A DNA stretch of 64,000 bases, from IMG/VR virus record IMGVR_UViG_3300022719_000284, positions 26,827 through 90,826 of that record. One strand, 5' to 3'. Every line of letters starts with the position of its first letter. Positions within the stretch are counted from its first letter, which is position 1. A program made the position numbers and the translations under genes. The notes beneath the pieces were generated by a model that searched no databases, was not told the DNA's origin, and worked only from the letters and a program-made list of their open reading frames with translations. The DNA comes from a virus (taxonomy: Duplodnaviria > Heunggongvirae > Uroviricota > Caudoviricetes). Positions 1 through 64,000 of this stretch are shown here, one piece after another.

Positions 1-7
1 GCTTTAA

Positions 8-1369
8 ATGGCTGCACGTAAAAAATCTGTTGCAGAGCAAAACACAAATGGCTTTTGGAAGCCAAACATGGACAACATCATCGAAGAAACTAGCCAAAGT
101 GTTGGTATGACTCCGATTAGTCTAAGACGAAGCGGTTATGTTGATTGTTCTGTTTCCACTGGGCTGCTAATATATGACTTGTGTGTAGGTGGTGGTTTCC
201 ATCCCGGTCGGTTTTGTGGTCAGTATGGACCCGAGCAGGGGGGAAAATCAACAGCTTGTGCAAGTTCAGTAGCGCAGGCCCAGAAAAAGAATATAGAGTC
301 GTTCTTTTTTGACCATGAGGGTTCCGCAGACCCTTCCTATTGGAACAGGATAGGGGTTAATCTGTATGGTGATTTTCGAAGTGAGGAAGCACAAGCGGAG
401 GCTGGTACACAGGCCGGATTTAATGCTGGCCCAAATTTGAGATATTATGCTCCCGATACTGCTGAAAAATCTTTGAAATTCATGAGTCGTTTGTTACACC
501 AAATGCCTGATAAACGTCTATACAACGATCAATGGTATTACGTTCTTGACATGACTCAGGCGGAGGCTCAACGTCAAGGTGTTCCTTTTGATACTGGAGT
601 TACCAGAAAGATAGGTGGAGGAGTATGGGTTCCGGCAGAGGACGGACGAGCCCAAGCTGTTTTCTACATCGACTCGATTGCCGCTATGAAGCCCGAGGCT
701 CTGGTAGGCAAGAAAACAGCCAAAGATTGGAAGGACCAAAGTGGGGCACAAGCTCTTTTGGCTCGTTGTATGGCCGAAAACCTAGCTGGTGTGACTTCCG
801 CTATAGTCAATAAAAGAGTTACGATAGTAGCCACCAATCAGCTTCGTGAAAAACCGGGCGTGACCTACGGAAACCCGGAATATCCGCCTGGAGGTAATGC
901 TCTAAAGCATGCTCATGATAATAGAGTCAAATTGACGAAGCGTGCATGCCCTGCTGGGTGGTCTGGCAAATCCGGAGTGCAGGAGGAGACGTGTTGGGAT
1001 GGTAAAGGTAAGGATCGATATAGTTTTAGCAAACTGACTAACGAGAAATGTAAGGATTTTATGCCAAACACTTCTGGTTGGATAAGGTGGTGGTTCGAAG
1101 ATAATGGCCGCCCAGGCCCTGGGATCGATCCTGTGTTCGACACATTCCAGTATCTAAAGAAAACAGGACAGCTAGCCAAAGCTGGCACCAAGTTCGAAGT
1201 TTCAGTTCCCGGTCGAGAAGATGTTTTAACTGTGGATTCGGCTGGATTTAAAGCTTTGATCTTGGATCCTGAACATAAGGATGAGCTTAGAGAAGCCTGT
1301 TGGGGTCAGCTCCGAAGTGGGGAAGGGTTCGAGAGATTCTTCGACACTGAACAATCGGAAGATGCATGA
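8..1369 (+). CDS. recA: RecA/UvsX-like recombinase
   Basis: Walker A GPEQGGKST, FFDHEGS (catalytic Glu region), Walker B FYIDSIAAM, NQLREKPG and PPGGNALKH RecA signature; ~50-aa insertion before Walker B. Confidence 0.9.
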   Translation: MAARKKSVAEQNTNGFWKPNMDNIIEETSQSVGMTPISLRRSGYVDCSVSTGLLIYDLCVGGGFHPGRFCGQYGPEQGGKSTACASSVAQAQKKNIESFFFDHEGSADPSYWNRIGVNLYGDFRSEEAQAEAGTQAGFNAGPNLRYYAPDTAEKSLKFMSRLLHQMPDKRLYNDQWYYVLDMTQAEAQRQGVPFDTGVTRKIGGGVWVPAEDGRAQAVFYIDSIAAMKPEALVGKKTAKDWKDQSGAQALLARCMAENLAGVTSAIVNKRVTIVATNQLREKPGVTYGNPEYPPGGNALKHAHDNRVKLTKRACPAGWSGKSGVQEETCWDGKGKDRYSFSKLTNEKCKDFMPNTSGWIRWWFEDNGRPGPGIDPVFDTFQYLKKTGQLAKAGTKFEVSVPGREDVLTVDSAGFKALILDPEHKDELREACWGQLRSGEGFERFFDTEQSEDA

Positions 1370-2109
1370 ATACCCATACTCGGGTTAAATGTGCGGTATG
1401 TGGCAGTACATCTCTAAATCCTGTGGTATTAACACCGGAACAAGAAATCGCACGTCAAAATGTTCCGGAGCATTTACCCTATGAGCAATGCGTTAGGTGT
1501 GGTCTTTGGTTACAGTTTCCGCCGCCTCCGTTTCAATATGAAGCTGACGATAAGTTGGGTAATATGAAGGCTAACGCCCAGTCGGAAGCTGCGCACTTTG
1601 AATGGTTAGCTAGTAGGTTGTATAAATCATATAAACCCAAGTCTGTTCTTGACATTGGGTGCAGCTATCCACTCTTTTTACATTTCATGCTCACCAAACA
1701 CGATGTGAAGTCAGTGCTAGGAATCGATGGTTCCCCGTATTCCGAAGAGTACGGAAAAGAGCTGGGTGTTCCCATGGGTGTAGCTGATTTCATGGAATAC
1801 GACTTCGATAGAAAGTATGATCTCATTAGCATGACCCACATCATTGAGCACTTTCATAATCCTTTACCGGTAGTTATGAAGGTCAAACGACTGCTTAATC
1901 CGGGAGGGGTTCTATTCGTAAGGACGCCTTTGAACGACACCACAGGGTTGACTAGGTGGCATCTTACTGAGCATCACTTTAAAGTTCATCCGATCGTCTT
2001 TGGCCGATCTTCTCTAAAGATGTTGATGGAAATGGCAGGAATGGCATCAGTGTACGAAGCTGTCAGTGATGGAGTCGGGCACGGAGATTGGGATTTCAAG
2101 GCAAAATGA
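1366..2109 (+). CDS. Class I SAM-dependent methyltransferase with N-terminal Zn-binding CxxC pair
   Basis: CAVC...CVRC at the N-terminus, motif I VLDIGCS, YDLISMTHIIEHFHNP, LLNPGGVLF; ATGA overlap with recA. Confidence 0.85.
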   Translation: MNTHTRVKCAVCGSTSLNPVVLTPEQEIARQNVPEHLPYEQCVRCGLWLQFPPPPFQYEADDKLGNMKANAQSEAAHFEWLASRLYKSYKPKSVLDIGCSYPLFLHFMLTKHDVKSVLGIDGSPYSEEYGKELGVPMGVADFMEYDFDRKYDLISMTHIIEHFHNPLPVVMKVKRLLNPGGVLFVRTPLNDTTGLTRWHLTEHHFKVHPIVFGRSSLKMLMEMAGMASVYEAVSDGVGHGDWDFKAK

Positions 2110-2354
2110 ATACCCCCAGACGACCAACTCTAGAAGAAGAGCAGTACAATGACGCCATCGAAGAAGAACTCGATGAGTGGGATGACATGATTTTGGGGCC
2201 AGTTCCCGGAGAGTGGATAGAAGATTGGGATGCAGCTATGGAAGCTGATTATCTCGGAGAAGTTCACCCGGAATCAAGGCTAGAGGCTAACGTAAGTTCT
2301 TCTCCGGAGGACTGGAGAGAGTTCTTGAGAAAGATTGAGGAAGATCTTGGCTAA
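2106..2354 (+). CDS. Hypothetical acidic protein
   Basis: ATGA overlap with the upstream stop gives start 2106; very D/E-rich 82 aa. Confidence 0.6.
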   Translation: MNTPRRPTLEEEQYNDAIEEELDEWDDMILGPVPGEWIEDWDAAMEADYLGEVHPESRLEANVSSSPEDWREFLRKIEEDLG

Positions 2355-2431
2355 CGACAATAAAAAAATTGCAAAAGAGACCGCCCGGAAAAAGGAATGG
2401 GCGGAAGAAGCAGCTAAGTATTTGGAGAAGC

Positions 2432-3463
2432 ATGACAATGGTTAAATTCCTACACACTGCTGATTTACATATAGGTAAAAGCAGAACTCTTCCTGATTAC
2501 TTAGATAGACAATCTGCGATGCTAGATGGCATTTACAAGGCAGCTAGGAACGAAGATATAAATATTGTTCTAATGGCAGGAGATATCTTCGAATCCAAGA
2601 ATATTCGATGGACTGAGCAGAAGCTCTTTATAGAGAAATTATTTCAATTTGATTCGGAAGGCTTCATCACGATCGTTGCCAACGGCAATCACGATGAATT
2701 AGCAGCGGGATACTCTCATATGTGGCTACCAGCTATGATTGCGGCCAATGGAGGTCTTCGCAACACATACATCGTAGACGGGGAGCCACAACTGGTTGAG
2801 CTAGACGACATTGAGTTGGCTGTCATCCCTGTAGTTCACCATAACATGTCAACCAAGGAGCTTCAGGCCAAAGTCGAAGACATGTATGGTCAGGCTTCAG
2901 GATCTAAACCTTTCGTAGTGATGTTGCATGCTACTATCAGCGGTGCCAACACCGATATTGGCTACAACATTAGTGGTGGACCAAGAATCCCTGATCTTGG
3001 TTTCGTAGATTACTGGGCAGTTGGAGATATTCATAAGAGTCAGCAGATAGGAGAAAAGGCTTGGTATAGCGGTGCTCCGATCCAGCATGACTTCGGAGAT
3101 GCGCAGCCGAAGGGTGTTTTACTTGTGGAAGTGGAAATGGGGTCAGAGCCAGTTACAAAGCTGCTTGAGCTGGAGGGGATAAAGCCTTTGGTGACCTTAA
3201 TGGAGAAGCCCGAAGAATGGCCTACGGATTGTTACATTCGATATCTAGGTCCCCTTGAGGGCATCATTGAACTGCCTGGGAATGTAATCAAAACTTGTGG
3301 GGCTGCCCCAGAGTCTAAAGACGAAGAGGAGCAAGAGGCTGTACAGGTAGAATTTACAGATTCATTAACGGAAGGTTTGGCTGAATATCTCAACTCTAAA
3401 GGTATTTCACCTGAGTATCAAGAGATGGGCCTGTCTTGGGTAGCGGAGAAGTACATTAAATGA
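2432..3463 (+). CDS. sbcD: SbcD/Mre11-like metallophosphoesterase nuclease
   Basis: FLHTADLHIG, MAGDIFE, GNHD, MLH and GDIHK motifs; start chosen at MTMVKF. Confidence 0.9.
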   Translation: MTMVKFLHTADLHIGKSRTLPDYLDRQSAMLDGIYKAARNEDINIVLMAGDIFESKNIRWTEQKLFIEKLFQFDSEGFITIVANGNHDELAAGYSHMWLPAMIAANGGLRNTYIVDGEPQLVELDDIELAVIPVVHHNMSTKELQAKVEDMYGQASGSKPFVVMLHATISGANTDIGYNISGGPRIPDLGFVDYWAVGDIHKSQQIGEKAWYSGAPIQHDFGDAQPKGVLLVEVEMGSEPVTKLLELEGIKPLVTLMEKPEEWPTDCYIRYLGPLEGIIELPGNVIKTCGAAPESKDEEEQEAVQVEFTDSLTEGLAEYLNSKGISPEYQEMGLSWVAEKYIK

Positions 3464-3514
3464 AAACTCTACACAACAGGCTCGGAGTACCTGTTGGACT
3501 AAAGGTATATTGGT

Positions 3515-3808
3515 ATGATAAATCTGCTCGAAAAATGGAGATCTAGAGTGTCCATCACCAAGCCAAAGACTAAGAAGATGCGCCTTACCATAGGATTTCA
3601 GGTTGAGTACGATGCCCCACTTTCATATTATGATGAAGAAACCCAGAAAGATCCCCAAAAGATGGCAGAGACCGATTCTGAATCTGCAAAGGCTAATCCA
3701 TTTCAAGCGCTGCGGGCTTTTGTAAAGTTTCCGGGAGCAAGGATGTCTGTGAAGGTAGAGCCGGTGCTTACTGTAGGCCAGAAGGCTGGGTTGGAGATTC
3801 AGGAATGA
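3515..3808 (+). CDS. Hypothetical protein (true start may be GTG 3548 after a GGAG RBS)
   Basis: ORF overlaps the next gene by ATGA; no recognisable motif. Confidence 0.55.
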   Translation: MINLLEKWRSRVSITKPKTKKMRLTIGFQVEYDAPLSYYDEETQKDPQKMAETDSESAKANPFQALRAFVKFPGARMSVKVEPVLTVGQKAGLEIQE

Positions 3809-4950
3809 AAAGCAAAAGCAAGCACTCAGACAGATTCAGCCATGCCGAGTTCAAAGCTATTCATAGTTTGTATTCTGCCGGAGTTACGTGTTCTGAACTT
3901 GCTGAAAGATTTGGAATCAACAGAGATTTCATTTCTGGTTTATGTACTGGATTGGACGCCCAAACTAGTTTAACTAGGAGTTACAAATTTAATGAAGTCT
4001 CTTTGGTTCCGCAGAAAAATATTTGCACATCTAGATTAGATCCCGATACTCGTTCTGAAGCTGTCAGAGGAGTGTGGTTAGATACACCTTTAATTGCGTC
4101 CAACATGTCCACAGTATGTAACTCTTCCTTTTGCGCTAAACTTGATTCGCTTGGTGCTATGGGTGTACTGCATCGCGCAGCAACAGATCAAAACTTGATT
4201 CAAGAGGTAAAAGATCTTGCAGCAACAGGAAGTAAAAATGTCGCAGCTTCAATAGGTGTAGGAGATAAACAATTTGAGCTGGCTAAGAAGTTTGTTGATG
4301 TAGGTGCTAATATCATTGTCATCGATATTGCCAATGGTTACACCGATACTGTTATAGAGCTTGGAAAAAAAATCAAAACTCACTTGCCTGTAAAGTTGAT
4401 AATTGGAAACACAACCAATGTTGGATTGATGTATGAAGTCGAGGGCTTTGCCGATGCTGTGAAATGTGGGGTGGGGGGAGGACTCGCTTGCGAAACAGCT
4501 TTTATGGCAGGGTTTACAGAAGGGCAATATTCTGCTGTTCTGAAATTTAAGGAGATATCAAAGAAACTGGGTCTGCCAGTTATCAGTGATGGTGGGATTA
4601 GAGAGCCAGGGGATTTAGTGAAAGCTATAGCTGCGGGAGCTGGGTCAGCTATGGCTGGGTCGATTTTTGCCCGTTGTCCAGAAAGTGCAGGGGATATTGT
4701 GACTTTGGAGGATGGATCACGTAAAAAGCTGTATGCAGGTATGGCGTCAAGACATGTTCAAAATCAATGGAGAGGCGGATTAAAGGACGGAACGTGTCCA
4801 GAAGGGGCAGTGAAGTATCTAGATATAGGAGAACCGGTAGAGGAACTTATTGAGAGATATTCCGGTGCCCTACGTTCAGGAATTACATATTCAGGGGGTA
4901 AAACAATTGATTCTCTTCGCGATGTTGAAGTGATTAACGTTAAGCAATAG
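3805..4950 (+). CDS. guaC: GMP reductase / IMP dehydrogenase family enzyme (no CBS domains) with N-terminal HTH extension
   Basis: PLIASNMSTV, GVLHR, IVIDIANG, catalytic loop GVGGGLACET, VISDGGIR, YAGMAS, PEG, LRSGITYSG; GuaC versus GuaB not resolvable by eye. Confidence 0.8.
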   Translation: MKSKSKHSDRFSHAEFKAIHSLYSAGVTCSELAERFGINRDFISGLCTGLDAQTSLTRSYKFNEVSLVPQKNICTSRLDPDTRSEAVRGVWLDTPLIASNMSTVCNSSFCAKLDSLGAMGVLHRAATDQNLIQEVKDLAATGSKNVAASIGVGDKQFELAKKFVDVGANIIVIDIANGYTDTVIELGKKIKTHLPVKLIIGNTTNVGLMYEVEGFADAVKCGVGGGLACETAFMAGFTEGQYSAVLKFKEISKKLGLPVISDGGIREPGDLVKAIAAGAGSAMAGSIFARCPESAGDIVTLEDGSRKKLYAGMASRHVQNQWRGGLKDGTCPEGAVKYLDIGEPVEELIERYSGALRSGITYSGGKTIDSLRDVEVINVKQ

Positions 4951-4985
4951 TCATACAGAACGTAAACTATAAAGTAAGGTAAGAA

Positions 4986-5333
4986 ATGGGTAAGGTATCC
5001 GTATCAGATGAAGTTTTGGCCGATGTGTTGATTGATAGGATTAATCAACTGATTAAGGACGATAGCGTCAGGAAGGCACTAGGTGACCTTTGCTTGAAAG
5101 GGAAGGTTACTGTTACTGGTTCTGTTGTGGATCACCCTAGCATTCAAATTTTGTCCAAGGGGGACGAATTTGTTTTGGGTTTCTTGGGTATGTTAAACGG
5201 AATTGTAGGTTCAATTGATGGTGGTCCCCTGGACCGTTGCGGTTATATCGCAGCAGTCTATGACAAACCCTCCGAAGACGCAGAGGTAGAAGACTTTGAG
5301 TTACTTCATTTTAAAAGATTCGACAGAGAATGA
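4986..5333 (+). CDS. Hypothetical protein
   Basis: 115-aa ORF in the operon with AAGG-type RBS. Confidence 0.6.
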   Translation: MGKVSVSDEVLADVLIDRINQLIKDDSVRKALGDLCLKGKVTVTGSVVDHPSIQILSKGDEFVLGFLGMLNGIVGSIDGGPLDRCGYIAAVYDKPSEDAEVEDFELLHFKRFDRE

Positions 5334-5362
5334 GCAAAAACGAGGCAAGGAACTGATAAAAT

Positions 5363-5713
5363 ATGAGGTGTAGGCAGTGCCCAAAACCTGGGTCCCCAAT
5401 TAACAACCTATTAAACAGGTTGGGAAGTGAGGAGTCCGTCACGGTGTTATCTGCTTGCGCTGGGTATATTTATGATGGGCATGTTAATTTACCTGAAAAG
5501 CCGTACATCTTGTTCGCTGTAAAGCACATAGGTATTTTAGATAAATTGTGGAGACAGGTGTTCAGTCGTCTCAATGTTCCGAGTTATTTGATCTACAACG
5601 GATCTAGACAATTTTTACTCGAAATAGATATGCCTTCTAACTGGCCCAACAGGGATGAGTTACTTACAAAGGTGTGGGCCATAATAGATCAACGTGTAAG
5701 GGATTTGTCATGA
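5363..5713 (+). CDS. Hypothetical protein
   Basis: 116-aa ORF, ATGA overlap with the next gene. Confidence 0.55.
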   Translation: MRCRQCPKPGSPINNLLNRLGSEESVTVLSACAGYIYDGHVNLPEKPYILFAVKHIGILDKLWRQVFSRLNVPSYLIYNGSRQFLLEIDMPSNWPNRDELLTKVWAIIDQRVRDLS

Positions 5714-6204
5714 AACTTTTTATCATAGGATCCGGCCGTCACGGAAAAGATACTGTTGGGGAAATTATTCATAAAAATTATGGATTGACTTTTAGATCTT
5801 CTTCCATGTTTTGTGCAGAAAATGTCGTTAGGCCCTGGTTGGAAAATTTAGGAATATTTTATAATACTATAGAAGAGTGTTACGAAGACAGGACAAATCG
5901 TAGAGTAGAGTGGTATGAAGCAATAAGAGATTATAATAAAAATGATGAATCAAGATTGTCTTCAGCAATTCTTTCTACATATGATATTTACGTAGGTATA
6001 AGAAACAGGGTAGAATTTTTAGCATCCAAGCACCTATCAGATCTTAGTATATGGGTCGATGCGTCCAAAAGAGTCAATATAGCGGACCCTACAATCAAGA
6101 TTAAACCTGGGGATTGCGATATCATTATTGATAATAACGGAACAGAAGAAGAGTTGCACGAAAAAGTCACTAGATTATTCGATTGTATAGTTAGAAACAA
6201 TTAG
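5710..6204 (+). CDS. Deoxynucleoside monophosphate kinase
   Basis: N-terminal P-loop IIGSGRHGKDT, GIRNRVE, C-terminal DIIIDNNGT typical of phage dNMP kinases. Confidence 0.8.
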   Translation: MKLFIIGSGRHGKDTVGEIIHKNYGLTFRSSSMFCAENVVRPWLENLGIFYNTIEECYEDRTNRRVEWYEAIRDYNKNDESRLSSAILSTYDIYVGIRNRVEFLASKHLSDLSIWVDASKRVNIADPTIKIKPGDCDIIIDNNGTEEELHEKVTRLFDCIVRNN

Positions 6205-6249
6205 CGAAGAACTTATCTCTTTACAAGTTGATGCTGAACTGGAGCCATT

Positions 6250-7299
6250 ATGTCTTTTGCACTTAAGTATCGTCCCCTAACTCTTGACGATATGGTTGGT
6301 CAAGATGCCGCTGTAAAGCAAATTAGGGGTTTGTTATCTAGGGAAGATATTCCTCATTCTATCCTTATAACAGGACCAACAGGGTCTGGCAAAACTACTC
6401 TAGCTAGAATCATAGCTAGAACGGTAAACGATATTCCTTCTGATTCAAAAAAGCTAATAGATACTCATGAGATTGACGGGGCAGAGTCCAGAGGTATTGA
6501 CGACGTTCGGCAATTAATAAGGGCGGCAAAGTTTTCCCCCAGAAAGAATTATCGAGTCTATATATTGGATGAGATACACCAATGGACCCCACAAGCTAAG
6601 CAGGCTTTCCTAAAAACCCTTGAAGAACCTCCCTCTAGAACTTTATTTGTACTTTGCACAAATGAGCCTGAAAAGTTGCCAGATACAATACGTGGAAGAT
6701 GTCATCAGATTAGGCTATCAAAAGTAAGTCTTGAGAATACTGTAATTCTTCTAAAAAGAGTTTCTGAAAAAGAAGGAATTGCTTTACCGATAAATGTATT
6801 AGAGAAAATAGCTCACCTCACAAGTGGGCATCTTAGAGATTCTTTGAATGCTCTTGAAGCTGTTTTTAATTACTCCTCTGGTGGGGGAAACATTAACGAG
6901 ACTGAAGGTGTGGTCTCCGCTGTAGAGCAAGTTGTTTTAATACCACCTAGGGATTACTTGCATAAGTATCTTCTTTCTGTTTATAAGGGTAAATATGCAA
7001 TAGCTTTGAGAATATCTAATGTTGTTGAAAATGTGGATTATTTTTTAGCATGTTTGATGGAAGCCCATGAACAAGCTATCCATGCTTTGGTAAGTGAAAA
7101 GTTGATTACACCTTACACCAGTAATTGGGCTGATAAGGTGAAAGAAGTTGTTGATAGGACAGATTTAGAAATAATGTCAAACATGCTTGACGAGATGGTA
7201 AAAAGTATGGTCTTAATTAAAGAGAGGACTGTAGACTCTAACAGAGTTTTGACAGCCCTTACTGCACGAATCGTAACCATGAAAAATAGATCGGATTGA
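6250..7299 (+). CDS. dnaX: DNA polymerase III clamp-loader gamma/tau-like subunit
   Basis: ALKYRP..DDMVGQ, GPTGSGKTT, YILDEIH, FLKTLEEPP, TIRGRC, GHLRDSLN. Confidence 0.92.
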   Translation: MSFALKYRPLTLDDMVGQDAAVKQIRGLLSREDIPHSILITGPTGSGKTTLARIIARTVNDIPSDSKKLIDTHEIDGAESRGIDDVRQLIRAAKFSPRKNYRVYILDEIHQWTPQAKQAFLKTLEEPPSRTLFVLCTNEPEKLPDTIRGRCHQIRLSKVSLENTVILLKRVSEKEGIALPINVLEKIAHLTSGHLRDSLNALEAVFNYSSGGGNINETEGVVSAVEQVVLIPPRDYLHKYLLSVYKGKYAIALRISNVVENVDYFLACLMEAHEQAIHALVSEKLITPYTSNWADKVKEVVDRTDLEIMSNMLDEMVKSMVLIKERTVDSNRVLTALTARIVTMKNRSD

Positions 7300-7314
7300 A
7301 AAATAGATCGGATT
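7281..7314 (+). repeat. Perfect 17-bp tandem duplication GAAAAATAGATCGGATT x2
   Basis: 7281-7297 is identical to 7298-7314; the junction creates the dnaX TGA stop. Confidence 0.9.
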
Positions 7315-7344
7315 TCGAAGGGGAATCCGCACAGGAGTAAAGAT

Positions 7345-10300
7345 ATGTCAGAATTCTCTGTTCCGACCGGGATGCCTAGGTCGGTATGGGAAAACAAGTA
7401 TGCCCGTAAGCTTGACGGAACTGGAAGACAAGGAAACGCTAGAAATGAGACAGGGTTTCAAAGTTGGTCTGATCGTGTAAGTGAGGTAGTTCAAGGCAAT
7501 TTCCTGTTAGATCCCAGACCTAGAAAAGTTTTTGAGACAGAACTGGAAGAAACCTTGGCTCTTGCCAAGGCAGGAATAATGCCTTTTTCTGGAAGGCATC
7601 TCCAGCATGGAGATTTAGGTCAGCCTGACCGGATCATGGAGAGCTACACAAATTGCTCTACTGCAATATTTAGCTTTATAAAATTCTGGCTACTCTTGAA
7701 GGGTTCTGGGGTTGGTCGTTGTTACGATTCGGACCTATGTAGAGTGGATTGGAGTTTTATGCCTAACACTAGATTTGTACTTGACGAGAATCATCCCGAT
7801 TTCGAGGAAGGTATAGAATCATTGGCTGAGGCAAAGCATAAATATGATAGTGAATCCGAAGAGGTGAGGTGGTTTGAAGTAGAGGATTCTGGTGAAGGTT
7901 GGGTTAAGGTGGTAGAAATTTTAGAAACCGCGGCTTTTCAACATAAGCATGAAAATAAGCTTTTCATTTTTGATTTTTCAAAAGTTCGAGGAAAAGGAGT
8001 CCCCATTAAAGGACAACAAGGTCGCCCTGCTTCTGGTCCTGTTCCATTTATTAGAGTGTTGAAAAAAGTAGCATCTATCAAAGGTGCGGGCATGAAGCCT
8101 TGGAAGCAGGCTATGTTTATAGACCATTATCTATCGTCATGCGTAGCTGTGGGCGGCATTCGTCGTTGCTTACCTGCTGGTACGTTAGTCCAAGCTGAAA
8201 GCGGTCTTATTCCCATCGAAACTGTCAAGATAGGTTGCCAAGTAAAAACTAGCAAAGGTTTTAGTACAGTTACCGATACTTTAGACCAAGGTATTCAAAC
8301 AGTTAGTAGAATTATAACCCAAATGGGTAGCTTTGACTGCACTAAAGATCATCGGGTTGCAGTCATGCTCGATTACAAGGGTAACTACATATGGAAGAAA
8401 GCCGGTGAGCTGAAATCTGGAGATAGGTTAGTATTTCCTTCTCATGAAATCCCGGGAACAAAAACCAGCCTTCCTGAGTTTTCCTATGTTAAGCCAAAAC
8501 ATTCTACTACCTGTGTAGGTATAAAAATCCCAGAACTTACCCCAGAGATAGCTTGGTTTTTAGGTTTGTTTGCTGGAGATGGTTATATTTCCGAGCCTGC
8601 GCATAGGGGCTATGGAGCTGTAGCTCTGCATCAAGACCAATTGGATATTAAAGAACGGGCTCAAAATGCATTGAATTCCTTCGGAATATCATCTTCGTAT
8701 AAAAAATTCGAAGGAAAGCAAGCTAGGTTGGATTTCAAATCCCAGCAATTAGGAATATTCCTAAGAGAATATATTAAGCGGCCCAATGAAGCCCTAAAAG
8801 TTCCCGAGTTTATTTTGCAGGGGTTGCCGAGTATTAGAGCTGCCTATGTAGCAGGATTGTTTGATGCTGACGGGTCCTCTAGCACTAGACCACTACAAGT
8901 TGTATCTTCTGTTTACAAAAGCTATGTAGTAGAAGTTCAAGCGTTGCTTGTTTCTTTGGGTATAGCTTCTGTAATAAAAGAGAAAAAAAGAAAAGAAAAG
9001 GGCTGGAAAACTATTTATATTTTGTCTGTTAAAGGAGAAACCTTCAAAGAACATTTTGCTAAAAAGGTATCATGTTTTTCTTCTAAATTTTCTGTTGGAA
9101 ATGTTAATGTAACACGAAGCTCACATGCTTATGGATTTCCTTCCGAGTGGATAGACTTTCCCGATAAACATAAATGGTCTCCACGAAATCCTCAGATGTT
9201 AACAGAGACTTTTACAAAAATTACAGGGCAGGATGTAAGTCTTTTCCCGATAGAAGTCCTAGAAGTAAAGCTAGATTGTTACGAATGCCCTACGTTTGAT
9301 ATTACAGTGGAAGCTGAAGAATTCTCTCTAGGCTCCGGTATTTTAGTACACAATTCCGCTCGTATAGCTACAAAAAGCTGGAGAGACAAAGACGTTATAG
9401 AATTCATTGACATAAAAAGAGTAGAGTCTGAAAAAGCTAAATTATACACAGCTAACAATAGTGTGACAGTAGACGCTGAGTTTTGGGAACAGGCCCTTCG
9501 ACCAGAGCCTTCGCATGCACGTAGAGTTTTTGAGGCTGCTGTTGGTGCTGCTTACTTTGACAAAACAGGTGAACCTGGGTTCTTGAACGTAGATCTTTTA
9601 ACCAACAATGAAACTGGATTAGATAAAGTTACCAAAGATAATTACATAAGTTCAGAAATGTCCACTATGCTTAATCTCCATGACCGCACAATGGATATGA
9701 TCGATCATACTCTGAAATGGGCTAAGAAAAAGAAGTATAAATTTATCGTGAACCCGTGTGTAACAGCAGACACATGGGTGAATACATCTCACGGGCCAAG
9801 ACAGGTACAAGATCTAATAAACAAACCTTTTACTGCTGTAGTTAATGGAAAAGAGTACAAAGCTTCAGGGTTCTGGGAAACAGGTATCAAGACCGTCTAT
9901 GAGGTGAAAACTGCTCGCGGCTATAAGCTCAAAGCAACAGCTAACCACAAGCTTCTGGTGGAGACCAGCCGCAAGCAAAAATATGGCGGCGGGTACAACA
10001 CAACTACAGAATGGGTGGCGGTTGGAGACCTATCTGTAGGCAACAATCTTGTCCTATCAAACAATTGCACAGAGGTTGCGCGCAACACTGTAGAGTTCGA
10101 TAATGGCTGGTTGCTTGGCGAGATAGTGGGGGACGGCGGACACAACCCTGAAAAGTATCCATCGTATGTTAGATTTTGGGGGGAGCATAAGGAATCCCTA
10201 GCGTCATTAGCTCTTGGTATAGCTAAAAGACTTCCCAACATAGAGTCCTCTGTACCTTTTGGACAGATTCAGAACTGTGGAGAAACCTCTCAGGTAGCTA

Positions 10301-11826
10301 CACGGCGCTTAGATTCCTTGGCAAGCGCTTACGTGTCCCCGGGTGATAAAGAGCTGCTTCCTTCTCTGGAAATGTCCAGCGAGTCTTTTGTCTCTGGGTT
10401 CCTACGTGGCTTGTTTGATGCAGACGGCAGTGTTCAGGGCAGTCCAACAAAGGGGCGTTCTATACGTTTAGCTCAATCTAGCCTACCTCGGCTAGAGTCT
10501 ATTCAAAGAATGCTATTACGCTTTGGTATCGCTTCATCTATATACAAGAGAAGGGAAGAGGGAAAGCGTTTGCTTCCTAACGGCAAAGGTAGCCTTTCTT
10601 CTTATCCCACAAAAATGCAGTATGAGCTAGTTATCTCCAAATCTAACATTTTTAGATTCAGCGATATTATTGGATTTTATGATCCCTCTAAGCAGAAGAA
10701 ACTGGTGGAAATAATTGATCCTGTCTCTCGTAAATACGAAGAACGCTTTATTTCGAAGATATCTGCTATAACTAAACTACCGGAGCCCGAGGCTGTGTAC
10801 GACTGTACAGTAGAGGAAGCGCATTGCTTCGACGCTAATGGTATTGTGGCACACAACTGTGGAGAGATTGTATTAAATATAATGGGAGGTTACTGTGTAA
10901 TAGGCGATATATGCTTGTCTAACGTTGAAAATAAAGAAGACGCTATAAAAGCCGCACGTTTAATGTCTAGATTTTTGATGAGAGTAAACAGAATGACTTC
11001 TCTGTATAAGAGTGAGGTGGAGAGAACCAACAGAATAGGCGTGGGGCTTACAGGTATTCATGAATTTGCTTACCAGCATTTTGGTTTGACTTTCTGGGAT
11101 TTGATCAATGAAGAGAAGTCTTTTGAGTTCTGGGCGTTCGTTGATGAGCTTCGTCGTTCTGTAGAGAATTCCGCTGTAGATTTTTCTGAAGAGATTGGTT
11201 GCTCCATTCCTCATACTTTTACTACTATCAAGCCTAGTGGTACCGTAAGCAAAGTCATGAATTGTACAGAAGGTGCTCACCTACCAGCTATGCCGTACTA
11301 CATCCGTTGGGTCCAGTATGCACTAGATGATCCGGCCGTAGAAGATCATCGTGAGAGGGGCTATCCTATTAAGGATATTAGCAAACAGTATGCTGGGCAT
11401 TGCGTGATAGGTTTCCCGACTAAGATGCCAATTGCTGATATAATGGGTGATAAGGTTGTCGTAGCCAGTGAAGTTCCTCCTTCGGACCAGTATGAATGGT
11501 TAAGGTTGCTTGAGAAATATTGGTTGGGAGGTTCTGGTAAGAACAATCAAACTAGTTATACCCTTAAATATAGACCAGAGGAGGTGGACTATTCCAGCTT
11601 TTCTCAGATGATTTTGGAAAACCAATCTACTGTAAGGGCTTGTTCTGTAATGCCCAGCATTAATGAAAGTGCTTACATATACGTTCCGGAGGAACAAATA
11701 TCTAAAGAAAGATATGAGGAGTTAATTTCCCAAATCGACAGATTTGATAAAGAAGCTGTAGACTCAGATAGACTTGACTGCGAGGGCGGTGCTTGTCCTA
11801 TCGAGTTTGACATAAATGAAAGTTGA
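7345..11826 (+). CDS. nrdJ: Class II (B12-dependent) ribonucleotide reductase containing two inteins (~730 aa after splicing)
   Basis: GGIRR|SA, NP|CGEI, RIGVGLTG, TIKPSGT and C-terminal CEGGACPI; no NrdB nearby. Confidence 0.9.
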   Translation: MSEFSVPTGMPRSVWENKYARKLDGTGRQGNARNETGFQSWSDRVSEVVQGNFLLDPRPRKVFETELEETLALAKAGIMPFSGRHLQHGDLGQPDRIMESYTNCSTAIFSFIKFWLLLKGSGVGRCYDSDLCRVDWSFMPNTRFVLDENHPDFEEGIESLAEAKHKYDSESEEVRWFEVEDSGEGWVKVVEILETAAFQHKHENKLFIFDFSKVRGKGVPIKGQQGRPASGPVPFIRVLKKVASIKGAGMKPWKQAMFIDHYLSSCVAVGGIRRCLPAGTLVQAESGLIPIETVKIGCQVKTSKGFSTVTDTLDQGIQTVSRIITQMGSFDCTKDHRVAVMLDYKGNYIWKKAGELKSGDRLVFPSHEIPGTKTSLPEFSYVKPKHSTTCVGIKIPELTPEIAWFLGLFAGDGYISEPAHRGYGAVALHQDQLDIKERAQNALNSFGISSSYKKFEGKQARLDFKSQQLGIFLREYIKRPNEALKVPEFILQGLPSIRAAYVAGLFDADGSSSTRPLQVVSSVYKSYVVEVQALLVSLGIASVIKEKKRKEKGWKTIYILSVKGETFKEHFAKKVSCFSSKFSVGNVNVTRSSHAYGFPSEWIDFPDKHKWSPRNPQMLTETFTKITGQDVSLFPIEVLEVKLDCYECPTFDITVEAEEFSLGSGILVHNSARIATKSWRDKDVIEFIDIKRVESEKAKLYTANNSVTVDAEFWEQALRPEPSHARRVFEAAVGAAYFDKTGEPGFLNVDLLTNNETGLDKVTKDNYISSEMSTMLNLHDRTMDMIDHTLKWAKKKKYKFIVNPCVTADTWVNTSHGPRQVQDLINKPFTAVVNGKEYKASGFWETGIKTVYEVKTARGYKLKATANHKLLVETSRKQKYGGGYNTTTEWVAVGDLSVGNNLVLSNNCTEVARNTVEFDNGWLLGEIVGDGGHNPEKYPSYVRFWGEHKESLASLALGIAKRLPNIESSVPFGQIQNCGETSQVATRRLDSLASAYVSPGDKELLPSLEMSSESFVSGFLRGLFDADGSVQGSPTKGRSIRLAQSSLPRLESIQRMLLRFGIASSIYKRREEGKRLLPNGKGSLSSYPTKMQYELVISKSNIFRFSDIIGFYDPSKQKKLVEIIDPVSRKYEERFISKISAITKLPEPEAVYDCTVEEAHCFDANGIVAHNCGEIVLNIMGGYCVIGDICLSNVENKEDAIKAARLMSRFLMRVNRMTSLYKSEVERTNRIGVGLTGIHEFAYQHFGLTFWDLINEEKSFEFWAFVDELRRSVENSAVDFSEEIGCSIPHTFTTIKPSGTVSKVMNCTEGAHLPAMPYYIRWVQYALDDPAVEDHRERGYPIKDISKQYAGHCVIGFPTKMPIADIMGDKVVVASEVPPSDQYEWLRLLEKYWLGGSGKNNQTSYTLKYRPEEVDYSSFSQMILENQSTVRACSVMPSINESAYIYVPEEQISKERYEELISQIDRFDKEAVDSDRLDCEGGACPIEFDINES
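8167..9354 (+). mobile_element. Intein 1 with LAGLIDADG homing endonuclease (396 aa)
   Basis: Starts CLPAGT, ends GILVHN followed by Ser; endonuclease motifs FLGLFAGDG and YVAGLFDADG. Confidence 0.92.
9757..10857 (+). mobile_element. Intein 2 with LAGLIDADG homing endonuclease (367 aa)
   Basis: Starts CVTADT, ends GIVAHN followed by the catalytic Cys of NPCGE; motifs LLGEIVGDG and FLRGLFDADG. Confidence 0.92.
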
Positions 11827-11839
11827 AAGGATATTACAC

Positions 11840-12109
11840 ATGGGTAGAAGTGCTGCACAAGTTCTAGAGGACATTCTCTACAATATAGTTCAAGCTCTAG
11901 TTGATAATGAAAATTCTATTGATATTAGAGTCCATGATTCCGAAAGTACCATCTTTTTCGATGTGGATGTAGATAGGTCAGATGTGGGTAAGCTAATTGG
12001 AAGAAATGGAAAAACGGCTGGAGCACTTCGACATGTTCTCGGAGCTGCTGGAGCTAAGCTCAAAGTTAGGACAATTCTTTCTATTAAGGACAAGAGAGTA
12101 GAAGAATGA
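11840..12109 (+). CDS. khpA: KhpA/YlqC (UPF0109)-like single KH-domain RNA-binding protein
   Basis: IVQALVDN...DVGKLIGRNGKTAGALRHVL with GxxG loop; ~89 aa. Confidence 0.85.
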   Translation: MGRSAAQVLEDILYNIVQALVDNENSIDIRVHDSESTIFFDVDVDRSDVGKLIGRNGKTAGALRHVLGAAGAKLKVRTILSIKDKRVEE

Positions 12110-12831
12110 GTAATATCCGGTACGTGGTAGCTTCGCTACCTCGCTCCGGTACCAAATATATCTCAACCGTTCTAACTAAGATAGGCTTGAGATGTGGTCA
12201 TGAGCAGTTTTTTGGTCTGAAGAGGAGTGAGGTAAGACTTACTAGTGTCTCCGAAATATTTGGAGACGCAAGTTGGATGTCCGTGCCCTACATACAATCT
12301 CTCCCTCCCGGCACCATAGTTTTTCACCAAGTTAGAGATCCTATAAAAGTTCTAAATTCTAATCTACCCTCTGGAGGGGACAGCTATTTTAGAACTTGGG
12401 ATGAGAATGCAGGATTATCTTCGGATCCTTTTTACAAAAAGGAGCTTCCCTGGAAAAGATTTATATGGAATCACACTCAAGATTGGGTTTGGCCACATGG
12501 TGGGGGAGAGGTTCCAGAAGGAAAAGAAGAGATTCAAAGGCTAATACATTGGTGGATTAATTGGAATCTGTGGATTGAGTTTTCTTCTTTAAAAAGATCT
12601 GATTTGACATATGTTAGATACAGGTTGGAAGATTTGACTTCAGATATTTTATATCAAATGGTTCAACTTATCAGCGAGTCTAGTTCTAGTATCACTATAA
12701 AGGATTGTGAAAAAGCTATAGCAGAGGTTCCAAGTACCACCAATAGACATAGAAAACCCAATTCTAAGATTACTGTAGATATGTTATCTCCAGCAGCAAG
12801 GTTATTAATGTATAGGTATGGGTATTTATGA
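12106..12831 (+). CDS. Sulfotransferase-like protein
   Basis: 5'-PSB loop SLPRSGTKY, GHE, HQVRDP (3'-PB), VRYRLEDL. Confidence 0.7.
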   Translation: MSNIRYVVASLPRSGTKYISTVLTKIGLRCGHEQFFGLKRSEVRLTSVSEIFGDASWMSVPYIQSLPPGTIVFHQVRDPIKVLNSNLPSGGDSYFRTWDENAGLSSDPFYKKELPWKRFIWNHTQDWVWPHGGGEVPEGKEEIQRLIHWWINWNLWIEFSSLKRSDLTYVRYRLEDLTSDILYQMVQLISESSSSITIKDCEKAIAEVPSTTNRHRKPNSKITVDMLSPAARLLMYRYGYL

Positions 12832-15188
12832 TTAAGTTCAAAAGATTGAAATTCAAGAATGCGGTTACTTTTGATAACACAGTGGTAGTGCCGTTACAGA
12901 AGCAAGGAAGAGTCTTTCTTTCTGGTAATAACACTGATACAGGTGGAAGTAATGGTGCCGGAAAAAGCACCATTTTTGAAGTTTTACAGCACATTTTATT
13001 TTCATCTACCTCCAAAGGATTTTCTAGGAATAAATTTGCGGCTAACGGATACATGTCGGAACTTATAATGGAAGTAGATGGACATGAATATAAAATTCTC
13101 CAATTTAGAGGAGCTAAAAAGAAAGAAAGAAAAGACGGCTACCAAATTTGGAAAGATGGACAAGAGGTGACCCCAAAAGGCACTCGCCACATGCAGGATT
13201 GTATTCAGTACATAAAAGAAATCATAGGAATTACTGAAGAAGAATTCAGAGGATACATATACCTTGCACAAGAAGGACAAGGGCATGTGCTAATTTCGGG
13301 AAAAGGGTCCGAAAAGAGAAATTATTTATCAAATCTATTCAGTTTGGATAGATATGACTCCGTTAAAGCTGGAGTTGACGAAGAACTAGAGAATATAAAA
13401 TCACAAATTGCAGTTTTATCTGAAAAAGTAGCTGTGCGAAACGAATTAAGAGAACAGCTAGATAACGTAGAGCTATCTCAAGATGATTTTCATGCCTACG
13501 AATCTAGCATAGAGGCTGCTAGACAATTTGTTCAAGAGAAGCAAAAGATTTGGACTGGAAAACTCAGAAAAGAGGATTCTCGAAGGGTTCAAGAGGGAGA
13601 GCGTAAGGAGGTCAGAAGTAGACTCGACGAGATATTCCCCAAATGGCAGGAATTAGATGTAGAGGAGCAATCAGAAGCAAGACACAGTAAGTTACGCAAG
13701 CTAAATGCTAGAATAGAAAAGCTTGAAGATCTTAAGACTCTGCAAGACGAGAAGCTAGAGCTAGAAGAGGAATACGAAGACAAGCAGGAAATGACAGAAG
13801 AAGAGGCTGCTAAGGCTCTTAAGGCGGCTCAATCTAAAGTTTCTGAAATGGATTCCAACCTTAAAGGCATCAAAAGAAGGATCGTCCTAGAGGAACAGTT
13901 GCCAGACATAAGCGGTATTGGAAGCGATGTCAATGAAAGGCTTCAAGAAGCTGAAGGTGCTCTAGGGGCTATAAAACACAACCTATCTGAGGCTAAAAAC
14001 ACAGTAGAAAAAATGTCTCAGTTAACGGAAGCAGAATGTCCTACATGCGGGCAGTCTCTTGATCAAAAGGCTATCGAAGAGCAAAGAAAAAGATCTGAGA
14101 ATATAGTAAAAACTATGACATCAGCTCTAAAAAGCACAGAAACAGAGATCTCTGCTCTAAGGGAATTAACAAAACGACTGGAAAATTATGAAAAACTGTC
14201 AGCCCAAATAGGAGAATTGCCTTCAGGTTCTATTGATGAACAAAAAGCAGCTCTTCTTTCTTATGAAAAAGAGGTTAATAGATTAAGCGTGGTGTTGGAA
14301 ACCGCAAAGCAAAATGCCAAAATAGCGAAAAGACTGTCTGAAGTAATATCTGCCATCTCTGCATATCCGGATACCTTGGATGTGTCTAAACTTTCTGAAT
14401 ATACAGAAAGAGCCCGCAAATTAGAAAAATCCCTAGATAAGTTAGAAACTTTGAAGAATCTTAAGGGAAAGTTCTCTAATATGGAAAAAATTGATCTTAT
14501 GCCGGAGAATGAGTATGAGATTTTAGCAGAAAGAGCTTCTTTCTATGAGAAAGCGGCGTCGGAAATAGCCGTTCTAGAGGCAGATATCGCCCAAAAGAAA
14601 ACAACTGCTGAGAAGCTACAGAATCGCCTTAGTGACCTTGAAAGGGAGCTTGAAGGATGGGAGTCCACACAGCAGAGAAAAGCCCTTTTCGAGGCTATGA
14701 AGGAAGCTTACGGGCCTAAGGGGCTAAAAATAACTCAACTAAAAAAGATCTGCAATGCTATTTGCAGATCTTTACCAAAATACACTACAATCATGTTTCA
14801 AGAGCCCAGAGTGGAATTTTTTGTAGATAACGATCCCGATTCCACTGATATTGAATTTTACATAAGAAGATTCACGCCGGAAGGGACGGAGGAGTACCCC
14901 GTTGGTAAACTTTCTGGGGGTGAGAAAAAACGACTGGCTGTGGCTATGATATTTTCTCTAGCTGAGCTTGTAAGCCCTAGAAAGAAATGTAATCTCATAG
15001 TCCTAGATGAAGTAGGGGATGGGTTGGATCAGCTAGGAGAAGAGGCTTTTGCATCCCAACTTCTTCCTAATCTATCGCAAGACACAGTTATTTGCACAAG
15101 TCATCGCCCTGGGATCGAATCTGCACAATTTGATAACTACTGGTCGGTTATCAAGAAGAACAATAAAAGTATCCTTACTGTACACTAA
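12828..15188 (+). CDS. sbcC: SbcC/Rad50-like SMC ATPase
   Basis: Walker A GSNGAGKST, Q-loop, coiled coils with CPTCG zinc hook, signature LSGGEKKR, Walker B LIVLDE, H-loop TSH. Confidence 0.93.
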   Translation: MIKFKRLKFKNAVTFDNTVVVPLQKQGRVFLSGNNTDTGGSNGAGKSTIFEVLQHILFSSTSKGFSRNKFAANGYMSELIMEVDGHEYKILQFRGAKKKERKDGYQIWKDGQEVTPKGTRHMQDCIQYIKEIIGITEEEFRGYIYLAQEGQGHVLISGKGSEKRNYLSNLFSLDRYDSVKAGVDEELENIKSQIAVLSEKVAVRNELREQLDNVELSQDDFHAYESSIEAARQFVQEKQKIWTGKLRKEDSRRVQEGERKEVRSRLDEIFPKWQELDVEEQSEARHSKLRKLNARIEKLEDLKTLQDEKLELEEEYEDKQEMTEEEAAKALKAAQSKVSEMDSNLKGIKRRIVLEEQLPDISGIGSDVNERLQEAEGALGAIKHNLSEAKNTVEKMSQLTEAECPTCGQSLDQKAIEEQRKRSENIVKTMTSALKSTETEISALRELTKRLENYEKLSAQIGELPSGSIDEQKAALLSYEKEVNRLSVVLETAKQNAKIAKRLSEVISAISAYPDTLDVSKLSEYTERARKLEKSLDKLETLKNLKGKFSNMEKIDLMPENEYEILAERASFYEKAASEIAVLEADIAQKKTTAEKLQNRLSDLERELEGWESTQQRKALFEAMKEAYGPKGLKITQLKKICNAICRSLPKYTTIMFQEPRVEFFVDNDPDSTDIEFYIRRFTPEGTEEYPVGKLSGGEKKRLAVAMIFSLAELVSPRKKCNLIVLDEVGDGLDQLGEEAFASQLLPNLSQDTVICTSHRPGIESAQFDNYWSVIKKNNKSILTVH

Positions 15189-15190
15189 AG

Positions 15191-15973
15191 GTGAAACATA
15201 TGCTTGGAGTAGTATTTCATCCACCATCTCTGGTTAGCTTGATGGTAGATCGTGAGAAATTTACCACCGTCGTAGTTCCTTCGGAATTTGAAGACAGCAC
15301 AAAAGAAGTGCTAGAAGATCTTTTTTCAAAAAGAGCACCCAAAGGTACTAGAAAACTCTTGCTAGTGGAAGGAGTAGACACTTTAAGCAAAGTTGCTTCT
15401 CTTTTTCCGGAGCAGAAAGTTAGAGTGGTAATATTTGATGTAGCTGAGAAGCTAAGCATGTTTACCAATGTATTGATAGACTATAATGAAGTAAATGGAA
15501 TTAAGAAGCTAGTATCTTTGAAGCCTAGTGCCCTTAACCAGGGACTAACCAAATTAAAGCCTTCATATCTTGAAGAATTTAGAGTAGATTTCAGGGACAG
15601 TGAAAAGCCTGTGTCAATCGCTATTCGGGATGGGGTTTTCTCGAAGGCTCTTAAAAACTCCTCTAAACCTCTTCAGAGGGTTTCTTGTCAATATCTATTG
15701 GGTTTAACTTCTTTTGCGGCTTTGAAGAGAGCAGCAAGGAAAGATAAATCTAAAGTAAATATAGTGACTGACTATACTGATTCTGATAGGGGTGTTGCAT
15801 TAGTTCATGCTTTTATGGACATGTCCGTGTATGGGACTGATAGCAAGGAAGCAGCTTTGTTTTCCGATGCTGACTTAGAGGATCTTAGATTTATTTCCTC
15901 AATTATTACTCCAGAAGCTGATTTGAAATTTAGCTACAAAATACCTGATAAGCTTAAATTAGCTAGGGATTGA
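15191..15973 (+). CDS. Hypothetical protein
   Basis: 260-aa ORF tightly coupled to sbcC; no secure motif. Confidence 0.6.
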   Translation: MKHMLGVVFHPPSLVSLMVDREKFTTVVVPSEFEDSTKEVLEDLFSKRAPKGTRKLLLVEGVDTLSKVASLFPEQKVRVVIFDVAEKLSMFTNVLIDYNEVNGIKKLVSLKPSALNQGLTKLKPSYLEEFRVDFRDSEKPVSIAIRDGVFSKALKNSSKPLQRVSCQYLLGLTSFAALKRAARKDKSKVNIVTDYTDSDRGVALVHAFMDMSVYGTDSKEAALFSDADLEDLRFISSIITPEADLKFSYKIPDKLKLARD

Positions 15974-15974
15974 T

Positions 15975-16490
15975 ATGTTTTTAGAAAAATTGACATGTTG
16001 GCTGGATAAAAGAGGATCCAGCAGAATGATACGCAGAGCAGATAGAGAAACAGGTCAAATTCACAATTATTTGAAAAGATTCTACATATTTAGATCCAGG
16101 TTTTTTAGTATTTTGATTCATCAATTTTGGGCTTCAGATCCAGATCATTATCACGATCATCCGTGGTCCAATATTACGTGGGTACTACGTGGAGGATACT
16201 GGGAAGGGTCCGCAGATGGAAAAGTAAATTATCGAAGAAAAGGTTTCAAGAGATATAGAAACGCAGAATTATTTCATAGAATTTCTATAGGAGAGCATGC
16301 GGAGGGCGAAGCTTGGACTCTTTTTATCCACCTCAAAAGAAAAAGAGATTGGGGATTTCTTACTCCAGAAGGTTGGCTTCCTCATGATATTTACGGAGAA
16401 AAGTACGAATCCCCAGTAGAAACAAGTAAATCAGGAGACTATGAAATAGTCGGGATGTTTTTCCCAAAAGTTGTTTGGCTAAACAAGTAA
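15975..16490 (+). CDS. Cupin-fold conserved phage protein
   Basis: HDHPWSNITWVLRGGYWE and FHRI metal-binding cupin pattern. Confidence 0.65.
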   Translation: MFLEKLTCWLDKRGSSRMIRRADRETGQIHNYLKRFYIFRSRFFSILIHQFWASDPDHYHDHPWSNITWVLRGGYWEGSADGKVNYRRKGFKRYRNAELFHRISIGEHAEGEAWTLFIHLKRKRDWGFLTPEGWLPHDIYGEKYESPVETSKSGDYEIVGMFFPKVVWLNK

Positions 16491-16494
16491 TGCT

Positions 16495-16680
16495 ATGCCC
16501 CGGGTGTACGGTTATAAGTTGAGATGGATTGTTGAAGAAGTCGCCTGTTCTGTTTGTGAAAAGGCATACGATGGAACTTGGTTTATGGTTAGAATAGAGG
16601 AAACCGGAGATTCCTTATGTCGGGAGTGTTTAAAAGCTTGGAAACTTAAAATGAATTCCATACATGTTAGCAATATTTAA
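16495..16680 (+). CDS. Small putative zinc-finger protein
   Basis: CSVC and CREC pairs in 61 aa. Confidence 0.5.
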   Translation: MPRVYGYKLRWIVEEVACSVCEKAYDGTWFMVRIEETGDSLCRECLKAWKLKMNSIHVSNI

Positions 16681-16728
16681 CATATTTTACGAAAATTAAA
16701 AGAGAAAAGCTGAGAAATTTTTCGAGAT

Positions 16729-16756
16729 TAAAGTTTCAAAGACTATCTTACGATGG
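16729..16756 (+). promoter_or_regulatory. Sigma28-like promoter (TAAAGTTT..., TAAA-N16-TACGATGG) for the RNA ligase gene
   Basis: Copy of the TAAAGTT(T/C) motif that recurs upstream of five transcription units; A-rich upstream. Confidence 0.5.
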
Positions 16757-16763
16757 GTTCCAC

Positions 16764-17618
16764 ATGGGATACTTACATATTGATAACCTCTATAAGAACA
16801 CGGAAATCATGCTCTTTAGGGAGTGTTTTGCACTAGAGAAGATCCACGGTACTTCTGCCCATGTAGCATGGAAAGATGGTATAATTAGGTTTTTCTCAGG
16901 TGGATCAAATCACGATTCTTTTGTTTCCCTGTTTGACGCTGAGGGTCTTCGGTCCAAGTTCTTGGAATTGGGTCATGACAACGTGGTGGTCTATGGTGAA
17001 GCCTACGGTGGTAAAGTGCAGCGCATGAGGGAAACTTACGGCTCTAGCCTTAGATTTATAGCCTTTGATGTAAAGGTTGGAGATTGTTGGCTAACTGTAC
17101 CTAACGCTCATGATGTAGCTGTAAGGATGGATATAGACTTTGTTCATTACGAGAAGGTATCTACAGATCTTGAGTCTCTGAACGCTCAGCGTGATGCAGA
17201 TTCTATTCAGGCAATCCGAAATGGTATAGGTCCTGGCAAGATGCGTGAGGGTGTTATCTTGCGACCTCTTATCGAAGTTACACGAAATGATGGAAAGAGA
17301 ATCATCGTGAAACATAAGAGGGATGAATTTAAGGAAACTAGGACCCCACGGGAAATTGATCCTGAAAAGTTGAAGATACTAGAGAAAGCCGAGGCTATTG
17401 CCGAAGAATGGGTAACTGATGAACGTCTTAGGCACGTTCTTGATAAACTTCCTCAGGGTATTGGTCTTGAAGGCACTGGTCAAGTAATTAAGGCTATGAA
17501 AGAAGACGTACTTAGAGAAGCACAAGGCGAAATTGTAGATTCTAAGGATGCCCGGAAAGCAATTGGGCGGAGAACCTCTCTGCTATTCAAGAAGTTTATC
17601 AAATCCAGCATAGAGTAA
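16764..17618 (+). CDS. ATP-dependent RNA ligase (Rnl2-like)
   Basis: Motif I EKIHGTS, VYGEAYG, FIAFDV, REGVILRP, VKHKRDEFKE. Confidence 0.8.
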   Translation: MGYLHIDNLYKNTEIMLFRECFALEKIHGTSAHVAWKDGIIRFFSGGSNHDSFVSLFDAEGLRSKFLELGHDNVVVYGEAYGGKVQRMRETYGSSLRFIAFDVKVGDCWLTVPNAHDVAVRMDIDFVHYEKVSTDLESLNAQRDADSIQAIRNGIGPGKMREGVILRPLIEVTRNDGKRIIVKHKRDEFKETRTPREIDPEKLKILEKAEAIAEEWVTDERLRHVLDKLPQGIGLEGTGQVIKAMKEDVLREAQGEIVDSKDARKAIGRRTSLLFKKFIKSSIE

Positions 17619-17639
17619 CACGGGATAATAGATAGCTTT

Positions 17640-17906
17640 TTAGGAACCAACAAGAGAAAGAGCATATACAGGGACGTTGCACCTATTTTCCCCTATACCG
17701 CCCCTTTTTGTTTCATCCGGCTTAGACAAAGCTGCTATATCACCATCATCTGTGTTTGTTTTCAAAATCGAAACTATAGTCCACTCATAAAGTGTTTGGT
17801 TCCCATCTTGGGCATATTTTACCGGATCTACATGCCAAACTCTATCACCCTTTTTCACCCTTTTTACATTGATATTTCGTTTAGGTGATTTCTTGTTGGA
17901 AGTCAT
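17640..17906 (-). CDS. Hypothetical protein
   Basis: 88 aa, ATGA overlap with the end of NAMPT. Confidence 0.55.
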   Translation of the reverse strand: MTSNKKSPKRNINVKRVKKGDRVWHVDPVKYAQDGNQTLYEWTIVSILKTNTDDGDIAALSKPDETKRGGIGENRCNVPVYALSLVGS

Positions 17907-19348
17907 TCTCTAGCTCTTTTGCGAACATTCTCAAATGTAGTCACCTGAGAAGCACCATTCTCATAAATGACTTGCATTATATCCCCAAGTTGACCCACCT
18001 GACCTAGAACGACTCCGCCATCAACTCCGAGGACAGTAGCCCTACCTTTAAGGGAAACTTTGTCGGCATCTGTCTTGGGCATTTTTTGCATATCTCGCCA
18101 AATCCCGTCCTTATCCATACGAGCGGTGGCTTTCATAGAGAAACTGAAGTCATCCCGACCAGAGCCATTGGTCATCCCTCCACCAAATCCGAAAACAAAA
18201 TTGCTGGCGGCTAGCTTGCGGATTGTAGCAAGGTCAAAAATCTGCTTGAAATTATGGAGCTTCAGTCCATCGCCTTGAATGACGCCAAGATGCGGAGGAA
18301 GAGTTTGAAACCCTTTCTCGTTTCTTTCAGACCACACTGGATAAACCCCATCAAGAAGCCATTCGACGACTTCTACTGGCTTCTTAACGGCATTTCCGGA
18401 ATCAGGTCGGCAGACGTACTTACCCCCGGTTTCTTTAATACGCTCGTGATTAGGAATAACGAATTCTTTGATGTATCTCTCGTCATCAAATGTATCAATT
18501 AATGAAGAAATAAGAGGAATACCGATCCCTCTGTTAGCCTGCTTAACAACACGATCCAGAGTTTCCAGGCTCATCTTGAAAGCAGCACTGTCATCTCGGG
18601 CTTCACAATCTGAATTAGCACATACAACACTGTGCTCATTAGCATCCACAGAAGAAAGTGTGGGTAGAGTGGTGTTATAGAGTCTCTTGATGAATCGGTT
18701 TGCCTCTAGGCAGTCGGATCCGCTAAAGAACACCGCATGTGCGATACCGGCCATGAGAGCCCGGTCCCTACCACCAGCCCCACGGTCACCGAAGTTGTGA
18801 ACCATGTATTCCGCAGTTTCGACTGGAGTGCCTGTGATTTCGCAAAATTTATTCACTTGTTTTCGTAGATAGCGAACTTTGGAGGCAATCGTGGTCATGA
18901 CCCACACGATATCCTGTACCCAGGTTTCTACGTAAGCAGGGAGCCAAGGGAAGCGATCATCGGTGTTTTCGACCGACATTATAGGCAGTCCAACCGGAAT
19001 AACTGTTCCCTCCGGTACGGCGCGAACCTTCAGGGGAAGGTATCCCAGATCTAGAAGGGATTCCCACTCGGCCCGGGGAAACTCGTACCCCTGCTCCGTG
19101 ATTTCGGTCTCGGCCTCGTCGATCATATTGTTGGTTATCTTTGTTGACCTCAGGATCTCGGATACGATCTGGGGACCGAGAACTACGATCTCGTTGATCT
19201 TGATGTTGTGGTCCTGATCCACAAAGGGTTTCCTGGCTACTACGTTGGAATGAATTTTTCGAGTTCCCGCCGGAAGGTGTAGACGGTGACCAACCTTATA
19301 GGAATCGGCGGCTAGAATAAAATTGCTATCGAGTAGATTTTGGAACAT
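17903..19348 (-). CDS. nadV: Nicotinamide phosphoribosyltransferase (NAMPT/NadV)
   Basis: LAADSYKVGH, VHNFGDRG, ANEHSV, CRPDSG, VIQGDG, FGFGGG, RDDFSFSMKAT. Confidence 0.93.
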   Translation of the reverse strand: MFQNLLDSNFILAADSYKVGHRLHLPAGTRKIHSNVVARKPFVDQDHNIKINEIVVLGPQIVSEILRSTKITNNMIDEAETEITEQGYEFPRAEWESLLDLGYLPLKVRAVPEGTVIPVGLPIMSVENTDDRFPWLPAYVETWVQDIVWVMTTIASKVRYLRKQVNKFCEITGTPVETAEYMVHNFGDRGAGGRDRALMAGIAHAVFFSGSDCLEANRFIKRLYNTTLPTLSSVDANEHSVVCANSDCEARDDSAAFKMSLETLDRVVKQANRGIGIPLISSLIDTFDDERYIKEFVIPNHERIKETGGKYVCRPDSGNAVKKPVEVVEWLLDGVYPVWSERNEKGFQTLPPHLGVIQGDGLKLHNFKQIFDLATIRKLAASNFVFGFGGGMTNGSGRDDFSFSMKATARMDKDGIWRDMQKMPKTDADKVSLKGRATVLGVDGGVVLGQVGQLGDIMQVIYENGASQVTTFENVRKRARE

Positions 19349-19387
19349 TTTATTTTCCTTTCTTTTCGGGTCTTCTTCCGCGACCCT
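19349..19387 (-). promoter_or_regulatory. Conserved leader hairpin (GGGUC-GCGGAAGAA-GACCC) plus purine-rich tail upstream of NAMPT
   Basis: 24 of 30 positions identical to the element upstream of nadM; the stem differences preserve pairing. Confidence 0.65.
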
Positions 19388-19396
19388 AGATCTAAT

Positions 19397-20494
19397 TTAT
19401 GAAGTGATGAAGTTGCTAATTATCGAAATATGATCCTCAAAAAATTCGTCCGCGCGTCGCATTACTTCAACATACGGCATCCACTGACATTTTACAGAGT
19501 CATCTGCTCCTGTCAGTTTAACTTCAGGTAACTTGCCTTCAAGCTTGACGTGAAAGGCGTGCGTTACAGTTCTACCGCGCTCGCTACGTTCGGGATAGTC
19601 GAACACTTCACTATCGACAATAGCCCTTTTTAGTACAGGTTTATCGATCTTGATTCTGGTCTCTTCCTTCAATTCACGAATTGCTGCATCCTTGATTCTC
19701 TCAGATTCTCGAATAAAACCCCCAGGAAGAGCCCAAAGACCCTTGCCGGGATTACCTCCACGTTTCACCACTAGGACATGACCGCCGCATGTAACGACAG
19801 CATCAGCCGTAATGAAAGTGGGAGGAAAGGGAGCAACAGACCACGATTTTCTATAGGCTTTATTGGCATGGAATTCTTCCACTAGCCGACCGAAGCGTTG
19901 GGTTTTCCGAAATTCTTGAAGAAATTCAGCAACCTGAATCGGAAGATTGTCAAAAAAGAAATCGTTCTGCTTCAGTTTTTCGTCTTCTTTGACGGTGGGT
20001 TCTCCATCCAGAGCCTTGTCCGCCCAAGTTCTCCCTATCTCTACGTCGAACAAAACTTCTCTAATTGAGGTGGCATCAAGATCAGAATGCACCTTGGTAT
20101 AAATGAACTCCCACTGGGGGAAGAAATTTAGGTAATATGAGGAACTATCCTTGAAGGACCCCATCAGAGCAACCGTCTCACCGTCCTCGATGTAGTTAGA
20201 GACCACGCCCTGAACCTGAGCTAGCCAAGTGTTGTCACTGTAGAAGTAGTCCCGTATGGGTTCGATCTCGACACGATTTCCCGAGCCTAGAATATTGAAA
20301 CACCTGCTAATCATTCGACGGCGTTCCTCGAACGTAAACGGATTCTTGGGGGTGGGAGCTGCGTGGGAACTGCCGACGAGGATGATAACCTTGTCTGCAA
20401 TTTCCAGGGCGTGCTCGACCAGTGCTTTATGCGTAGTATGAAAAGGCTGAAAGCGTCCGATCAGGACGGCAGCCGAGTAATCTCGGTGAGTCAT
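19397..20494 (-). CDS. nadM: Bifunctional NMN adenylyltransferase / Nudix ADP-ribose hydrolase (NadM-Nudix)
   Basis: IGRFQPFHTTH (HxGH-like), KNPFTFEER, Nudix box GGFIRESERIKDAAIRELKEET, FFEDHISII. Confidence 0.93.
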   Translation of the reverse strand: MTHRDYSAAVLIGRFQPFHTTHKALVEHALEIADKVIILVGSSHAAPTPKNPFTFEERRRMISRCFNILGSGNRVEIEPIRDYFYSDNTWLAQVQGVVSNYIEDGETVALMGSFKDSSSYYLNFFPQWEFIYTKVHSDLDATSIREVLFDVEIGRTWADKALDGEPTVKEDEKLKQNDFFFDNLPIQVAEFLQEFRKTQRFGRLVEEFHANKAYRKSWSVAPFPPTFITADAVVTCGGHVLVVKRGGNPGKGLWALPGGFIRESERIKDAAIRELKEETRIKIDKPVLKRAIVDSEVFDYPERSERGRTVTHAFHVKLEGKLPEVKLTGADDSVKCQWMPYVEVMRRADEFFEDHISIISNFITS

Positions 20495-20535
20495 TTCTAT
20501 TCTCGCTTTCGTTTCGGACCTGCTTCCGAGGCCCT
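20495..20535 (-). promoter_or_regulatory. Conserved leader hairpin (GGGCCU-CGGAAGC-AGGUCC) plus purine-rich tail upstream of nadM
   Basis: Second copy of the NAMPT leader element, with a compensatory U-A to C-G change. Confidence 0.65.
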
Positions 20536-20573
20536 ACAGTGGGGAGATAACAATCTCCTTGGGTTCCTTTAGT

Positions 20574-20601
20574 GTAGCGACACATCCAGGCTGAAACTTT
20601 A
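20574..20601 (-). promoter_or_regulatory. Sigma28-like promoter for the NAD+ salvage operon (TAAAGTTT..., TAAA-N16-GTCGCTAC)
   Basis: Motif copy with A-rich UP-like region upstream. Confidence 0.5.
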
Positions 20602-20667
20602 ATTTCTATCTATTTTATTTTTCGATACCAGTTGTAAAATTAGGTTATTACATGAAAATAATATTTA

Positions 20668-22728
20668 TTACTCCACATCCGATTCAAATATAGCCGTAAT
20701 CTTATCTGTGCATAGCTGCCACCCGAAGCGGCCCCAAGGTCCTCCAAAAGAATACTTTTGAGGGTCAAAGTCTCTAGGTCTATTTCCATCGCATAGGAAA
20801 ATGACATAAAGTTCATCAATTTCTCTCATGGCAAGAATCCATTTGTTATTTTCATCTTCCGGGTCAACTTCATAATTGTTTCTAACACTATTTCTTGCTA
20901 GCTGTAGAGAACCTTCATTGTCCGTGATTACAATTACAGCTTGGAACCCTTTTTGGACAATGTGCTCTGCCACGGCGGGAAAATGGGTACCGCCAGTCCC
21001 AATGAATACATTATCATCGCGCCCAGGGATGGGCTTCACCACAACAGAGGAAAATTGATACATTTCACAACCAAATTCTTTCAATTGATTGGAAATGTAT
21101 AGAGCAACAGAATACCACATATTCATCGAATAAGACACGTCTGTGTAAATTACAAGCTCATTTTGCTCAAGATACTGGGGAGTATCCCACATTACAGGAG
21201 TATCACCCATACCCATGCGAATCATGTCACGCCGAGACGGACGATTCGGCATATTAAAATCAGGGCGGATGATCTTATGCTCGGTAACGCGCATAGTGGC
21301 GATGTTCTGAACCAATTCGTCAGCAAATTTCTTTACAGCGCCTTTGATTTGAACGGTATTAGTCTTAAAAGACTCGGTTAGAACCGATCCACCCAGCTCC
21401 AGCAGCTCTCTGTCTACTTCAGATAGATCTTGTACTTCTTTAGGAACAACCTCAGTGCGAGTAAGGTTACCACCCCAAGAAGCTCCGTTGTATCCACCTT
21501 CTGCAAAAACTTCAATGTCAGAGTCAGAGCCGTTAGGGTCCTTACGAAGATCCTCATTTTCAAGATTGTCTAGCTTTTCTTCCAAACCATCAATTGATAC
21601 TACGATATCTGGGATTCTAGCAAGACGCTCCTTAAGAGACATAGGCTTGGAGAATAGACCTTCTCCCCCATTACAAGTGCAAGGCTTAGATCCTCTGTGA
21701 GTATGCTTCCCAGGTTGAGGCTTGTTTCCTGATCCATCATTTTTATCAGTTCTATTGTCAGAATTTGTTCCTTCTCCCTGGCCTTCTCCCTGGCCTTCTC
21801 CCTGGCCTTCTCCCTGGCCTTCTCCCTGGCCTTCTCCCTGGCCTTCTCCCTGGCCTTCTCCCTGGCCTTCTCCCTGGTTAGAGGGATGTTGGGGACAATC
21901 CCCATCATGTTCACTGTCTGCCCCAGCCCGATCTAGATCGTCTTTGTGGACTTCAAGCCAATCACAAAATAATTCATACCACTCTGGAAAGGACAGCATA
22001 GATCTTCCCGCTCTCGGGTTTCCTACCCCGAAAATAGCTCGAAGACCGTGAGCATCTGTATACAGACCCTCGTGGGAACGTCTAATATCTTTATTAACAA
22101 AACTTGAAAGACAAGTTAGAATAGCGTACTCTTCGGATTTTGGCTCACCAACAACATGAATATTGGGATCGAAGCCTGACCCGTTAGGGTTACTTTCTGA
22201 AGGCATCCCAGGATTATCCGCGTCTGCCTCAGACCAGCAATAGAATGTCTCAGGTAGCGTAGCTAAAATACCCATCTGGGATCTTACACTGGCATTAATC
22301 CAAGCGTCTTCTACAACATTTCGGATCTTGTAAACCCATTCTTCATTGTAATCTAGAATCTTATTTAAACGACCCCAATTGACCCTATAGATCCGTCTAA
22401 GTAGTCTATGGTCCCTTTCATGCATGACAACAAACAAAAGATCTTTTAGAGAATTAATTTTCTCCATAATGAATTTAGGATTGATTCGAACCCTACCATC
22501 TAGGAGATTTACCATAGCAGTTTCTACGGGATGGTCTCTGAAGGATTCGCATAGGGTAAGGGATGTAATATGCCCCCATAGCACCGGTAGGTCCTTGTTT
22601 CCATACAGCTCGGCAAAGTCTTCTGTTAGAAGAATATTATGTAGATCACGCTCGGCGCCATTAAGGTCGTTTGCCTTGATTTTGTCTTTAATACCATCTA
22701 GATAAGTTTTTACGTTTTTAGTGCTCAT
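20668..22728 (-). CDS. vWA-domain protein with N-terminal HExxH putative metallopeptidase domain (DUF2201-like; MoxR partner)
   Basis: VMHERDH, low-complexity QGEG linker, MIDAS YTDVSYSM, GTGGT, VITD. Confidence 0.8.
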   Translation of the reverse strand: MSTKNVKTYLDGIKDKIKANDLNGAERDLHNILLTEDFAELYGNKDLPVLWGHITSLTLCESFRDHPVETAMVNLLDGRVRINPKFIMEKINSLKDLLFVVMHERDHRLLRRIYRVNWGRLNKILDYNEEWVYKIRNVVEDAWINASVRSQMGILATLPETFYCWSEADADNPGMPSESNPNGSGFDPNIHVVGEPKSEEYAILTCLSSFVNKDIRRSHEGLYTDAHGLRAIFGVGNPRAGRSMLSFPEWYELFCDWLEVHKDDLDRAGADSEHDGDCPQHPSNQGEGQGEGQGEGQGEGQGEGQGEGQGEGQGEGQGEGTNSDNRTDKNDGSGNKPQPGKHTHRGSKPCTCNGGEGLFSKPMSLKERLARIPDIVVSIDGLEEKLDNLENEDLRKDPNGSDSDIEVFAEGGYNGASWGGNLTRTEVVPKEVQDLSEVDRELLELGGSVLTESFKTNTVQIKGAVKKFADELVQNIATMRVTEHKIIRPDFNMPNRPSRRDMIRMGMGDTPVMWDTPQYLEQNELVIYTDVSYSMNMWYSVALYISNQLKEFGCEMYQFSSVVVKPIPGRDDNVFIGTGGTHFPAVAEHIVQKGFQAVIVITDNEGSLQLARNSVRNNYEVDPEDENNKWILAMREIDELYVIFLCDGNRPRDFDPQKYSFGGPWGRFGWQLCTDKITAIFESDVE
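21770..21877. repeat. Perfect 12-bp tandem repeat CCTTCTCCCTGG x9 (encodes QGEG x9)
   Basis: Nine identical units read directly from the sequence. Confidence 0.95.
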
Positions 22729-22735
22729 GTTTTAT

Positions 22736-22763
22736 CTTTCGGATACCCACAATGGAAACTTTA
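22736..22763 (-). promoter_or_regulatory. Sigma28-like promoter for the vWA gene (TAAAGTTT..., TAAA-N16-TCCGAAAG)
   Basis: Motif copy immediately downstream of a terminator hairpin. Confidence 0.5.
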
Positions 22764-22770
22764 GCTACAA

Positions 22771-22807
22771 AGAGGGCGTGCCAGGAATCGCAACTGGCAC
22801 GCCCTCT
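22771..22807 (-). terminator. Intrinsic terminator-like hairpin (14-bp perfect stem, 9-nt loop)
   Basis: AGAGGGCGTGCCAG / CTGGCACGCCCTCT; followed by a short U-tract on the minus strand, downstream of the 22843 stop. Confidence 0.75.
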
Positions 22808-22842
22808 GGGGTCGCTTGAGATGGGCTCAATTTATGCGACCC

Positions 22843-23427
22843 CTAACTATCAACAGCACCGGCAAGAGCAACCATGTAATGTTGGAGTACATCCTCTCTC
22901 TCAATAAAACCAAACACGTCAGGCTGATCGATGAAAGCGAGCAGTTTAGAATTTCTATTATTACTAGCCATCATAGGACCAGCCAAACCATGTTCGACAT
23001 AAATATCCCAGAGGTTTTCCGCGGGAAGGCTTAGGGAATCTGGACCGAAACAGAAGATTAGATTCCTTTCGATGTGAATTCCCCAAACTTCTCCTTGAGG
23101 AGAGGTAAAAAGTAGAACCCACCTATGCTCTACAGCATTCCCGTTTGGAAGCTCATGAATGAACCAACGTCCAACGTCTTCGCTTCCCCACTGGCTGTTT
23201 TCGGGATCATTAGGGTCTCTCTGTTCTTTATTCTCATTTGTAGCCCGAATTACAGTTCCGGTTGCATCATCTTCCGCGAGGAGGCGAACTTGAAATTGAG
23301 CAGGCTCCTCCAAGAAGTAATCAACGTACCACGCCATTCGGTCGTTTCCCACTTCATTTGCCCAAATTTCTGCTAGTCTTTTAGACCCAAAGGTTCTAGA
23401 TCCTTCGTAGACAATTTCTTTAGACAT
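22843..23427 (-). CDS. Hypothetical protein
   Basis: 194 aa, starts 2 nt after the MoxR stop. Confidence 0.65.
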   Translation of the reverse strand: MSKEIVYEGSRTFGSKRLAEIWANEVGNDRMAWYVDYFLEEPAQFQVRLLAEDDATGTVIRATNENKEQRDPNDPENSQWGSEDVGRWFIHELPNGNAVEHRWVLLFTSPQGEVWGIHIERNLIFCFGPDSLSLPAENLWDIYVEHGLAGPMMASNNRNSKLLAFIDQPDVFGFIEREDVLQHYMVALAGAVDS

Positions 23428-23429
23428 TT

Positions 23430-24650
23430 TTACTTGCTCCTGTTTTTTCTACCGCTGCGAAGTGCTTTTGGGCCGTAGTTGGTTAGGGTGCTTTTGAGAG
23501 CTTTGAAAGCATCTTCGACCTTTGCATCCTTGTCAAGGGATAGCACCACTGATCTAGCAGCGAAGGATTGTCTTAGTAAATCAAAAATTTCTGGCTCTAT
23601 ATCGATTCGATTCTTAACAACATCCCAAGCCTTTGCAACCATTTCAGGGTCGTTTTCCTGTTCTAGCATGTCACTAATAGCCGCAGCATGGCCGCGGGCA
23701 TCCTTAATCTTTGCCTCACAAAGCTCGACTACATTTGATGCTGTGAGTACGGGGTCGCTAAGCTTGAAACCATGAAGAATGCCCTTCACTTCTGCTTCAA
23801 TTTTCCTTTTGTCTACCGTAGACCTGATCAAGCCAGTGCATTCCGGGACAAGACTCATTACAGCTTGAGTTAAAATATTTGTGTCAAAGTCAATGTCTTC
23901 GAATGTTTGGGACACCCTATCCATGTTGGAAAACAGTTTATACAGGTCACGAGTTTGACGACCTGAAAACTGAATGTCTTTACCATTAAGGATCTCAGAA
24001 ATTTTGAGAACTTTTTGTTCAATTGCCTTGTTTTGGGCTTTAGGAATCTTCGCAGAGCGAGCTTTATCCATCAAGTCTTTGAGACTTCCGGGATTGGTTT
24101 TATCGGAAATTCCGAAAATCTTACGTCGCTCCCTGTTTGAGATATCGCTAAATGACGGGACATTAAGCACGATGAATCGAGAAACCTGTGCTGGGTCCAT
24201 GTGAGCAGTGTTGTATTTGTCAGGAGGATTACAAGCTGCCCAAACAAACTCTAGGTTTGTAGACCTACCGTTAATCGTTCTATTTCTAACGATTTCGAAA
24301 AATTTTGCAGCATTGTATGGGTTACATCGATTGATTTCGTCCAGTAGACAGGATGTCGCAGTCCAGATGCAATCTGGGGTTTCGATGTATTCGATATCAC
24401 CCTCTGCTAGCTTCTTAGGATGTAGAAAGCCCAGCAAATCGTCAGCGTTTACGAGAGAAGTATCGTAAGGAACAAATTTCGTCTCTTCTCCGAAGACGGC
24501 TTCGGAGATACGTTGGCATCCTTCAGTCTTGTTAGATCCATGAGGACCATTAAGAAGAACGCTTTTGTTTGAGAGGATGGCACCGAGGATAATCCCTTCG
24601 ATATTAGCCCACCCCAGAATTCCGATTTTTTCAAAGTAAGATTTATTCAT
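23430..24650 (-). CDS. MoxR-family AAA+ ATPase
   Basis: ILGWANIE, Walker A variant GPHGSNKT, Walker B LLDEINR, AACNP, MDPAQVSRF, SGRQ. Confidence 0.85.
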   Translation of the reverse strand: MNKSYFEKIGILGWANIEGIILGAILSNKSVLLNGPHGSNKTEGCQRISEAVFGEETKFVPYDTSLVNADDLLGFLHPKKLAEGDIEYIETPDCIWTATSCLLDEINRCNPYNAAKFFEIVRNRTINGRSTNLEFVWAACNPPDKYNTAHMDPAQVSRFIVLNVPSFSDISNRERRKIFGISDKTNPGSLKDLMDKARSAKIPKAQNKAIEQKVLKISEILNGKDIQFSGRQTRDLYKLFSNMDRVSQTFEDIDFDTNILTQAVMSLVPECTGLIRSTVDKRKIEAEVKGILHGFKLSDPVLTASNVVELCEAKIKDARGHAAAISDMLEQENDPEMVAKAWDVVKNRIDIEPEIFDLLRQSFAARSVVLSLDKDAKVEDAFKALKSTLTNYGPKALRSGRKNRSK

Positions 24651-24692
24651 TTGCGATTCCTTTGTTTACCACGCCCACCGTGGCTATACTCT

Positions 24693-24719
24693 ATATCGTC
24701 CGAAAAAATTAGAACTTTA
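24693..24719 (-). promoter_or_regulatory. Sigma28-like promoter TAAA-N15-GACGATAT for the MoxR operon
   Basis: Near-consensus FliA/SigD spacing and -10 element. Confidence 0.65.
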
Positions 24720-24775
24720 GCGATATAAGCCGTTCAGAATTATATTCTCTTAAATAATTTAGAACAGTTTCTTTT

Positions 24776-25636
24776 TTACTGCTTATGCCCGCATTCCCCG
24801 CAAAACTTCTGCGTCTTCTTGATTTCATTTACACAATTAGAACAAGATGATTCTTTGGTTTCGACAACTTTGACGCCATAGTATCCTTTGGAACGAGATT
24901 CAAAAGAGTCGTGAACATTATCCGGGACAGCACCTATACGCACATACCAATCGTAAGCGTCTTTTTTGATAACTATCTGACCCTCAAAGCCCTCAGGGAC
25001 ACCATAATCGTTATATTCGGAGTAAGAGATCGTTTTGTAGACAATTACTTGTACCACTTCATTAGCAAATCCTTCCTTAACTGACCAATCCTCCACGACA
25101 GAGGTATTGCGGTCATCCCATTTGGTTTCACGTCCCTTTACCCAAGAATTATGTACCGTATAATCACCGATTTTAGCTACACGGGCGTATGGATGTGATG
25201 GATCCTTAGGAACTCCGTTGATTATCATCCAGTTTCTAAGTTCTTCTTTTTTTGAATCTGACTCTTCTTTGGCTTTAGCAGCCGCATCCTTAGCCTCAAG
25301 GTAGTTTTTGAGCTTAATTTTACCTTCGGTCTGATCTTCCTTATCTAGATCAGGAGCAACTTGGGAGATTACTTGTTGTTGTTTGATTCGATTGATTTTG
25401 AAGCCAAAACCTTCAATTTTTCTACAGAACTCAGGAAGATAGGTTGATTTGGGCCTCTCTACCTCGAAAATACCCTCTTCAATCTCCTCAAATCCGAGAC
25501 CAGCCTGGATAATTTCAGGAATTTTGCTATCTGTTTGCCAAAAAATTCTCCCATCACGGATAATTTCTACAACATTAAGACTCTTAGCTCTTTTAGCCTT
25601 AGTCTTTTTATTTGCTAATGCTTTAGGAATGGGCAT
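24776..25636 (-). CDS. Hypothetical protein with coiled coil and C-terminal double zinc ribbon
   Basis: CSNC...FCGECG at the C-terminus. Confidence 0.65.
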   Translation of the reverse strand: MPIPKALANKKTKAKRAKSLNVVEIIRDGRIFWQTDSKIPEIIQAGLGFEEIEEGIFEVERPKSTYLPEFCRKIEGFGFKINRIKQQQVISQVAPDLDKEDQTEGKIKLKNYLEAKDAAAKAKEESDSKKEELRNWMIINGVPKDPSHPYARVAKIGDYTVHNSWVKGRETKWDDRNTSVVEDWSVKEGFANEVVQVIVYKTISYSEYNDYGVPEGFEGQIVIKKDAYDWYVRIGAVPDNVHDSFESRSKGYYGVKVVETKESSCSNCVNEIKKTQKFCGECGHKQ

Positions 25637-25674
25637 GATTTTTCCCTGAGTAACAGTTTAGTGAGGACCTTCAA

Positions 25675-25703
25675 ATATTAGCAATTCTGTATTGCTTTGT
25701 CAA
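25675..25703 (-). promoter_or_regulatory. Sigma70-type promoter TTGACA-N17-TAATAT with internal palindrome AGCAAT-N5-ATTGCT
   Basis: Perfect -35, 17-nt spacer, 4/6 -10; the inverted repeat occupies the spacer (25680-25696). Confidence 0.6.
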
Positions 25704-25725
25704 GTCTTTCAACGAACTAGCTAGG

Positions 25726-25752
25726 TTATCGTCTACAGAAGATAGAACTTTA
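25726..25752 (-). promoter_or_regulatory. Sigma28-like promoter TAAA-N15-GACGATAA
   Basis: 7/8 match to the GCCGATAA -10 with canonical 15-nt spacing. Confidence 0.65.
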
Positions 25753-25806
25753 GCTGAATTCTATTTCCGCAAGATCTTTTCATAAGGAATACTCTAAAGG
25801 AACTTC

Positions 25807-26379
25807 ATGCCTATATCAAAGCACGGTGAGAGGCTTTTAAGCGGGGTCCGAGAGTTAGTCAGGACAGAGAACACCACTTTAGAGGATTTACATCTTATTA
25901 TCACAGATCTAGTTGTTTTACTTGATAAAAAAGCCTTACAGGCCAGCAAAAAGCTAAAAAAAGGACAAGAAATCAAAGTATATGATGAAAACTCTAAAAA
26001 AGAGTATGGAGCTAAAGGTGCAGATTTTAGGTGCTACTTTGATAATAGTTACGAGACAAAAACAGGTCTCATGTTAAAAGTATATGATGATAAAAGTAAC
26101 AAATGGTCTGTTTCTGTTGACTGTTTATTAGATATTTTTGATTCGTTTGATCCTGAATCAGACGAAGGTAAAAAAAGAATAAAAAAGTCTACACCTAAAA
26201 AAAGAGGCAGAAAGCCTAAAAAGCAGGAACTTGGCGAAGACGGATTAGATGATCAGTTTTCTTCCGTAATGTTTGATTCTATGGGGGAAATTGAATTTGA
26301 ATACGAGCAGGAAATAAGTGGTAATGAACAGGTAATAGACTTTGAAGAGTGGAAGGATTTTTACACAGATGACGACTAA
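25807..26379 (+). CDS. Hypothetical protein with acidic C-terminus
   Basis: 190 aa, AAGGA RBS, first gene of the divergent + strand block. Confidence 0.65.
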   Translation: MPISKHGERLLSGVRELVRTENTTLEDLHLIITDLVVLLDKKALQASKKLKKGQEIKVYDENSKKEYGAKGADFRCYFDNSYETKTGLMLKVYDDKSNKWSVSVDCLLDIFDSFDPESDEGKKRIKKSTPKKRGRKPKKQELGEDGLDDQFSSVMFDSMGEIEFEYEQEISGNEQVIDFEEWKDFYTDDD

Positions 26380-27055
26380 GTTTCAGACTATAACATCTGA
26401 AGACTACGATGCTTTGTTTGCCAAACAAGGATACGTATGTGCCATCTGTTCTGCCCCCTACAGTAATAGTACCAAGAAATTTCCGGTAGATCACGACCAT
26501 AACAGTGGTCAGGCGAGAGGCATTATATGCTGGCGGTGTAACACAGCATTAGACGCTATAGGGAATACAAAGGAGTCTGTTCATAAGTTTCTTGATTACC
26601 TTGAAGGAGGCTATTTGTCCTGGGACAACTACTTCATTGAGCACGCTCGCGTAGTTTCTAAAAAGTCAAAAGACCCCTCCACTAAAGTGGGCGCGATTTT
26701 GGTCAAGAACAGAAGAATCATAAGCTCCGGCTACAATGGATTGCCTGCTGCATTGGAAGACACAGCAGAGAGGTATGAAAAACCGCTAAAGTATGAGTAC
26801 ATATTGCACGCTGAAGAGAATGCTATTATTCAGTGTACGCAACCAGACACAGGTAGCTCACAGGGAACTACCATGTATTTGTACCCTTTACCCCCATGCC
26901 ATGAGTGTGCAAAAACTATTATACAAGCAGGCGTAGAAAGAGTAGTGTACTACGCACCTAAAGGTGTTCCTGATCGTTGGGCATCTGGCATTAAATTGTC
27001 TTTTTCAATGCTACAAGAGGCCAATATAACAGTTATAAATATAGAAAAGCCCTAA
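26369..27055 (+). CDS. Fusion of recombination endonuclease VII-type HNH domain and dCMP deaminase
   Basis: CAIC..VDHDH..RGIICWRCN, then SWDNYF, HAEENAI, PCHECAK; single open frame. Confidence 0.85.
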   Translation: MTTKFQTITSEDYDALFAKQGYVCAICSAPYSNSTKKFPVDHDHNSGQARGIICWRCNTALDAIGNTKESVHKFLDYLEGGYLSWDNYFIEHARVVSKKSKDPSTKVGAILVKNRRIISSGYNGLPAALEDTAERYEKPLKYEYILHAEENAIIQCTQPDTGSSQGTTMYLYPLPPCHECAKTIIQAGVERVVYYAPKGVPDRWASGIKLSFSMLQEANITVINIEKP

Positions 27056-27097
27056 AGTTCTAGATGCCGGCTTCCGGATAGAATTGAATGGTAAAAT

Positions 27098-28471
27098 ATG
27101 AAAGACCTTGAGAACGCAATCCGATGTCTAGAAAATCTTGCTAATACTTCTAAGCGCAACGAGAAGAAAGCGCTGTTGTCTTCCGCTGCAAAAAATCCCA
27201 TTTTGAAAGAGTTTTTTACTAGGGCGTATGATTGGAAAATAACTTACGGAATATCCTATAAAGAGCCTAAAACTTTGCCCAAAATGGCTTCTGCTTTTGG
27301 CCCAAACTACAACGTCTCAGAAGAGTGGGATATATTTCTAGAAATTCTTGATCAACTAGCTTCTAGAGGACTCACAGGATTGTCTGCTGTGGAAACTATT
27401 GATAGATTTATTAAAGTTGTTCCACCTGAAAGAGCAGTTTGGTACATCAGAGTTATCAATAGGGATCTTAGAGTAGGGGTAAACGTTAATACATTTGGAG
27501 AAATTTGGCCGGATTTAAGGTCTAGCTTTGCTGTTTCTTTGGCTGAAAAGTTCAGCAGTACAACTGAAATAAACTATCCAGTAGCAGTCGAACCAAAGTG
27601 CGACGGTCTTAGAATTACTCTAGTTTTCCAAGATGGTAAGGGGGTAGGAAAAACTAGAAGCGGCAAAGAGTATAATGAAGTTCTTCAGCATATTATGGAT
27701 GAGCTTGGTCCCCAAATTGGTACAGGAGCTGTGGACGGGGAAATTTATGCTAATTGGGAGAAAGATGGCCCTCTTTCTATGTACGGTGGAAAAAGATATA
27801 AGTCTCCCTGGGGCAAAACTTCAGCAATGTTGAAAACAGGTTATAGTGGTGGGGTTTTTTGCCGTGACCGGGTATTCGAGGAAATGTGGGTTGAACTTAG
27901 AAGAGATTTAAACTTCTGGGCATTTGATATCATGAACCTAGACGTATATGACCCTGCTATAGCGATGGATAAGACCCCTTTTGTGGAGAGAAGAGCGAAA
28001 CTTGCCTCCATAGTAAACAAACTGGGAGATAATTCTTCCACTGTTTTGATGCCACAGATAATTGCTTCTAATCGAGAAGAGTTGGATGAAGCTCATGTTC
28101 AAAACATGGACGAATATGAAGGAAGCATGATTAAAATGCTTGACGCCCCCTACTTTCCAAGCAGGACTTCAGCAATGCTAAAGAGGAAAGAAGAGGAGTT
28201 TCTAGATGGTGTAATTATTGAAGTTCTTCCCGGAACTGGAAGGAACTCAAATTGGGCTGGGTCCTATAAAGTTCGACTCAGGAATGGAGCTGAAACTAGT
28301 TGCAATGTTAGAGGTGATGCAAACAGAAAAGATCACTGGAACAGGCGAGACGAACTGATTGGTACAATTATCGAAATGACTCAGCAAAAGGACGCAAAAG
28401 CTGTAAGCCAATCAGCTAGATTCCCTGTTTTCATGCGTCTTAGAGATGATCTCCCTAAGGAGAAAATTTAA
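27098..28471 (+). CDS. ATP-dependent DNA ligase
   Basis: Motif I EPKCDGLR, VDGEIY, WAFDI, EGSMIK, MLKRK, OB-fold RFPVF. Confidence 0.92.
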   Translation: MKDLENAIRCLENLANTSKRNEKKALLSSAAKNPILKEFFTRAYDWKITYGISYKEPKTLPKMASAFGPNYNVSEEWDIFLEILDQLASRGLTGLSAVETIDRFIKVVPPERAVWYIRVINRDLRVGVNVNTFGEIWPDLRSSFAVSLAEKFSSTTEINYPVAVEPKCDGLRITLVFQDGKGVGKTRSGKEYNEVLQHIMDELGPQIGTGAVDGEIYANWEKDGPLSMYGGKRYKSPWGKTSAMLKTGYSGGVFCRDRVFEEMWVELRRDLNFWAFDIMNLDVYDPAIAMDKTPFVERRAKLASIVNKLGDNSSTVLMPQIIASNREELDEAHVQNMDEYEGSMIKMLDAPYFPSRTSAMLKRKEEEFLDGVIIEVLPGTGRNSNWAGSYKVRLRNGAETSCNVRGDANRKDHWNRRDELIGTIIEMTQQKDAKAVSQSARFPVFMRLRDDLPKEKI

Positions 28472-28784
28472 TGAGGAACTTAGTTAATCGATTTCAAAGA
28501 TTTTTGGTATAAAATCAGAAGATATCTTAAATAAAGACCTTCTAGATACAATAGAAGCAATGCTTAAAGCAGCAGGGTGGGACGGTACATTAGAGCATCT
28601 TAATTCTAAAGGCACAAAACCAAGTCACTTTATAAGTTATCGAATTTCGTAATTGGAATCCGAATGCATAGAATTGCGAGAAGTTATATGGAACATAATT
28701 CAAGATGATAGAGAGGAATCATGTTCTCTTGATTTCAGCGATAGAGTTTCAAGGATTATTCAACCTTTTAATAAGTCTTCCTAA
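28471..28784 (+). pseudogene. Disrupted ORF of unknown function (one frameshift, one internal TAA)
   Basis: ATG overlaps the ligase stop; adding one A near 28497 gives MRNLVNRFQKIFGIKSEDIL...; the same frame continues past TAA 28650 to TAA 28782-28784. Confidence 0.5.
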
Positions 28785-28814
28785 GATTAGAGGCACAACA
28801 GAAAGGCTAGAGGC

Positions 28815-29150
28815 ATGACTTTCAAGGAATTTCAGCATGAAACGAGTTCAACTGCTATTTACCCCAAAAACACAGAAATGGAGTCTATCGTCTATTGTAC
28901 GCTAGGTCTATCTTCAGAAGCCTCAGAAATATGCGGCAAACTGAAAAAAATAATGCGCGATAACAATTCAGTTATAACCGAAGAAAAAAGGCAAGCAATT
29001 GCCTCCGAAATAGGTGACGTTTTGTGGTATGTTAGCGAGCTGTGTACCAGTTTAGGTGTATCCTTAGAAGGAGCTGCAAAACAGAATTTGAGGAAGCTCA
29101 AGGACCGACAAGAAAGAAACGTTTTACAGGGTGACGGAGATAATCGCTGA
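28815..29150 (+). CDS. mazG: MazG-like nucleotide pyrophosphohydrolase
   Basis: LGLSSEASEICGKLKK, SEIGDVLWY, NLRKLKDRQERNVLQGDGDNR. Confidence 0.9.
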   Translation: MTFKEFQHETSSTAIYPKNTEMESIVYCTLGLSSEASEICGKLKKIMRDNNSVITEEKRQAIASEIGDVLWYVSELCTSLGVSLEGAAKQNLRKLKDRQERNVLQGDGDNR

Positions 29151-29237
29151 TCAAGAGGTGTATAGCGATCGAAGCTCAGAAAAAAAGAGCCCCGGGGAAA
29201 TTGAACCTCCAAAGTCCTTATTTATAGGGGAAATTAA

Positions 29238-29513
29238 GTGTTTTTCAAAGTAAAGGCAGTTACAGCAGGGCCTCGCGGAAACTCTTGTAGAAAATGCGAG
29301 AGAAAAGTAAAGGCCCCTGATGTGGTTCTTCAGGTTCATGGAGAGGTAAACAGATTTTCTGGATATCAAAAAATTGATAAGTATTGTCCAGAATGCGGAG
29401 TAAAGGGCTTAGAGAAGTCCATTTCTACTCTAAAGAAACTAGTGAAAACTCTAGAAAAAGGGCCTTCAGATAAATCTGAACTAGGAAATAAACGAGAGGT
29501 AAAAGTAATATAA
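29238..29513 (+). CDS. Zinc-finger protein (CX2C-X29-CX2C, PARP-zf-like spacing)
   Basis: GTG start after a GGGG RBS; SCRKC...YCPEC. Confidence 0.5.
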   Translation: MFFKVKAVTAGPRGNSCRKCERKVKAPDVVLQVHGEVNRFSGYQKIDKYCPECGVKGLEKSISTLKKLVKTLEKGPSDKSELGNKREVKVI

Positions 29514-29953
29514 TGTCTGATAACGGCGATAGCAAAATATACGAGTTGAAACATATTGATAGAAAATCAGCCACAAAGGTAGGTACTATTGTAAGTGTTA
29601 CAGAACACGGTGTAATTTTTAGAGTAGGTGGATACAGAAATCAATCTAAAGGGAGGGAAATTTTCTTCAGGAATGAAGACATTCTCAGCATAGGAGAAGC
29701 CTCCACTAAACAAGTTGCCACTCTAGAGAGAAGAGAATCGAAAGAAAATAGCAAAGCAGTTAAAAAAATTTCTACTAAAAAAACCAAAATAGAGGCAGCC
29801 CCTCTCCCTACAGAGGAAAAACCCCCAAAAGATATCAAACCCGAATCTGATTCTGAATCTGATGTGGATCGCGGAAAGGTAGATTTTAATGAAGATGAGT
29901 TAAATGACGATGACGATGACCTATACGATGACGATGATGGGTGGGAGGATTAA
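29513..29953 (+). CDS. Hypothetical protein with acidic tail
   Basis: 146 aa, coupled by TAATG. Confidence 0.65.
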   Translation: MSDNGDSKIYELKHIDRKSATKVGTIVSVTEHGVIFRVGGYRNQSKGREIFFRNEDILSIGEASTKQVATLERRESKENSKAVKKISTKKTKIEAAPLPTEEKPPKDIKPESDSESDVDRGKVDFNEDELNDDDDDLYDDDDGWED

Positions 29954-30151
29954 ATGAGCGAAAATAAGATCACTTTAGCACAACATATAAGAAATTCTCA
30001 CACCGATAAAGTTAAAGAAGGAAATGTAGTTACCGGTGATATCGTTGGGGGAGATGTAGTGAATAACGAGGAGTCTGACAGTGCCAAGGAGAATAACGAA
30101 AACGAGTCCTCCGAAGGCGATTCTCAGAGAGAGGCTTTTCGTACCAACTAA
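29954..30151 (+). CDS. Small acidic hypothetical protein overlapping the helicase start
   Basis: Starts right after the upstream stop; 71-nt overlap with the next gene. Confidence 0.35.
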   Translation: MSENKITLAQHIRNSHTDKVKEGNVVTGDIVGGDVVNNEESDSAKENNENESSEGDSQREAFRTN

Positions 30152-31574
30152 GTATGTGACTCCAGACATGAGGGATTCTTGGACTTATGAGGTTCCTGAC
30201 CCTGATGGTGATCATCCTGATGATAAAATCTCGATAGTTCTTTATCGAGAGTATAAAAATGGGTCTGTCACAGGATTCTGTAGGGGCGACCTAGGGAAGA
30301 TTCGAAAAGTCTTCAAACCGACAGGCATCCAGATAAAAGATCGCCGGGTTTGTCCTCCTATGACGCATCCTATTTCGATGCGTACAACCTTGTTCACTCC
30401 CGAAACTGATATTTATGGTAGAAATCAGCAGCAAGTTTCCAGTGAATGGAGAAAAAAAGGCTATGGACAACTTTGTTGCCCTGCAAGGTTTGGAAAAACC
30501 GTTACGGTAACTGACATTGTATGTAAAACTGGCACCAAGGCATTAATACTTTCCCACCAATGGGATATTTTAGAGCAATTTCATAGAACTATACGAGAGC
30601 ACACAGATATTGATGATGTAGAGAAAATGGCTGGTCGTAAACTAGTTGCTCTTTTGAGAGATCATAGCTGGGACGACATTGAAAATCTGGAAATAGTTCT
30701 CTCGTCTTGGCAATCATGGTGGCACCCCTCCAAGCAACATTACCTAAAAAAGCATAGAGATACTTTTGGCATTGTCTTGGTAGATGAAAGTCATTTGTCG
30801 CAAGCTTCGTGTTATAGTAAGGTAGTAAATTCTTTTAATTCCAAGTATCGTTGCGGTAATACTGCTACCCCCTTCAAAATGAATGAACTTCATGTCATAA
30901 TTGAGAATATTATCGGTCCTGTTGTAACTGAAGGCTACAGTAAGCAAATGAAGTGTGCGGTTGAATATACTCACACTGGCTACGTAGTTGAAAAATTTCC
31001 TAAGGGAAAATGGACCACTATGATCTCTAGAATTGTAGAAGACGAAAAAAGAAATCAACTCATAGTTGATAAAGCTATCGAGGATGCAGAGAATGGCCGT
31101 CACGTTCTAATTACCACGGAACGGACTGAACATGCAAAAAAATTGGCTTCTATGATAGATGAGAAAGGGATTCCTGCAATTCACGTAATAGGCTCAACTG
31201 CGGAAAGAGATGCCGTTTGGGAGAAGGCCCGCAATGGAGAAGTTAAAGTGGTAGTTGCTATGAGGAGAATAACTCGTCTAGGAATTGATGTTCCTCTATG
31301 GGATACTTTCTATAACATCATTCCTACCTCCGATCCCTACAATTATTATCAAGAATTATCAAGAATTAGAACCTTTTACGAAGGTAAGCCTTTACCTTTG
31401 ATTCGTGATTTTATCGACGACCCTGAAGAGGAAGTTCGTGGGGCTATATTTGGAACCATGAAAAAAAGAAACTCTGTATATCTAGATCAAGGGTTTGAAG
31501 TCAGAAATGCATCCTTCCGGAAGAAGACCCCTAGCAAGCGTTTTAGTTGGGGTAAGCGAACTTGTAAAGAATGA
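30081..31574 (+). CDS. Superfamily 2 (UvsW/XPB-like) helicase
   Basis: Motif I CPARFGKT, DESH, TATP, LGIDVP; GAGGAG RBS before the GTG. Confidence 0.85.
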   Translation: MPRRITKTSPPKAILRERLFVPTKYVTPDMRDSWTYEVPDPDGDHPDDKISIVLYREYKNGSVTGFCRGDLGKIRKVFKPTGIQIKDRRVCPPMTHPISMRTTLFTPETDIYGRNQQQVSSEWRKKGYGQLCCPARFGKTVTVTDIVCKTGTKALILSHQWDILEQFHRTIREHTDIDDVEKMAGRKLVALLRDHSWDDIENLEIVLSSWQSWWHPSKQHYLKKHRDTFGIVLVDESHLSQASCYSKVVNSFNSKYRCGNTATPFKMNELHVIIENIIGPVVTEGYSKQMKCAVEYTHTGYVVEKFPKGKWTTMISRIVEDEKRNQLIVDKAIEDAENGRHVLITTERTEHAKKLASMIDEKGIPAIHVIGSTAERDAVWEKARNGEVKVVVAMRRITRLGIDVPLWDTFYNIIPTSDPYNYYQELSRIRTFYEGKPLPLIRDFIDDPEEEVRGAIFGTMKKRNSVYLDQGFEVRNASFRKKTPSKRFSWGKRTCKE

Positions 31575-31601
31575 GATTATCTATTTTAGGGAAGGTGATG
31601 T

Positions 31602-32471
31602 ATGAGAGCTTTGGTGATTTCCGGCGGGGGAGCAAAGTTTTGGTTTGGTTCTGGTGCTTTAGCCTGCTTAAAAAAGCAAGGGCAATATTTTGATCATGTT
31701 TACGGAACTAGTACCGGAGCCATATGTACCTTACTTTGGATGCAGGGTAATCCTTCTATAGCCTGGGATATGGCGGAACAAATAAAACCAACCGAATTTG
31801 TTCGCGCCACACACAATGTTGCTAAGATAAGTAGATTTGCTCAAGGTAAACCTATCGCAGATAATTCACCTATGCTCGAAAGCTTACAGAATCTTTTCCC
31901 CAGGCATACTTTGGATTTTTCTTTTAAGTCTCACTCGATAGCAAGTAATCTTATAACTCAGAAAAGAAAAGTCTTTGATTTGCTAGAGAATGACCCCGAT
32001 ATTTATAGATACGTTGTTGCTTCGTGTTCTATACCTGCTCTTTTCCCTCCCGTTAGGTTTAACGATGATTTAGTGTGTGTCGATGGAGGTGCCATCGATA
32101 ACACATTGCTTGATCCAGCTATTTCAGCCGGGTGTGACGAGATTGTTCTAATACTGTTAACTGAAAAAGAGATATATCGTTGTAATACCAATGATGTTTT
32201 TGATGTCATCAGTGCATTAACAGATGGAACGCTAGCTAACTCTGCCATTAAAGACTTGAAACTTTGTGAAGCTAGAAACTTTGTGCCTGGATTCAAGCGT
32301 GTTAAGGTAAGTCTAATTCGCCCACAGCAGAGAGTTCCTGTTGAGTTGTTTGATTGGAGTAGTAAGCAAGCGAGGATGGCCTTTGATATGGGCTATACAG
32401 ACGCCCTGAATATGGAATTGGTAATTGACCCAAAGAAACTTGACAAGTCAACAGAAAACACAGAACTTTAG
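31602..32471 (+). CDS. Patatin-like phospholipase
   Basis: ISGGGAK oxyanion loop, nucleophile GTSTG, ASCSIP, catalytic DGG. Confidence 0.88.
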   Translation: MRALVISGGGAKFWFGSGALACLKKQGQYFDHVYGTSTGAICTLLWMQGNPSIAWDMAEQIKPTEFVRATHNVAKISRFAQGKPIADNSPMLESLQNLFPRHTLDFSFKSHSIASNLITQKRKVFDLLENDPDIYRYVVASCSIPALFPPVRFNDDLVCVDGGAIDNTLLDPAISAGCDEIVLILLTEKEIYRCNTNDVFDVISALTDGTLANSAIKDLKLCEARNFVPGFKRVKVSLIRPQQRVPVELFDWSSKQARMAFDMGYTDALNMELVIDPKKLDKSTENTEL

Positions 32472-33123
32472 GTCTTTAAAAGAAGTAACTCCTAGAAACC
32501 CTTCCCAGAAAAACTATCTCGAAGCAATTGACGAAAACGTGGTCACATTTGGAATTGGTCCTGCGGGCACAGGAAAAACATTTCTTGCAATGTATAAGGC
32601 TTTATGTTACCTTTGGAGCAAAAAAACTACTGGAATAAATAGAATCATTTTAACTAGGCCAGCGGTAGAAGCAGGGGAACGTTTAGGATTTCTTCCGGGA
32701 ATTATAGAGGAAAAAATGGATCCGTTTATGCGTCCTCTATATGATGCTCTATACAACATTGCAGGGTATTCAGACGGTACAAATAAAATCAAAAAGGGTG
32801 TGATTGAAATTGCGCCAGTAGCCTTCATGAGAGGGCGTACATTAGATGATGCTTTCATAATTTTGGATGAGGCACAAAATTGTAGCTGGGAGCAGTTAAA
32901 AATGATTCTCACAAGATTGGGAGAAAACGTTAAGCTTGTGATAAGTGGAGATCCTAATCAATCTGATCTTAAAGGATCTGGTTTAAATAATATTATTGAT
33001 GCTGTAGATCGTACAAATAATGTAGAAGTAATCAGATTCCAAGCTAGAGATGTGGAGAGAAGCAAAATTGTCAAAGATATATTAACCTCTCTAGAAAAGT
33101 ATGAGAATATAAGACAAGCTTAA
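32425..33123 (+). CDS. phoH: PhoH-like ATPase
   Basis: GPAGTGKT, RPAVEAGERLGFLPG, FMRGRT, ILDEAQN, SGDPNQSD. Confidence 0.95.
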   Translation: MTQRNLTSQQKTQNFRSLKEVTPRNPSQKNYLEAIDENVVTFGIGPAGTGKTFLAMYKALCYLWSKKTTGINRIILTRPAVEAGERLGFLPGIIEEKMDPFMRPLYDALYNIAGYSDGTNKIKKGVIEIAPVAFMRGRTLDDAFIILDEAQNCSWEQLKMILTRLGENVKLVISGDPNQSDLKGSGLNNIIDAVDRTNNVEVIRFQARDVERSKIVKDILTSLEKYENIRQA

Positions 33124-33164
33124 ATTGGTACTGCACTGTGTAAGTTACAGTAACCCTATATCAA

Positions 33165-33803
33165 ATGAATAGATTTCTTATCACAGCTTGTGGCCGGTCC
33201 GGCACTAAATTTTTAGCTGATCTTATGAATCAGTCTAAAATATGGACGGTAAACCATGAACCCGATGCTCAATGGTATCAGAGAAAAAGAATTACACAAG
33301 AAACAAGACCTCTATTACAACTAGCTTCTTACAGTAGATTCGCTAATACTATTTACTATGGAGAAGTTAATAGTTTAATGAGGCTTCTTATAATACCAAA
33401 AAAAAATTCTAATGTAAAAAGAGTTAATGATTTTCCTGTTGATAAAAAGGGTATAATTCTTAGGAACCCTTACGAACTTTTTTTATCTACTATAAACAGA
33501 CGAAATTCAGAAAAGTGGGATGAGTGCCTTTATAATCTTGAAAACGATCTTGATATTATTGAATGGTGTGTAAAGCAAAAATTTAGGAAAATACGATTCA
33601 GTAAAATGGTATCAGATACTGTATACACTCAAGAACTATTAAGAGATTTTGGTATTAATGATGTTGAGATAACTTCTAAAATGTTACAAGTTAAGAAGAA
33701 CCATACAGAAGAAAAAATAGTAACTATAGATGATCTTAACTCCACGCAGAAGGGGATTTTGAATTCGATAAGCTCAAGATTTTTAGAGAGACACGAAGTA
33801 TGA
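33165..33803 (+). CDS. Sulfotransferase-like protein
   Basis: TACGRSGTKFL 5'-PSB loop, NHEP, ILRNP. Confidence 0.7.
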   Translation: MNRFLITACGRSGTKFLADLMNQSKIWTVNHEPDAQWYQRKRITQETRPLLQLASYSRFANTIYYGEVNSLMRLLIIPKKNSNVKRVNDFPVDKKGIILRNPYELFLSTINRRNSEKWDECLYNLENDLDIIEWCVKQKFRKIRFSKMVSDTVYTQELLRDFGINDVEITSKMLQVKKNHTEEKIVTIDDLNSTQKGILNSISSRFLERHEV

Positions 33804-34597
33804 AGATTTTATATGCTGGTCCATGGGCAGGGGAATTTGGCTGGGAGCTTTGTTCGTGGAACCCTAGAATTCGCAAGCTAGCAGAGGGCTACAATCGAGT
33901 TATTGTAGAAGGACCATCTACATCAGAATATTTGTATGAATTTGCTGACGAATATATTATTAACAATACAAAACCTAATACTTCAGATGGTTATAAAGGA
34001 GAGACTACAAAGTCTGCTGGATCGAGAGAAAATGCTACTATAGTTCGACCAAACTGGGAACTTATGGGTAAGCCAGAGATGAAACTTCTCAAAGGCTCTT
34101 ATCAGGCTAACTCAGAGAAAAAATGGCGCTGTTTAGCTCCAGAAAATCCCATTGAAGTAGCAGAAGTTCTATGTTCTTTTCGCCCAGTGAAAAGATATCG
34201 TGGCAGGGTCTTAAACGACAAAGAGTATCCTAAAAAATTATGCACTCAGTTGGTAGGGGAACTAATGATTAGAGGATTCTCTGTAGCATGCATCGGAGGG
34301 TCCTCTAATTACTATATCCCTGGAACTATTGACCTTCGAGGCAAGCCTCTCGAAGAACAATGCAGTGCAATAGCGGCGAGCAAGGTTGTGCTTGGGCCTA
34401 GTAGTGGGCCATTGCACCTAGCCGCTCTATGCAATACTCCTCATGTTGTGTGGTACAACAGACCCAATCAAGTTACTTCCTACGCCCGCTACCGAGACCA
34501 TTGGAACCCATTTAACACTCCCCACACCTACCTAAAGCAGCAAATTCCTACACCTCAGCAGATTGCGGACGCGGCATCGGAGTACGGAAATGCTTAG
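33800..34597 (+). CDS. GT9-like (ADP-heptose-type) glycosyltransferase
   Basis: GEFGWEL, IDLRGKPLEEQCSAI, VLGPSSGPLHLAAL. Confidence 0.65.
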   Translation: MKILYAGPWAGEFGWELCSWNPRIRKLAEGYNRVIVEGPSTSEYLYEFADEYIINNTKPNTSDGYKGETTKSAGSRENATIVRPNWELMGKPEMKLLKGSYQANSEKKWRCLAPENPIEVAEVLCSFRPVKRYRGRVLNDKEYPKKLCTQLVGELMIRGFSVACIGGSSNYYIPGTIDLRGKPLEEQCSAIAASKVVLGPSSGPLHLAALCNTPHVVWYNRPNQVTSYARYRDHWNPFNTPHTYLKQQIPTPQQIADAASEYGNA

Positions 34598-35087
34598 CTT
34601 AAACGTAGGATGCGGAACTGATTACAGAGAGGGTTTCGTCAATATAGACGGTAGTGATGTTTTACCGCGCGTGGACCAAGTGATAGATTTCAACTCAGCT
34701 AAGCTCAGTGATCACTTCGGAGAGATTGACCACATTCTATGCAATGACTTCATAGAGCATTTCTTTCACTGGGAGGCTGTATCTTTGCTAGAAGATTTCT
34801 ACAGAGTTCTACGAGGAGGAGGTACCTTAGAGTTGCGGGTTCCTGATAGCGAGTGGATTATCAACTCTGACAAACCTACAGAGTGGAAACTTCGTCAGAT
34901 GTACGGGGGACAAGATCTTTATCAAGGCAAGATGGATTTTTCTAGAGAAGAATACCCTCAATTCTTCTGCCATAAATATGGATGGACTAGAGAAAGGATT
35001 CGTAAGGATCTAGAGAATATTGGCTTTCGAAACCTTAGATTTGAACAAGTTAATGCCAATTTCGTGACGCACGGAAGAAAGCCATGA
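34590..35087 (+). CDS. SAM-dependent methyltransferase (type 11-like)
   Basis: LNVGCG, GFVNID, FIEHF, RVLRGGGTLELRVPD. Confidence 0.85.
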   Translation: MLSLNVGCGTDYREGFVNIDGSDVLPRVDQVIDFNSAKLSDHFGEIDHILCNDFIEHFFHWEAVSLLEDFYRVLRGGGTLELRVPDSEWIINSDKPTEWKLRQMYGGQDLYQGKMDFSREEYPQFFCHKYGWTRERIRKDLENIGFRNLRFEQVNANFVTHGRKP

Positions 35088-35860
35088 AGATTTATCCCGA
35101 TCTACACGATGGTATTGTTCGCATTCGTAACAATAATGTCTGCCTAGCCCGAGGGTTCCTACAACATAAGGGTTTCTTCGATAAGGTGGTAGAAAAAGTA
35201 CAGCAAGTTGCTAGATATAAATCTGGATGTAGGGTAGAGTGGCCGTTCGAGAAGATTCACGAGCACATATCTGCGGAGAAAATAAAACTTCTGTGTACCA
35301 ATCTTGCCAGAGAGTCAGGACCTAACTCTCTGCGGATGATGATGGCCAAATTTACCCACGATGTAGTAAGGGAAGATCTAGGAGTCACAAACAAGTTCTG
35401 GCTAGACTTCCAGCCTGTGGTGCGCTTCTACACACCTCATGACTTCTGGGTAGCAAACAAAAGTCAACTAAATCTTGGGGGTCACCTCAGAATACAGGGG
35501 CCTCATCACGATACTTGGTTCGGTCACGCAACCGAGGGCATGAATCTATGGATGGCTATAGGCCCTGTCCGGCCCGGCAATGGTCTATCTTTGTACCCCG
35601 AAGCTACCGAATCAGGGTATATTAACCACGATGGGAATTACGGTATGCCTCGTGACCAGAAGCTTGGCATTCCTGTAAACTTTAACATGGATCCGGGAGA
35701 TATGCTTCTCTTCCATGGAGAAACAGTTCATTCGTCAGAGTTGAATCAAACACAAGATACTCGTTTTGTTTTGACCACGAGATTTTCGCTAGTCCCTCCT
35801 GTTTTTAAAAAGGGTGCTCACGGTGGTAACAGTCCGTGGATCACATCGGAGGAAATATGA
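35084..35860 (+). CDS. 2-oxoglutarate/Fe(II) dioxygenase, PhyH-like
   Basis: PHHDTW (HxD), NLWMAI, PGDMLLFHGETVHSS, RFVLTTRF. Confidence 0.8.
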   Translation: MKIYPDLHDGIVRIRNNNVCLARGFLQHKGFFDKVVEKVQQVARYKSGCRVEWPFEKIHEHISAEKIKLLCTNLARESGPNSLRMMMAKFTHDVVREDLGVTNKFWLDFQPVVRFYTPHDFWVANKSQLNLGGHLRIQGPHHDTWFGHATEGMNLWMAIGPVRPGNGLSLYPEATESGYINHDGNYGMPRDQKLGIPVNFNMDPGDMLLFHGETVHSSELNQTQDTRFVLTTRFSLVPPVFKKGAHGGNSPWITSEEI

Positions 35861-36102
35861 GCGAGATCAAGGTCGTAAAGTCTGGAATCATCTCCGTAGA
35901 GATCGAAGGTGAGGTACATTACTTATCTAGATACTGTACTCATGAGGGTGCTGATTTGTCTCTCGGGTATTTGGACGAATATGGTTGTCTTCGGTGCCCG
36001 TGGCACAATCTAGCGTTCGATAAGGATGGAAAGCAAATTTGCAAGAGCCTAAAGAATTTGAAGAAATATCGAAAAGAGGGTGACGAATATGTGGTTGATT
36101 AA
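35857..36102 (+). CDS. Rieske [2Fe-2S] ferredoxin
   Basis: CTHEGADL and CPWH ligand motifs in 81 aa. Confidence 0.88.
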   Translation: MSEIKVVKSGIISVEIEGEVHYLSRYCTHEGADLSLGYLDEYGCLRCPWHNLAFDKDGKQICKSLKNLKKYRKEGDEYVVD

Positions 36103-37039
36103 TACCTCTTACGGGTGGAACCCCGGAGATGACCTAATTAGGGAGGGGGTATTCAATCTCTTAAGGTTAAGCCAAGTTACTCCCAAGGTTTTTGTTAATA
36201 GAGGGCAGACAAAGGTAAATGATAAAACTGTTCCTATCTGGAAGATTCTTCGTAATTTCGAGTCTACGGAACATCTGGTATCTCAAGCAACAGGCATAAT
36301 TATGGCAGGAAGTCCGGAATGGGTAGATTTCTTTGAAGATTTCTATATACAAGCGTCTGCATACAATGTTCCAATATACATGGTTGGTATTGGGATGAGA
36401 TCGGTATCTAAAGATGCTAACAATCTAGTAAACAGTGTTAAACACTTGATAAAAGGGGCCACTGTAAGGGATAAACATGCTTCTGCTGCTCTAAAAAGTT
36501 GCGGAATTGAGTCTCAATGGTTTCCTGATCCAGCTTTCTCTGCATCGTATACCATTCCTACATCGAAACGTTACGGGTTGGTTGTTAATTATAGATCTCA
36601 TGGAGGTAACGGGACATTCAAGGATACTTATGATGATAAATGGAGAGAAATAGCTAAAAAATATGAAAGCGATATAGAGATTGTAACAGTGCATGAACAA
36701 GGTGAATACAAAAAAGCAAAAAAGATTTTTAGTTCTCCTGTTTTCTATAGTTCTGATTACACAGATTACAAGTACATATACTCTAACACAAAGTTATACA
36801 TAGGAGGAAGAATTCACGGGGCTACACCTGTTTTGTCTACAGGAGGTACAGCTTACTTGATTTACAATTCTCCTAAAATAGATGCTCTTCAGAAAGTATC
36901 TAAATTTATGGATACTTTAAAAGTGTTGAACTTTAATTCCCCAGTACCCGATATAAGTTACATAGATTCTACATTGGCTATTAAAAGACTTCAAGAATAC
37001 ATTCAACAACACAAGAGATATTGGGAACTTCGTTTATGA
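36080..37039 (+). CDS. Polysaccharide pyruvyltransferase-family protein
   Basis: GWNPGDDLI, VGIG, TVRDKHS, FPDPAF, GGRIHG. Confidence 0.8.
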   Translation: MTNMWLINTSYGWNPGDDLIREGVFNLLRLSQVTPKVFVNRGQTKVNDKTVPIWKILRNFESTEHLVSQATGIIMAGSPEWVDFFEDFYIQASAYNVPIYMVGIGMRSVSKDANNLVNSVKHLIKGATVRDKHASAALKSCGIESQWFPDPAFSASYTIPTSKRYGLVVNYRSHGGNGTFKDTYDDKWREIAKKYESDIEIVTVHEQGEYKKAKKIFSSPVFYSSDYTDYKYIYSNTKLYIGGRIHGATPVLSTGGTAYLIYNSPKIDALQKVSKFMDTLKVLNFNSPVPDISYIDSTLAIKRLQEYIQQHKRYWELRL

Positions 37040-37956
37040 AATTTCTCTTGCTTTGTTCTTCAAACCCCATTGGGACTGCATTTGGGATGCAGCACGGCCT
37101 AAAACAAGGAGGGCACGTAGCTGATATGTTCTTTGCAGATAAGTGGAAAGCAAGAGAAATTATTTCAATGTCTGATAGATACGACAGTATAATTGTGTGT
37201 AAGGGTACCATGATTAGGAACTTAGATGAATACCAAATGGTATTTAGTAAAGTTGCAGATTCAACTTACTTCATCCCTGATGTGGTTAATAGGGGCAAAA
37301 GAGCAGATTCAGTAGGACCTAGAGGTATGATTTGTACTCGAATAGTATGCACTGGCACGGAAGCGGCCAAGTGGTATAGGGATAATGGCTATTCTGGTAG
37401 AATAGCACAAATATATCAAGGATACAGGCCACATATATGGCAGCCAGGAGAGGGTCCGGGAGGCACGCAAGATAGAGTATCTTTTTTGGGGTCTTTCTAC
37501 AAAGATGACGGAGGCAGAGAATTCAAGTTAAAATCACTCCAAAATAAAGGCTATAAGATCTTAGTACGGAATAATATTTTTCATAAAGAAGCAGCTAGTA
37601 TTTATTGGACTAGCGCTATAAATATAAATTTTTCTGCCTGGGATTGCACCTCTAACAGAGCTATTAGAGTGATGGCATCTGGGGGCTTTCTTTTAACAGA
37701 ATGGAACAGAGATATTGAAGCTACATTTGAACCCGGAAACCAATTGGACTGGTTTAAAACAGAGAAAGAAATGCAAGAAAAGGTTAAATTTTATATTAAT
37801 AATCCAGATGTAAGGAGAAAAATAGCGAAAAGAGGAAGAGATTGGGCTAAAGAAAGAGACTGGACATCGCAAATGAACAAAATTGTAAAATTCATCCAAG
37901 GGGAAGAAGATTTTTGTGATGGAGATGCTAGGGAGTATACTAGTGAAACATTATGA
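37036..37956 (+). CDS. CgeB-like GT-B glycosyltransferase (paralog 1)
   Basis: VSFLGS, INF...SNRAIRVMASGGFLLT, RRKIAKRG. Confidence 0.75.
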   Translation: MKFLLLCSSNPIGTAFGMQHGLKQGGHVADMFFADKWKAREIISMSDRYDSIIVCKGTMIRNLDEYQMVFSKVADSTYFIPDVVNRGKRADSVGPRGMICTRIVCTGTEAAKWYRDNGYSGRIAQIYQGYRPHIWQPGEGPGGTQDRVSFLGSFYKDDGGREFKLKSLQNKGYKILVRNNIFHKEAASIYWTSAININFSAWDCTSNRAIRVMASGGFLLTEWNRDIEATFEPGNQLDWFKTEKEMQEKVKFYINNPDVRRKIAKRGRDWAKERDWTSQMNKIVKFIQGEEDFCDGDAREYTSETL

Positions 37957-38536
37957 ACCAAGAAAATACTGGCCCGAAAGACTAAAAAAGCAGGGAAAAA
38001 ATTATGTTGCCTGGAGAAACGAGGCTAAAGCTTTTAGCAAGCAAGAAAGAGTATTCTGGAATGCTATACAACCATTGCTTCCATCAGGCGGACGTGTTTT
38101 GGATTTTGGGTGTGGGGTGGGTAGGTTTACAACTGTAATATCTTCAATAGTAGATCAATACGACGGAGTTGATCTGAATAAAGAAGCTCTAGAGTTTGCG
38201 CCTTCTGTAGATAATGCGACATTTACATACCTTCTAGAAGATAATTTGCCATTTGATGAAAATACTTTTGATGGGGCATTAGCTTTAACTGTTTTGCAAC
38301 ACATAGTAGATCCCCAATCATTTGAACTTTGGACGAATGAACTAGCTAGAGTAATAAAGCCGGGAGGGTTTTTTATAGGTATCGAAACTCCTTCTCTCAA
38401 GGTAAAGCCAGCTCCTCACATGAGGTGGAGAACTTCAAAAATTATTGCCGAAGCCCTAGGAGGGCGTGTAGAAACGGTTCACAATATTTCTGCTGAGTTT
38501 CAAAATTCCCATTATTGTTTTCTAGCTAGATTGTAA
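37916..38536 (+). CDS. Class I SAM-dependent methyltransferase
   Basis: VLDFGCGVG, GVDLN, LPFDENTFD, VLQHI, RVIKPGG. Confidence 0.88.
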   Translation: MMEMLGSILVKHYEPRKYWPERLKKQGKNYVAWRNEAKAFSKQERVFWNAIQPLLPSGGRVLDFGCGVGRFTTVISSIVDQYDGVDLNKEALEFAPSVDNATFTYLLEDNLPFDENTFDGALALTVLQHIVDPQSFELWTNELARVIKPGGFFIGIETPSLKVKPAPHMRWRTSKIIAEALGGRVETVHNISAEFQNSHYCFLARL

Positions 38537-38545
38537 GAAGTAATA

Positions 38546-39520
38546 ATGAAAATCGCTTGGCTTACGAAATTTAAAGGGATAGAGTCCACTAATGTTGGCA
38601 TGATAGCTGCTTTGGAAGAACTAGGTCACCAAGTAATGGTTACCAATTCTCAGAAGTATGCTACCAGGGGACACCATGAAGAGGCTTTAAGGTCGTTCTT
38701 AGAGGATTGCCAAAAAGCAGATGCATGCGTAGTTACCAAGGGGAATTGGATTCCTAAAAATAGATTTCAATGGTTAGCTAATCAAGTTGATTTAACTATG
38801 TTTATCCCGGACTCTATAAGTGTTGGGCCCCCTGGTAGAGATATCGAACACGGACATAGGGCTCTAATGTGTAATAGAGTTATACTTACTGGAACTGAAG
38901 GGGCTAGGTGGTTAAGAGAAAACGGATATAGAAATAGGATAGCTCAGATTTATCAAGGATATCGCCCCGACGTATGGAGAAGAAAAGAAAAGTACACTAC
39001 TAACACTCAGATCGTGTTTTTAGGAAGTGTGTACAAAGGGGATGGAAATAGAAGAGCAAAAATGAATGCCATAACTAGAGCTGGCTTTACAATGCATTAC
39101 CATCGTAGAACTTTTATGGAGAAGGCAGCTAAACTGTACTACAATACTCCTATATCAATTAATTTTAATTGTGGGGATATAACGTCAAATAGAGTTATGA
39201 GAATTATGGCATCTAGGGGATTCTGTTTATCACAATCCAATGCAGATATCAAACACTCTTTCAGCAATGGAACTGAACTGGCGTGGTGGGATGAACCAGA
39301 AGGGGACAGCATAAGCGAAAAAGCTATGCTAGATTCCATAAGGTATTGGCTAGATCATGAAAACGCTAGAAACCTAGTAGCAGAAACAGGATACGAGTGG
39401 GCTAAAAATAAGACTTGGGTGGACCAAATGGAAAAGCATATAAGATTCATCCAGGGAGAAATAGTACCTGCGGACGGGGCAGCTAGTCCTTATGTCGAAG
39501 ACCAGAATACTCCTAACTAG
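38546..39520 (+). CDS. CgeB-like GT-B glycosyltransferase (paralog 2)
   Basis: RIAQIYQGYRP shared with paralog 1, VFLGS, TSNRVMRIMASRGFCL. Confidence 0.75.
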   Translation: MKIAWLTKFKGIESTNVGMIAALEELGHQVMVTNSQKYATRGHHEEALRSFLEDCQKADACVVTKGNWIPKNRFQWLANQVDLTMFIPDSISVGPPGRDIEHGHRALMCNRVILTGTEGARWLRENGYRNRIAQIYQGYRPDVWRRKEKYTTNTQIVFLGSVYKGDGNRRAKMNAITRAGFTMHYHRRTFMEKAAKLYYNTPISINFNCGDITSNRVMRIMASRGFCLSQSNADIKHSFSNGTELAWWDEPEGDSISEKAMLDSIRYWLDHENARNLVAETGYEWAKNKTWVDQMEKHIRFIQGEIVPADGAASPYVEDQNTPN

Positions 39521-40292
39521 GCTAGGCGGAGCTGGCGATATGATAATGACGGAACCTGTACTACAGGCTCTTTATGATAAATATTATCCATGTCACATAA
39601 CTTATAGAACCCACAGACATTATTATGATTTACTTTTGTTTCATCCTTTGATAGATGAAATTTTATGTACTAGAACAGGATGCTGGACCCCCACACCTGA
39701 GGGGTATGATATCCATGTAAATTTACATGAAGTTATAGAGAAAGCACCTTTTGGGGTTCATGGAATTGACGCTTTTGCGTTAGCAGCCGGAGTAAAGCTA
39801 CCCAGAAGGATACCCAGATTGGCATTAGACGGCGTGAGTCGCCGCGTGAGGACAGAAGACGATAGGTACCCCGTGGTAACCCACCCTCCTGTAAAAATAC
39901 CCCCAAAAAGCGATATATCTTTTCACATTCCTCACGAAACGAGAAATCTATCTTGGAAAGATGGAATGGGTGTTTTGAAAAAGTTTATGGATTACTTTAA
40001 TTCTCGGGGGGAAAAACCTTCCATTAGACTGGTGGGACAAGACCCTATGGAGCCCGGAAAAAGTCATATGTTAAAAATGGCTTGGGAGATAAAACAATCA
40101 AAAATGTTTGTTGGGCCCGACAGTGGGGGGTTTCATATATCTGTTGCCTTAGACGTTCCCACCATAGTTTCTTTGACTTCGAAGTTTCCAGCTTCCATGA
40201 GAGGTTACTCTAAAGCAGTAGCTGTAGAAGATGATTTGAACCAAGTGTTCCCCACGGCATTGGCGCTATATAGAAAGATTAAAAATGGGTAG
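39492..40292 (+). CDS. GT9-family glycosyltransferase
   Basis: RLGGAGDMIMTEP, HPLIDE, FVGPDSGGFHISVAL. Confidence 0.8.
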   Translation: MSKTRILLTRLGGAGDMIMTEPVLQALYDKYYPCHITYRTHRHYYDLLLFHPLIDEILCTRTGCWTPTPEGYDIHVNLHEVIEKAPFGVHGIDAFALAAGVKLPRRIPRLALDGVSRRVRTEDDRYPVVTHPPVKIPPKSDISFHIPHETRNLSWKDGMGVLKKFMDYFNSRGEKPSIRLVGQDPMEPGKSHMLKMAWEIKQSKMFVGPDSGGFHISVALDVPTIVSLTSKFPASMRGYSKAVAVEDDLNQVFPTALALYRKIKNG

Positions 40293-41226
40293 AGTTATAC
40301 GACCTTCTCCAGGGAATCCAGTGCAACCCCCTTCATCTAATAAGGCTACTATCCCTACGTCCGGAATACCTCCATTTGATGCTGAAGAATATTTCAAAAA
40401 TTATGATCACGAGGCTGTTTGGGATCTATCTTCTCGTACTATGATTACTCCGGCTTGTTACAACAGAAAAGAGACAGTTAAGCATTGTGTTGGCGCGACA
40501 AACAGATACAAATTGGGGGCAAAAGTATACATCCATGATGACGGTTCAGACGAATATGATGTAGAATGGTTAAGCCAATTCGGAGATAGGGTTTTTAGGC
40601 ATCCCCGCAGTGAAGGTGGAAGGAAAGGTGTAAAGAACATTCGATCTAATATCACCAAAAGTGTTTTAGGGGAATTTGAACCGGATATATTTCTAGAATG
40701 GATAAAGCAGGATTATGGGACAGACGGCCCCGAATACCTGTACCACGTAGATAGTGATGGGTACCACGATCCGCACTTCTTCTACAGGATTCACGAAATA
40801 ATGAATCTATATCCAAACTGGGGAGTAATTTGTCTGTACAATGCTAAATTCCACTCCCCTAGAAGGAACAAATCAGAAAATAATGTCATAAATTACCATA
40901 CAGTGGTAAGAGGGATGTCCGCTGGCATATCTATGTTTTTTCGAGTAGAAAGTTTTAGAAAAAATCCAAAGTATGTTCAGGTCCCTGATGGAAGAGGGTG
41001 GGATGGGTTTTACTCTCAGACCATAGGAAATCGTAGAGTTGTTACATCTTTGGTCAGCTATGTTGAACATTTTGGTAAGTGGGGATTCCATAACAAAGGT
41101 AGTTTTGATAGAGACAGAGCTTTAAATCCTACTTCTTACTTGGCTAGCATTCGGGGTGATGTTATTCGCGATATTGAAGAACAATTTCATTTAACTCAAA
41201 ATGAGTCCAAGGTTTTGGAAAAATAG
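40285..41226 (+). CDS. GT2/GT-A glycosyltransferase with Pro-rich N-terminus
   Basis: IHDDGSD, YHVDSDG (DxD), WD, SYVEHFG. Confidence 0.75.
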   Translation: MGRVIRPSPGNPVQPPSSNKATIPTSGIPPFDAEEYFKNYDHEAVWDLSSRTMITPACYNRKETVKHCVGATNRYKLGAKVYIHDDGSDEYDVEWLSQFGDRVFRHPRSEGGRKGVKNIRSNITKSVLGEFEPDIFLEWIKQDYGTDGPEYLYHVDSDGYHDPHFFYRIHEIMNLYPNWGVICLYNAKFHSPRRNKSENNVINYHTVVRGMSAGISMFFRVESFRKNPKYVQVPDGRGWDGFYSQTIGNRRVVTSLVSYVEHFGKWGFHNKGSFDRDRALNPTSYLASIRGDVIRDIEEQFHLTQNESKVLEK

Positions 41227-41234
41227 GAAAACAG

Positions 41235-41525
41235 ATGTCTATAGAGATAAAATATGTAGTGCAATATCGTAGGGAAGGTGCTAAAAAGTGGATAGATTCC
41301 CACATCGAGGCTTTCCCCTTGAGACCAAGTAAAGCTTTGATAAATGATAAATGATGAATTCATGGAAACCGCTAGAGATCTAGTACACTACTCTTGGAAG
41401 GATGATATTCCACATCTTAGGGGGATTTTGAGGTAAGGGTGGTGAGAAGGGAGCTAATAAAGAAGGAGATCCCCCTCAAAGGGATTAAACGGTTCAAGAA
41501 CAAAGATATAATTGCAGGCATATAA
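41235..41525 (+). pseudogene. Disrupted ORF (7-bp duplication and 1-bp deletion)
   Basis: GATAAAT x2 at 41339-41352 creates TGA; repairing both lesions gives a continuous ~95-aa reading MSIEIKYVVQYRREG...HLRGI(F/L)EVRVVRRELIKKEIPL... Confidence 0.5.
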
Positions 41526-41626
41526 TTGAAAGAACTACATCAAGAGGACAAACGGGAGCATACCAAAGGCCCTGGAAGCCCTGTGGAGCGAGGATTGGAA
41601 AATATACCCCGTCTCGGACTTTAGAA

Positions 41627-41739
41627 TGGCGGCGAGGGTTGGATTCGAACCCACGAGGATGAAGGTGCTGGTTTGACCGCCCTCCCCTTCTCCTACCGGC
41701 TTCTAAGGCCGGCGCAATAAGCCTCTCTGATACTCTAAA
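41627..41739 (-). tRNA. Aberrant or pseudo tRNA, anticodon UAG (Leu), Ser-like body, 41-nt variable arm, broken 5' acceptor strand
   Basis: Encoded CCA, G73, T-loop TTCGAAT, anticodon arm CCGGC-CTTAGAA-GCCGG, D-region CAGAGAGGCTTATTGCG; the 5' strand TTTAGAG does not pair with CCTCGCC. Confidence 0.7.
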
Positions 41740-41765
41740 AGAAATTAGAGGAAGAGTATTCGCAT

Positions 41766-42251
41766 ATGATTGAAAAAATTATCTCAGGAGGGCAAACAGG
41801 GGCAGATCAAGGGGGCTTGGAAGCCGCTGTAGTATTGGGGATTGAAACAGGAGGAAAGGTTCCCAGAGGGTTTAAAACTGAAAAAGGGCCTCAACCAGAG
41901 TTGAGTAATTTATATGGTCTAGAGGAATTATCTTCAGATGAGTACCCTCCTAGAACACGGTACAATATTTTAGATTCTGACGGAACGGTTATATTCGGGC
42001 TTGTTAGTTCAGTAGGCTCTCGTATGACTCGGGAAATGTGCAAACAAAATGGAAAACCTTGGTTAGTAATAGAATCGTTTGACGAGACTTATTTTCGTCT
42101 TTTTGGAGAATGGGTCTTGATAAACCAAATCAAAGTGCTAAATGTAGCCGGTAATCGGGAATCTAAGTCTCCCGGTATTCAAAACAAGGTACGAAACTTT
42201 TTAATAGAAGTAATAGGAGATGATGAAAGTGAAGTCGTTAAAAGATATTGA
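41766..42251 (+). CDS. SLOG-superfamily protein (putative molybdenum carrier / YpsA-like)
   Basis: KIISGGQTGADQGGL, YPPRTRYNILDSDGT, LNVAGNRES. Confidence 0.85.
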   Translation: MIEKIISGGQTGADQGGLEAAVVLGIETGGKVPRGFKTEKGPQPELSNLYGLEELSSDEYPPRTRYNILDSDGTVIFGLVSSVGSRMTREMCKQNGKPWLVIESFDETYFRLFGEWVLINQIKVLNVAGNRESKSPGIQNKVRNFLIEVIGDDESEVVKRY

Positions 42252-42501
42252 GAATGATGTTCATGAGTTTCTTATTAATTTAGCCAATGTCAGGAGAGTC
42301 GATGTGAAATCGTCTGTAGATTCTGACAACAAAAATAAAGTAGTAGCTACTACGTTTATACTTTCGGACACTAAAGAGAATAGACACAGGGTTTATTTGA
42401 CTGAACAGATACTTATGGAACGACATAAGAATGTCCTTTTTGACTTTTCCATCTCCACACTAAAGGAAGGGCATGAGCAGAGGTCCGTGGAATCGCCGTA
42501 A
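42220..42501 (+). CDS. Hypothetical protein
   Basis: 93 aa, overlaps both neighbours. Confidence 0.55.
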   Translation: MMKVKSLKDIENDVHEFLINLANVRRVDVKSSVDSDNKNKVVATTFILSDTKENRHRVYLTEQILMERHKNVLFDFSISTLKEGHEQRSVESP

Positions 42502-43105
42502 ACCGAGAGAATACTATACAGCCTCAAAATGGAATAGGGTACAATGGGCTTGCGGTATTCCCCAGAGATTTTGGGGAATTAAGCAGGATTCTGTTGTTCC
42601 TTCCTCATTTCAATATGAAAATAAAGATGGATCCATTCAAAGGATAGCCTCCTCTACACAACAGGAATATCTAAATGCTCGAATAGAGCACCCTGAGCTA
42701 TTAACTGAAAATAGGCTTATATGTATAACTTCGTACCCATCTGACGAGCATGGACTAGCTGCGGCATGTTTACTAGCGAGTAAACTAGTTGAAAAGCAAT
42801 GGGCAGCTAACAAAGCTCCAAAAGTCAGGATAGACGATATTCAGGATTACGAACAAGCTAGAAAGTTACAGGTTCCGTTCTTTTCAGTAGAACCTGACAT
42901 GTTATTGATTCATAATTTGAATGATAACACATCCAGAGAACGCCTCTCATTAGTGAGGGATATTCTTCTGTCCTTCGAGGGGACTTACCGTGGGGTAGTT
43001 GCTGCGGCAGATAACCCACTCAAATTCGCCAGAGAAACATTGCGAATTGAGCCACATGAGTCCTACCATTTCGAAGGACGACCCAGGAAAATTATTGTTA
43101 AATGA
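42473..43105 (+). CDS. DnaC/IstB-like helicase-loader homolog with degenerate Walker A
   Basis: CGIPQRFW, LAAACLLASKL, PDMLLIHNL, position directly upstream of dnaB. Confidence 0.5.
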   Translation: MSRGPWNRRKPREYYTASKWNRVQWACGIPQRFWGIKQDSVVPSSFQYENKDGSIQRIASSTQQEYLNARIEHPELLTENRLICITSYPSDEHGLAAACLLASKLVEKQWAANKAPKVRIDDIQDYEQARKLQVPFFSVEPDMLLIHNLNDNTSRERLSLVRDILLSFEGTYRGVVAAADNPLKFARETLRIEPHESYHFEGRPRKIIVK

Positions 43106-44475
43106 AACTTAGGGACCTAGCAAACGAAATAACCTCTGTTATGACGTTGCTTAGCAAGCACCAAGAGCCTGCCGCGCTTTTGGCTACGTCACTTACAGAT
43201 GATCATTTTGCAGATCCTAGAACTAGGGAGGTATATTCTCTTGTTTTAGCTCTCGCTAGACGCCGTAAGAAGATGCCTAGCTACAAGTTAGTTAGGCAGG
43301 ATCCTAGGCTTAGCGACGAAGCAAAGGAGTTATTAGATGATAGATCATATCCTCCTTGTCGATCGTTGGGAGATGCTGAGCAAGTAATTGAGGTTCTTGA
43401 AAAGCTCCGTCAAGGGCGTGTCATTCTTGACATGTTTGATAAGACGATGGAGAAGATGCAAGCTGATACAGCAGACCCCGAAGAAGCTTTTTCTATAATA
43501 GAAACAGGAATGCTGGCAGCACGTTCGTTTGATACGGATGAATGCTTAAAAATCGCTAAAAATGGAAATCTCGATGAAGCTGTCGAGGCGATGCTTAGCA
43601 GAGAGAAGCCTAATACAATCCCTACAGGGTTTAGAGATTTTGATTCAGAAGCTGGTGGTCTTCCCCGAGGAGGTTTAACTACTATTGCAGCAAGCTCTGG
43701 GGGAGGTAAATCATGCATGGCACTGCAAATAGCTGTTAACAATTTTTGGGAAAAGAACAGTGTTGCTATAGTTACCTTGGAAATGGGTAAGGATCAAATG
43801 ACTGGTCGGTTAATGTCCAACCAATCAGGAGTCTCGTATAAAGACATAAATTTATCCAATTTGAATGATATGCAAAAGCAGCGAATTAGAAAAGCTAAAG
43901 ATAGAATGCTTAAGCATACTGATAAGACTGGTGCAAGACTGGATATATTTTCTATGACTGACACTACCTTGAGTGAGATTGCTTTGCAAATTAGGGCATT
44001 CAATTATGACTTAATAATAATTGATTACATAAATCTCCTTAACAAAGATGACTCAAGTCAAAAAAGTGAAGCTTCTATATTAGGCGAAATGGCAAGAATA
44101 GCCAAAGTTCAAGCTTCTGCCAGCAATGCTGCATGGGTAATTCTTGCCCAGCTTAATGAGCAAGGAATAGTTAAATACTCTAGAGCTATTAAAGAACATT
44201 CAGATTACATGTTAACGTGGACTTATGGGGACTCCGAACGAGAGAGTCACCTAATAGAAATAGATCAACAAAAAAGTAGAAATAGTGAGGCTTTTAAGTT
44301 CAACCTACGGGAAAATTTTCGAGTTCAAAGATTTGAAGATGCTGGGGGTGGAGATAATAACGTAGATGCTTCCATACAAAAAAGTAAAAAGAAAAGAAAA
44401 TATGAAAAACACCCTACAGCATCACCTATGCCTGGAATGAACTTAGAAGAAGAAGGAGATAGCGATGAGCTTTGA
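43102..44475 (+). CDS. dnaB: Replicative DNA helicase DnaB
   Basis: IPTGFRDFD, AASSGGGKS, TLEM, IIIDYINLL, LAQLNE, IKEHSD, KSRN. Confidence 0.92.
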   Translation: MKLRDLANEITSVMTLLSKHQEPAALLATSLTDDHFADPRTREVYSLVLALARRRKKMPSYKLVRQDPRLSDEAKELLDDRSYPPCRSLGDAEQVIEVLEKLRQGRVILDMFDKTMEKMQADTADPEEAFSIIETGMLAARSFDTDECLKIAKNGNLDEAVEAMLSREKPNTIPTGFRDFDSEAGGLPRGGLTTIAASSGGGKSCMALQIAVNNFWEKNSVAIVTLEMGKDQMTGRLMSNQSGVSYKDINLSNLNDMQKQRIRKAKDRMLKHTDKTGARLDIFSMTDTTLSEIALQIRAFNYDLIIIDYINLLNKDDSSQKSEASILGEMARIAKVQASASNAAWVILAQLNEQGIVKYSRAIKEHSDYMLTWTYGDSERESHLIEIDQQKSRNSEAFKFNLRENFRVQRFEDAGGGDNNVDASIQKSKKKRKYEKHPTASPMPGMNLEEEGDSDEL

Positions 44476-44614
44476 GGATCTACAAAACAAAAAGGCAGAT
44501 GAGTTAACAGACAAAATTATACAAATCATAGGGGAAATGTGGCTAGAAAAACAAGTAGGCATAGTTGACCCATTTAAAGTATATTCGGACAAACCTAGGG
44601 AAAGATTAAATTAG
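44465..44614 (+). CDS. Small hypothetical protein (49 aa, not in the ORF track)
   Basis: GGAG RBS, MSFEDLQNKKADELTDKII...; overlaps the dnaB stop. Confidence 0.45.
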   Translation: MSFEDLQNKKADELTDKIIQIIGEMWLEKQVGIVDPFKVYSDKPRERLN

Positions 44615-44647
44615 TTATCTTAAATTGGTTAACTGAGGAGTAACTAA

Positions 44648-44962
44648 ATGGCAGACATAAATAGAGCTGAAGATTATTTTCGTAGATCTAGAGATAGAGG
44701 GGGAGATACAAAATTATTAGCTAGGGGTCTGTTGCACTTACTGAAACATCTTGAGATGGATGGAGGAAGAGATTTCAATAGGGCTCAAGATCTTCTTGAC
44801 AGGGCTTGGAAAAAATCCGGAAGCGAGAGAATTATAGCAGATGCTATGTTTCTTGTTTCCAGAGAATTAAAAAAGGATTTTAAACAGAACAAGAAAAAGA
44901 TTACTTCCAAAGTAAATCGTAATGAATATGGGTTAATAGTTGGAGAGGAGCTGGAAGACTAA
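44648..44962 (+). CDS. Hypothetical protein with internal two-unit helical repeat
   Basis: DINRAEDYFRR / DFNRAQDLLDR; GAGGAG RBS. Confidence 0.65.
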   Translation: MADINRAEDYFRRSRDRGGDTKLLARGLLHLLKHLEMDGGRDFNRAQDLLDRAWKKSGSERIIADAMFLVSRELKKDFKQNKKKITSKVNRNEYGLIVGEELED

Positions 44963-45918
44963 TGAAAATTAAGGCAGCATTTGGGACACCTAAGAGGTTC
45001 AATGAGATTGGTAAATCGCAAACTGTTCTTGTGTATGATTCGTTGAATTTGTTCTTTTCTTGTGTTTTAAGTAAAGCCTATGGGTCATTTGCAACTAGTT
45101 CTGGAAAGCCATCTGCTCATATTTATGGAACCTTCAGTAGAATTCGTGGTCATATAAAAAAGCTTACCAAGCCGGGTCAAAGAGTTGCTCTGGTATTCGC
45201 TTGGGACAATGAACCCAAGAGAGCTATGGAAATACTTCCATCCTACAAAATGAATAGGGATGAGACTCAACAACTAGAGGAAGATGACCTAAATTGGAGA
45301 CTTAGTGAGTACAGAAAATTTCTATCAACATTCCCCTGTACATTTGTTGATTCCCACTATGAAGAAGCTGACGATGTAATAGCCACGTTAGTAAGTCAAT
45401 ACCAAAAGAAAAGGTGCTATATCCTTTCTTCCGATAAGGACTTATGGCAACTTTTAACTAAGCCAAACGTAAGAATCATAAGCTTACGTAAATCAGAACC
45501 GGTAACAGAAGCAGATCTGCTTAAAAAATATGATATTAGGTCAAGAAAAGAAGCTTATAAGGTAGATTTGTACAAAGCTGTAATGGGGGATTCTAGTGAT
45601 AACATACCCAAAGTACCTAGGATTCCAACAAAAGATTTTCATGAAGCTATGCAAGGTCTTAAGTACACCAGAGAAGACGACTGTATAGAACTGCTCCTGA
45701 AAAGAACTTCTAAATTAGAAAAGCCTCGGTGCCACAAGCTTATTTCTGAAAACTTAGATGTTGTGAAAAGAAATTTACTATTAACTAGACTAAAGGAAGA
45801 TTTGGATCTTAGATTGGAATACCACCCCGGCAATAAAGCCAATCTAGAAGAGTTTTTAGCTACTTACGAATGCAATAGCATCTTGCACGGAAATGGATAT
45901 GATTTCCTCTTCAGTTAA
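44962..45918 (+). CDS. 5'-3' exonuclease / flap endonuclease (PolA N-terminal, T4 RNase H-like)
   Basis: YDSLNL, YKMNR, EEADDVIATL, SSDKDLWQL, GDSSDNIP. Confidence 0.9.
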   Translation: MKIKAAFGTPKRFNEIGKSQTVLVYDSLNLFFSCVLSKAYGSFATSSGKPSAHIYGTFSRIRGHIKKLTKPGQRVALVFAWDNEPKRAMEILPSYKMNRDETQQLEEDDLNWRLSEYRKFLSTFPCTFVDSHYEEADDVIATLVSQYQKKRCYILSSDKDLWQLLTKPNVRIISLRKSEPVTEADLLKKYDIRSRKEAYKVDLYKAVMGDSSDNIPKVPRIPTKDFHEAMQGLKYTREDDCIELLLKRTSKLEKPRCHKLISENLDVVKRNLLLTRLKEDLDLRLEYHPGNKANLEEFLATYECNSILHGNGYDFLFS

Positions 45919-47788
45919 TTTGAATACAGAACAGCAACAAGCTGTTGATCATTTTAAAGGTCCATGCTTGGTTACTGCTGTTCCCGGATCTGGGAAAACA
46001 AGCACTTTAACCTCTAGAGTAATTAAGCTAATAGAAAAAGGTGTCTCCCCTAGAGCTATTTGTTGTATTACCTTTACCAACAAAGCTGCCCAAGAGATGA
46101 AAGAAAGAGTACGGACATTAGATCCTAATGCCCGTAAGGTTTGGGTCAGCACTTTCCACAGACTGTGTGTGCGGATCCTGCGCAAGTATGGAACGGAAGT
46201 TGGCCTGAAAGAAGGATTTTCAATCTACGACGATGAGGACTCCAATGGAGTTATGACTAAAGTTCATCGTATGTGGGCCGCTACACGAGAAGAAAACTCT
46301 ACCCTTGAGCCCCATCTTCGCAGATTGCTATTGTCCAGAGTTGACGATCTGAGAGAATCTGCTAAACCTTTCGATTTGGACAATGAGGATGAACGTCTAA
46401 GTATGTATCTGAGTGAGCTGAAAACGGCTAACGCAGTCGATTTTAGTGGTATGCTACACCTGACATGGAAAATACTTTCTAAGAACCCAGAGATTTGTGC
46501 TAATCTAACCAAGCGATTTCAATTCGTTCTAGTGGATGAGGCTCAGGACACCAACGATATACAGTATGCAATTGCTAGACTAATCGCGTCCCATGGGAAT
46601 ATCTTCATGGTAGGGGATTACCAACAAAGTGTATACTCATTTAGGGGAGCTAATCCCGAAAATCTGAACAAATTCCTAACGGATTATCCGACTGCCAAGA
46701 ATATTGTACTCCCTAGGAATTATAGATCGCGATCAGAAATACTAGAAAAAGCTAGGAACGTTATCGTCCACAACGATGATGCAGCTAATGTGCAGTTAGT
46801 ATCCGAACGTGGTGCCGGTGGTTCTGTGCATATAGATTCATATGATACGGAGTGGGAGGAAACTGAGAACGTCGTTCACTTAATGAGGGATTATCATAAC
46901 CAGGGTTACAAGTGGAGCGATATAGCGGTTATTTACCGCCTCAACAAGCTGTCGCAAGCATTTGAGATTGGTCTTTCCCAGGCTGGTATTCCGTATCAGA
47001 CACGAGGTGGGCAGAGTTTCTTTTCCCGGAGGGAAATCAAAACTTCTCTGGCGTACCTAAGACTTTTGACGAATCCTTCTGACAGTACGGCCTTTGCTCA
47101 GGCTATTAGTAATCCTAAACGAGGAATTGGAGATAGCCTGATAGGAAAGATCGATATTCTAGCGAGAGATGAAGATATTTCGGTGTCCGAAGCAGCAGCC
47201 AGAGTAAAGGCTAGGACGAAGATCGCTCGTAGCGGCCTAGATGAGTTTCTGGCTCTCTTGGATCGGAAGAGAGCAGATTTGCGTACTGACCGCAGTCTTA
47301 TGGTTATTGCGGATGAATTGATGAAAGAGAGCGGATACCATGCACAGCTTTGTCAAGATGTAGAAGACGAGAAGGAAGGTCCCCGCAGTCTAATGAGGCT
47401 AGAGAATATGGAAAAGTTTGTAGAGGGGATTGGAGATTTTGAAGAAGGGGGCTCCAAACCAACCCTAGAGAAGTTTTTGCAACAAATTGCTTTAGTGCAG
47501 GATGGGGACAACAAAAATCCAGACTCTGTATCACTTTTGACAATGCACGCAGCTAAGGGGTTAGAATTTCCCGTAGTTTTTGTTGTGGGAGCTAATCATG
47601 AAATTGTACCTCACATAAAGAGTGTAGAGGAAAATAGGGAACCCGAAGAAAGGCGACTATTTTATGTCGCGTTAACTAGAGCTAAGGATCAATTGCGCAT
47701 AAGCTTCCCTATAATGAGGAGGAAGTGGAACAGAATGATTGAAATGGGGCCAAGCCCTTATCTTCGTGATATGTTAGATATAGAGTGA
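45893..47788 (+). CDS. uvrD: UvrD/PcrA superfamily 1 helicase
   Basis: AVPGSGKT, TFTNKAAQEM, VDEAQDTN, GDYQQSVYSFRGA, NYRS, TMHAAKGLEF, EERRLFYVALTRA. Confidence 0.95.
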   Translation: MDMISSSVNLNTEQQQAVDHFKGPCLVTAVPGSGKTSTLTSRVIKLIEKGVSPRAICCITFTNKAAQEMKERVRTLDPNARKVWVSTFHRLCVRILRKYGTEVGLKEGFSIYDDEDSNGVMTKVHRMWAATREENSTLEPHLRRLLLSRVDDLRESAKPFDLDNEDERLSMYLSELKTANAVDFSGMLHLTWKILSKNPEICANLTKRFQFVLVDEAQDTNDIQYAIARLIASHGNIFMVGDYQQSVYSFRGANPENLNKFLTDYPTAKNIVLPRNYRSRSEILEKARNVIVHNDDAANVQLVSERGAGGSVHIDSYDTEWEETENVVHLMRDYHNQGYKWSDIAVIYRLNKLSQAFEIGLSQAGIPYQTRGGQSFFSRREIKTSLAYLRLLTNPSDSTAFAQAISNPKRGIGDSLIGKIDILARDEDISVSEAAARVKARTKIARSGLDEFLALLDRKRADLRTDRSLMVIADELMKESGYHAQLCQDVEDEKEGPRSLMRLENMEKFVEGIGDFEEGGSKPTLEKFLQQIALVQDGDNKNPDSVSLLTMHAAKGLEFPVVFVVGANHEIVPHIKSVEENREPEERRLFYVALTRAKDQLRISFPIMRRKWNRMIEMGPSPYLRDMLDIE

Positions 47789-47866
47789 AAGTTGTAGTAC
47801 CTATGATTGTAGATTAGTAAATTATTGTTTTCTCACAAGAACTAAGGTACTAGGAGATTCAGTTAA

Positions 47867-48445
47867 ATGCAGTGGAAAAAAATGCTAATCGTTGATATTG
47901 AATGTACTTGTTTTCGTGATAGTGATGAGGATAAGCCTGAAAAATGGACTGTTAATACACATCAAGAAATTATTGAAATTGGTTGCACTCTAGTAAACCT
48001 TCCAGAACGTCAAATAGAATGTGTTAAATCGTTTTTAGTTAGGCCGGAAGGTCCAATGGGGGAATTTTGCACAGAATTAACTACCTTAACATTTTCTGAT
48101 GTTAAAAATTCTCCCCCTCTGCGCTTTGCTTTAGAGGATTTGAAAAAATGGAGCAAAGATAACAAGTTTGACATCGGACAAATGCCTTGGGCATCTTGGG
48201 GAGACTATGATAGAGTTCAGTTTTTCCGGGAATGTGCTCGTAAGGGGATTAATTATCCGTTTGGGAGATCTCACTTCAATGTGAAAGGTCTATTCTCTAT
48301 AATGACAGGTCGTAAAAAAGGATTTTCTGTTGGAGATGCTTCTGAGATCATAGGAAGACCTTTTGTTGGAACACTCCATCGGGGAGTAGACGATGCCAAA
48401 AATATCGCAGAAATATTTCTTCACCTCTTAAGAGGATGTCGATGA
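47867..48445 (+). CDS. DEDDh 3'-5' exonuclease (ERI-1/KapD-like)
   Basis: IVDIECT, EIIEIG, SWGDYD, HRGVDDA. Confidence 0.88.
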   Translation: MQWKKMLIVDIECTCFRDSDEDKPEKWTVNTHQEIIEIGCTLVNLPERQIECVKSFLVRPEGPMGEFCTELTTLTFSDVKNSPPLRFALEDLKKWSKDNKFDIGQMPWASWGDYDRVQFFRECARKGINYPFGRSHFNVKGLFSIMTGRKKGFSVGDASEIIGRPFVGTLHRGVDDAKNIAEIFLHLLRGCR

Positions 48446-49557
48446 ATATAGTAATTGAAACCGAATCCTATTTGAAGGCTATAGACACGTTATCAAGACT
48501 CATAGGCTCTGAAGTAGATTGTGCTCTAAGGGTCAAAGAAGGTAAAATTATACTAGAATCATCAAATGATGAAGCTTGGATTCAAGTTCCCTTAAAATCT
48601 GAATCTATAAACGGAGAAGGTAAAGTTTTTACTAAGCTTCAATATCTAAAGGTTATAAGACCTAACCTTAAAACCAAGACTATAGAAATGCTATTTAACG
48701 GAGAAGATCACATAAGTGTCAAGTGGGGTAGAGTAAAAGGAGTTATTAGATTAATAGATGAAGAAGACGCCATAATACAAAGGCCAGAATCTCCAGTCAA
48801 AATTAGCGCTATGGTGCCTGAAAAAATGGTTCGCTTTGCAACAGGGGCTACAGCTTTTAAGCCTCTTTTGGATTCTAGCAGCCCAGACGCAATAATAGAA
48901 ATAAATAACAAAGAATTCAACATTAGCTCCTATGACAACTATATCGGTACTCATTACGGAACTACGGACGAGCAAATTAAAACAAAAGATCAATTTGATC
49001 TACTAGTAGAGATGAATTATTGGCGCTCTATTGTCTCTAGAATGGGTGCAGATGAAACTATAAAAATTGGGGCAGATGAACACAACTTTAGAATAAAAAC
49101 TAAAAATTTTGATCTCTACCACGCTGTGATCCAAGAAGACACTCAGGACGTAAAGGAGGTGATTACAACTATTCGTTCCGAGAGTGATGTTCGCGCCGTG
49201 GTAGAGTTCGATGGCAATGCGGTAACTGAAGCTATAGATGCCGCTAAGGGAATTATAAGGTCCGCAGAAAAGAACGAGTCTTGTTTTTACTTGACTTTTA
49301 AACCTAACGGAACAGCCATACTATTTGCTGAGAGTGAGACTGGAGAAATGGAAACAGAATTCGATATATATGGTTTTGATGGTGATGAGGAGGTTGAATT
49401 TAAAGTAAGTTCCCACGTATTTGCGGATACATTAAAGCTAACTCGGGATGAGGCTTTAAAGTACGGTCCCGTCAAAATGACTGTCACAGGAGAATACGTA
49501 ATTCTTGAAAGTCTCAAGGTTCCTGCGTCTTCTCTGGCTCCTGTTTTGGGGGATTAA
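48436..49557 (+). CDS. dnaN: DNA polymerase III beta sliding clamp-like protein
   Basis: ~370 aa, three-domain beta/alpha periodicity, ISSYDNYIG (cf. ATDG), replisome context; the assignment rests on size, pattern and context. Confidence 0.6.
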   Translation: MSMNIVIETESYLKAIDTLSRLIGSEVDCALRVKEGKIILESSNDEAWIQVPLKSESINGEGKVFTKLQYLKVIRPNLKTKTIEMLFNGEDHISVKWGRVKGVIRLIDEEDAIIQRPESPVKISAMVPEKMVRFATGATAFKPLLDSSSPDAIIEINNKEFNISSYDNYIGTHYGTTDEQIKTKDQFDLLVEMNYWRSIVSRMGADETIKIGADEHNFRIKTKNFDLYHAVIQEDTQDVKEVITTIRSESDVRAVVEFDGNAVTEAIDAAKGIIRSAEKNESCFYLTFKPNGTAILFAESETGEMETEFDIYGFDGDEEVEFKVSSHVFADTLKLTRDEALKYGPVKMTVTGEYVILESLKVPASSLAPVLGD

Positions 49558-49934
49558 TGTCCAAAATAGATTGGAATGTCTATCCAATAGGAATTATTTT
49601 AAAATCTAAAAGAAATAGCTACATACTGAGAACCAAGAAAATTGTATCTGATTCAGAACCAGATAGTGAAAAGATTTTTTCGGATAGTTTGATTACTATT
49701 ACGGGTTTCTACAACAGAAAAGGTATGGTCATAGGCTACGAGATAAACTACAAAAATAGCCCCACTATTCTGGAAGATAGCTTTTATTTAGTCCTTAATT
49801 ATGTTAACAAGGGTGATTATCCTAAAGAGTTAATGTATCCAAAGTTATATTCCAAAGATTCTTCCATAAATCTAGTAAAATTTGGAAAGAGCTTAGCTAA
49901 TAGAATGTACATATTCATTTACCGGAGAAAATAG
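49557..49934 (+). CDS. Hypothetical protein
   Basis: 125 aa, TAATG coupling. Confidence 0.55.
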   Translation: MSKIDWNVYPIGIILKSKRNSYILRTKKIVSDSEPDSEKIFSDSLITITGFYNRKGMVIGYEINYKNSPTILEDSFYLVLNYVNKGDYPKELMYPKLYSKDSSINLVKFGKSLANRMYIFIYRRK

Positions 49935-50483
49935 ATGGCTGATGCTGAGAATATATTTTCAGAAACTCAGGGAGACACTAAAGTAAAAAAGTACAACGAT
50001 AGAGCTAGATTACAGAAATTTAGTGTTGATAAATCCTTGCAGAAGGAAATACAAAAATTCGTTATATTTGCAAATGCTACTCGAAAAGCATTTGAGCCAA
50101 ACTCTCCTGAGGATCTAAGAAGCTTGATTGACTCTATGGAGCAAACTCAAGCTTATAGGGACAGATTAACATTAATCTCTATACAGGCTTCGATAGCCAT
50201 AGACGAGTTAGAAATTCTTCTAAAATCAGGAGAAGCATATTTGTTCACTGAATATCCTCACTTAATGAAAAAGTGCGGCAATAAGGAAACAAGAGAAGCT
50301 GCTGTTACATTTGTATATGGGCCAATAGTTAGAGCCTTAGCTCAATGGAAAAGCTTAAGAAGCATAGCCGAAACTGCACACGTAAACCTCAACAACACCT
50401 ATTTTGCTCTAAGAGAAATTGGAGAAAACGGTAGAACTATCTTAGAAAACAGAAAGGTTAGGAGGTCTTTCGATGCCGCGTAG
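49935..50483 (+). CDS. Hypothetical helical protein
   Basis: 182 aa, GGAG RBS. Confidence 0.65.
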   Translation: MADAENIFSETQGDTKVKKYNDRARLQKFSVDKSLQKEIQKFVIFANATRKAFEPNSPEDLRSLIDSMEQTQAYRDRLTLISIQASIAIDELEILLKSGEAYLFTEYPHLMKKCGNKETREAAVTFVYGPIVRALAQWKSLRSIAETAHVNLNNTYFALREIGENGRTILENRKVRRSFDAA

Positions 50484-51036
50484 GTTTCTAGGAACTGTTC
50501 ATGGCAAATCAACAGATGTTAAATCTTTAAGAGATAAAATTATCAATGAAGCCAAAGACAAGTTAGACAGGTTGGAAGAAGAGGAAGAAGAAGAAGAAGT
50601 ATCAAGACAAAACGACCAATCGGATGGAAACTCTAGAGAAGGGCTTCCCGTAATGGCAGAATCTGTGTATACAGAAGAAGGGAAGGTGAAAAGAAATCAC
50701 AAAATCTATATTAATTACTTTAGGTGCTTGGATGATATAATTTCTGATTCTTACGAGAAACAAAAAGCTTCTTATGAAATAGTCAGAGCAGTAACCCAGC
50801 TATTCGAGTCCCGAGGCCAAGATGTCCCTTTTGATGAAGTACGATTCGAGCGAGCGGCTAAGAACCTAGCCATGTGTCAAATGATGAGAGAAATGTCTTG
50901 GTTGTTTGGGTTAAGCCCGGCTCATACTGATCGTATCGTTGACCACACAATAGATCGTCTTTTTGGTAATCCAAAAGTTTCATTACCTCCAACATCTAAA
51001 AACGAAAACAGCAATCCGTATAAAAGGAAAGAATAA
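50473..51036 (+). CDS. Hypothetical protein
   Basis: 187 aa with a poly-Glu tract. Confidence 0.65.
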   Translation: MPRRFLGTVHGKSTDVKSLRDKIINEAKDKLDRLEEEEEEEEVSRQNDQSDGNSREGLPVMAESVYTEEGKVKRNHKIYINYFRCLDDIISDSYEKQKASYEIVRAVTQLFESRGQDVPFDEVRFERAAKNLAMCQMMREMSWLFGLSPAHTDRIVDHTIDRLFGNPKVSLPPTSKNENSNPYKRKE

Positions 51037-51569
51037 TGTTTATTTTCCTACACTACAGTGGAGGAGAACCCAGGTGGGCCTCTGAACTGGTAAAAGCAGG
51101 TTTCCCTGTATACAGCCCTGCCAGACCAATAAAGGATCAATTAGCTAGATTAGAACCAGTTTTAGAGGGGGTAAAGCCCAATGTGAATGCATATGAGTAT
51201 GCGGATGCTTTTAAGCTTGGGAAAGAAATATGGAAACCTATATCCCAAGTCAAGCAAGTTCTAGTAGATGCCGATAAATTTGTAAGCACAGAACACTGTA
51301 TATGGCGAGATCAATGGCTATTGAGCAGATCTGATATTCTCTTAACAGAAAACGGAGCTAGCCTGGATATACCAGTTTTGGCTTACTTGTTGGACATAAG
51401 AACTGTCTCTATCTCATTTATACCTACTTGGATAAGCCCTTGGCTGGCGAAAGCTTCTCAAATTACCATAAATAACCCACAAAGTGTGGAAGAAATAATT
51501 TCTGTTTTGAACGCAATAGGAAGCACAGAAGAAAAGAAAGAACCAGCTCCTGATGCTACAGAAAATTAG
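51036..51569 (+). CDS. Hypothetical protein, possibly nucleoside deoxyribosyltransferase-like fold lacking the catalytic Glu
   Basis: VYSP...RDQWLLSRSDILL...AYLLDIRTV pattern. Confidence 0.4.
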   Translation: MFIFLHYSGGEPRWASELVKAGFPVYSPARPIKDQLARLEPVLEGVKPNVNAYEYADAFKLGKEIWKPISQVKQVLVDADKFVSTEHCIWRDQWLLSRSDILLTENGASLDIPVLAYLLDIRTVSISFIPTWISPWLAKASQITINNPQSVEEIISVLNAIGSTEEKKEPAPDATEN

Positions 51570-51614
51570 ATTATATTCTTAGAAGAAGAATTATCAGCAG
51601 CATCAGGAACATAA

Positions 51615-54600
51615 ATGTCTAAGAGACCAACCCAGAAGACTGGCAATAGAGAGGTTAGCAGTTTAACCAATCTAGAGGGCGTGCAGCCAGTCGATCCCAA
51701 AGGCGCCGAAGTTCTTCCCCAGGGGAATAATCCCAATGAAAAGGGGTTAATTATCTCCACACCTGGGGGCACTGTGGTACGGGCCACTCACCCGGGCCGT
51801 GTCAGTAAAATAGAAAAGCAAGCTGACAGCACTATAGTGGTTGAAGTTGTTGCTACTAAAAGTGTTCTTAATCTACAGACAAGAAGAGATGCCCCCTTCA
51901 CCAGATATTCCGGTCTAGGAAACACAGAAGTAGCATTAGGGCAAGTTATTGGGGCAGGTCAACAGATAGGCGCTGTTGCATTTATTTCTAATCGTGAAGC
52001 AGGAGGAGGAACTGGTCTCAAATATCAGGTGTTTGCGAACGGCTCGGGGACCAAAGCATCGGAAAGATTTCCCTCTAGTGAAGAGGGAAAGTCTATAATC
52101 AGAAAAGCACAGCCTGACGGACAAGTTCCCAACCCAGAAATACGGAGTAAAGAAGCTCCTCCTGAGGCAGCAGACGGAGACGCCCCTCTCAACCCAAGAG
52201 CGGGGGATCAAGCAACATTAGATAATGTTGGACCAACTAATGCCCCATACGTAACTAGACCACAAGTTAAGTTCTTGGAGCAAAAAAATCAAGTTTTTTC
52301 TCACGATTTTCTTGTTTTCATTAACGGAGTTGATGTAACTCAATATGTTACTGGAACACTGTCTATAAACTTGGTTGATCGAGACGGGTGGAACGAAGCT
52401 AACCTTACTCTCAATAATGCTTCCAACAATTTTGTAATAACTCTAGAAAACATAGGTATAAACGGAGATCTAAAAGGAAAATTCAGAACTCAAGATATCC
52501 CAGGTGAGGAAAAATATAGCGAAAGAGCGAAAAAGCAAATAATTGAGTATAAAAATGACCAAGGTAGGAACCCTTTTGTGGATGTATCTACGATGGGGTT
52601 AATACAAGCAGGAACTACCACTGGAGTAGAGAATGTAGCCCCCCTTGGGAGACAGGAGGAACTAGCTAGCCAACAACCAAATTCTGTATCTGATTCCGCC
52701 ATAGCCACTAGAAGAGATAGGGGACGAGATAAGGCCACTACTTCTAGCGACGGAGCTGTGGACAGAAGATGGCAGCTAGGGTTTCAATCAACAGTATTTC
52801 ATAAACACGACCCCATTAGAATATTTAGGAAAAATCCTATTAGGGAAACTAACGAGTGGATGCCTGCGTTTGCTGGATATTTAAACCAGATCAGTTACGA
52901 TACGAACTATGTAAACGGATTATCAACCGTGAAAATATCGTGCTACGATATTCGGGCTTTAGCTCAAAAAATGAGAGTTCAAACAACGGCCATAACTGGA
53001 ATTACCAACCCAAGGGCCATTTTCAGGGGTAGAGAAGAAGCAGGAAGCCAATCCCTTTTTACAGATTTACTAGATCCAACAATTGTTGGTTCTCCGCTAG
53101 CCGGGAAAAGATTTGAAGATGTTATGGAGTTTCTTATTACAGGTTCCACGACATCAGATAGCAATATAAACGATGCTTTTGGGGAGTCTAAATTCAAAAG
53201 AGGGATAGGAGATTTTACCGTAGGGGATAAGATATTCCATTCTCCCGGAGATTCTGATGCTGGGATATCCCCGGATCCTTTGGAACATTGGCATGCTCTA
53301 TGTTTGTTTGGGATGGACGGACAAACAGTTAGGAGAGGAGACCAAACAGTTAATGTTACAGGGGGGTCAGCTAAGCGAACTCTAAACGCTGAAATGAACA
53401 GAAGATGGTTAACTCGCGATGAAGCTGTTAACATAGGTAAGAATACAACACATGACGGAGTATGGTCCCCCCACAAACAATTTGTTCATTTGTTATTGCC
53501 TGCTGCTGGAACTGGTGCCAAAAATCTAATAGACTTTGATGCTGCAAATGTCAACAGTAACCAGTTAGATTTTCGATCTAGGTTGGATATAATGCAAGAC
53601 TTTTGCAATAGAATTGATTATCAATTTTGGGTTACACCTATAGGGGATATAGTTATAGAGTTCCCTATGTATGATTTTCTACCAGAAGATTATCAAGAAT
53701 ACAAAACAGTATTTCAAGTAGATAAGCATCTTCGTAGCGATAATATTCAAGACGAAGCAGGGGAAATGGTTACTGCGATTATTGCTAACGGACGTATCAG
53801 AGCAGAAAGAGATGCTAATGTGGGAGCAGCACAGTTTCAGCCCAAAGCTGTGGTTGTGTCTCCTATGATGATGATGAGATATGGAGTTATAGAGCACGAT
53901 CTTACTCTACCATTCATAACCAATCCAGATTCCTTGGCTAGGATAGCACAGATAGAGTTCCAAAAGAAACTTGCAGAATCCAATAAAATGGAAATAGAGT
54001 TCGATTATCGTCCATTTATTCTACCAAATCGACCCATAGAGCATATGGAACGAAAAAGAATGGGACTCACGACAGCAGTTAGAAACGATTTAATAGTCTT
54101 TAAGTCGGGAAGCACATCTATAACTACTAGATATGTTCGGAGGCAAACTTTTAGAAGAGATGGAAGTGTTGCTTATACCTTCATATTTAGTGGGAGTTCC
54201 ATGCCTATTTCCTACAGAGAAATATACGAACCTGGCACCATAAATCCAGTTAGTGCGCCAGCCGCAGGTGGTGTTAACCTTCGTGTTAACAGTTTAACTG
54301 CGGATCTGGAAAGCAATTCCGCCGCCCCGGTAACTGACCCAGTTATAACCCAGGCTACAATTGAAACTGCTTCTATAACCAAGCAAATAGGTTCCGCCGC
54401 TGCAAGTCCAACCCCTCCTTTAGAGCAAGTTGGAAGATTCATGGCTCTAGCTCAAGTTTCTAGTGGCTGGAATCCAGCTAACAGAGGGGAGGATGGAAGC
54501 TTCGGTTTGTTTGGACTTTCTAAAGGGTTGAGAGATTTCAGCAATATAGGTGATACAACAGACATTACCTCACAAGTAAATGTCGCCAATGACTATTTTC

Positions 54601-55028
54601 GTGGACTTGTATCAAAATACAAAGGAGATCTAAACATGGCTGTAGCTGAATTCAAGCTTGGAGCAGAAAAAGTTCGAAATGCCGATATAGTTGCTGAATT
54701 TCAAAGAGGTACCGGAGCTGTAATTAAAGAACTAGGAAAAAAATATGAAGAAATAGCCCAGCCACTTGTTGATGGATTTGATAAATTGTTTCCCGGAGAA
54801 AAAGAACCTCAGAACCTTATCAATGAAAACCTGGGAGAAGCCGCTAGAGCAGAACTAAAAGCCGTAGAAGAAGCTGGGCCACTACCGTCTTCAGCCGGGT
54901 TTCAAAATAATGTTGGAATATTAGTATTCGATAATAGAGAAAAACAAGCACGCAGAAGTACAGAAGCCTCTGCCCAACAAGTGCAGGCGAGTCAAAATCT
55001 ATTAAGAAGGTCTGGAAATAATGGCTAG
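51615..55028 (+). CDS. Baseplate hub / tail-associated protein with degenerate M23 peptidase (N-term) and degenerate lytic transglycosylase (C-term) domains
   Basis: TPGGTVVRATHPGRV...YSGL...GQVIGAGQQIG; central FLVFINGVDVTQYV and hub-like PFILPNRP; QVSSGWNP...FGLFGL...KYKGDLNMAVA. Confidence 0.7.
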   Translation: MSKRPTQKTGNREVSSLTNLEGVQPVDPKGAEVLPQGNNPNEKGLIISTPGGTVVRATHPGRVSKIEKQADSTIVVEVVATKSVLNLQTRRDAPFTRYSGLGNTEVALGQVIGAGQQIGAVAFISNREAGGGTGLKYQVFANGSGTKASERFPSSEEGKSIIRKAQPDGQVPNPEIRSKEAPPEAADGDAPLNPRAGDQATLDNVGPTNAPYVTRPQVKFLEQKNQVFSHDFLVFINGVDVTQYVTGTLSINLVDRDGWNEANLTLNNASNNFVITLENIGINGDLKGKFRTQDIPGEEKYSERAKKQIIEYKNDQGRNPFVDVSTMGLIQAGTTTGVENVAPLGRQEELASQQPNSVSDSAIATRRDRGRDKATTSSDGAVDRRWQLGFQSTVFHKHDPIRIFRKNPIRETNEWMPAFAGYLNQISYDTNYVNGLSTVKISCYDIRALAQKMRVQTTAITGITNPRAIFRGREEAGSQSLFTDLLDPTIVGSPLAGKRFEDVMEFLITGSTTSDSNINDAFGESKFKRGIGDFTVGDKIFHSPGDSDAGISPDPLEHWHALCLFGMDGQTVRRGDQTVNVTGGSAKRTLNAEMNRRWLTRDEAVNIGKNTTHDGVWSPHKQFVHLLLPAAGTGAKNLIDFDAANVNSNQLDFRSRLDIMQDFCNRIDYQFWVTPIGDIVIEFPMYDFLPEDYQEYKTVFQVDKHLRSDNIQDEAGEMVTAIIANGRIRAERDANVGAAQFQPKAVVVSPMMMMRYGVIEHDLTLPFITNPDSLARIAQIEFQKKLAESNKMEIEFDYRPFILPNRPIEHMERKRMGLTTAVRNDLIVFKSGSTSITTRYVRRQTFRRDGSVAYTFIFSGSSMPISYREIYEPGTINPVSAPAAGGVNLRVNSLTADLESNSAAPVTDPVITQATIETASITKQIGSAAASPTPPLEQVGRFMALAQVSSGWNPANRGEDGSFGLFGLSKGLRDFSNIGDTTDITSQVNVANDYFRGLVSKYKGDLNMAVAEFKLGAEKVRNADIVAEFQRGTGAVIKELGKKYEEIAQPLVDGFDKLFPGEKEPQNLINENLGEAARAELKAVEEAGPLPSSAGFQNNVGILVFDNREKQARRSTEASAQQVQASQNLLRRSGNNG

Positions 55029-56442
55029 ATCAGCGGAAACAAAGACTCAGTTATTGAGGAAAGCCAAGCTTCAACATAAGGGGAAAATTCAGGGCCGTTA
55101 TGATCCTTATTTCGGATTCGTTCAATCTTATGCCGCTGATTCAGAAAATGTCTTAGTGGACAGCCACGGCGGTCGGCGCACCATGTTTTCTCCGCAGCCA
55201 CACCTTGGTCAAACAGCCTGGATGAGAGCCGCTCCGGAAGGAGGTATGGGCTCTCTTATGATTACTAGAAGCGATTCTGAAGAACCCGAGGTTATGAGAT
55301 GGTGGCACACAGATACAGCACAACGCTTACAGCTTTACAGATTAAGTGTAGAAAGTTTGTCCGGAGGGAGTGGAACTCCAGCCTCGGATGAAGCATTTCG
55401 CCCTATTGAAAGCGGGGAAATAGATATTCAATCTAGAGGGGGCGCGGCCATTTACATGGGAAGCCGTCCTCACATGGATATGAGAGCCGGAATTATTCGT
55501 CTTATAATGGACCAAGATGAAGCAGAGTTTGTGAGTAAAGCCCCCCTCCACATACGAAGAGGTCATAAAAACACAGAAAACGAAATACGAGACGAGGAAA
55601 GATTCGGCACAGTTAGGAGAATGAGAGCGGGTAGTTTTGTAGATAGATTTTTTCCGTCAGCGAATGGACAAGAAGGGAACAGAAGTAACGGGTTTGCCAA
55701 AGAATATTTGATGAAACTTTCCAATGGGTCTAACAATGCTCCATCTACTTTGTTTGATAGGCGATTTGGAAATGTAATAGATGACACAGGGAAACCCGTG
55801 ACGTTAGACGTGACAGGTTTGAATTTAAGAGTTCGTGAAGAGTATTTTACTGCATCTGAAACATCTTCATTGTATCAGTTAGATGAAAATGGAAATTTTA
55901 AGCTTGAATATCCATTAGAAGCTACTTACGGTGGGTTATTTATTCTCCCGTCTGGAACCATGAGAGCAAGAGTAGGGGTGGATTTTACTAGAGAAATTGG
56001 AAGAAATGAGACAATTTCTATTGGTATAGATAAAATTCAATCCATTGGTAATAATGATACAAAAATCGTAGGATCAAATAGGGCTCTTACTGTAAGAAAA
56101 AATGAAACCAAGAACGTAGAGACAAATTCGGATGAAACTGTAGGTGGAAATAAGACTATTAAGGTAGATGGGACAATCAAAATACAAGCAGGTGATAACA
56201 TAATCGGGTTAAGTTCTGTGGGATCGTCTGTTGAGACGCAAGTGTTGAGTATTGCAGCTACTCAGGAAATCATTTTCGAAGCCCCTAAAATCACATTTAA
56301 TACCCCCGAAGCCAGTTTTACAGGAATGGTAAAGTCTGAAGGACCTGTAGCAAGCAATAGTGCTGTTAATGCGCCAACTGTGGGGGCGGGAAGAGCAGGT
56401 GCCATAGTCCCAACTCCAGCTCTTAAAACGGATCCAATATAA
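55021..56442 (+). CDS. Baseplate central spike (gp5/VgrG-like)
   Basis: C-terminal ~8-residue beta-helix repeats (ETISIGID, TKIVGSN, DETVGGN, TIKVDG). Confidence 0.75.
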   Translation: MARSAETKTQLLRKAKLQHKGKIQGRYDPYFGFVQSYAADSENVLVDSHGGRRTMFSPQPHLGQTAWMRAAPEGGMGSLMITRSDSEEPEVMRWWHTDTAQRLQLYRLSVESLSGGSGTPASDEAFRPIESGEIDIQSRGGAAIYMGSRPHMDMRAGIIRLIMDQDEAEFVSKAPLHIRRGHKNTENEIRDEERFGTVRRMRAGSFVDRFFPSANGQEGNRSNGFAKEYLMKLSNGSNNAPSTLFDRRFGNVIDDTGKPVTLDVTGLNLRVREEYFTASETSSLYQLDENGNFKLEYPLEATYGGLFILPSGTMRARVGVDFTREIGRNETISIGIDKIQSIGNNDTKIVGSNRALTVRKNETKNVETNSDETVGGNKTIKVDGTIKIQAGDNIIGLSSVGSSVETQVLSIAATQEIIFEAPKITFNTPEASFTGMVKSEGPVASNSAVNAPTVGAGRAGAIVPTPALKTDPI

Positions 56443-58532
56443 TGGCTGTTTCTGTTAAAGAAGCGTCTTCCTTGGTTAAGGAAGAGGTAGGAGAAACGTT
56501 AGAATCGGTTCTTGGTCAAATATCTTTACTTGATTTGGATGTAAGTAATCTTAATTCATTGCTGGAGAAATACAACTTAATATCTAGAGATGTGCTTGGG
56601 TTAAGTTATGAAAATCTAGTTGATACTAGAAAACTTCCTCCAATTAACCCAACCGTACTATTTGATCAAAAAAGAATAGGGTTTTCTGATATTACAGTAT
56701 TAGGGAATATATTTTTTCCTTCTTTGCCTACTTCTAATAATTTAGAAGCTACCCAAATCTTTTACCTAAGTGTGGGGAATAAACTTTCTATTGTCGAATC
56801 TCAGCTATCAGAACATCCCCCGGGAAACAGTGAAAACAATACCTTTACCAACGCTTCTAGTAAATTTTCTGTTAAATCAGTTTCATCTAGGGATTCTAGA
56901 GGTGTTTTGAAGACCAAAGATGAGATTTCTAGGGAATTAGGCATAGACTCTTTTGAACTTTTTACTTTCCCTGATCTTCCTCAAACGTCTTTTGCTGTTT
57001 ACATGGACTTCATTAGCGTGAACGAACCGATGTCCAGTATTAGCAGAAGGTTGAATTTACCGATAAATCAAATTGTAAATAAAATTAACTGGTTTGGGAG
57101 TGTAAACGCTAATTCCAATAATTTTTCTAAGATGAGAGTAAATTTAGGTTTACCTTCTATACAAATCAGATCTGCATCTTTTGGGGATGATATTGGTGTA
57201 GCAAGCTCAAAGTTTTTTGATGATCTGTTAGAGGAAATGATAGATCAGTTTAATTTTGTTGATGGATCGATTCCAAGTCCTTCTGCCCTTTTGAATATTT
57301 TAAACGTTGTTCAACAAAATGCTCTAGAATTCTTAGCTCAGTTTAGTTTTGAAACTATAGTCCTAACTGATACATTTATATTGGAGAAAACAAGAAAAGC
57401 AGGAGTAAGTGACAAAGAATTAGAGTTTTCATTGAAAAACAGAAAAGATATCAACTTCACTGGGGCAGACTTGGAAGCCAACTCTCTTTTAACTACAGTT
57501 TTTCCTCCAACCAGCAACTCTTCTGATAGAGTAGCTCTAGCTTCTATCCTCCAACAAGATTCTGATACCCCTAGATACACTAACAGGGCATTGAACATTC
57601 CTGTAGATAGAAGAGAAATAGTTTCCGTTGCAGCAAAGAAGCTTATTGCAGGAATAAATGCTAGAAGTTTGATACTAAAAAGAGCCGATATTGACAACTC
57701 AACTATAGCTAATGTGATGTCTAATGTTTTAGCAGACTTAAACGAGCTACAATTAGCATATTCTGAATATTTGACTCCACCGGAAACTGTTACTAGAAAA
57801 GAAGGCACCCGTACAACTGAATCAGCAAATATTACCATAACTAGAGTTTCTAATTTAGTAAAAACTCTAAGAATTTCTGATCAAATAACAAATTTTCCCT
57901 TGGGCTTCGATAATAATATAAATCCCGATATTCAAGAAATTCTAAGCTCCTTGTTGGTAATGACTACAGCCATAGAAACATATCTAAACACCTATAGAAA
58001 AGGTCAGGTTAGAGATTTTCTAGCTTTTGCTATTTCCATATCTAGCGTGACAAATATTTTGTTCTCCGACGGGGAGCCTTTTAGAAATGTTATTGTTAAA
58101 GAGACACCAGAGGTCACCAGTAGACTGAAGCAATCTATAACAAAAAATATACTTAATGATGAGGAAAGTATTGATTTTTACAGAGGAGTATCTTTACAGG
58201 TAGGGGAACTTACCTCCGTTTTAAGGGGAACAACGGAAGATGACCCCGTAGGGAAGTTGTTAGATATGCCGTTAGCCTTATTGGATTCAGTTTTACCTTC
58301 TCAATCCGTTGTATCTTCGTTTAGCGTAGACTTGGAGGGTGACCAAGAACCAGCTCTACGGCAAATAAGAAACAGCTTTGACGTTCTTAGAAGAACTGTT
58401 TCTTCAACAATTCGAGACCTTAATGTGCTATCCGTTAACTTTGGGTGCGCTTTTACAGATGCAGAATTCTTAGTTTCTAGGTTATCCGGGGATTCTGTGA
58501 GTAACCTTATTACAGCCTTAAGGCAGAATTAA
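56442..58532 (+). CDS. Hypothetical protein in the baseplate module (probable virion protein)
   Basis: 696 aa, coupled to the spike gene. Confidence 0.6.
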   Translation: MAVSVKEASSLVKEEVGETLESVLGQISLLDLDVSNLNSLLEKYNLISRDVLGLSYENLVDTRKLPPINPTVLFDQKRIGFSDITVLGNIFFPSLPTSNNLEATQIFYLSVGNKLSIVESQLSEHPPGNSENNTFTNASSKFSVKSVSSRDSRGVLKTKDEISRELGIDSFELFTFPDLPQTSFAVYMDFISVNEPMSSISRRLNLPINQIVNKINWFGSVNANSNNFSKMRVNLGLPSIQIRSASFGDDIGVASSKFFDDLLEEMIDQFNFVDGSIPSPSALLNILNVVQQNALEFLAQFSFETIVLTDTFILEKTRKAGVSDKELEFSLKNRKDINFTGADLEANSLLTTVFPPTSNSSDRVALASILQQDSDTPRYTNRALNIPVDRREIVSVAAKKLIAGINARSLILKRADIDNSTIANVMSNVLADLNELQLAYSEYLTPPETVTRKEGTRTTESANITITRVSNLVKTLRISDQITNFPLGFDNNINPDIQEILSSLLVMTTAIETYLNTYRKGQVRDFLAFAISISSVTNILFSDGEPFRNVIVKETPEVTSRLKQSITKNILNDEESIDFYRGVSLQVGELTSVLRGTTEDDPVGKLLDMPLALLDSVLPSQSVVSSFSVDLEGDQEPALRQIRNSFDVLRRTVSSTIRDLNVLSVNFGCAFTDAEFLVSRLSGDSVSNLITALRQN

Positions 58533-58533
58533 T

Positions 58534-59217
58534 ATGCCAATTGACACATTTTTATCCACTGACCTTTTTGACAATCTTACGGACGAAGAAAGAATCAAAG
58601 TTCAGAGATTCCAAGTAGTAAGACCCATAGACCTTCCTAAATACTTTAACGCTGGGACCCAAAGCTTAGGAGAAGAGCCTCAAGAGACTATTTCTAGATC
58701 TTTTGAAGCGTTTTTGATACTCCAAGCTATTAAAAATCCGGATGTTCTATCAGATGCTAATATTTGGTTTAGCGAAGCAGCTACTCTCCAACTCCGAAGA
58801 GCAGACAGAGATGACCTCTTAGAAGAAGCATTTGAATTAGAAAAAAGAGATGCTTTAGCTAAAGTGCAAGAGATAAGAGGAAGAACAGAAAGATTCAATA
58901 GATTCAGATCTACATTCCAAACAATAGAAGTAGGGCCAAATTATGATCCCTTAAGTTACCCACCATCTAGATTTAGCGGTATACCGGAAATAGGTCTCAT
59001 AATGAGAGATTCACAAGCAGCTATGGGTGAAATTGCTTTTGATCAGAGAAGAGAAGAGCATAGACTGGTAGAAACTGAAGTTTTGGATATAGATAGAATA
59101 ACTAGAAGAAGGTCTCAAGATAGTGTCAGTGGAATTGCTGATGATAGAATTGCCGAGGAGCTTTTATCTTGGAGGGATGTAATTTCTTCTATGCAGGCTA
59201 GAGTTACGGGAGCATAA
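58534..59217 (+). CDS. Hypothetical protein in the baseplate module
   Basis: 227 aa, 1-nt gap. Confidence 0.6.
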   Translation: MPIDTFLSTDLFDNLTDEERIKVQRFQVVRPIDLPKYFNAGTQSLGEEPQETISRSFEAFLILQAIKNPDVLSDANIWFSEAATLQLRRADRDDLLEEAFELEKRDALAKVQEIRGRTERFNRFRSTFQTIEVGPNYDPLSYPPSRFSGIPEIGLIMRDSQAAMGEIAFDQRREEHRLVETEVLDIDRITRRRSQDSVSGIADDRIAEELLSWRDVISSMQARVTGA

Positions 59218-59218
59218 A

Positions 59219-59734
59219 ATGGCATCCACTTTTAGAATGGTTGATGGAGATTTGTTCTTTGACATTAATGGAAGATTAAATCAAATTGAAGGTTTTGACA
59301 AGGTTAGCCAAGATATTGCAGAGATACTATTAACGGAATTTGATCCAGATAGAGATTATGGAAGTGAGCTAGCTTTGACCGATTCGTCGCCGGTGTTTAA
59401 CGTATCAGAGGCTCAAGTATCTTCATACGTGCTTGATGCTGTGGAAAGACTTCGAAACCTGCAAAGAACTAACCCGACAACAACTTTGCAGGAAGAAATA
59501 GCTTCAATTGATCAAATTCAAGTCTTTAAAAACGACCAAACAGAGGTAACGTTTGGGTTAGCTGTTACTACGTCAGCAGGGCCAAGAATTGAATCAGGGA
59601 TAGCGTTAGCAACTAAGCCTGTTGCCCTTAATCATCTGCTACCCCCATCGAAGACTCAACAAGATCAAGAGTTTGAAAGAAAAATAAGTCGCAGAAGTGG
59701 CTCTATTACGGGAGAAATAAATAATGGCTCGTAG
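59219..59734 (+). CDS. Baseplate wedge gp25-like protein
   Basis: GDLFFD...DIAEILLT...DYGSEL; located before baseplate J. Confidence 0.7.
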   Translation: MASTFRMVDGDLFFDINGRLNQIEGFDKVSQDIAEILLTEFDPDRDYGSELALTDSSPVFNVSEAQVSSYVLDAVERLRNLQRTNPTTTLQEEIASIDQIQVFKNDQTEVTFGLAVTTSAGPRIESGIALATKPVALNHLLPPSKTQQDQEFERKISRRSGSITGEINNGS

Positions 59735-61124
59735 TATAGAAGATGTCACAGCTTCTATTCAGCAGTCTGTAGAAGCTTCTGACCCTACAATTGAATCCCG
59801 TAGTGGGCCAGTTTTTAATATAATGGTCCAGCCTGTGGCAAACGAAGTTGCTAGAATCGAGGCAGAGCAAGAACGAATTGGGGCTCTGTATTCGTTACAG
59901 TTTCAAAATGTAGCTACATCAGAGGAAACTGAAGCTTTAGCCACTAATTTTGGAATACAAAGGGCGCCAGGAACCAGAGCTTCTACACCTGTGTTCTTTT
60001 TTAGATTTACAAGGCCCCAAGAACCTGCTTTAGTTCGTCGCGGATCTCTTATCAGTAATCTAGACGGTACTCTTCAATATATAGTGCAGGAAGACGCCGT
60101 AATTGATCCAGATAATGCTGATGCATTTTTTAACGCTGCTAGAAGAACGTATGAGGTTCAAGTAAACGCAGAAGCTGTTTCTCCGGGAGGGAGATATAAT
60201 GTACCTGCGTTTAGAATCCAAACTTTGGTCACACCCAATACAGATTTTGACGGTGTTGAAAATAGAGCACCAGTAGATGGTGGGTCAGAAGAGGAAACGC
60301 AAGCACAAGAAGTTACCAGAATTAGAGAAAGGTTCTCTGGGCTGAACACTGGTTCTGTAGATGGAGTCAAGTTTATAGCTTCGAACTCTTTTCCGGAATT
60401 CATAAGAGATGTTGCCGTTATTCAGCCAAGTAGCACTTTATTTAAGAGAACACCGAGTACACCTGCTATAGATATTTACATAGCAGGAAGCAATGTTGAA
60501 GCGGTTAGACAAAACTATGTCGCTTTAGGTGGAGAAGACACTATAGTAATAGCCAGCCCCCCGTCTATTGCTTCTTCCTTATCATTAAGTATAAATGGGG
60601 TTATGACATCTAATGCTTCCATAGTGAATGATTCTGGAGTATTAGCGGGAAGCATAAGAGCAACCGACACAGTGCATTTACAAAGCCCTCTTTCTGCCGG
60701 AGATGTGGTAACTTTTGCTTATACCTTCAATAGATTGGTCTTAGACGTACAAAATGAGTATGAGCCAACAAACATTGGAGACTCTCTGCTGTTTGGGACT
60801 GATATACTGGTTTATGAGGCTAAACAGGCTCCCATTACAATTCAAATGTCTATAAGAGTTGCTTCATCTTTTGATGTCCCGAGAACTACAGATCAGGTAC
60901 AAAATGTAACGTTGGATTACATAGAAAGAAATGAATTTGGGGCCATACTTTTCCCAGAAGAGCTTAGAACAAACATTTTGACATCAGTTCAAGGTGTTAC
61001 TTCACTAGATCTAAATCAGTTTAGAAGGACAGATAAATCGTCTAGAGATGTAGAAATCATAGAGATAGATGATAATGAAATATCAGTTATTGATGATGCT
61101 GCCTTTCAACTGAACGTCAGATAA
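59724..61124 (+). CDS. Baseplate J-like wedge protein
   Basis: FGIQRAPGTRAS, AVSPGGRYNV, GGSEEET...RIRER, GSVDG, FPEE. Confidence 0.85.
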   Translation: MARSIEDVTASIQQSVEASDPTIESRSGPVFNIMVQPVANEVARIEAEQERIGALYSLQFQNVATSEETEALATNFGIQRAPGTRASTPVFFFRFTRPQEPALVRRGSLISNLDGTLQYIVQEDAVIDPDNADAFFNAARRTYEVQVNAEAVSPGGRYNVPAFRIQTLVTPNTDFDGVENRAPVDGGSEEETQAQEVTRIRERFSGLNTGSVDGVKFIASNSFPEFIRDVAVIQPSSTLFKRTPSTPAIDIYIAGSNVEAVRQNYVALGGEDTIVIASPPSIASSLSLSINGVMTSNASIVNDSGVLAGSIRATDTVHLQSPLSAGDVVTFAYTFNRLVLDVQNEYEPTNIGDSLLFGTDILVYEAKQAPITIQMSIRVASSFDVPRTTDQVQNVTLDYIERNEFGAILFPEELRTNILTSVQGVTSLDLNQFRRTDKSSRDVEIIEIDDNEISVIDDAAFQLNVR

Positions 61125-61125
61125 A

Positions 61126-64000
61126 ATGTCAATTTCAATAGAACTACAAGAACAGGTATATCAAGAAAACCTCGATAATCTATTGAGGGGAAGTAATAGC
61201 CCAACTTTGGGGTCTTACAAAGGTGTTCCTCGTGGGAATTTTACTCATTTGGACGGCCCTATAACACAATTTTCTGTCATAGAAACCCCATTCAAAATTG
61301 TAACAGATAGCCCTGGGGAAATACACACAATAAGATCTGAATTAATCAGTAACGCTACAGAAGCAAATATCTTAGCTATTAGGAATAGGGTCACTGAAAA
61401 GACTTTTGTACCTGTAAACAACGTAGTAACAGTTACAGTACCTCTTCTAAAAGGTGAGAATCAAATAACGATTAGCACAGTTAATGACAGGTCATTCACT
61501 TCCGTTATTGCAACACATTTTGGAACATTTTTAACTACTTATGCTCGTGAAATATTTAATAGTACACAGAATCCTCTTAATGAGCAAAATCGTGCATTGT
61601 TTAGTAATTTTTCATCTAGGATCACAGAAACACTGATCCCGTTTCAAGACCTGTATGCAGATCCAAAGTCTCTCAGAACACTAATCAGTAGATTTGTAAC
61701 CAGAGCTTACATGACAAAGAATGGATCTACCGATGGGGTTCGAGATTTTACAGCAGCTTTACTAGGTACCACGCCCATCTTTATTCCAACTAAAACAGAT
61801 CAAAACCTGTTCGAGCCTGATGTAGTTCCTCTCTTTAAGAGTCAACTAGAATTTGGAGGTTATGAAGCTCATACGTGGATTCCAAATTTTGAAATAACAC
61901 ATTGGTTAGCTTTTTTGAGATTGATAAACAGCTCCAGACACTTTTACTCTATAGAGGAAGTCGGAGAGAATGAAATACTAGTAAACGCCAACGGATTTCC
62001 TGAGATTCATAGATTCGATTTTGATGACCCTACGTCTACTGCGTATAGCGAATTCAATTTTACAGAGTTTAGAATAGTAGTGGAGGTGCTAACCAAACTA
62101 AATATTAGGTTCTGTGCAGTTGGGTATCCTTTTGATTTATTTGTATCGGAAAGCAACCCGTTAGGGACTAAAAGAATAGCTCTAGATTCAAATATTCCTC
62201 TAGATTCTGGGGAAGCTTTTGATGCCCCTTCGATAGACCCAGGGGACGATGGGTGGATAGGTTTAACCCTATCTGGTAGATTTGAGGATTTTTCTTTGAA
62301 CCACAACCCTATTCAATTAGCCTTGGATTCCTTGTTCATAACCCCTTCTTTTGAATCCGGGTTACCAGACTGTGTGTACGAAGGATTCTTTACACAACAA
62401 ATATCTACCTTAAGTGGAGAGATAGATATAAATTCTGAGTTTGATAGTGAGGGTAGCTTATCCAGTGAACTAGAAGAACAAACTATAGAGAGTTTCGAAG
62501 TTGATACCACAATTGAAGATTTCAGCAATATATCGGACTGGTCAATTACTGGATCCTCACCCGGAACAATAGAAAGTAGCGATGAAATAGTTATTGCGGG
62601 GACATCTTCAATTAAACACGTACAACCGGCAGGAAGTGGTTCCTTCCCTATTATTATCAAATCCTACAATACCCCCATTGATCTTTCTGAGGCAGGTGGA
62701 AAGATATTGTACTTCACAGTTTACCTAGGTAATCAAGCAATACCAGAATCCATAGAGGGTATTCCCTCACATCCGGGGAATTTATGGTATCTTAATATTG
62801 CTCTAGTTGACGGGGATGGAAACCAAAGAAGCTACTCATACTACAAAGAAGATTTGAAAAAAGGATTAAACATACTCCCAATAATGTTGGAGTACCCATC
62901 TAGTGTATCTGCTAACGGTGAGGATTGGGACATTTCCTCTATATCGGAAATACGTATAAGCCCTAGACCGGTTCCAAATCATGCAGGATGGAATGATATT
63001 TATTTAGGTCGTCTTCATTTGCTGCACCCTCAAGCTTACTTCAGGCCAGCAAGAGCAAAAATAGAATTTGAAGACATAGATAACATAGCTCCTGATTCTC
63101 TTTTGGGAAGTGAACTAGTTTTTACTGATAGATTTGGAAACACTCAAACATTCAAAGGAGACGATTCCTACAATACTTTGGATAAACAAGCAGGATTCGC
63201 AGACACAGAAACAGTGTATTTTCCTGGGTTGTACAAAATACAATCCACAAGTGGAATAGGAACAGAAGGTTTTAACCGATATATCACAGCTCTTAATCTA
63301 CAAAGAGAGATGGGAAGACAATTACACGAAAAATCTAACGTAATTGCTGCCCCACAACAAATAGTAGGGCTCCCGGATACCGATGAAGAAGTTTTTGTAA
63401 ATATATTTAGCAAGCAATTTTCACCCACGGGTAATAAAAGAACTATAAATCTTGTTAATCCTAATCCCTATTCAGATCTTATAGACTTTACAGGGTTTTC
63501 AGGAGGAACATTAGGTTTTAGTGAAAGGCTTCTAGGGATCCCTGGATCAGCCCTAGCGCAGCAATTCACTTCCGCCGGACCCCTGACAGCTAGGTTCTTA
63601 GAAATATTCTTGTATAGAGTTGGAGACCCTGTTGGAAGCATAACAGCTTCTATTCATGAGGACGATTCTGGAAAGCCCGGAACACTTTTGGAAAGAGCAG
63701 AAAACGTTATTGCCAGAAATATCACAGACGGAATACCCGGATATACGCTATTTAGACTTCTAGATGATATAAATCTATCAGCGGCTACAGATTATTGGAT
63801 TGTAGTTTCTGGTAATCCTGAATATTTTGAAGGTATAAATTTTTTTGAATCAGATTTCGATGAGCCCTTTCCATCCGATACTAGTGGTTCTTCTTTTAGT
63901 TCAACATTCAACAATCCAAAGTTCGTATGGGTTCCAAAAGAAGGAAACCCCGCGGGAAGTAACTCCGGTATCATAAATGGATCAGACAATTTAAGACTCG
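61126..64000 (+). CDS. Large baseplate wedge / tail-fibre attachment protein, truncated by the window end (absent from the ORF track)
   Basis: ATG 1 nt after the baseplate J stop; I read the frame as open to 64000 (958 codons); GSTDGVRDFTAALLG wedge-like motif; LAQQFTS...DYWIVV beta-sandwich. Confidence 0.8.
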   Translation, partial: MSISIELQEQVYQENLDNLLRGSNSPTLGSYKGVPRGNFTHLDGPITQFSVIETPFKIVTDSPGEIHTIRSELISNATEANILAIRNRVTEKTFVPVNNVVTVTVPLLKGENQITISTVNDRSFTSVIATHFGTFLTTYAREIFNSTQNPLNEQNRALFSNFSSRITETLIPFQDLYADPKSLRTLISRFVTRAYMTKNGSTDGVRDFTAALLGTTPIFIPTKTDQNLFEPDVVPLFKSQLEFGGYEAHTWIPNFEITHWLAFLRLINSSRHFYSIEEVGENEILVNANGFPEIHRFDFDDPTSTAYSEFNFTEFRIVVEVLTKLNIRFCAVGYPFDLFVSESNPLGTKRIALDSNIPLDSGEAFDAPSIDPGDDGWIGLTLSGRFEDFSLNHNPIQLALDSLFITPSFESGLPDCVYEGFFTQQISTLSGEIDINSEFDSEGSLSSELEEQTIESFEVDTTIEDFSNISDWSITGSSPGTIESSDEIVIAGTSSIKHVQPAGSGSFPIIIKSYNTPIDLSEAGGKILYFTVYLGNQAIPESIEGIPSHPGNLWYLNIALVDGDGNQRSYSYYKEDLKKGLNILPIMLEYPSSVSANGEDWDISSISEIRISPRPVPNHAGWNDIYLGRLHLLHPQAYFRPARAKIEFEDIDNIAPDSLLGSELVFTDRFGNTQTFKGDDSYNTLDKQAGFADTETVYFPGLYKIQSTSGIGTEGFNRYITALNLQREMGRQLHEKSNVIAAPQQIVGLPDTDEEVFVNIFSKQFSPTGNKRTINLVNPNPYSDLIDFTGFSGGTLGFSERLLGIPGSALAQQFTSAGPLTARFLEIFLYRVGDPVGSITASIHEDDSGKPGTLLERAENVIARNITDGIPGYTLFRLLDDINLSAATDYWIVVSGNPEYFEGINFFESDFDEPFPSDTSGSSFSSTFNNPKFVWVPKEGNPAGSNSGIINGSDNLRL

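Follow-up and report, generated by a model that had tools for sequence, protein, structure and literature searches.

A covarying hairpin between UAG and GAA in the mRNA leaders of phage NAD+ salvage genes, a candidate control element

The NAD+ salvage locus and its two hairpins

The window, by which we mean the whole 64,000-nt stretch of DNA that was analysed, lies within a single 210,369-bp virus record, the genome of an uncultured jumbo phage. On its minus strand a 686-aa ORF is followed, after a gap of 173 nt, by the nadM-Nudix gene and, after a further 48 nt, by the NAMPT (nadV) gene (Table 1). By its Pfam domains, NadM-Nudix is an NMN adenylyltransferase fused to a Nudix ADP-ribose pyrophosphatase domain. 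NAMPT and NadM-Nudix together form the phage NAD+ reconstitution pathway 2, which counters NAD-depleting defences such as Thoeris, DSR and SIR2-type systems (bioRxiv 10.1101/2024.02.11.579819). The 88-aa ORF that comes after NAMPT shows no conservation in the relatives and is thus rejected as a candidate regulator.

Table 1. Features of the NAD+ salvage locus, in window coordinates and in the order of transcription. R1 is the covariance model used for the genome scans.
Feature	Positions	Strand	Evidence and layout
686-aa ORF	20668..22728	(-)	
Sigma-28-like promoter-like element	20574..20601	(-)	sequence: TAAAGTTT, 12-nt spacer, weak GCCGATAA-like box
Extra 6-bp hairpin, start of the nadM leader only	20543..20558	(-)	compensatory changes in closest relatives
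Motif copy B, nadM-Nudix leader	20513..20536	(-)	R1 36.3 bits; UAG 20536-20534, hairpin 20534-20516, GAA 20515-20513
30-nt copy just 5' of NadM-Nudix	20506..20535	(-)	
nadM-Nudix gene	19397..20494	(-)	Pfam CTP_transf_like 3.4e-10, NUDIX 4e-19
Motif copy A, 48-nt spacer nadM-Nudix/NAMPT	19365..19388	(-)	R1 32.6 bits; UAG 19388-19386, hairpin 19386-19368, GAA 19367-19365
30-nt copy just 5' of NAMPT	19358..19387	(-)	
NAMPT (nadV) gene	17903..19348	(-)	Pfam NAPRTase 1.6e-17, NAMPT_N 5.8e-09

A promoter-like element of the sigma-28 type precedes nadM. Its counterpart in the closest relative, the contig L001, follows the FliA consensus with the upstream box exact, the downstream box agreeing at 7 of 8 positions and a spacer of 11 nt; the element is also found in L228, L232, L234 and L235. 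The nadM-NAMPT transcript probably begins at this element, and we infer a start about 70 nt before the nadM AUG. The extra hairpin sits between the promoter-like element and the motif and co-varies among close relatives. In nadM leaders only, its 3' arm, made of pyrimidines, could alternatively pair with the purine tract of the ribosome-binding site, to which it shows partial complementarity.

The first-pass annotation had described two similar hairpin-forming strings, one in front of each salvage gene. Both are present on the minus strand before NAMPT and NadM-Nudix, as seen on reading window positions 17800-22200, and the copies are identical at 24 of 30 positions, with the stem differences that had been claimed: one change from U-A to C-G and one from G-C to G-U. 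A degenerate 30-nt pattern with up to 3 mismatches has 2 matches in the 64-kb window, both at the known copies, and 0 matches in dinucleotide shuffles (n=100). Matches to the inner 13-mer at 31518 and 58234 lie inside coding regions without the flanks and were discarded.

The hairpin of copy B has 6 pairs, including the G-C closing pair, and a 7-nt loop; the 3' tail of 18 nt is all purine and reaches the AUG at 20494. In copy A there are 5 pairs and a 9-nt loop, and the tail carries an AGGA ribosome-binding site and extends to the AUG at 19348. For both copies the hairpin is found in MFE and centroid folds alike.

Conservation, covariation and gene specificity

The closest NadM-Nudix in IMG/VR (66% identity) is that of L001, a 267-kb contig. 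Hairpins stand there before nadM, in the same place, and before NAMPT, and their stems are changed in matched pairs relative to the window; the loop in the nadM leader is an all-A tetraloop. The motif is also found before both genes of L002 and L003, whose NadM proteins are each 49% identical, and whose NAMPT proteins are 33% and 31% identical, respectively, to those of the window. The nadV copy lies inside the 3' end of the nadM coding region in L002 and inside a NADAR gene in L003, where the motifs have merely 22-26% G+C. A metagenome scan returned contigs with a NadM 42-75% identical, nearly all of which carry the motif before nadM, nadV or both (the carriers are L227, L228, L230, L231, L232, L235, L237 and L238). 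In a viral scan seeded with the alignment, L070 was the only new carrier among the candidates listed, and viral scans seeded with the L070 and L003 proteins gave no further ones. The GenBank phage collection holds no close relative, the best match having 69-71% identity over 185 nt inside nadM, and the bacterial NadM loci examined (Hylemonella, Deinococcus, Hydrogenophaga and others) are without the motif. In total, we count 25 UAG-bearing copies in 13 phage or metagenome contigs, plus a variant in L234 in which CAG replaces UAG.

The copies share a common plan. At the 5' end there is usually a G, followed by an invariant UAG, the G of which forms the first pair of the helix. The stem, with 5-7 pairs, carries a purine-rich loop of 4-9 nt, and at the 3' end a closing Y is followed by an invariant GAA that leads into the ribosome-binding site. 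The spacing from UAG to YGAA is 16-18 nt in all copies, the distance from the motif to the ribosome-binding site is variable (0 to about 12 nt), and the AUG comes 12-25 nt past the end of the stem. About 7 letters of the motif are invariant, the loop is not conserved, and the G+C content of the motif ranges from 22 to 60% among the carriers; the phages that conserve it through compensatory changes span about 25% to 57% G+C. The CGGAAG loop and the exact tail, which had been described at first pass as invariant, are so within the window's own genome; they are not kept across the relatives, in which UAG and GAA are the invariant parts.

In six copies the preceding gene terminates at the UAG. Elsewhere it is out of frame or in non-coding sequence. 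Hence, UAG belongs to the motif itself and its use as a stop is opportunistic, and a recoding signal is unlikely for the same reason. A leader peptide ending at UAG is rejected, since the nadM leaders have no in-frame start codon upstream of it; nor does any ORF located upstream stop at the UAG of these leaders.

The surroundings of the copies differ among the relatives. An HNH/endonuclease VII homing-type gene stands between nadM and nadV in L001, and a Macro gene and a NADAR gene stand there in L003; in both, the motif still adjoins nadV. In L070 each copy comes directly 3' of a terminator-like hairpin with a U run. In L230 the NAD gene cluster extends further, in the order 133-aa ORF, prs, 151-aa ORF and a sigma-70-like gene, where prs encodes PRPP synthetase (Pfam 2.6e-53) and the 151-aa ORF belongs to phrog_13623, of unassigned function. 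A full copy of the motif is found before the 151-aa ORF that comes after prs, while prs itself is preceded by a short form made of UAG, a 4-bp stem, a GAAA loop and YGAA.

Covariation was scored in two alignments. The first, A2, is a plain MAFFT alignment of 8 copies from 4 phages. It has 92.9% of its cells paired and both sides changed in 6 of the 7 pairs, and its covariation score was reached by 0 of 500 shuffles; with the 3' partners slid by 1-3 columns the pairing falls to 27-52% and the signal is lost. The second, A7, comprises 24 copies and was fitted to the covariance model, so that its pair counts, given here, are biased towards the structure: 87% of the cells are paired, 6 of 7 pairs are changed on both sides, there are 43 double-changed cells, and the score was again reached by 0 of 500 shuffles. 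Among the 23 distinct copies, 11 have G-U and 12 have G-C as their outermost pair. Since G-U pairs form only in RNA of mRNA sense, their frequency places the structure on the mRNA strand, and G-U at the outermost pair is incompatible with a palindrome in the DNA to which a protein dimer would bind.

In the predicted folds the hairpin is present in every leader folded and the ribosome-binding site is unpaired. The leaders as wholes are no stabler than shuffles (z from +0.4 to -2.3), and conserved alternative pairing was looked for in them and not found. An outer anti-SD helix, which pairs the 5' flank with the Shine-Dalgarno sequence, occurs in the fold of the L003 nadM leader and is not conserved elsewhere.

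The model R1 was run on five whole phage records of 210, 267, 150, 65 and 236 kb (~930 kb). In the window's own genome (210 kb) only the two copies of Table 1 exceed 30 bits and the next best match has 15.8 bits, which agrees with the first-pass remark that the hairpin had not been noticed before other genes. The two NAD leaders also score above 30 bits in the records of L001 (267 kb; next best 18.7 bits), L003 (65 kb; next best 16.1 bits) and L002 (150 kb; no other match reported). The L070 record (236 kb) has two diverged, mutually identical copies at 17.4 bits each and none further at E up to 1. A relaxed descriptor finds the two copies and four 3-bp A/U chance matches in the window's own genome, and 0-3 in shuffles. 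Weak model matches at window positions 29719 and 27056, and at L063, L064, L077 and L108, are due to chance or unconvincing. Among the matches listed in the viral scans, the motif is absent from ~210 other NadM loci (~1.7 Mb).

A permissive Rfam search (E up to 10) over window positions 19300-20720 gave two unrelated chance matches and no NAD family. A full-text literature search found no paper describing the element or the control of the phage NAD+ salvage pathway.

The first-pass proposal of a shared cis-acting RNA element on the two NAD-salvage genes is therefore borne out by conservation, covariation and gene specificity in related phages. The element is real, is formed at the level of RNA, is under selection and is specific to NAD-salvage genes. 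As the relatives keep the hairpin at these genes with matched-pair changes, we consider it very probable that it controls the phage NAD-salvage genes, as an element not described before.

Relation to a two-hairpin leader

Among the NadM loci fetched there are ~100 examples of another, uncatalogued leader, which has two hairpins, the first with an ANAGA pentaloop and the second with the Shine-Dalgarno sequence in its loop. Both types lie directly 5' of the nadM and nadV starts and before little else in the genome. The two-hairpin leader, like the UAG-type element, is often found on both genes of one phage and has a covarying stem, of 5-9 bp, with a short purine loop. Unlike it, the UAG-type element has no second hairpin presenting the Shine-Dalgarno sequence, its tails being unpaired purine tracts in the predictions, and it does not keep ANAGA, the loops in the window being of 7 and 9 nt. 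The two-hairpin leader in turn is without the invariant UAG and GAA flanks.

We built R2, a covariance model of the first hairpin of the two-hairpin leader, from 36 seeds. On a Cellvibrionaceae genome (L319) it gives 33.8 and 25.3 bits, before nadM and ~1.5 kb beyond. Run against the UAG-type copies, R2 reaches at best 14.4 bits, with an E of 3.4, for a true copy (L238), and it does not report the copies of the window; R1 likewise does not detect the two-hairpin leaders. L237 is the sole relative in which UAG/GAA flanks occur together with loops of the sequences AGAGA and AAUAGA, and its SD hairpin is weak.

In a tree of NadM-Nudix, the proteins with UAG-type leaders form one exclusive clade (support 0.85) with L238 as its sister. 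The neighbouring NadM clade contains C-AGAGA-G two-hairpin leaders, leaderless Deinococcus genes and L237. The tree is consistent with a derivation of the UAG type from the two-hairpin leader and is not a proof of it. Judging from these sequences, we consider it probable that the UAG-type motif is a lineage-specific derivative, in which the second hairpin and the loop consensus would have been lost and the flanks fixed. Formal membership in the two-hairpin leader is unproven, because three of the defining features tested do not hold for the UAG type.

Possible readers of the element and its likeness to known systems

We tentatively favour a translational operator bound by a protein. A trans-acting factor would grip the hairpin base and the adjoining purine tail. 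Once bound, it would block the 30S subunit, which binds 12-25 nt downstream, and both enzymes (plus prs in one relative) would thus be limited or released together. The factor would probably be NadM-Nudix or NAMPT itself, the proteins that always accompany the element. We infer the protein reader, its identity and the direction of control from the arrangement of the sequences.

The anatomy would suit an operator: the invariant letters lie at the base of the helix, the loop is free, the span is fixed, and the Shine-Dalgarno sequence is open in a leader that has no alternative fold, with the hairpin ending shortly before the AUG and GAA running into the Shine-Dalgarno sequence. The motif is absent from the bacterial nadM loci and the G+C content of its carriers varies widely, hence its reader should be either phage-borne or universal. 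As no proteins other than NadM-Nudix and NAMPT are known to accompany the element in every case, autogenous control would be the most economical guess. It is a guess from co-occurrence, which common descent would explain equally well. The variable distance from the motif to the ribosome-binding site means that the geometry of occlusion would not be uniform, and this counts against the operator. Against it we also note that the leaders are not unusually stable, and that conserved single-stranded letters beside a helix would be just as much expected of a site cut by a nuclease or of a small pocket for a ligand.

It is possible, although we doubt it, that the element senses nothing and serves the mRNA directly, as a barrier that stabilises it, as a landmark for processing or as an enhancer of translation. 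It would then be read by a general host activity, such as the ribosome or decay of the RNase E/J type, and it would keep the purine-rich ribosome-binding site open and protect each cistron without a dedicated regulator. The ribosome-binding site that is always single-stranded in the predictions, the almost purely purine tail and the lack of an expression platform speak for such a role. The copies of L070, which follow terminator-like hairpins with a U run, are placed as expected at cistron boundaries, and UAG often serves as the stop codon of the preceding gene. However, a generic barrier has no need of an invariant UAG and GAA, and neither the confinement to NAD-salvage genes, seen in five genomes that have hundreds of genes, nor the attachment to nadV kept despite inserted genes fits with it.

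A minimal riboswitch seems rather unlikely. Here the hairpin base, UAG and the GAA-purine tail would form a small pocket that binds a metabolite related to NAD (the candidates are NAD+, NMN, nicotinamide, ADP-ribose and PRPP), and the tail, docking in dependence on this ligand, would either mask the ribosome-binding site or make it accessible. The distribution over nadM, nadV, prs and one further gene is like that of a regulon, and the base composition of the carriers is very different, so that no host-specific protein would be needed. The docking of an A-rich strand in a helix groove is also used by NAD+-II (PMC10085692). The motif has, however, only about 7 invariant letters and a loop that is free to vary; neither a partner for a pseudoknot nor an alternative helix is present, the distance to the Shine-Dalgarno sequence is variable, and Rfam gives no match. 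That an RNA of ~30 nt senses a metabolite, reads the NAD status of the cell in this way and turns on the NAD+ reconstitution genes when a defence destroys NAD+ is in our opinion unlikely. If this were true, phages would have a riboswitch devoted to counter-defence, and it would bring the NAD-related riboswitch classes to three. All readings beyond the operator, the sensor-less element and the riboswitch are together improbable.

A CsrA/RsmA-type operator, a lead of the first-pass annotation in which a global GGA-binding protein would clamp the loop GGA and a second GGA at the ribosome-binding site, would fit the GGA in both window loops and the AGGA in the NAMPT tail, but the comparison with relatives contradicts it and it is very improbable: GGA is missing from the loops of several relatives (all-A tetraloop, AGAAA, AAUUGA), the CGGAAG loop is invariant in its own genome only, the nadM tail of the window has no GGA outside the loop, and the conserved letters are UAG and GAA, not GGA. 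As improbable is a site acting in the DNA, where the repeat would bind a repressor, serve a phage polymerase as promoter or terminate transcription of the opposite strand. An intergenic inverted repeat near gene starts would be suitable for such a site. Against it, the stem letters are free and co-vary, the frequent G-U pairs would be C-A mismatches in the opposite strand, neither strand has a U run after the stem, the L002 and L003 hairpins lie inside the preceding coding region, and some AUGs are 12-14 nt away, too near for a promoter.

Two further identities were considered and rejected. An intrinsic terminator does not agree with the GAA and purines that follow the stem on the mRNA strand, or with the other strand, which has no T run. 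Mimicry of a CRISPR repeat, which a hairpin with GAAA resembles, does not agree with stems that differ between the two copies of one genome.

Returning to the protein-bound operator, and to the element in general, the presence of an RNA element on each gene of the pathway points to regulation after transcription. The UAG-type variant narrows what is read, as the SD hairpin and the ANAGA loop appear to be dispensable, and UAG and GAA at the helix base needed. The UAG/GAA signature gives clear targets for mutagenesis and binding tests. Its compactness also allows further members of the regulon to be found, here prs and the 151-aa protein.

Among known RNA modules, the base of the element resembles the sarcin-ricin/loop E bulged-G module, in which AGUA stands opposite GAA, closed by helices on both sides. 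In the element, too, GUA of the 5' strand and GAA of the 3' strand abut a Watson-Crick pair. Unlike in the module, the preceding A is not conserved and about a quarter of the copies have no G before UA (nadV of the window, nadM of L002, nadV of L228, nadM of L238 and the third copy of L230). An outer helix that would close a module of this type is not conserved and was found in single cases only (L003 nadM).

The known NAD+ riboswitch classes, also named at first pass, do not account for the element, since no Rfam NAD family was found and the architecture of NAD+-II is missing. NAD+-II consists of two helices, P1 and P1a, together with an A5 triplex strand and a pseudoknot in which the ribosome-binding site takes part (PMC7749635, PMC10085692). 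NAD+-I (nadA motif) and NAD+-II (pnuC motif) are, like the element, cis-acting RNAs in the leaders of NAD-metabolism genes, and in NAD+-II, too, the loop of a hairpin is free and an A-rich strand lies close to the ribosome-binding site (PMC7749635, PMC10085692). The element differs from them in that it has no bulged tandem domain, no P1, P1a and pseudoknot and none of their conserved core letters, and it is about half their size.

The proposed operator would rather be comparable to those of phage T4/RB69 gene 43 (DNA polymerase) and E. coli thrS (ThrRS), which are autogenous and read by the enzyme. Like these, the element combines a small hairpin, free in its stem sequence, with a single strand beside or overlapping the ribosome-binding site, and occupancy of the gene 43/thrS type would compete with the 30S subunit, as we propose here. 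Unlike these, it serves two to four different genes and not the gene of the regulator alone, it has other conserved letters, and its binding protein is only proposed. Control of translation by a leader hairpin is a known principle; this family of leaders is undescribed, and the element presented here is a distinct variant of it.

Leader architecture of nadM and nadV

The nadM leaders carry an extra hairpin 5' of the motif. The purine tract of the ribosome-binding site is partly complementary to the pyrimidine 3' arm of this hairpin, and two mutually exclusive pairings would therefore be possible in these leaders. In one of the related loci, L235, the region of this hairpin could alternatively form a stem of 5 bp capped by an AGAGA loop, which is matched at 13.9 bits by R2, the covariance model of the first hairpin of the widespread leader.

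In L070, another related locus, each of the two motif copies comes immediately after a hairpin that resembles a terminator and has a U run. The stems of these hairpins differ between the leaders. The next ~50 nt, from the motif through the Shine-Dalgarno sequence, are the same in both, which suggests a recent copy-over from one leader to the other.

Features of the NAD cluster and its relatives (window, the phage stretch; L numbers, related phage or metagenome loci; L001, closest IMG/VR relative by NadM-Nudix)
Feature	Location	Strand	Remark
RNA ligase family gene	window 16764-17618	+	flanks NAD cluster
Extra 5' hairpin of nadM leader	window 20543-20558	minus	equivalents in L227, L228, L235, L001
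Sigma-28 (FliA)-type promoter-like element	window 20574-20601	minus	upstream of nadM
686-aa ORF	window 20668-22728	minus	adjoins nadM on upstream side
AAA (MoxR-like) ATPase gene	window 23430-24650	minus	flanks NAD cluster
Sigma-28 (FliA)-type promoter-like element	L001:2884-2911		near-consensus
HNH/endonuclease VII homing-type ORF	L001:4103-4660		insertion separating nadM from nadV
Macro-domain and NADAR-domain genes (ADP-ribose processing)	L003:4266-5271		between nadM and nadV
Two motif leaders	L070:3920-3995 and 5030-5097
Short UAG-stem-YGAA form	L230:5817-5850		5' of prs
151-aa ORF, phrog_13623	L230:6776-7270		full motif copy in front
Sigma-70 region-2 protein gene	L230:7267-7917		adjoins NAD cluster
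ANAGA-type leader, examples	L017:5092-5126; L021:2941-2975
ANAGA-type leader, Cellvibrionaceae genome	L319:2941-2975 and 5525-5559

Promoter-like elements and neighboring genes

The sigma-28-type element is also present in L228, L232, L234 and L235. Since L230, whose NAD cluster continues to prs, has a sigma-70 region-2 gene beside it, a phage sigma factor may drive the NAD units. The 151-aa ORF of L230 is a candidate further regulon member; its protein has an N-terminal HAD-like motif with the second Asp replaced by His.

Both ADP-ribose-processing genes of L003 are without the motif. The UAG of the L001 nadV motif is the stop codon of the inserted homing-type ORF. The C-terminal half of the 686-aa protein is kept in relatives (55-62% identity) and weakly matches an HNH-endonuclease PHROG. 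About nine tandem 12-nt units, encoding a Gly-Glu-Gly-Gln repeat, lie in the middle of its ORF (window 21775-21885, minus strand).

The widespread leader

The nadM/nadV leader with an ANAGA-loop hairpin and a Shine-Dalgarno hairpin is found in ~100 fetched loci, many of them among L004-L306.

Follow-up and report, generated by a model that had tools for sequence, protein, structure and literature searches.

A content-variable glycan island with a split PhyH-Rieske oxygenase in a jumbo phage with collagen-like fibres

Among the replication genes of an uncultured jumbo phage, represented by a 210-kb IMG/VR record that is 77% complete, there is a block of eleven genes whose predicted products would assemble a glycan and decorate it chemically. 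The question raised by this locus is how the glycan would be built and to what it would be attached. The window is here the whole 64,000-nucleotide stretch analysed, and the positions of the cassette and its flanks are given within it. As the initial annotation described, the eleven ORFs are co-directional on the + strand, occupy exactly 33165-41226 and mostly overlap; the overlaps are 4 to 59 bases, and the only gaps are 41 bp 5' of ORF1 and 9 bp 5' of ORF9. All of the family assignments made there are supported, albeit weakly for ORF10, ORF11 and ORF3, and the products appear soluble, as had been proposed, since none of the 11 contains a membrane segment (no 19-residue stretch above 1.4 on the Kyte-Doolittle scale).

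ORF2 (33800-34597, +) is a short GT9-like GT-B glycosyltransferase of 265 aa. Its family profile matches exclusively GT9 structures, and the best 20 PDB matches of its predicted structure (pLDDT 95.2) are all GT9. ORF10 (39492-40292, +) is assigned to GT9 through NCBIfam matches to heptosyltransferases III and I at its N and C ends, while its Pfam GT9 score of 19.2 bits is below the cut-off of 22; it has paralogs among the GT9-methyltransferase genes that are present elsewhere in the genome (genome positions 115181-116317 and 113550-114707). ORF7 (37021-37956, +; Pfam 67.4 bits), a GT-B enzyme, and ORF9 (38546-39520, +; 35.3 bits) are glycosyltransferases of the Glyco_trans_1_2 (CgeB-type) family and paralogous to each other, with 36% identity. 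ORF11 (40285-41226, +) is a GT-A (GT2-like) glycosyltransferase according to PF00535 (24.3 bits), and its Atlas features give 0.98 to GT2 clusters. Class I SAM methyltransferases are predicted for ORF8 (37916-38536, +; Methyltransf_11, 55 bits) and, more weakly, for ORF3 (34563-35087, +; Methyltransf_23, 29.2 bits, barely above the cut-off).

The first of the decorating enzymes, ORF1 (33165-33803, +), has no Pfam match of its own, and is identified as a PAPS-type sulfotransferase by its motifs and its predicted fold. Across 25 homologs, little or no variation is seen in GRSGTK (the 5'-PSB motif) and in R100/S108 (the 3'-PB pair). Two homologs carry PF00685 or PF13469, and the best PDB matches of the predicted structure (pLDDT 90.6) are PAPS sulfotransferases (TPST1/2, 3rnl, SULT7A1, HS 2-OST and Stf0). 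In other IMG/VR phages, this family adjoins glycosyltransferases, methyltransferases or an epimerase. ORF6 (36080-37039, +) is a polysaccharide pyruvyl transferase, that is, a PEP-dependent ketal former, and matches PF04230 (PS_pyruv_trans) with 66.4 bits over practically the full length of the profile (positions 1-278 of 280). All 21 of its 21 homologs are metagenomic and phage-like, and in an unrelated large phage one is surrounded by glycosyltransferase genes and by fibre genes of the Laminin_G_3 and tail-collar types.

We now consider ORF4 and ORF5, whose relation to each other was missed by the initial annotation. ORF4 (35084-35860, +; Pfam PhyH, 37.8 bits) is a PhyH-type Fe(II)/2OG oxygenase with an invariant HxD...H motif plus arginine (H141, D143, H216 and R227), and ORF5 (35836-36102, +; Rieske, 47.1 bits) is an 88-aa Rieske [2Fe-2S] protein with the cluster motif CxH...CxxH (C34-x-H36...C54-x-x-H57). 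ORF4 has 272 homologs, the majority of them 380-450 aa long, and all eight of the long ones scanned (382-519 aa) have a C-terminal Rieske domain. ORF5 can be aligned to the Rieske domains of these fusions, with R32, D40, G65 and C69 in common. Judged by sequence, ORF4 and ORF5 are thus the catalytic half and the split-off C-terminal domain of a split form of the bacterial PhyH-Rieske fusion family, an oxygenase family that is hitherto unstudied. The predicted complex of the two scores 0.92, compared to 0.20 for the best of three controls, with at least 93% contact agreement between runs and a partner pLDDT of at least 88. Among solved complexes 58 of 80 attain this value, and among mismatched pairs 2 of 110; these counts hold only roughly here, since custom alignments were supplied for the prediction, and it should be pointed out that the halves of split genes tend to pass such a test. 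The modelled interface brings the Rieske ligand loops (H36 and C54-H57) into contact with ORF4 residues 139-140 and 217-220, which adjoin the iron ligands H141, D143 and H216. The prediction supports binding between ORF4 and ORF5.

The bacterial members of this family give an indication of the reaction context. Of 29 genome loci with the PhyH-Rieske fusion, 7 have a pyruvyl transferase within 8 kb, compared to none of 50 Rieske-only control loci (Fisher p = 5e-4), and the two genes are directly adjacent in L011/L012 as well as on a contig of 203 kb. These counts show, at the level of gene neighbourhoods, that the family is genomically tied to pyruvyl transferases. The coupling is frequent and not obligatory, as the other 22 of the 29 fusions have no pyruvyl transferase nearby and four loci (L106, L107, L010 and L009) have an ORF6-type gene without PhyH-Rieske. 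The seven paired loci (L011, L015, L016, L020, L034, L040 and L042) belong to Nostoc, Desmonostoc, Microcoleus, Methylocaldum and Verrucomicrobiaceae, and the neighbours in five of them include Wzt, a Wzx-like protein, GT2, GT4, GT9, a methyltransferase and a deacetylase. All of the pairs examined lie within loci for exported, lipid-linked polysaccharides, and in L011/L012, L020 and L042 the pair directly adjoins a Wzt with the cap-binding Wzt_C domain. These ABC-transporter- or Wzx-dependent loci share with the phage the PhyH, Rieske and pyruvyl transferase domains, as well as GT2, GT9 and methyltransferases, and in L011/L012 and L042 also the order of PhyH-Rieske followed by pyruvyl transferase. 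However, in the bacteria PhyH and Rieske form one polypeptide, with merely 31-44% identity to ORF4, and exporters are present at the locus, while the phage has two genes and no exporter.

The synteny check that the initial annotation suggested reveals a feature that it had missed. The cassette recurs in related phages at a fixed site between phoH and cpYpsA/DnaB, and the comparison of at least four phage types shows, in terms of gene content, that it is one allele of a content-variable island whose glycosyltransferase/methyltransferase core persists while the decorating enzymes are exchanged. L002/L104 has all 11 genes at 39-81% amino-acid identity (ten at 55-81%, ORF9 at 39%), about as well conserved as the flanks (62-71%), and additionally carries an NAD epimerase and a second sulfotransferase as inserted genes. 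L007, L008 and L105 retain solely ORF2, 8, 9, 10 and 11; in place of the others they have TylF methyltransferases, a radical SAM enzyme, an epimerase, and glycosyltransferases and sulfotransferases different from those of the cassette, and L106 retains ORF2, 3, 6, 7, 9 and 11. ORF2, ORF9 and ORF11 are thus present in all four island types (A-D) and ORF10 and ORF8 in three, both being absent in type D. The identities are 45-71% for ORF2 (L002, L007, L008, L105, L106), 39-44% for ORF9 (all relatives), 65-68% for ORF11 (L002, L007, L105, L106), 68-72% for ORF10 and 44-55% for ORF8 (both L002, L007, L008, L105), and for ORF3 78% in L002 and 61% in L106. A PfkB kinase is also found in the relatives, in addition to the radical SAM enzyme.

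The flanks are as originally described, with phoH upstream and replication genes downstream. On the left, a ResIII/Helicase_C helicase (30081-31574, +), a patatin-like phospholipase (31602-32471, +) and PhoH (32425-33123, +), all assigned by Pfam, also precede the island in L002, L003, L005 and L008, at 62-71% identity. On the right, cpYpsA (41766-42251, +), two small ORFs (+) and a DnaB-like helicase (43102-44475, +), assigned by Pfam for the two named genes, form a conserved segment (41766-44475) whose order is the same 3' of the island in L007, L104, L105 and L106; a 5'-3' exonuclease and UvrD follow. The right edge is a non-coding gap (41227-41765) where ARAGORN finds no tRNA and Rfam gives a degraded tRNA-like remnant on the minus strand (41637-41733; 18.2 bits, gathering score 29); in L002/L104 a 772-aa Laminin_G_3 gene takes its place. 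The only evidence bearing on the description of the phage as lytic is that the 210-kb record contains no tyrosine integrase.

From this gene content we infer in which order the steps would follow, which sugars would be used and what the acceptor would be. The enzymes would act in the cytoplasm of the infected cell with donors made by the host. The core (ORF2, ORF9, ORF11, ORF10 and ORF8) would build a methylated oligosaccharide, to which ORF1 would add sulfate from PAPS, ORF3 a methyl group and ORF7 one further sugar. ORF6 would form a pyruvate ketal on a sugar with PEP as donor, and ORF4 and ORF5, as a two-subunit oxygenase, would belong to the same group of steps, their substrate probably being the pyruvylated residue or its neighbour. 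The proposed reliance on host NDP/ADP-sugars, PAPS, PEP and SAM is supported by the record, in which no genes for sugar-nucleotide, PAPS or carrier-lipid synthesis, export or priming were found; the search covered epimerase, nucleotidyltransferase, APS kinase, ligase/polymerase and ABC exporter, and extends to the whole record the lack of flippase and polymerase noted earlier for the cassette. As the record is 77% complete, these absences are provisional.

Concerning the acceptor, the initial annotation listed the virion, DNA and host LPS; DNA now appears unlikely, and the host envelope is the main rival to the virion. The phage's own virion proteins rank first among the candidate acceptors, with odds that are roughly even. 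At least six collagen-like ORFs are present in the record, in which 48-85% of the triplets have threonine as residue Y, and such ORFs are numerous in both searchable relatives too. Triplets of this G-X-Thr kind carry the O-glycans of the BclA proteins of spores. The proposal, on which our confidence is evenly balanced, is that the variable glycan island of these collagen-fibred jumbo phages decorates virion proteins, chiefly the G-X-Thr collagen-like fibres. In addition to these ORFs, we count in its favour the lack of membrane segments and of priming, export and ligase genes, the ORF10 paralogs, the ORF6 homolog amid fibre genes and the precedent of the Megavirinae (PMC10117803). Against it, the island is located in the replication region, outside the structural block. 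It is also important that fibres and island co-occur in three genomes only, all of one lineage, and therefore represent a shared trait and no independent co-variation.

If instead the host envelope were the target, which we consider rather unlikely, the enzymes would modify lipid A-core or undecaprenyl-linked O-polysaccharide or capsule intermediates at the inner membrane face, and host exporters would deliver the altered glycan to the surface, where superinfection would be blocked or progeny kept off debris. Lipid A-Kdo is what GT9 enzymes classically glycosylate, and the cassette has both the folds and the motifs of GT9; bacterial glycosyltransferases for lipid-linked glycans are likewise soluble or peripheral, the island is placed with early/replication genes, and the same idea was put forward for 24 'LPS' genes of the lytic cyanophage P-SSM2 (PMC1079782). 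The exported, lipid-linked setting of the bacterial PhyH-Rieske/pyruvyl transferase pairs would fit this target at least as well. However, the record lacks a priming transferase, flippase, ABC exporter, polymerase/ligase and integrase, and a host intermediate carrying five sugars and four to five decorations must suit the specificity of the host exporter. Furthermore, ORF2 and ORF10 have ca 265 aa, compared to 320-350 aa for WaaC/WaaF, which means that the acceptor-binding half is reduced.

That the island is a host polysaccharide locus captured passively and recently, and serves no function in the phage, is near refuted. The mosaic GC content (31.5% in ORF1, 43-46% in ORF2-5, 37-39% in ORF6-7) and the typically bacterial gene families would agree with such a capture, but the core persists in four island types, the block is conserved in a relative to a degree similar to its flanks, all catalytic motifs are intact, and the closest homologs of ORF1, ORF2 and ORF6 are on phage-like contigs. 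Nor was a homologous multi-gene block, the intact host LPS or capsule locus that capture would imply, found in the bacterial loci with ORF4/5 relatives, where the other nine genes were searched for; the sole exception is the L034 pyruvyl transferase, a weak BLAST match to ORF6 (24%). An improbable alternative is a free or small-molecule-linked decorated oligosaccharide (for example a glycolipid, glycosylated metabolite or osmolyte-like compound) that would benefit the infection and is not anchored to virion, envelope or DNA. All of the enzymes are soluble with no fused acceptor-recognition domain, PhyH-family and class I methyltransferase enzymes are common in natural-product tailoring, and the radical SAM enzyme and PfkB kinase of the relatives point the same way. 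Yet five glycosyltransferases and a polysaccharide-type pyruvyl transferase indicate a carrier-bound oligo- or polysaccharide, the ORF4-6 module has its bacterial homologs within surface-polysaccharide loci, and the island has no aglycone-forming genes. Highly improbable, finally, is DNA hypermodification, in which the glycosyltransferases would act on a hydroxylated pyrimidine and the other enzymes would decorate the glycan against host nucleases. The island is among replication genes and adjoins cpYpsA (SLOG), phage glycosyltransferases related to LPS and teichoic-acid enzymes place mono- to tri-saccharides, including heptose, on 5hmC (bioRxiv 10.1101/2023.12.21.572611), and arabinosylated 5hoC is known (PMC13326640). 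On the other hand, no thymidylate-synthase homolog, TET/JBP oxygenase or C5 cytosine methyltransferase, the known preparing enzymes, was found in the 77% complete record, the TET/JBP absence being weak because that search was positive in no control genome. ORF4 is of PhyH type and not a 5-methylpyrimidine dioxygenase, and the pyruvyl transferase, sulfotransferase and PhyH-Rieske module are polysaccharide-locus enzymes. The predicted fold of ORF2 matches GT9, with T4 beta-glucosyltransferase appearing first at rank 48 (TM 0.36).

Decoration of collagen-like virion fibres would have counterparts elsewhere. In the exosporium or crust of Bacillus and Clostridioides, collagen-like BclA-type proteins are glycosylated by SgtA, CgeB and related enzymes, the threonines of the (G-X-T)n filaments being decorated by soluble glycosyltransferases and methyltransferases on a particle assembled inside the cytoplasm. 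The phage resembles this system in the CgeB-type domain of ORF7 and ORF9 and in its G-X-T-rich fibres, but its enzymes share the domain family only, with no sequence-level orthology, and to our knowledge sulfation and pyruvylation are not among the known features of BclA glycans. Freeman et al. are said to have reported in 2023 that glycosyltransferases encoded by mycobacteriophages glycosylate capsid and tail proteins. Unlike the present cassette, those systems have one to few glycosyltransferases adjoining structural genes, and they lack decoration by sulfation, pyruvylation or oxidation.

The initial view of an undescribed system was overstated, considering the comparable clusters at a fixed, clade-variable locus in Megavirinae (PMC10117803) and the 'LPS' clusters of P-SSM2 (PMC1079782). 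What is new here is the variable island, the split-fusion relation of ORF4 and ORF5 together with the tie of their family to pyruvyl transferases, the absence of donor, export and DNA-preparation genes, and the G-X-Thr collagen-like fibres. By gene content, the known system most similar to the island is found in the Megavirinae (Mimivirus, Megavirus, Moumouvirus, Cotonvirus and Tupanvirus), whose fibril-glycosylation clusters are clade-specific (PMC10117803; PMC8456856). Both are virus-encoded, with multiple glycosyltransferases, a pyruvyltransferase (L143 and Mg538 in Megavirinae), sulfate-modifying enzymes and methyltransferases, and both have a fixed genomic place and a content that varies by clade; the Megavirinae glycan covers the fibrils of the virion, and collagens are likewise encoded by Mimivirus. 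They differ in that the present virus is a tailed phage of a bacterium with a putative glycan acceptor, that its allele has no nucleotide-sugar synthesis genes, and that its glycosyltransferases are short GT9-like and CgeB-type enzymes accompanied by a split PhyH-Rieske oxygenase. The clusters of the lytic P-SSM2 are rich in nucleotide-sugar synthesis genes, unlike this cassette, and have in common with it the presence of a large sugar-gene cluster in a phage genome (PMC1079782).

The eleven ORFs of the cassette lie on the plus strand at 33165–41226 of the window, which covers bases 26827–90826 of a 210,369-bp record with an estimated completeness of 77%. Most adjacent ORFs overlap, the overlaps being of 4 to 59 bases, and spacers are seen at two places only (41 bp before ORF1 and 9 bp before ORF9). 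The gene content and coordinates described in the initial annotation were found to be correct, the families being backed by Pfam, NCBIfam, ESM Atlas or structure matches; Pfam itself backs nine of the eleven ORFs, with ORF10 below the cut-off, ORF3 weak and ORF11 borderline. The described placement between phoH and the replisome holds as well, with a helicase, a patatin and PhoH on the left, and cpYpsA, DnaB, a 5'-3' exonuclease and a 631-aa ORF, identified by tblastn as a UvrD helicase, on the right. No hydrophobic segment was found in any of the eleven proteins, in agreement with the earlier statement that the cassette has no obvious membrane protein. Sites resembling sigma-70 promoters are no more frequent than expected (22 observed, 33 expected), no convincing terminator was found inside the cassette, and the motif TAAAGTTY occurs 17 times, which is not a significant enrichment over the expected 10.2 ± 3.7, with no plus-strand copy ahead of the cassette.

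Searches with the 8-kb block (megablast) and with ORF6 (tblastn) against 50,697 GenBank phage records gave zero matches, and by this measure the phage belongs to a lineage without a cultured relative. The comparison with PHROGs returned nothing useful, and a scan of IMG/VR with ORF6 as a single protein gave no match. Relatives were instead found via homologs of ORF2 on large phage contigs and via a scan with ORF10, which adds a 266-kb IMG/VR genome. The close relatives come from samples of the JGI 33000377xx series.

In all of these relatives, the same slot, reaching from helicase-patatin-PhoH to cpYpsA-DnaB, holds a run of sugar-related genes, and four island types occur between phoH and cpYpsA. 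Type A comprises the window and a 184-kb contig (L002/L104), which have all 11 genes in common at 39–81% amino acid identity (ten genes at 55–81% and ORF9 at 39%; the flanks are at 62–71%). This contig has two genes more than the window: ORF4 and ORF5 are separated by a second sulfotransferase gene, and an NAD epimerase/dehydratase gene precedes ORF9. Types B (contigs L008 and L105) and C (L007) retain only ORF2 (47–50% identity), ORF8 (44%), ORF9 (42%), ORF10 (68–72%) and ORF11 (65–68%), the replacements being TylF-type methyltransferases, a radical SAM enzyme, other glycosyltransferases, other sulfotransferases and an epimerase. In the type B genome, which is 89% complete, a pyruvyl transferase is lacking altogether. 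Type D (L106) has ORF2, ORF3, ORF6, ORF7, ORF9 and ORF11, and is without PhyH or Rieske. Judged by its gene content, the island is a recurring glycosyltransferase/methyltransferase core with exchangeable decorating enzymes. Since the core recurs while the decorating genes are swapped, the explanation that the block is a passive recent capture is close to refuted.

We now consider ORF4 and ORF5, the PhyH and Rieske proteins. ORF4 matches Pfam PhyH with 37.8 bits (cut-off 22), and its iron triad HxD...H (H141, D143, H216) and the 2OG-binding arginine R227 are invariant in 40 sequences. An exhaustive search yielded 272 relatives of ORF4, mostly of 380–450 aa, and a C-terminal Rieske domain was found in all eight of the long homologs that were scanned (382–519 aa). 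With these fused Rieske domains, ORF5 has R32, C34, H36, D40, C54, H57, G65 and C69 in common, that is, the cluster ligands and four more invariant residues. ORF4 and ORF5 are thus assigned, on conserved sequence, as a split member of a PhyH-Rieske fusion family, and together would constitute one enzyme. The family is represented in the ESM Atlas by clusters of 90, 372 and 80 bacterial members, and we found no paper on it.

Structure prediction supports binding between the two proteins. The predicted complex has a score of 0.92, to be compared with 0.20 for the best of three controls, and at least as high a score was obtained for 58 of the 80 solved complexes and 2 of the 110 mismatched pairs used for calibration; these counts are only rough, as own alignments were used, and the halves of split genes tend to pass such a test. 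At least 93% of the contacts are common to the runs, and the pLDDT of the partner is at least 88. The model places the Rieske ligand loops of ORF5 against the ORF4 residues beside the iron ligands, and this geometry, if correct, is as expected for electron transfer from the cluster to the iron.

The bacterial members of the fusion family provide a link to the neighboring ORF6. This ORF matches PF04230 (PS_pyruv_trans) with 66.4 bits (cut-off 25.3) over profile positions 1–278 of 280; the option that it is a CsaB ortholog was ruled out, as the CsaB equivalog model gives only 33 bits against 213. On a 3-Mb bacterial contig (L011/L012), the fusion gene overlaps a PS_pyruv_trans gene downstream, and the pair is located just after Wzm and Wzt (the latter with a Wzt_C domain) amid GT2, GT4 and methyltransferase genes, while on a 203-kb contig the pyruvyl transferase is ca 700 bp from the fusion gene. 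Among species genomes, a pyruvyl transferase is found within 8 kb in 7 of 29 full-length fusion loci vs none of 50 loci with the Rieske motif only (Fisher p = 5e-4). The neighbors in five of these seven loci include Wzt, a Wzx-like flippase, GT4, GT2, GT9, a methyltransferase and polysaccharide deacetylases. The order in the phage, PhyH-Rieske-pyruvyl transferase, is also that in L011/L012 and in a further bacterial locus, L042. From this pairing and the shared gene order, ORF4/ORF5 would act on the sugar chain in the same group of steps as ORF6. The link is not obligatory, since relatives of ORF6 occur without PhyH-Rieske in four phage contigs, and in bacteria 22 of the 29 fusions lack a pyruvyl transferase in their vicinity. 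The recurrent pairing hints at an undescribed kind of surface-polysaccharide modification. Hydroxylation of collagen Lys/Pro by ORF4, as with Mimivirus L230, was also considered and was rejected as the lead idea, the family being located in polysaccharide loci adjoining pyruvyl transferases.

Some further features of the bacterial loci should be mentioned. The fusion/pyruvyl transferase pair lies directly after a Wzt ATPase with a carbohydrate-binding Wzt_C domain in L011/L012 (6695–10396), L020 (5244–9275) and L042 (5693–10329), from which position it may make a chain-end cap that is recognised by Wzt_C. The pyruvyl transferase of L042 is fused to a GT2. In the Breoghania-like locus L014 (4703–9350), the fusion is instead accompanied by an EPSP-synthase-type enolpyruvyl transferase, together with a PhzF-like protein, an aminotransferase and a radical SAM enzyme; here, too, a PEP-using transferase adjoins the fusion, but the locus has the appearance of a small-molecule pathway.

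For the putative PAPS-dependent sulfotransferase ORF1, which has no Pfam or NCBIfam match of its own, the assignment comes from two PAPS-binding motifs. The 5'-phosphosulfate-binding loop (GxxRSGT[TK]; GRSGTK in ORF1) is at least 90% conserved at R11, S12, G13, T14 and K15 among 25 homologs, and the Arg...Ser pair binding the 3'-phosphate, eight residues apart (R100 and S108), is invariant in them. The model (pLDDT 90.6) has TPST2/1, 3rnl, SULT7A1 and HS 2-OST as best PDB matches (E 5e-5 to 5e-3, TM 0.48–0.60), with P-loop kinases close behind. PF00685 or PF13469 is found on two of the homologs, and the family profile retrieved no sulfotransferase from the PDB sequences. Members of the family are present on 15 further IMG/VR contigs, and in the six contigs checked, nine of the ten neighboring genes scanned encode a glycosyltransferase, methyltransferase or epimerase. 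Because of these neighbors, the family is assigned to glycan rather than protein-tyrosine sulfation.

ORF2 has no Pfam match, but its family profile matches only GT9 chains in the PDB, and all of the Foldseek top 20 in the PDB for its model (pLDDT 95.2) are GT9, with the T4 DNA beta-glucosyltransferase only at rank 48. The predicted fold is GT-B, nearest to WaaC/WaaF. The C-terminal GT9 donor-site motif, G-x-D/S-S-G-x-x-H-[LI]-A-A, reads GPSSGPLHLAAL in ORF2 and GPDSGGFHIAAALG in the ORF10 consensus. ORF10 itself scores 19.2 bits with Pfam GT9 (cut-off 22), and NCBIfam heptosyltransferase models match it at both ends, far under their cut-offs. Both proteins are ca 265 aa long, compared to the 320–350 aa typical of GT9. 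ORF7 and ORF9 match Glyco_trans_1_2 (PF13524, cut-off 25) with 67.4 and 35.3 bits, in the C-terminal half only, CgeB-type being a domain label here. For ORF11, a candidate GT2, the PF00535 score of 24.3 bits is above the cut-off of 23.3, yet no single stretch exceeds it; its Atlas features are at 0.98 to clusters in which 50% of the members have PF00535. Finally, Pfam methyltransferase matches were obtained for ORF8 and, weakly, for ORF3.

The 210-kb record contains no NAD epimerase/dehydratase, sugar nucleotidyltransferase or APS kinase, which means that the donors must come from the host, as had been proposed. Neither a Wzy/ligase (Wzy_C) nor an ABC-2 permease (ABC2_membrane) was found in the record, and with no membrane segment in the cassette these features of a bacterial O-antigen, capsule or LPS-core locus are lacking. 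The record has no tyrosine integrase.

As to the acceptor of the glycan, virion proteins are favored on the basis of the gene context. Six collagen-like ORFs (337–1195 aa), a lower bound for the genome, are located outside the window at 136868–158119 of the genome. Threonine is the third residue in 48–85% of their G-X-Y triplets (in the protein of 1195 aa, at genome 136868–140452, in 160 of 190), which gives several hundred potential O-glycosylation sites. In BclA-type spore proteins, G-X-T repeats are the O-glycosylated part. Many collagen-like ORFs are also present in both relatives searched (L104 and L105). Paralogs of ORF10 are found among GT9-methyltransferase genes elsewhere in the same genome, near the fibre genes, and the ORF6 homolog of an unrelated large phage (L009) is surrounded by fibre genes of the Laminin_G_3 and tail-collar kinds and by glycosyltransferase genes. 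These contexts and that of the ORF1 family favor the virion, as circumstantial evidence. A serious rival is remodelling of the host envelope, which is suggested by the bacterial loci where the ORF4–ORF6 module occurs and by the role classically ascribed to GT9. Glycosylation of the phage DNA was also considered. The known routes need an enzyme that makes a hydroxyl anchor (bioRxiv 10.1101/2023.12.21.572611; PMC13326640), be it a ThyA-type hydroxymethylase, a 5hoC synthase, or a C5-methyltransferase in combination with a TET/JBP oxygenase, and the 77%-complete record has no thymidylate-synthase homolog (PF00303), no C5 cytosine methyltransferase (PF00145) and no TET/JBP oxygenase (PF12851, a profile that matched no control genome either). 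With none of the three present in the record, these routes are not visible here.

Taking virion proteins as the acceptor, the picture that we put forward is a tentative one and, as a whole, rather unlikely. The island would be a 'serotype' locus for the phage's own sugar coat, an anionic, methylated glycan with sulfate and pyruvate groups on the G-X-Thr collagen-like fibres, with the decoration swapped among relatives as in O-antigen loci. ORF4/ORF5 would belong to a so far uncharacterised type of oxygenase, its PhyH-type iron centre being supplied by a Rieske cluster; together with pyruvyl transferases, this enzyme would make a new oxidised glycan cap in bacteria and phages. A fixed-site island with swappable content would confer a glycan 'serotype' on the phages, with a bearing on adsorption, environmental stability and recognition by hosts and grazers.

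Giant viruses and a few mycobacteriophages are known to glycosylate their virions with enzymes of their own; to our knowledge, this has hardly been explored in phages of environmental bacteria. The closest described system is the fibril-glycosylation clusters of the Megavirinae (PMC10117803). Like these, the phage island has glycosyltransferases and decorating enzymes at a fixed locus with lineage-specific content. It differs in having no sugar-nucleotide synthesis genes, in its glycosyltransferase families, in the split PhyH-Rieske module, and in belonging to a bacterial virus. The cyanophage P-SSM2 carries 24 'LPS' genes whose target is unknown (PMC1079782), and four core glycosyltransferase families are mentioned briefly for the 'moraphages' (PMC12619734). 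New here are the typing of the island in relatives, the recognition of the split fusion and of its link with pyruvyl transferases, the predicted folds for ORF1 and ORF2, the negative tests of the DNA and export routes, and the G-X-T count of the fibres.

A number of minor observations concern the island and its edges. The GC content varies across 33165–37956 of the window, with 31.5% in ORF1, 43–46% in ORF2–ORF5 and 37–39% in ORF6–ORF7 (window ca 40%), and this mosaic suggests different sources for the acquired decorating genes. In the closest relative, a 772-aa Laminin_G_3 gene is located between the last island gene and cpYpsA (L002 19537–20720; L104 about 11717–14068), whereas the window instead has a 540-bp non-coding gap, in which no remnant of the gene was found by blastn or tblastx. 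Inside this gap (41227–41765), on the minus strand at 41637–41733, there is a degraded tRNA-like remnant with the T arm GGTTCGAATCC, an anticodon-loop-like CUUAGAA and a long variable region. A genuine tRNA gene was rejected, as the score with the Rfam tRNA model is 18.2 bits (gathering score 29) and ARAGORN finds none. Lying exactly at the right edge of the island, the remnant may indicate where an insertion or recombination took place in the past.

In the flanks, the patatin-like phospholipase gene (window 31602–32471) is directly before phoH in every relative examined. The phoH of L008 (5595–7289) encodes 564 aa, and a LAGLIDADG_3 domain, absent from the phoH of the window, splits its PhoH domain in the manner of an intein or homing-endonuclease insertion. 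In the 266-kb relative (L105 16685–19630), the UvrD-like helicase has 981 aa vs 631 aa in the window, and its alignment is broken by ca 1 kb of unmatched sequence, which may be another intein or an inserted domain.
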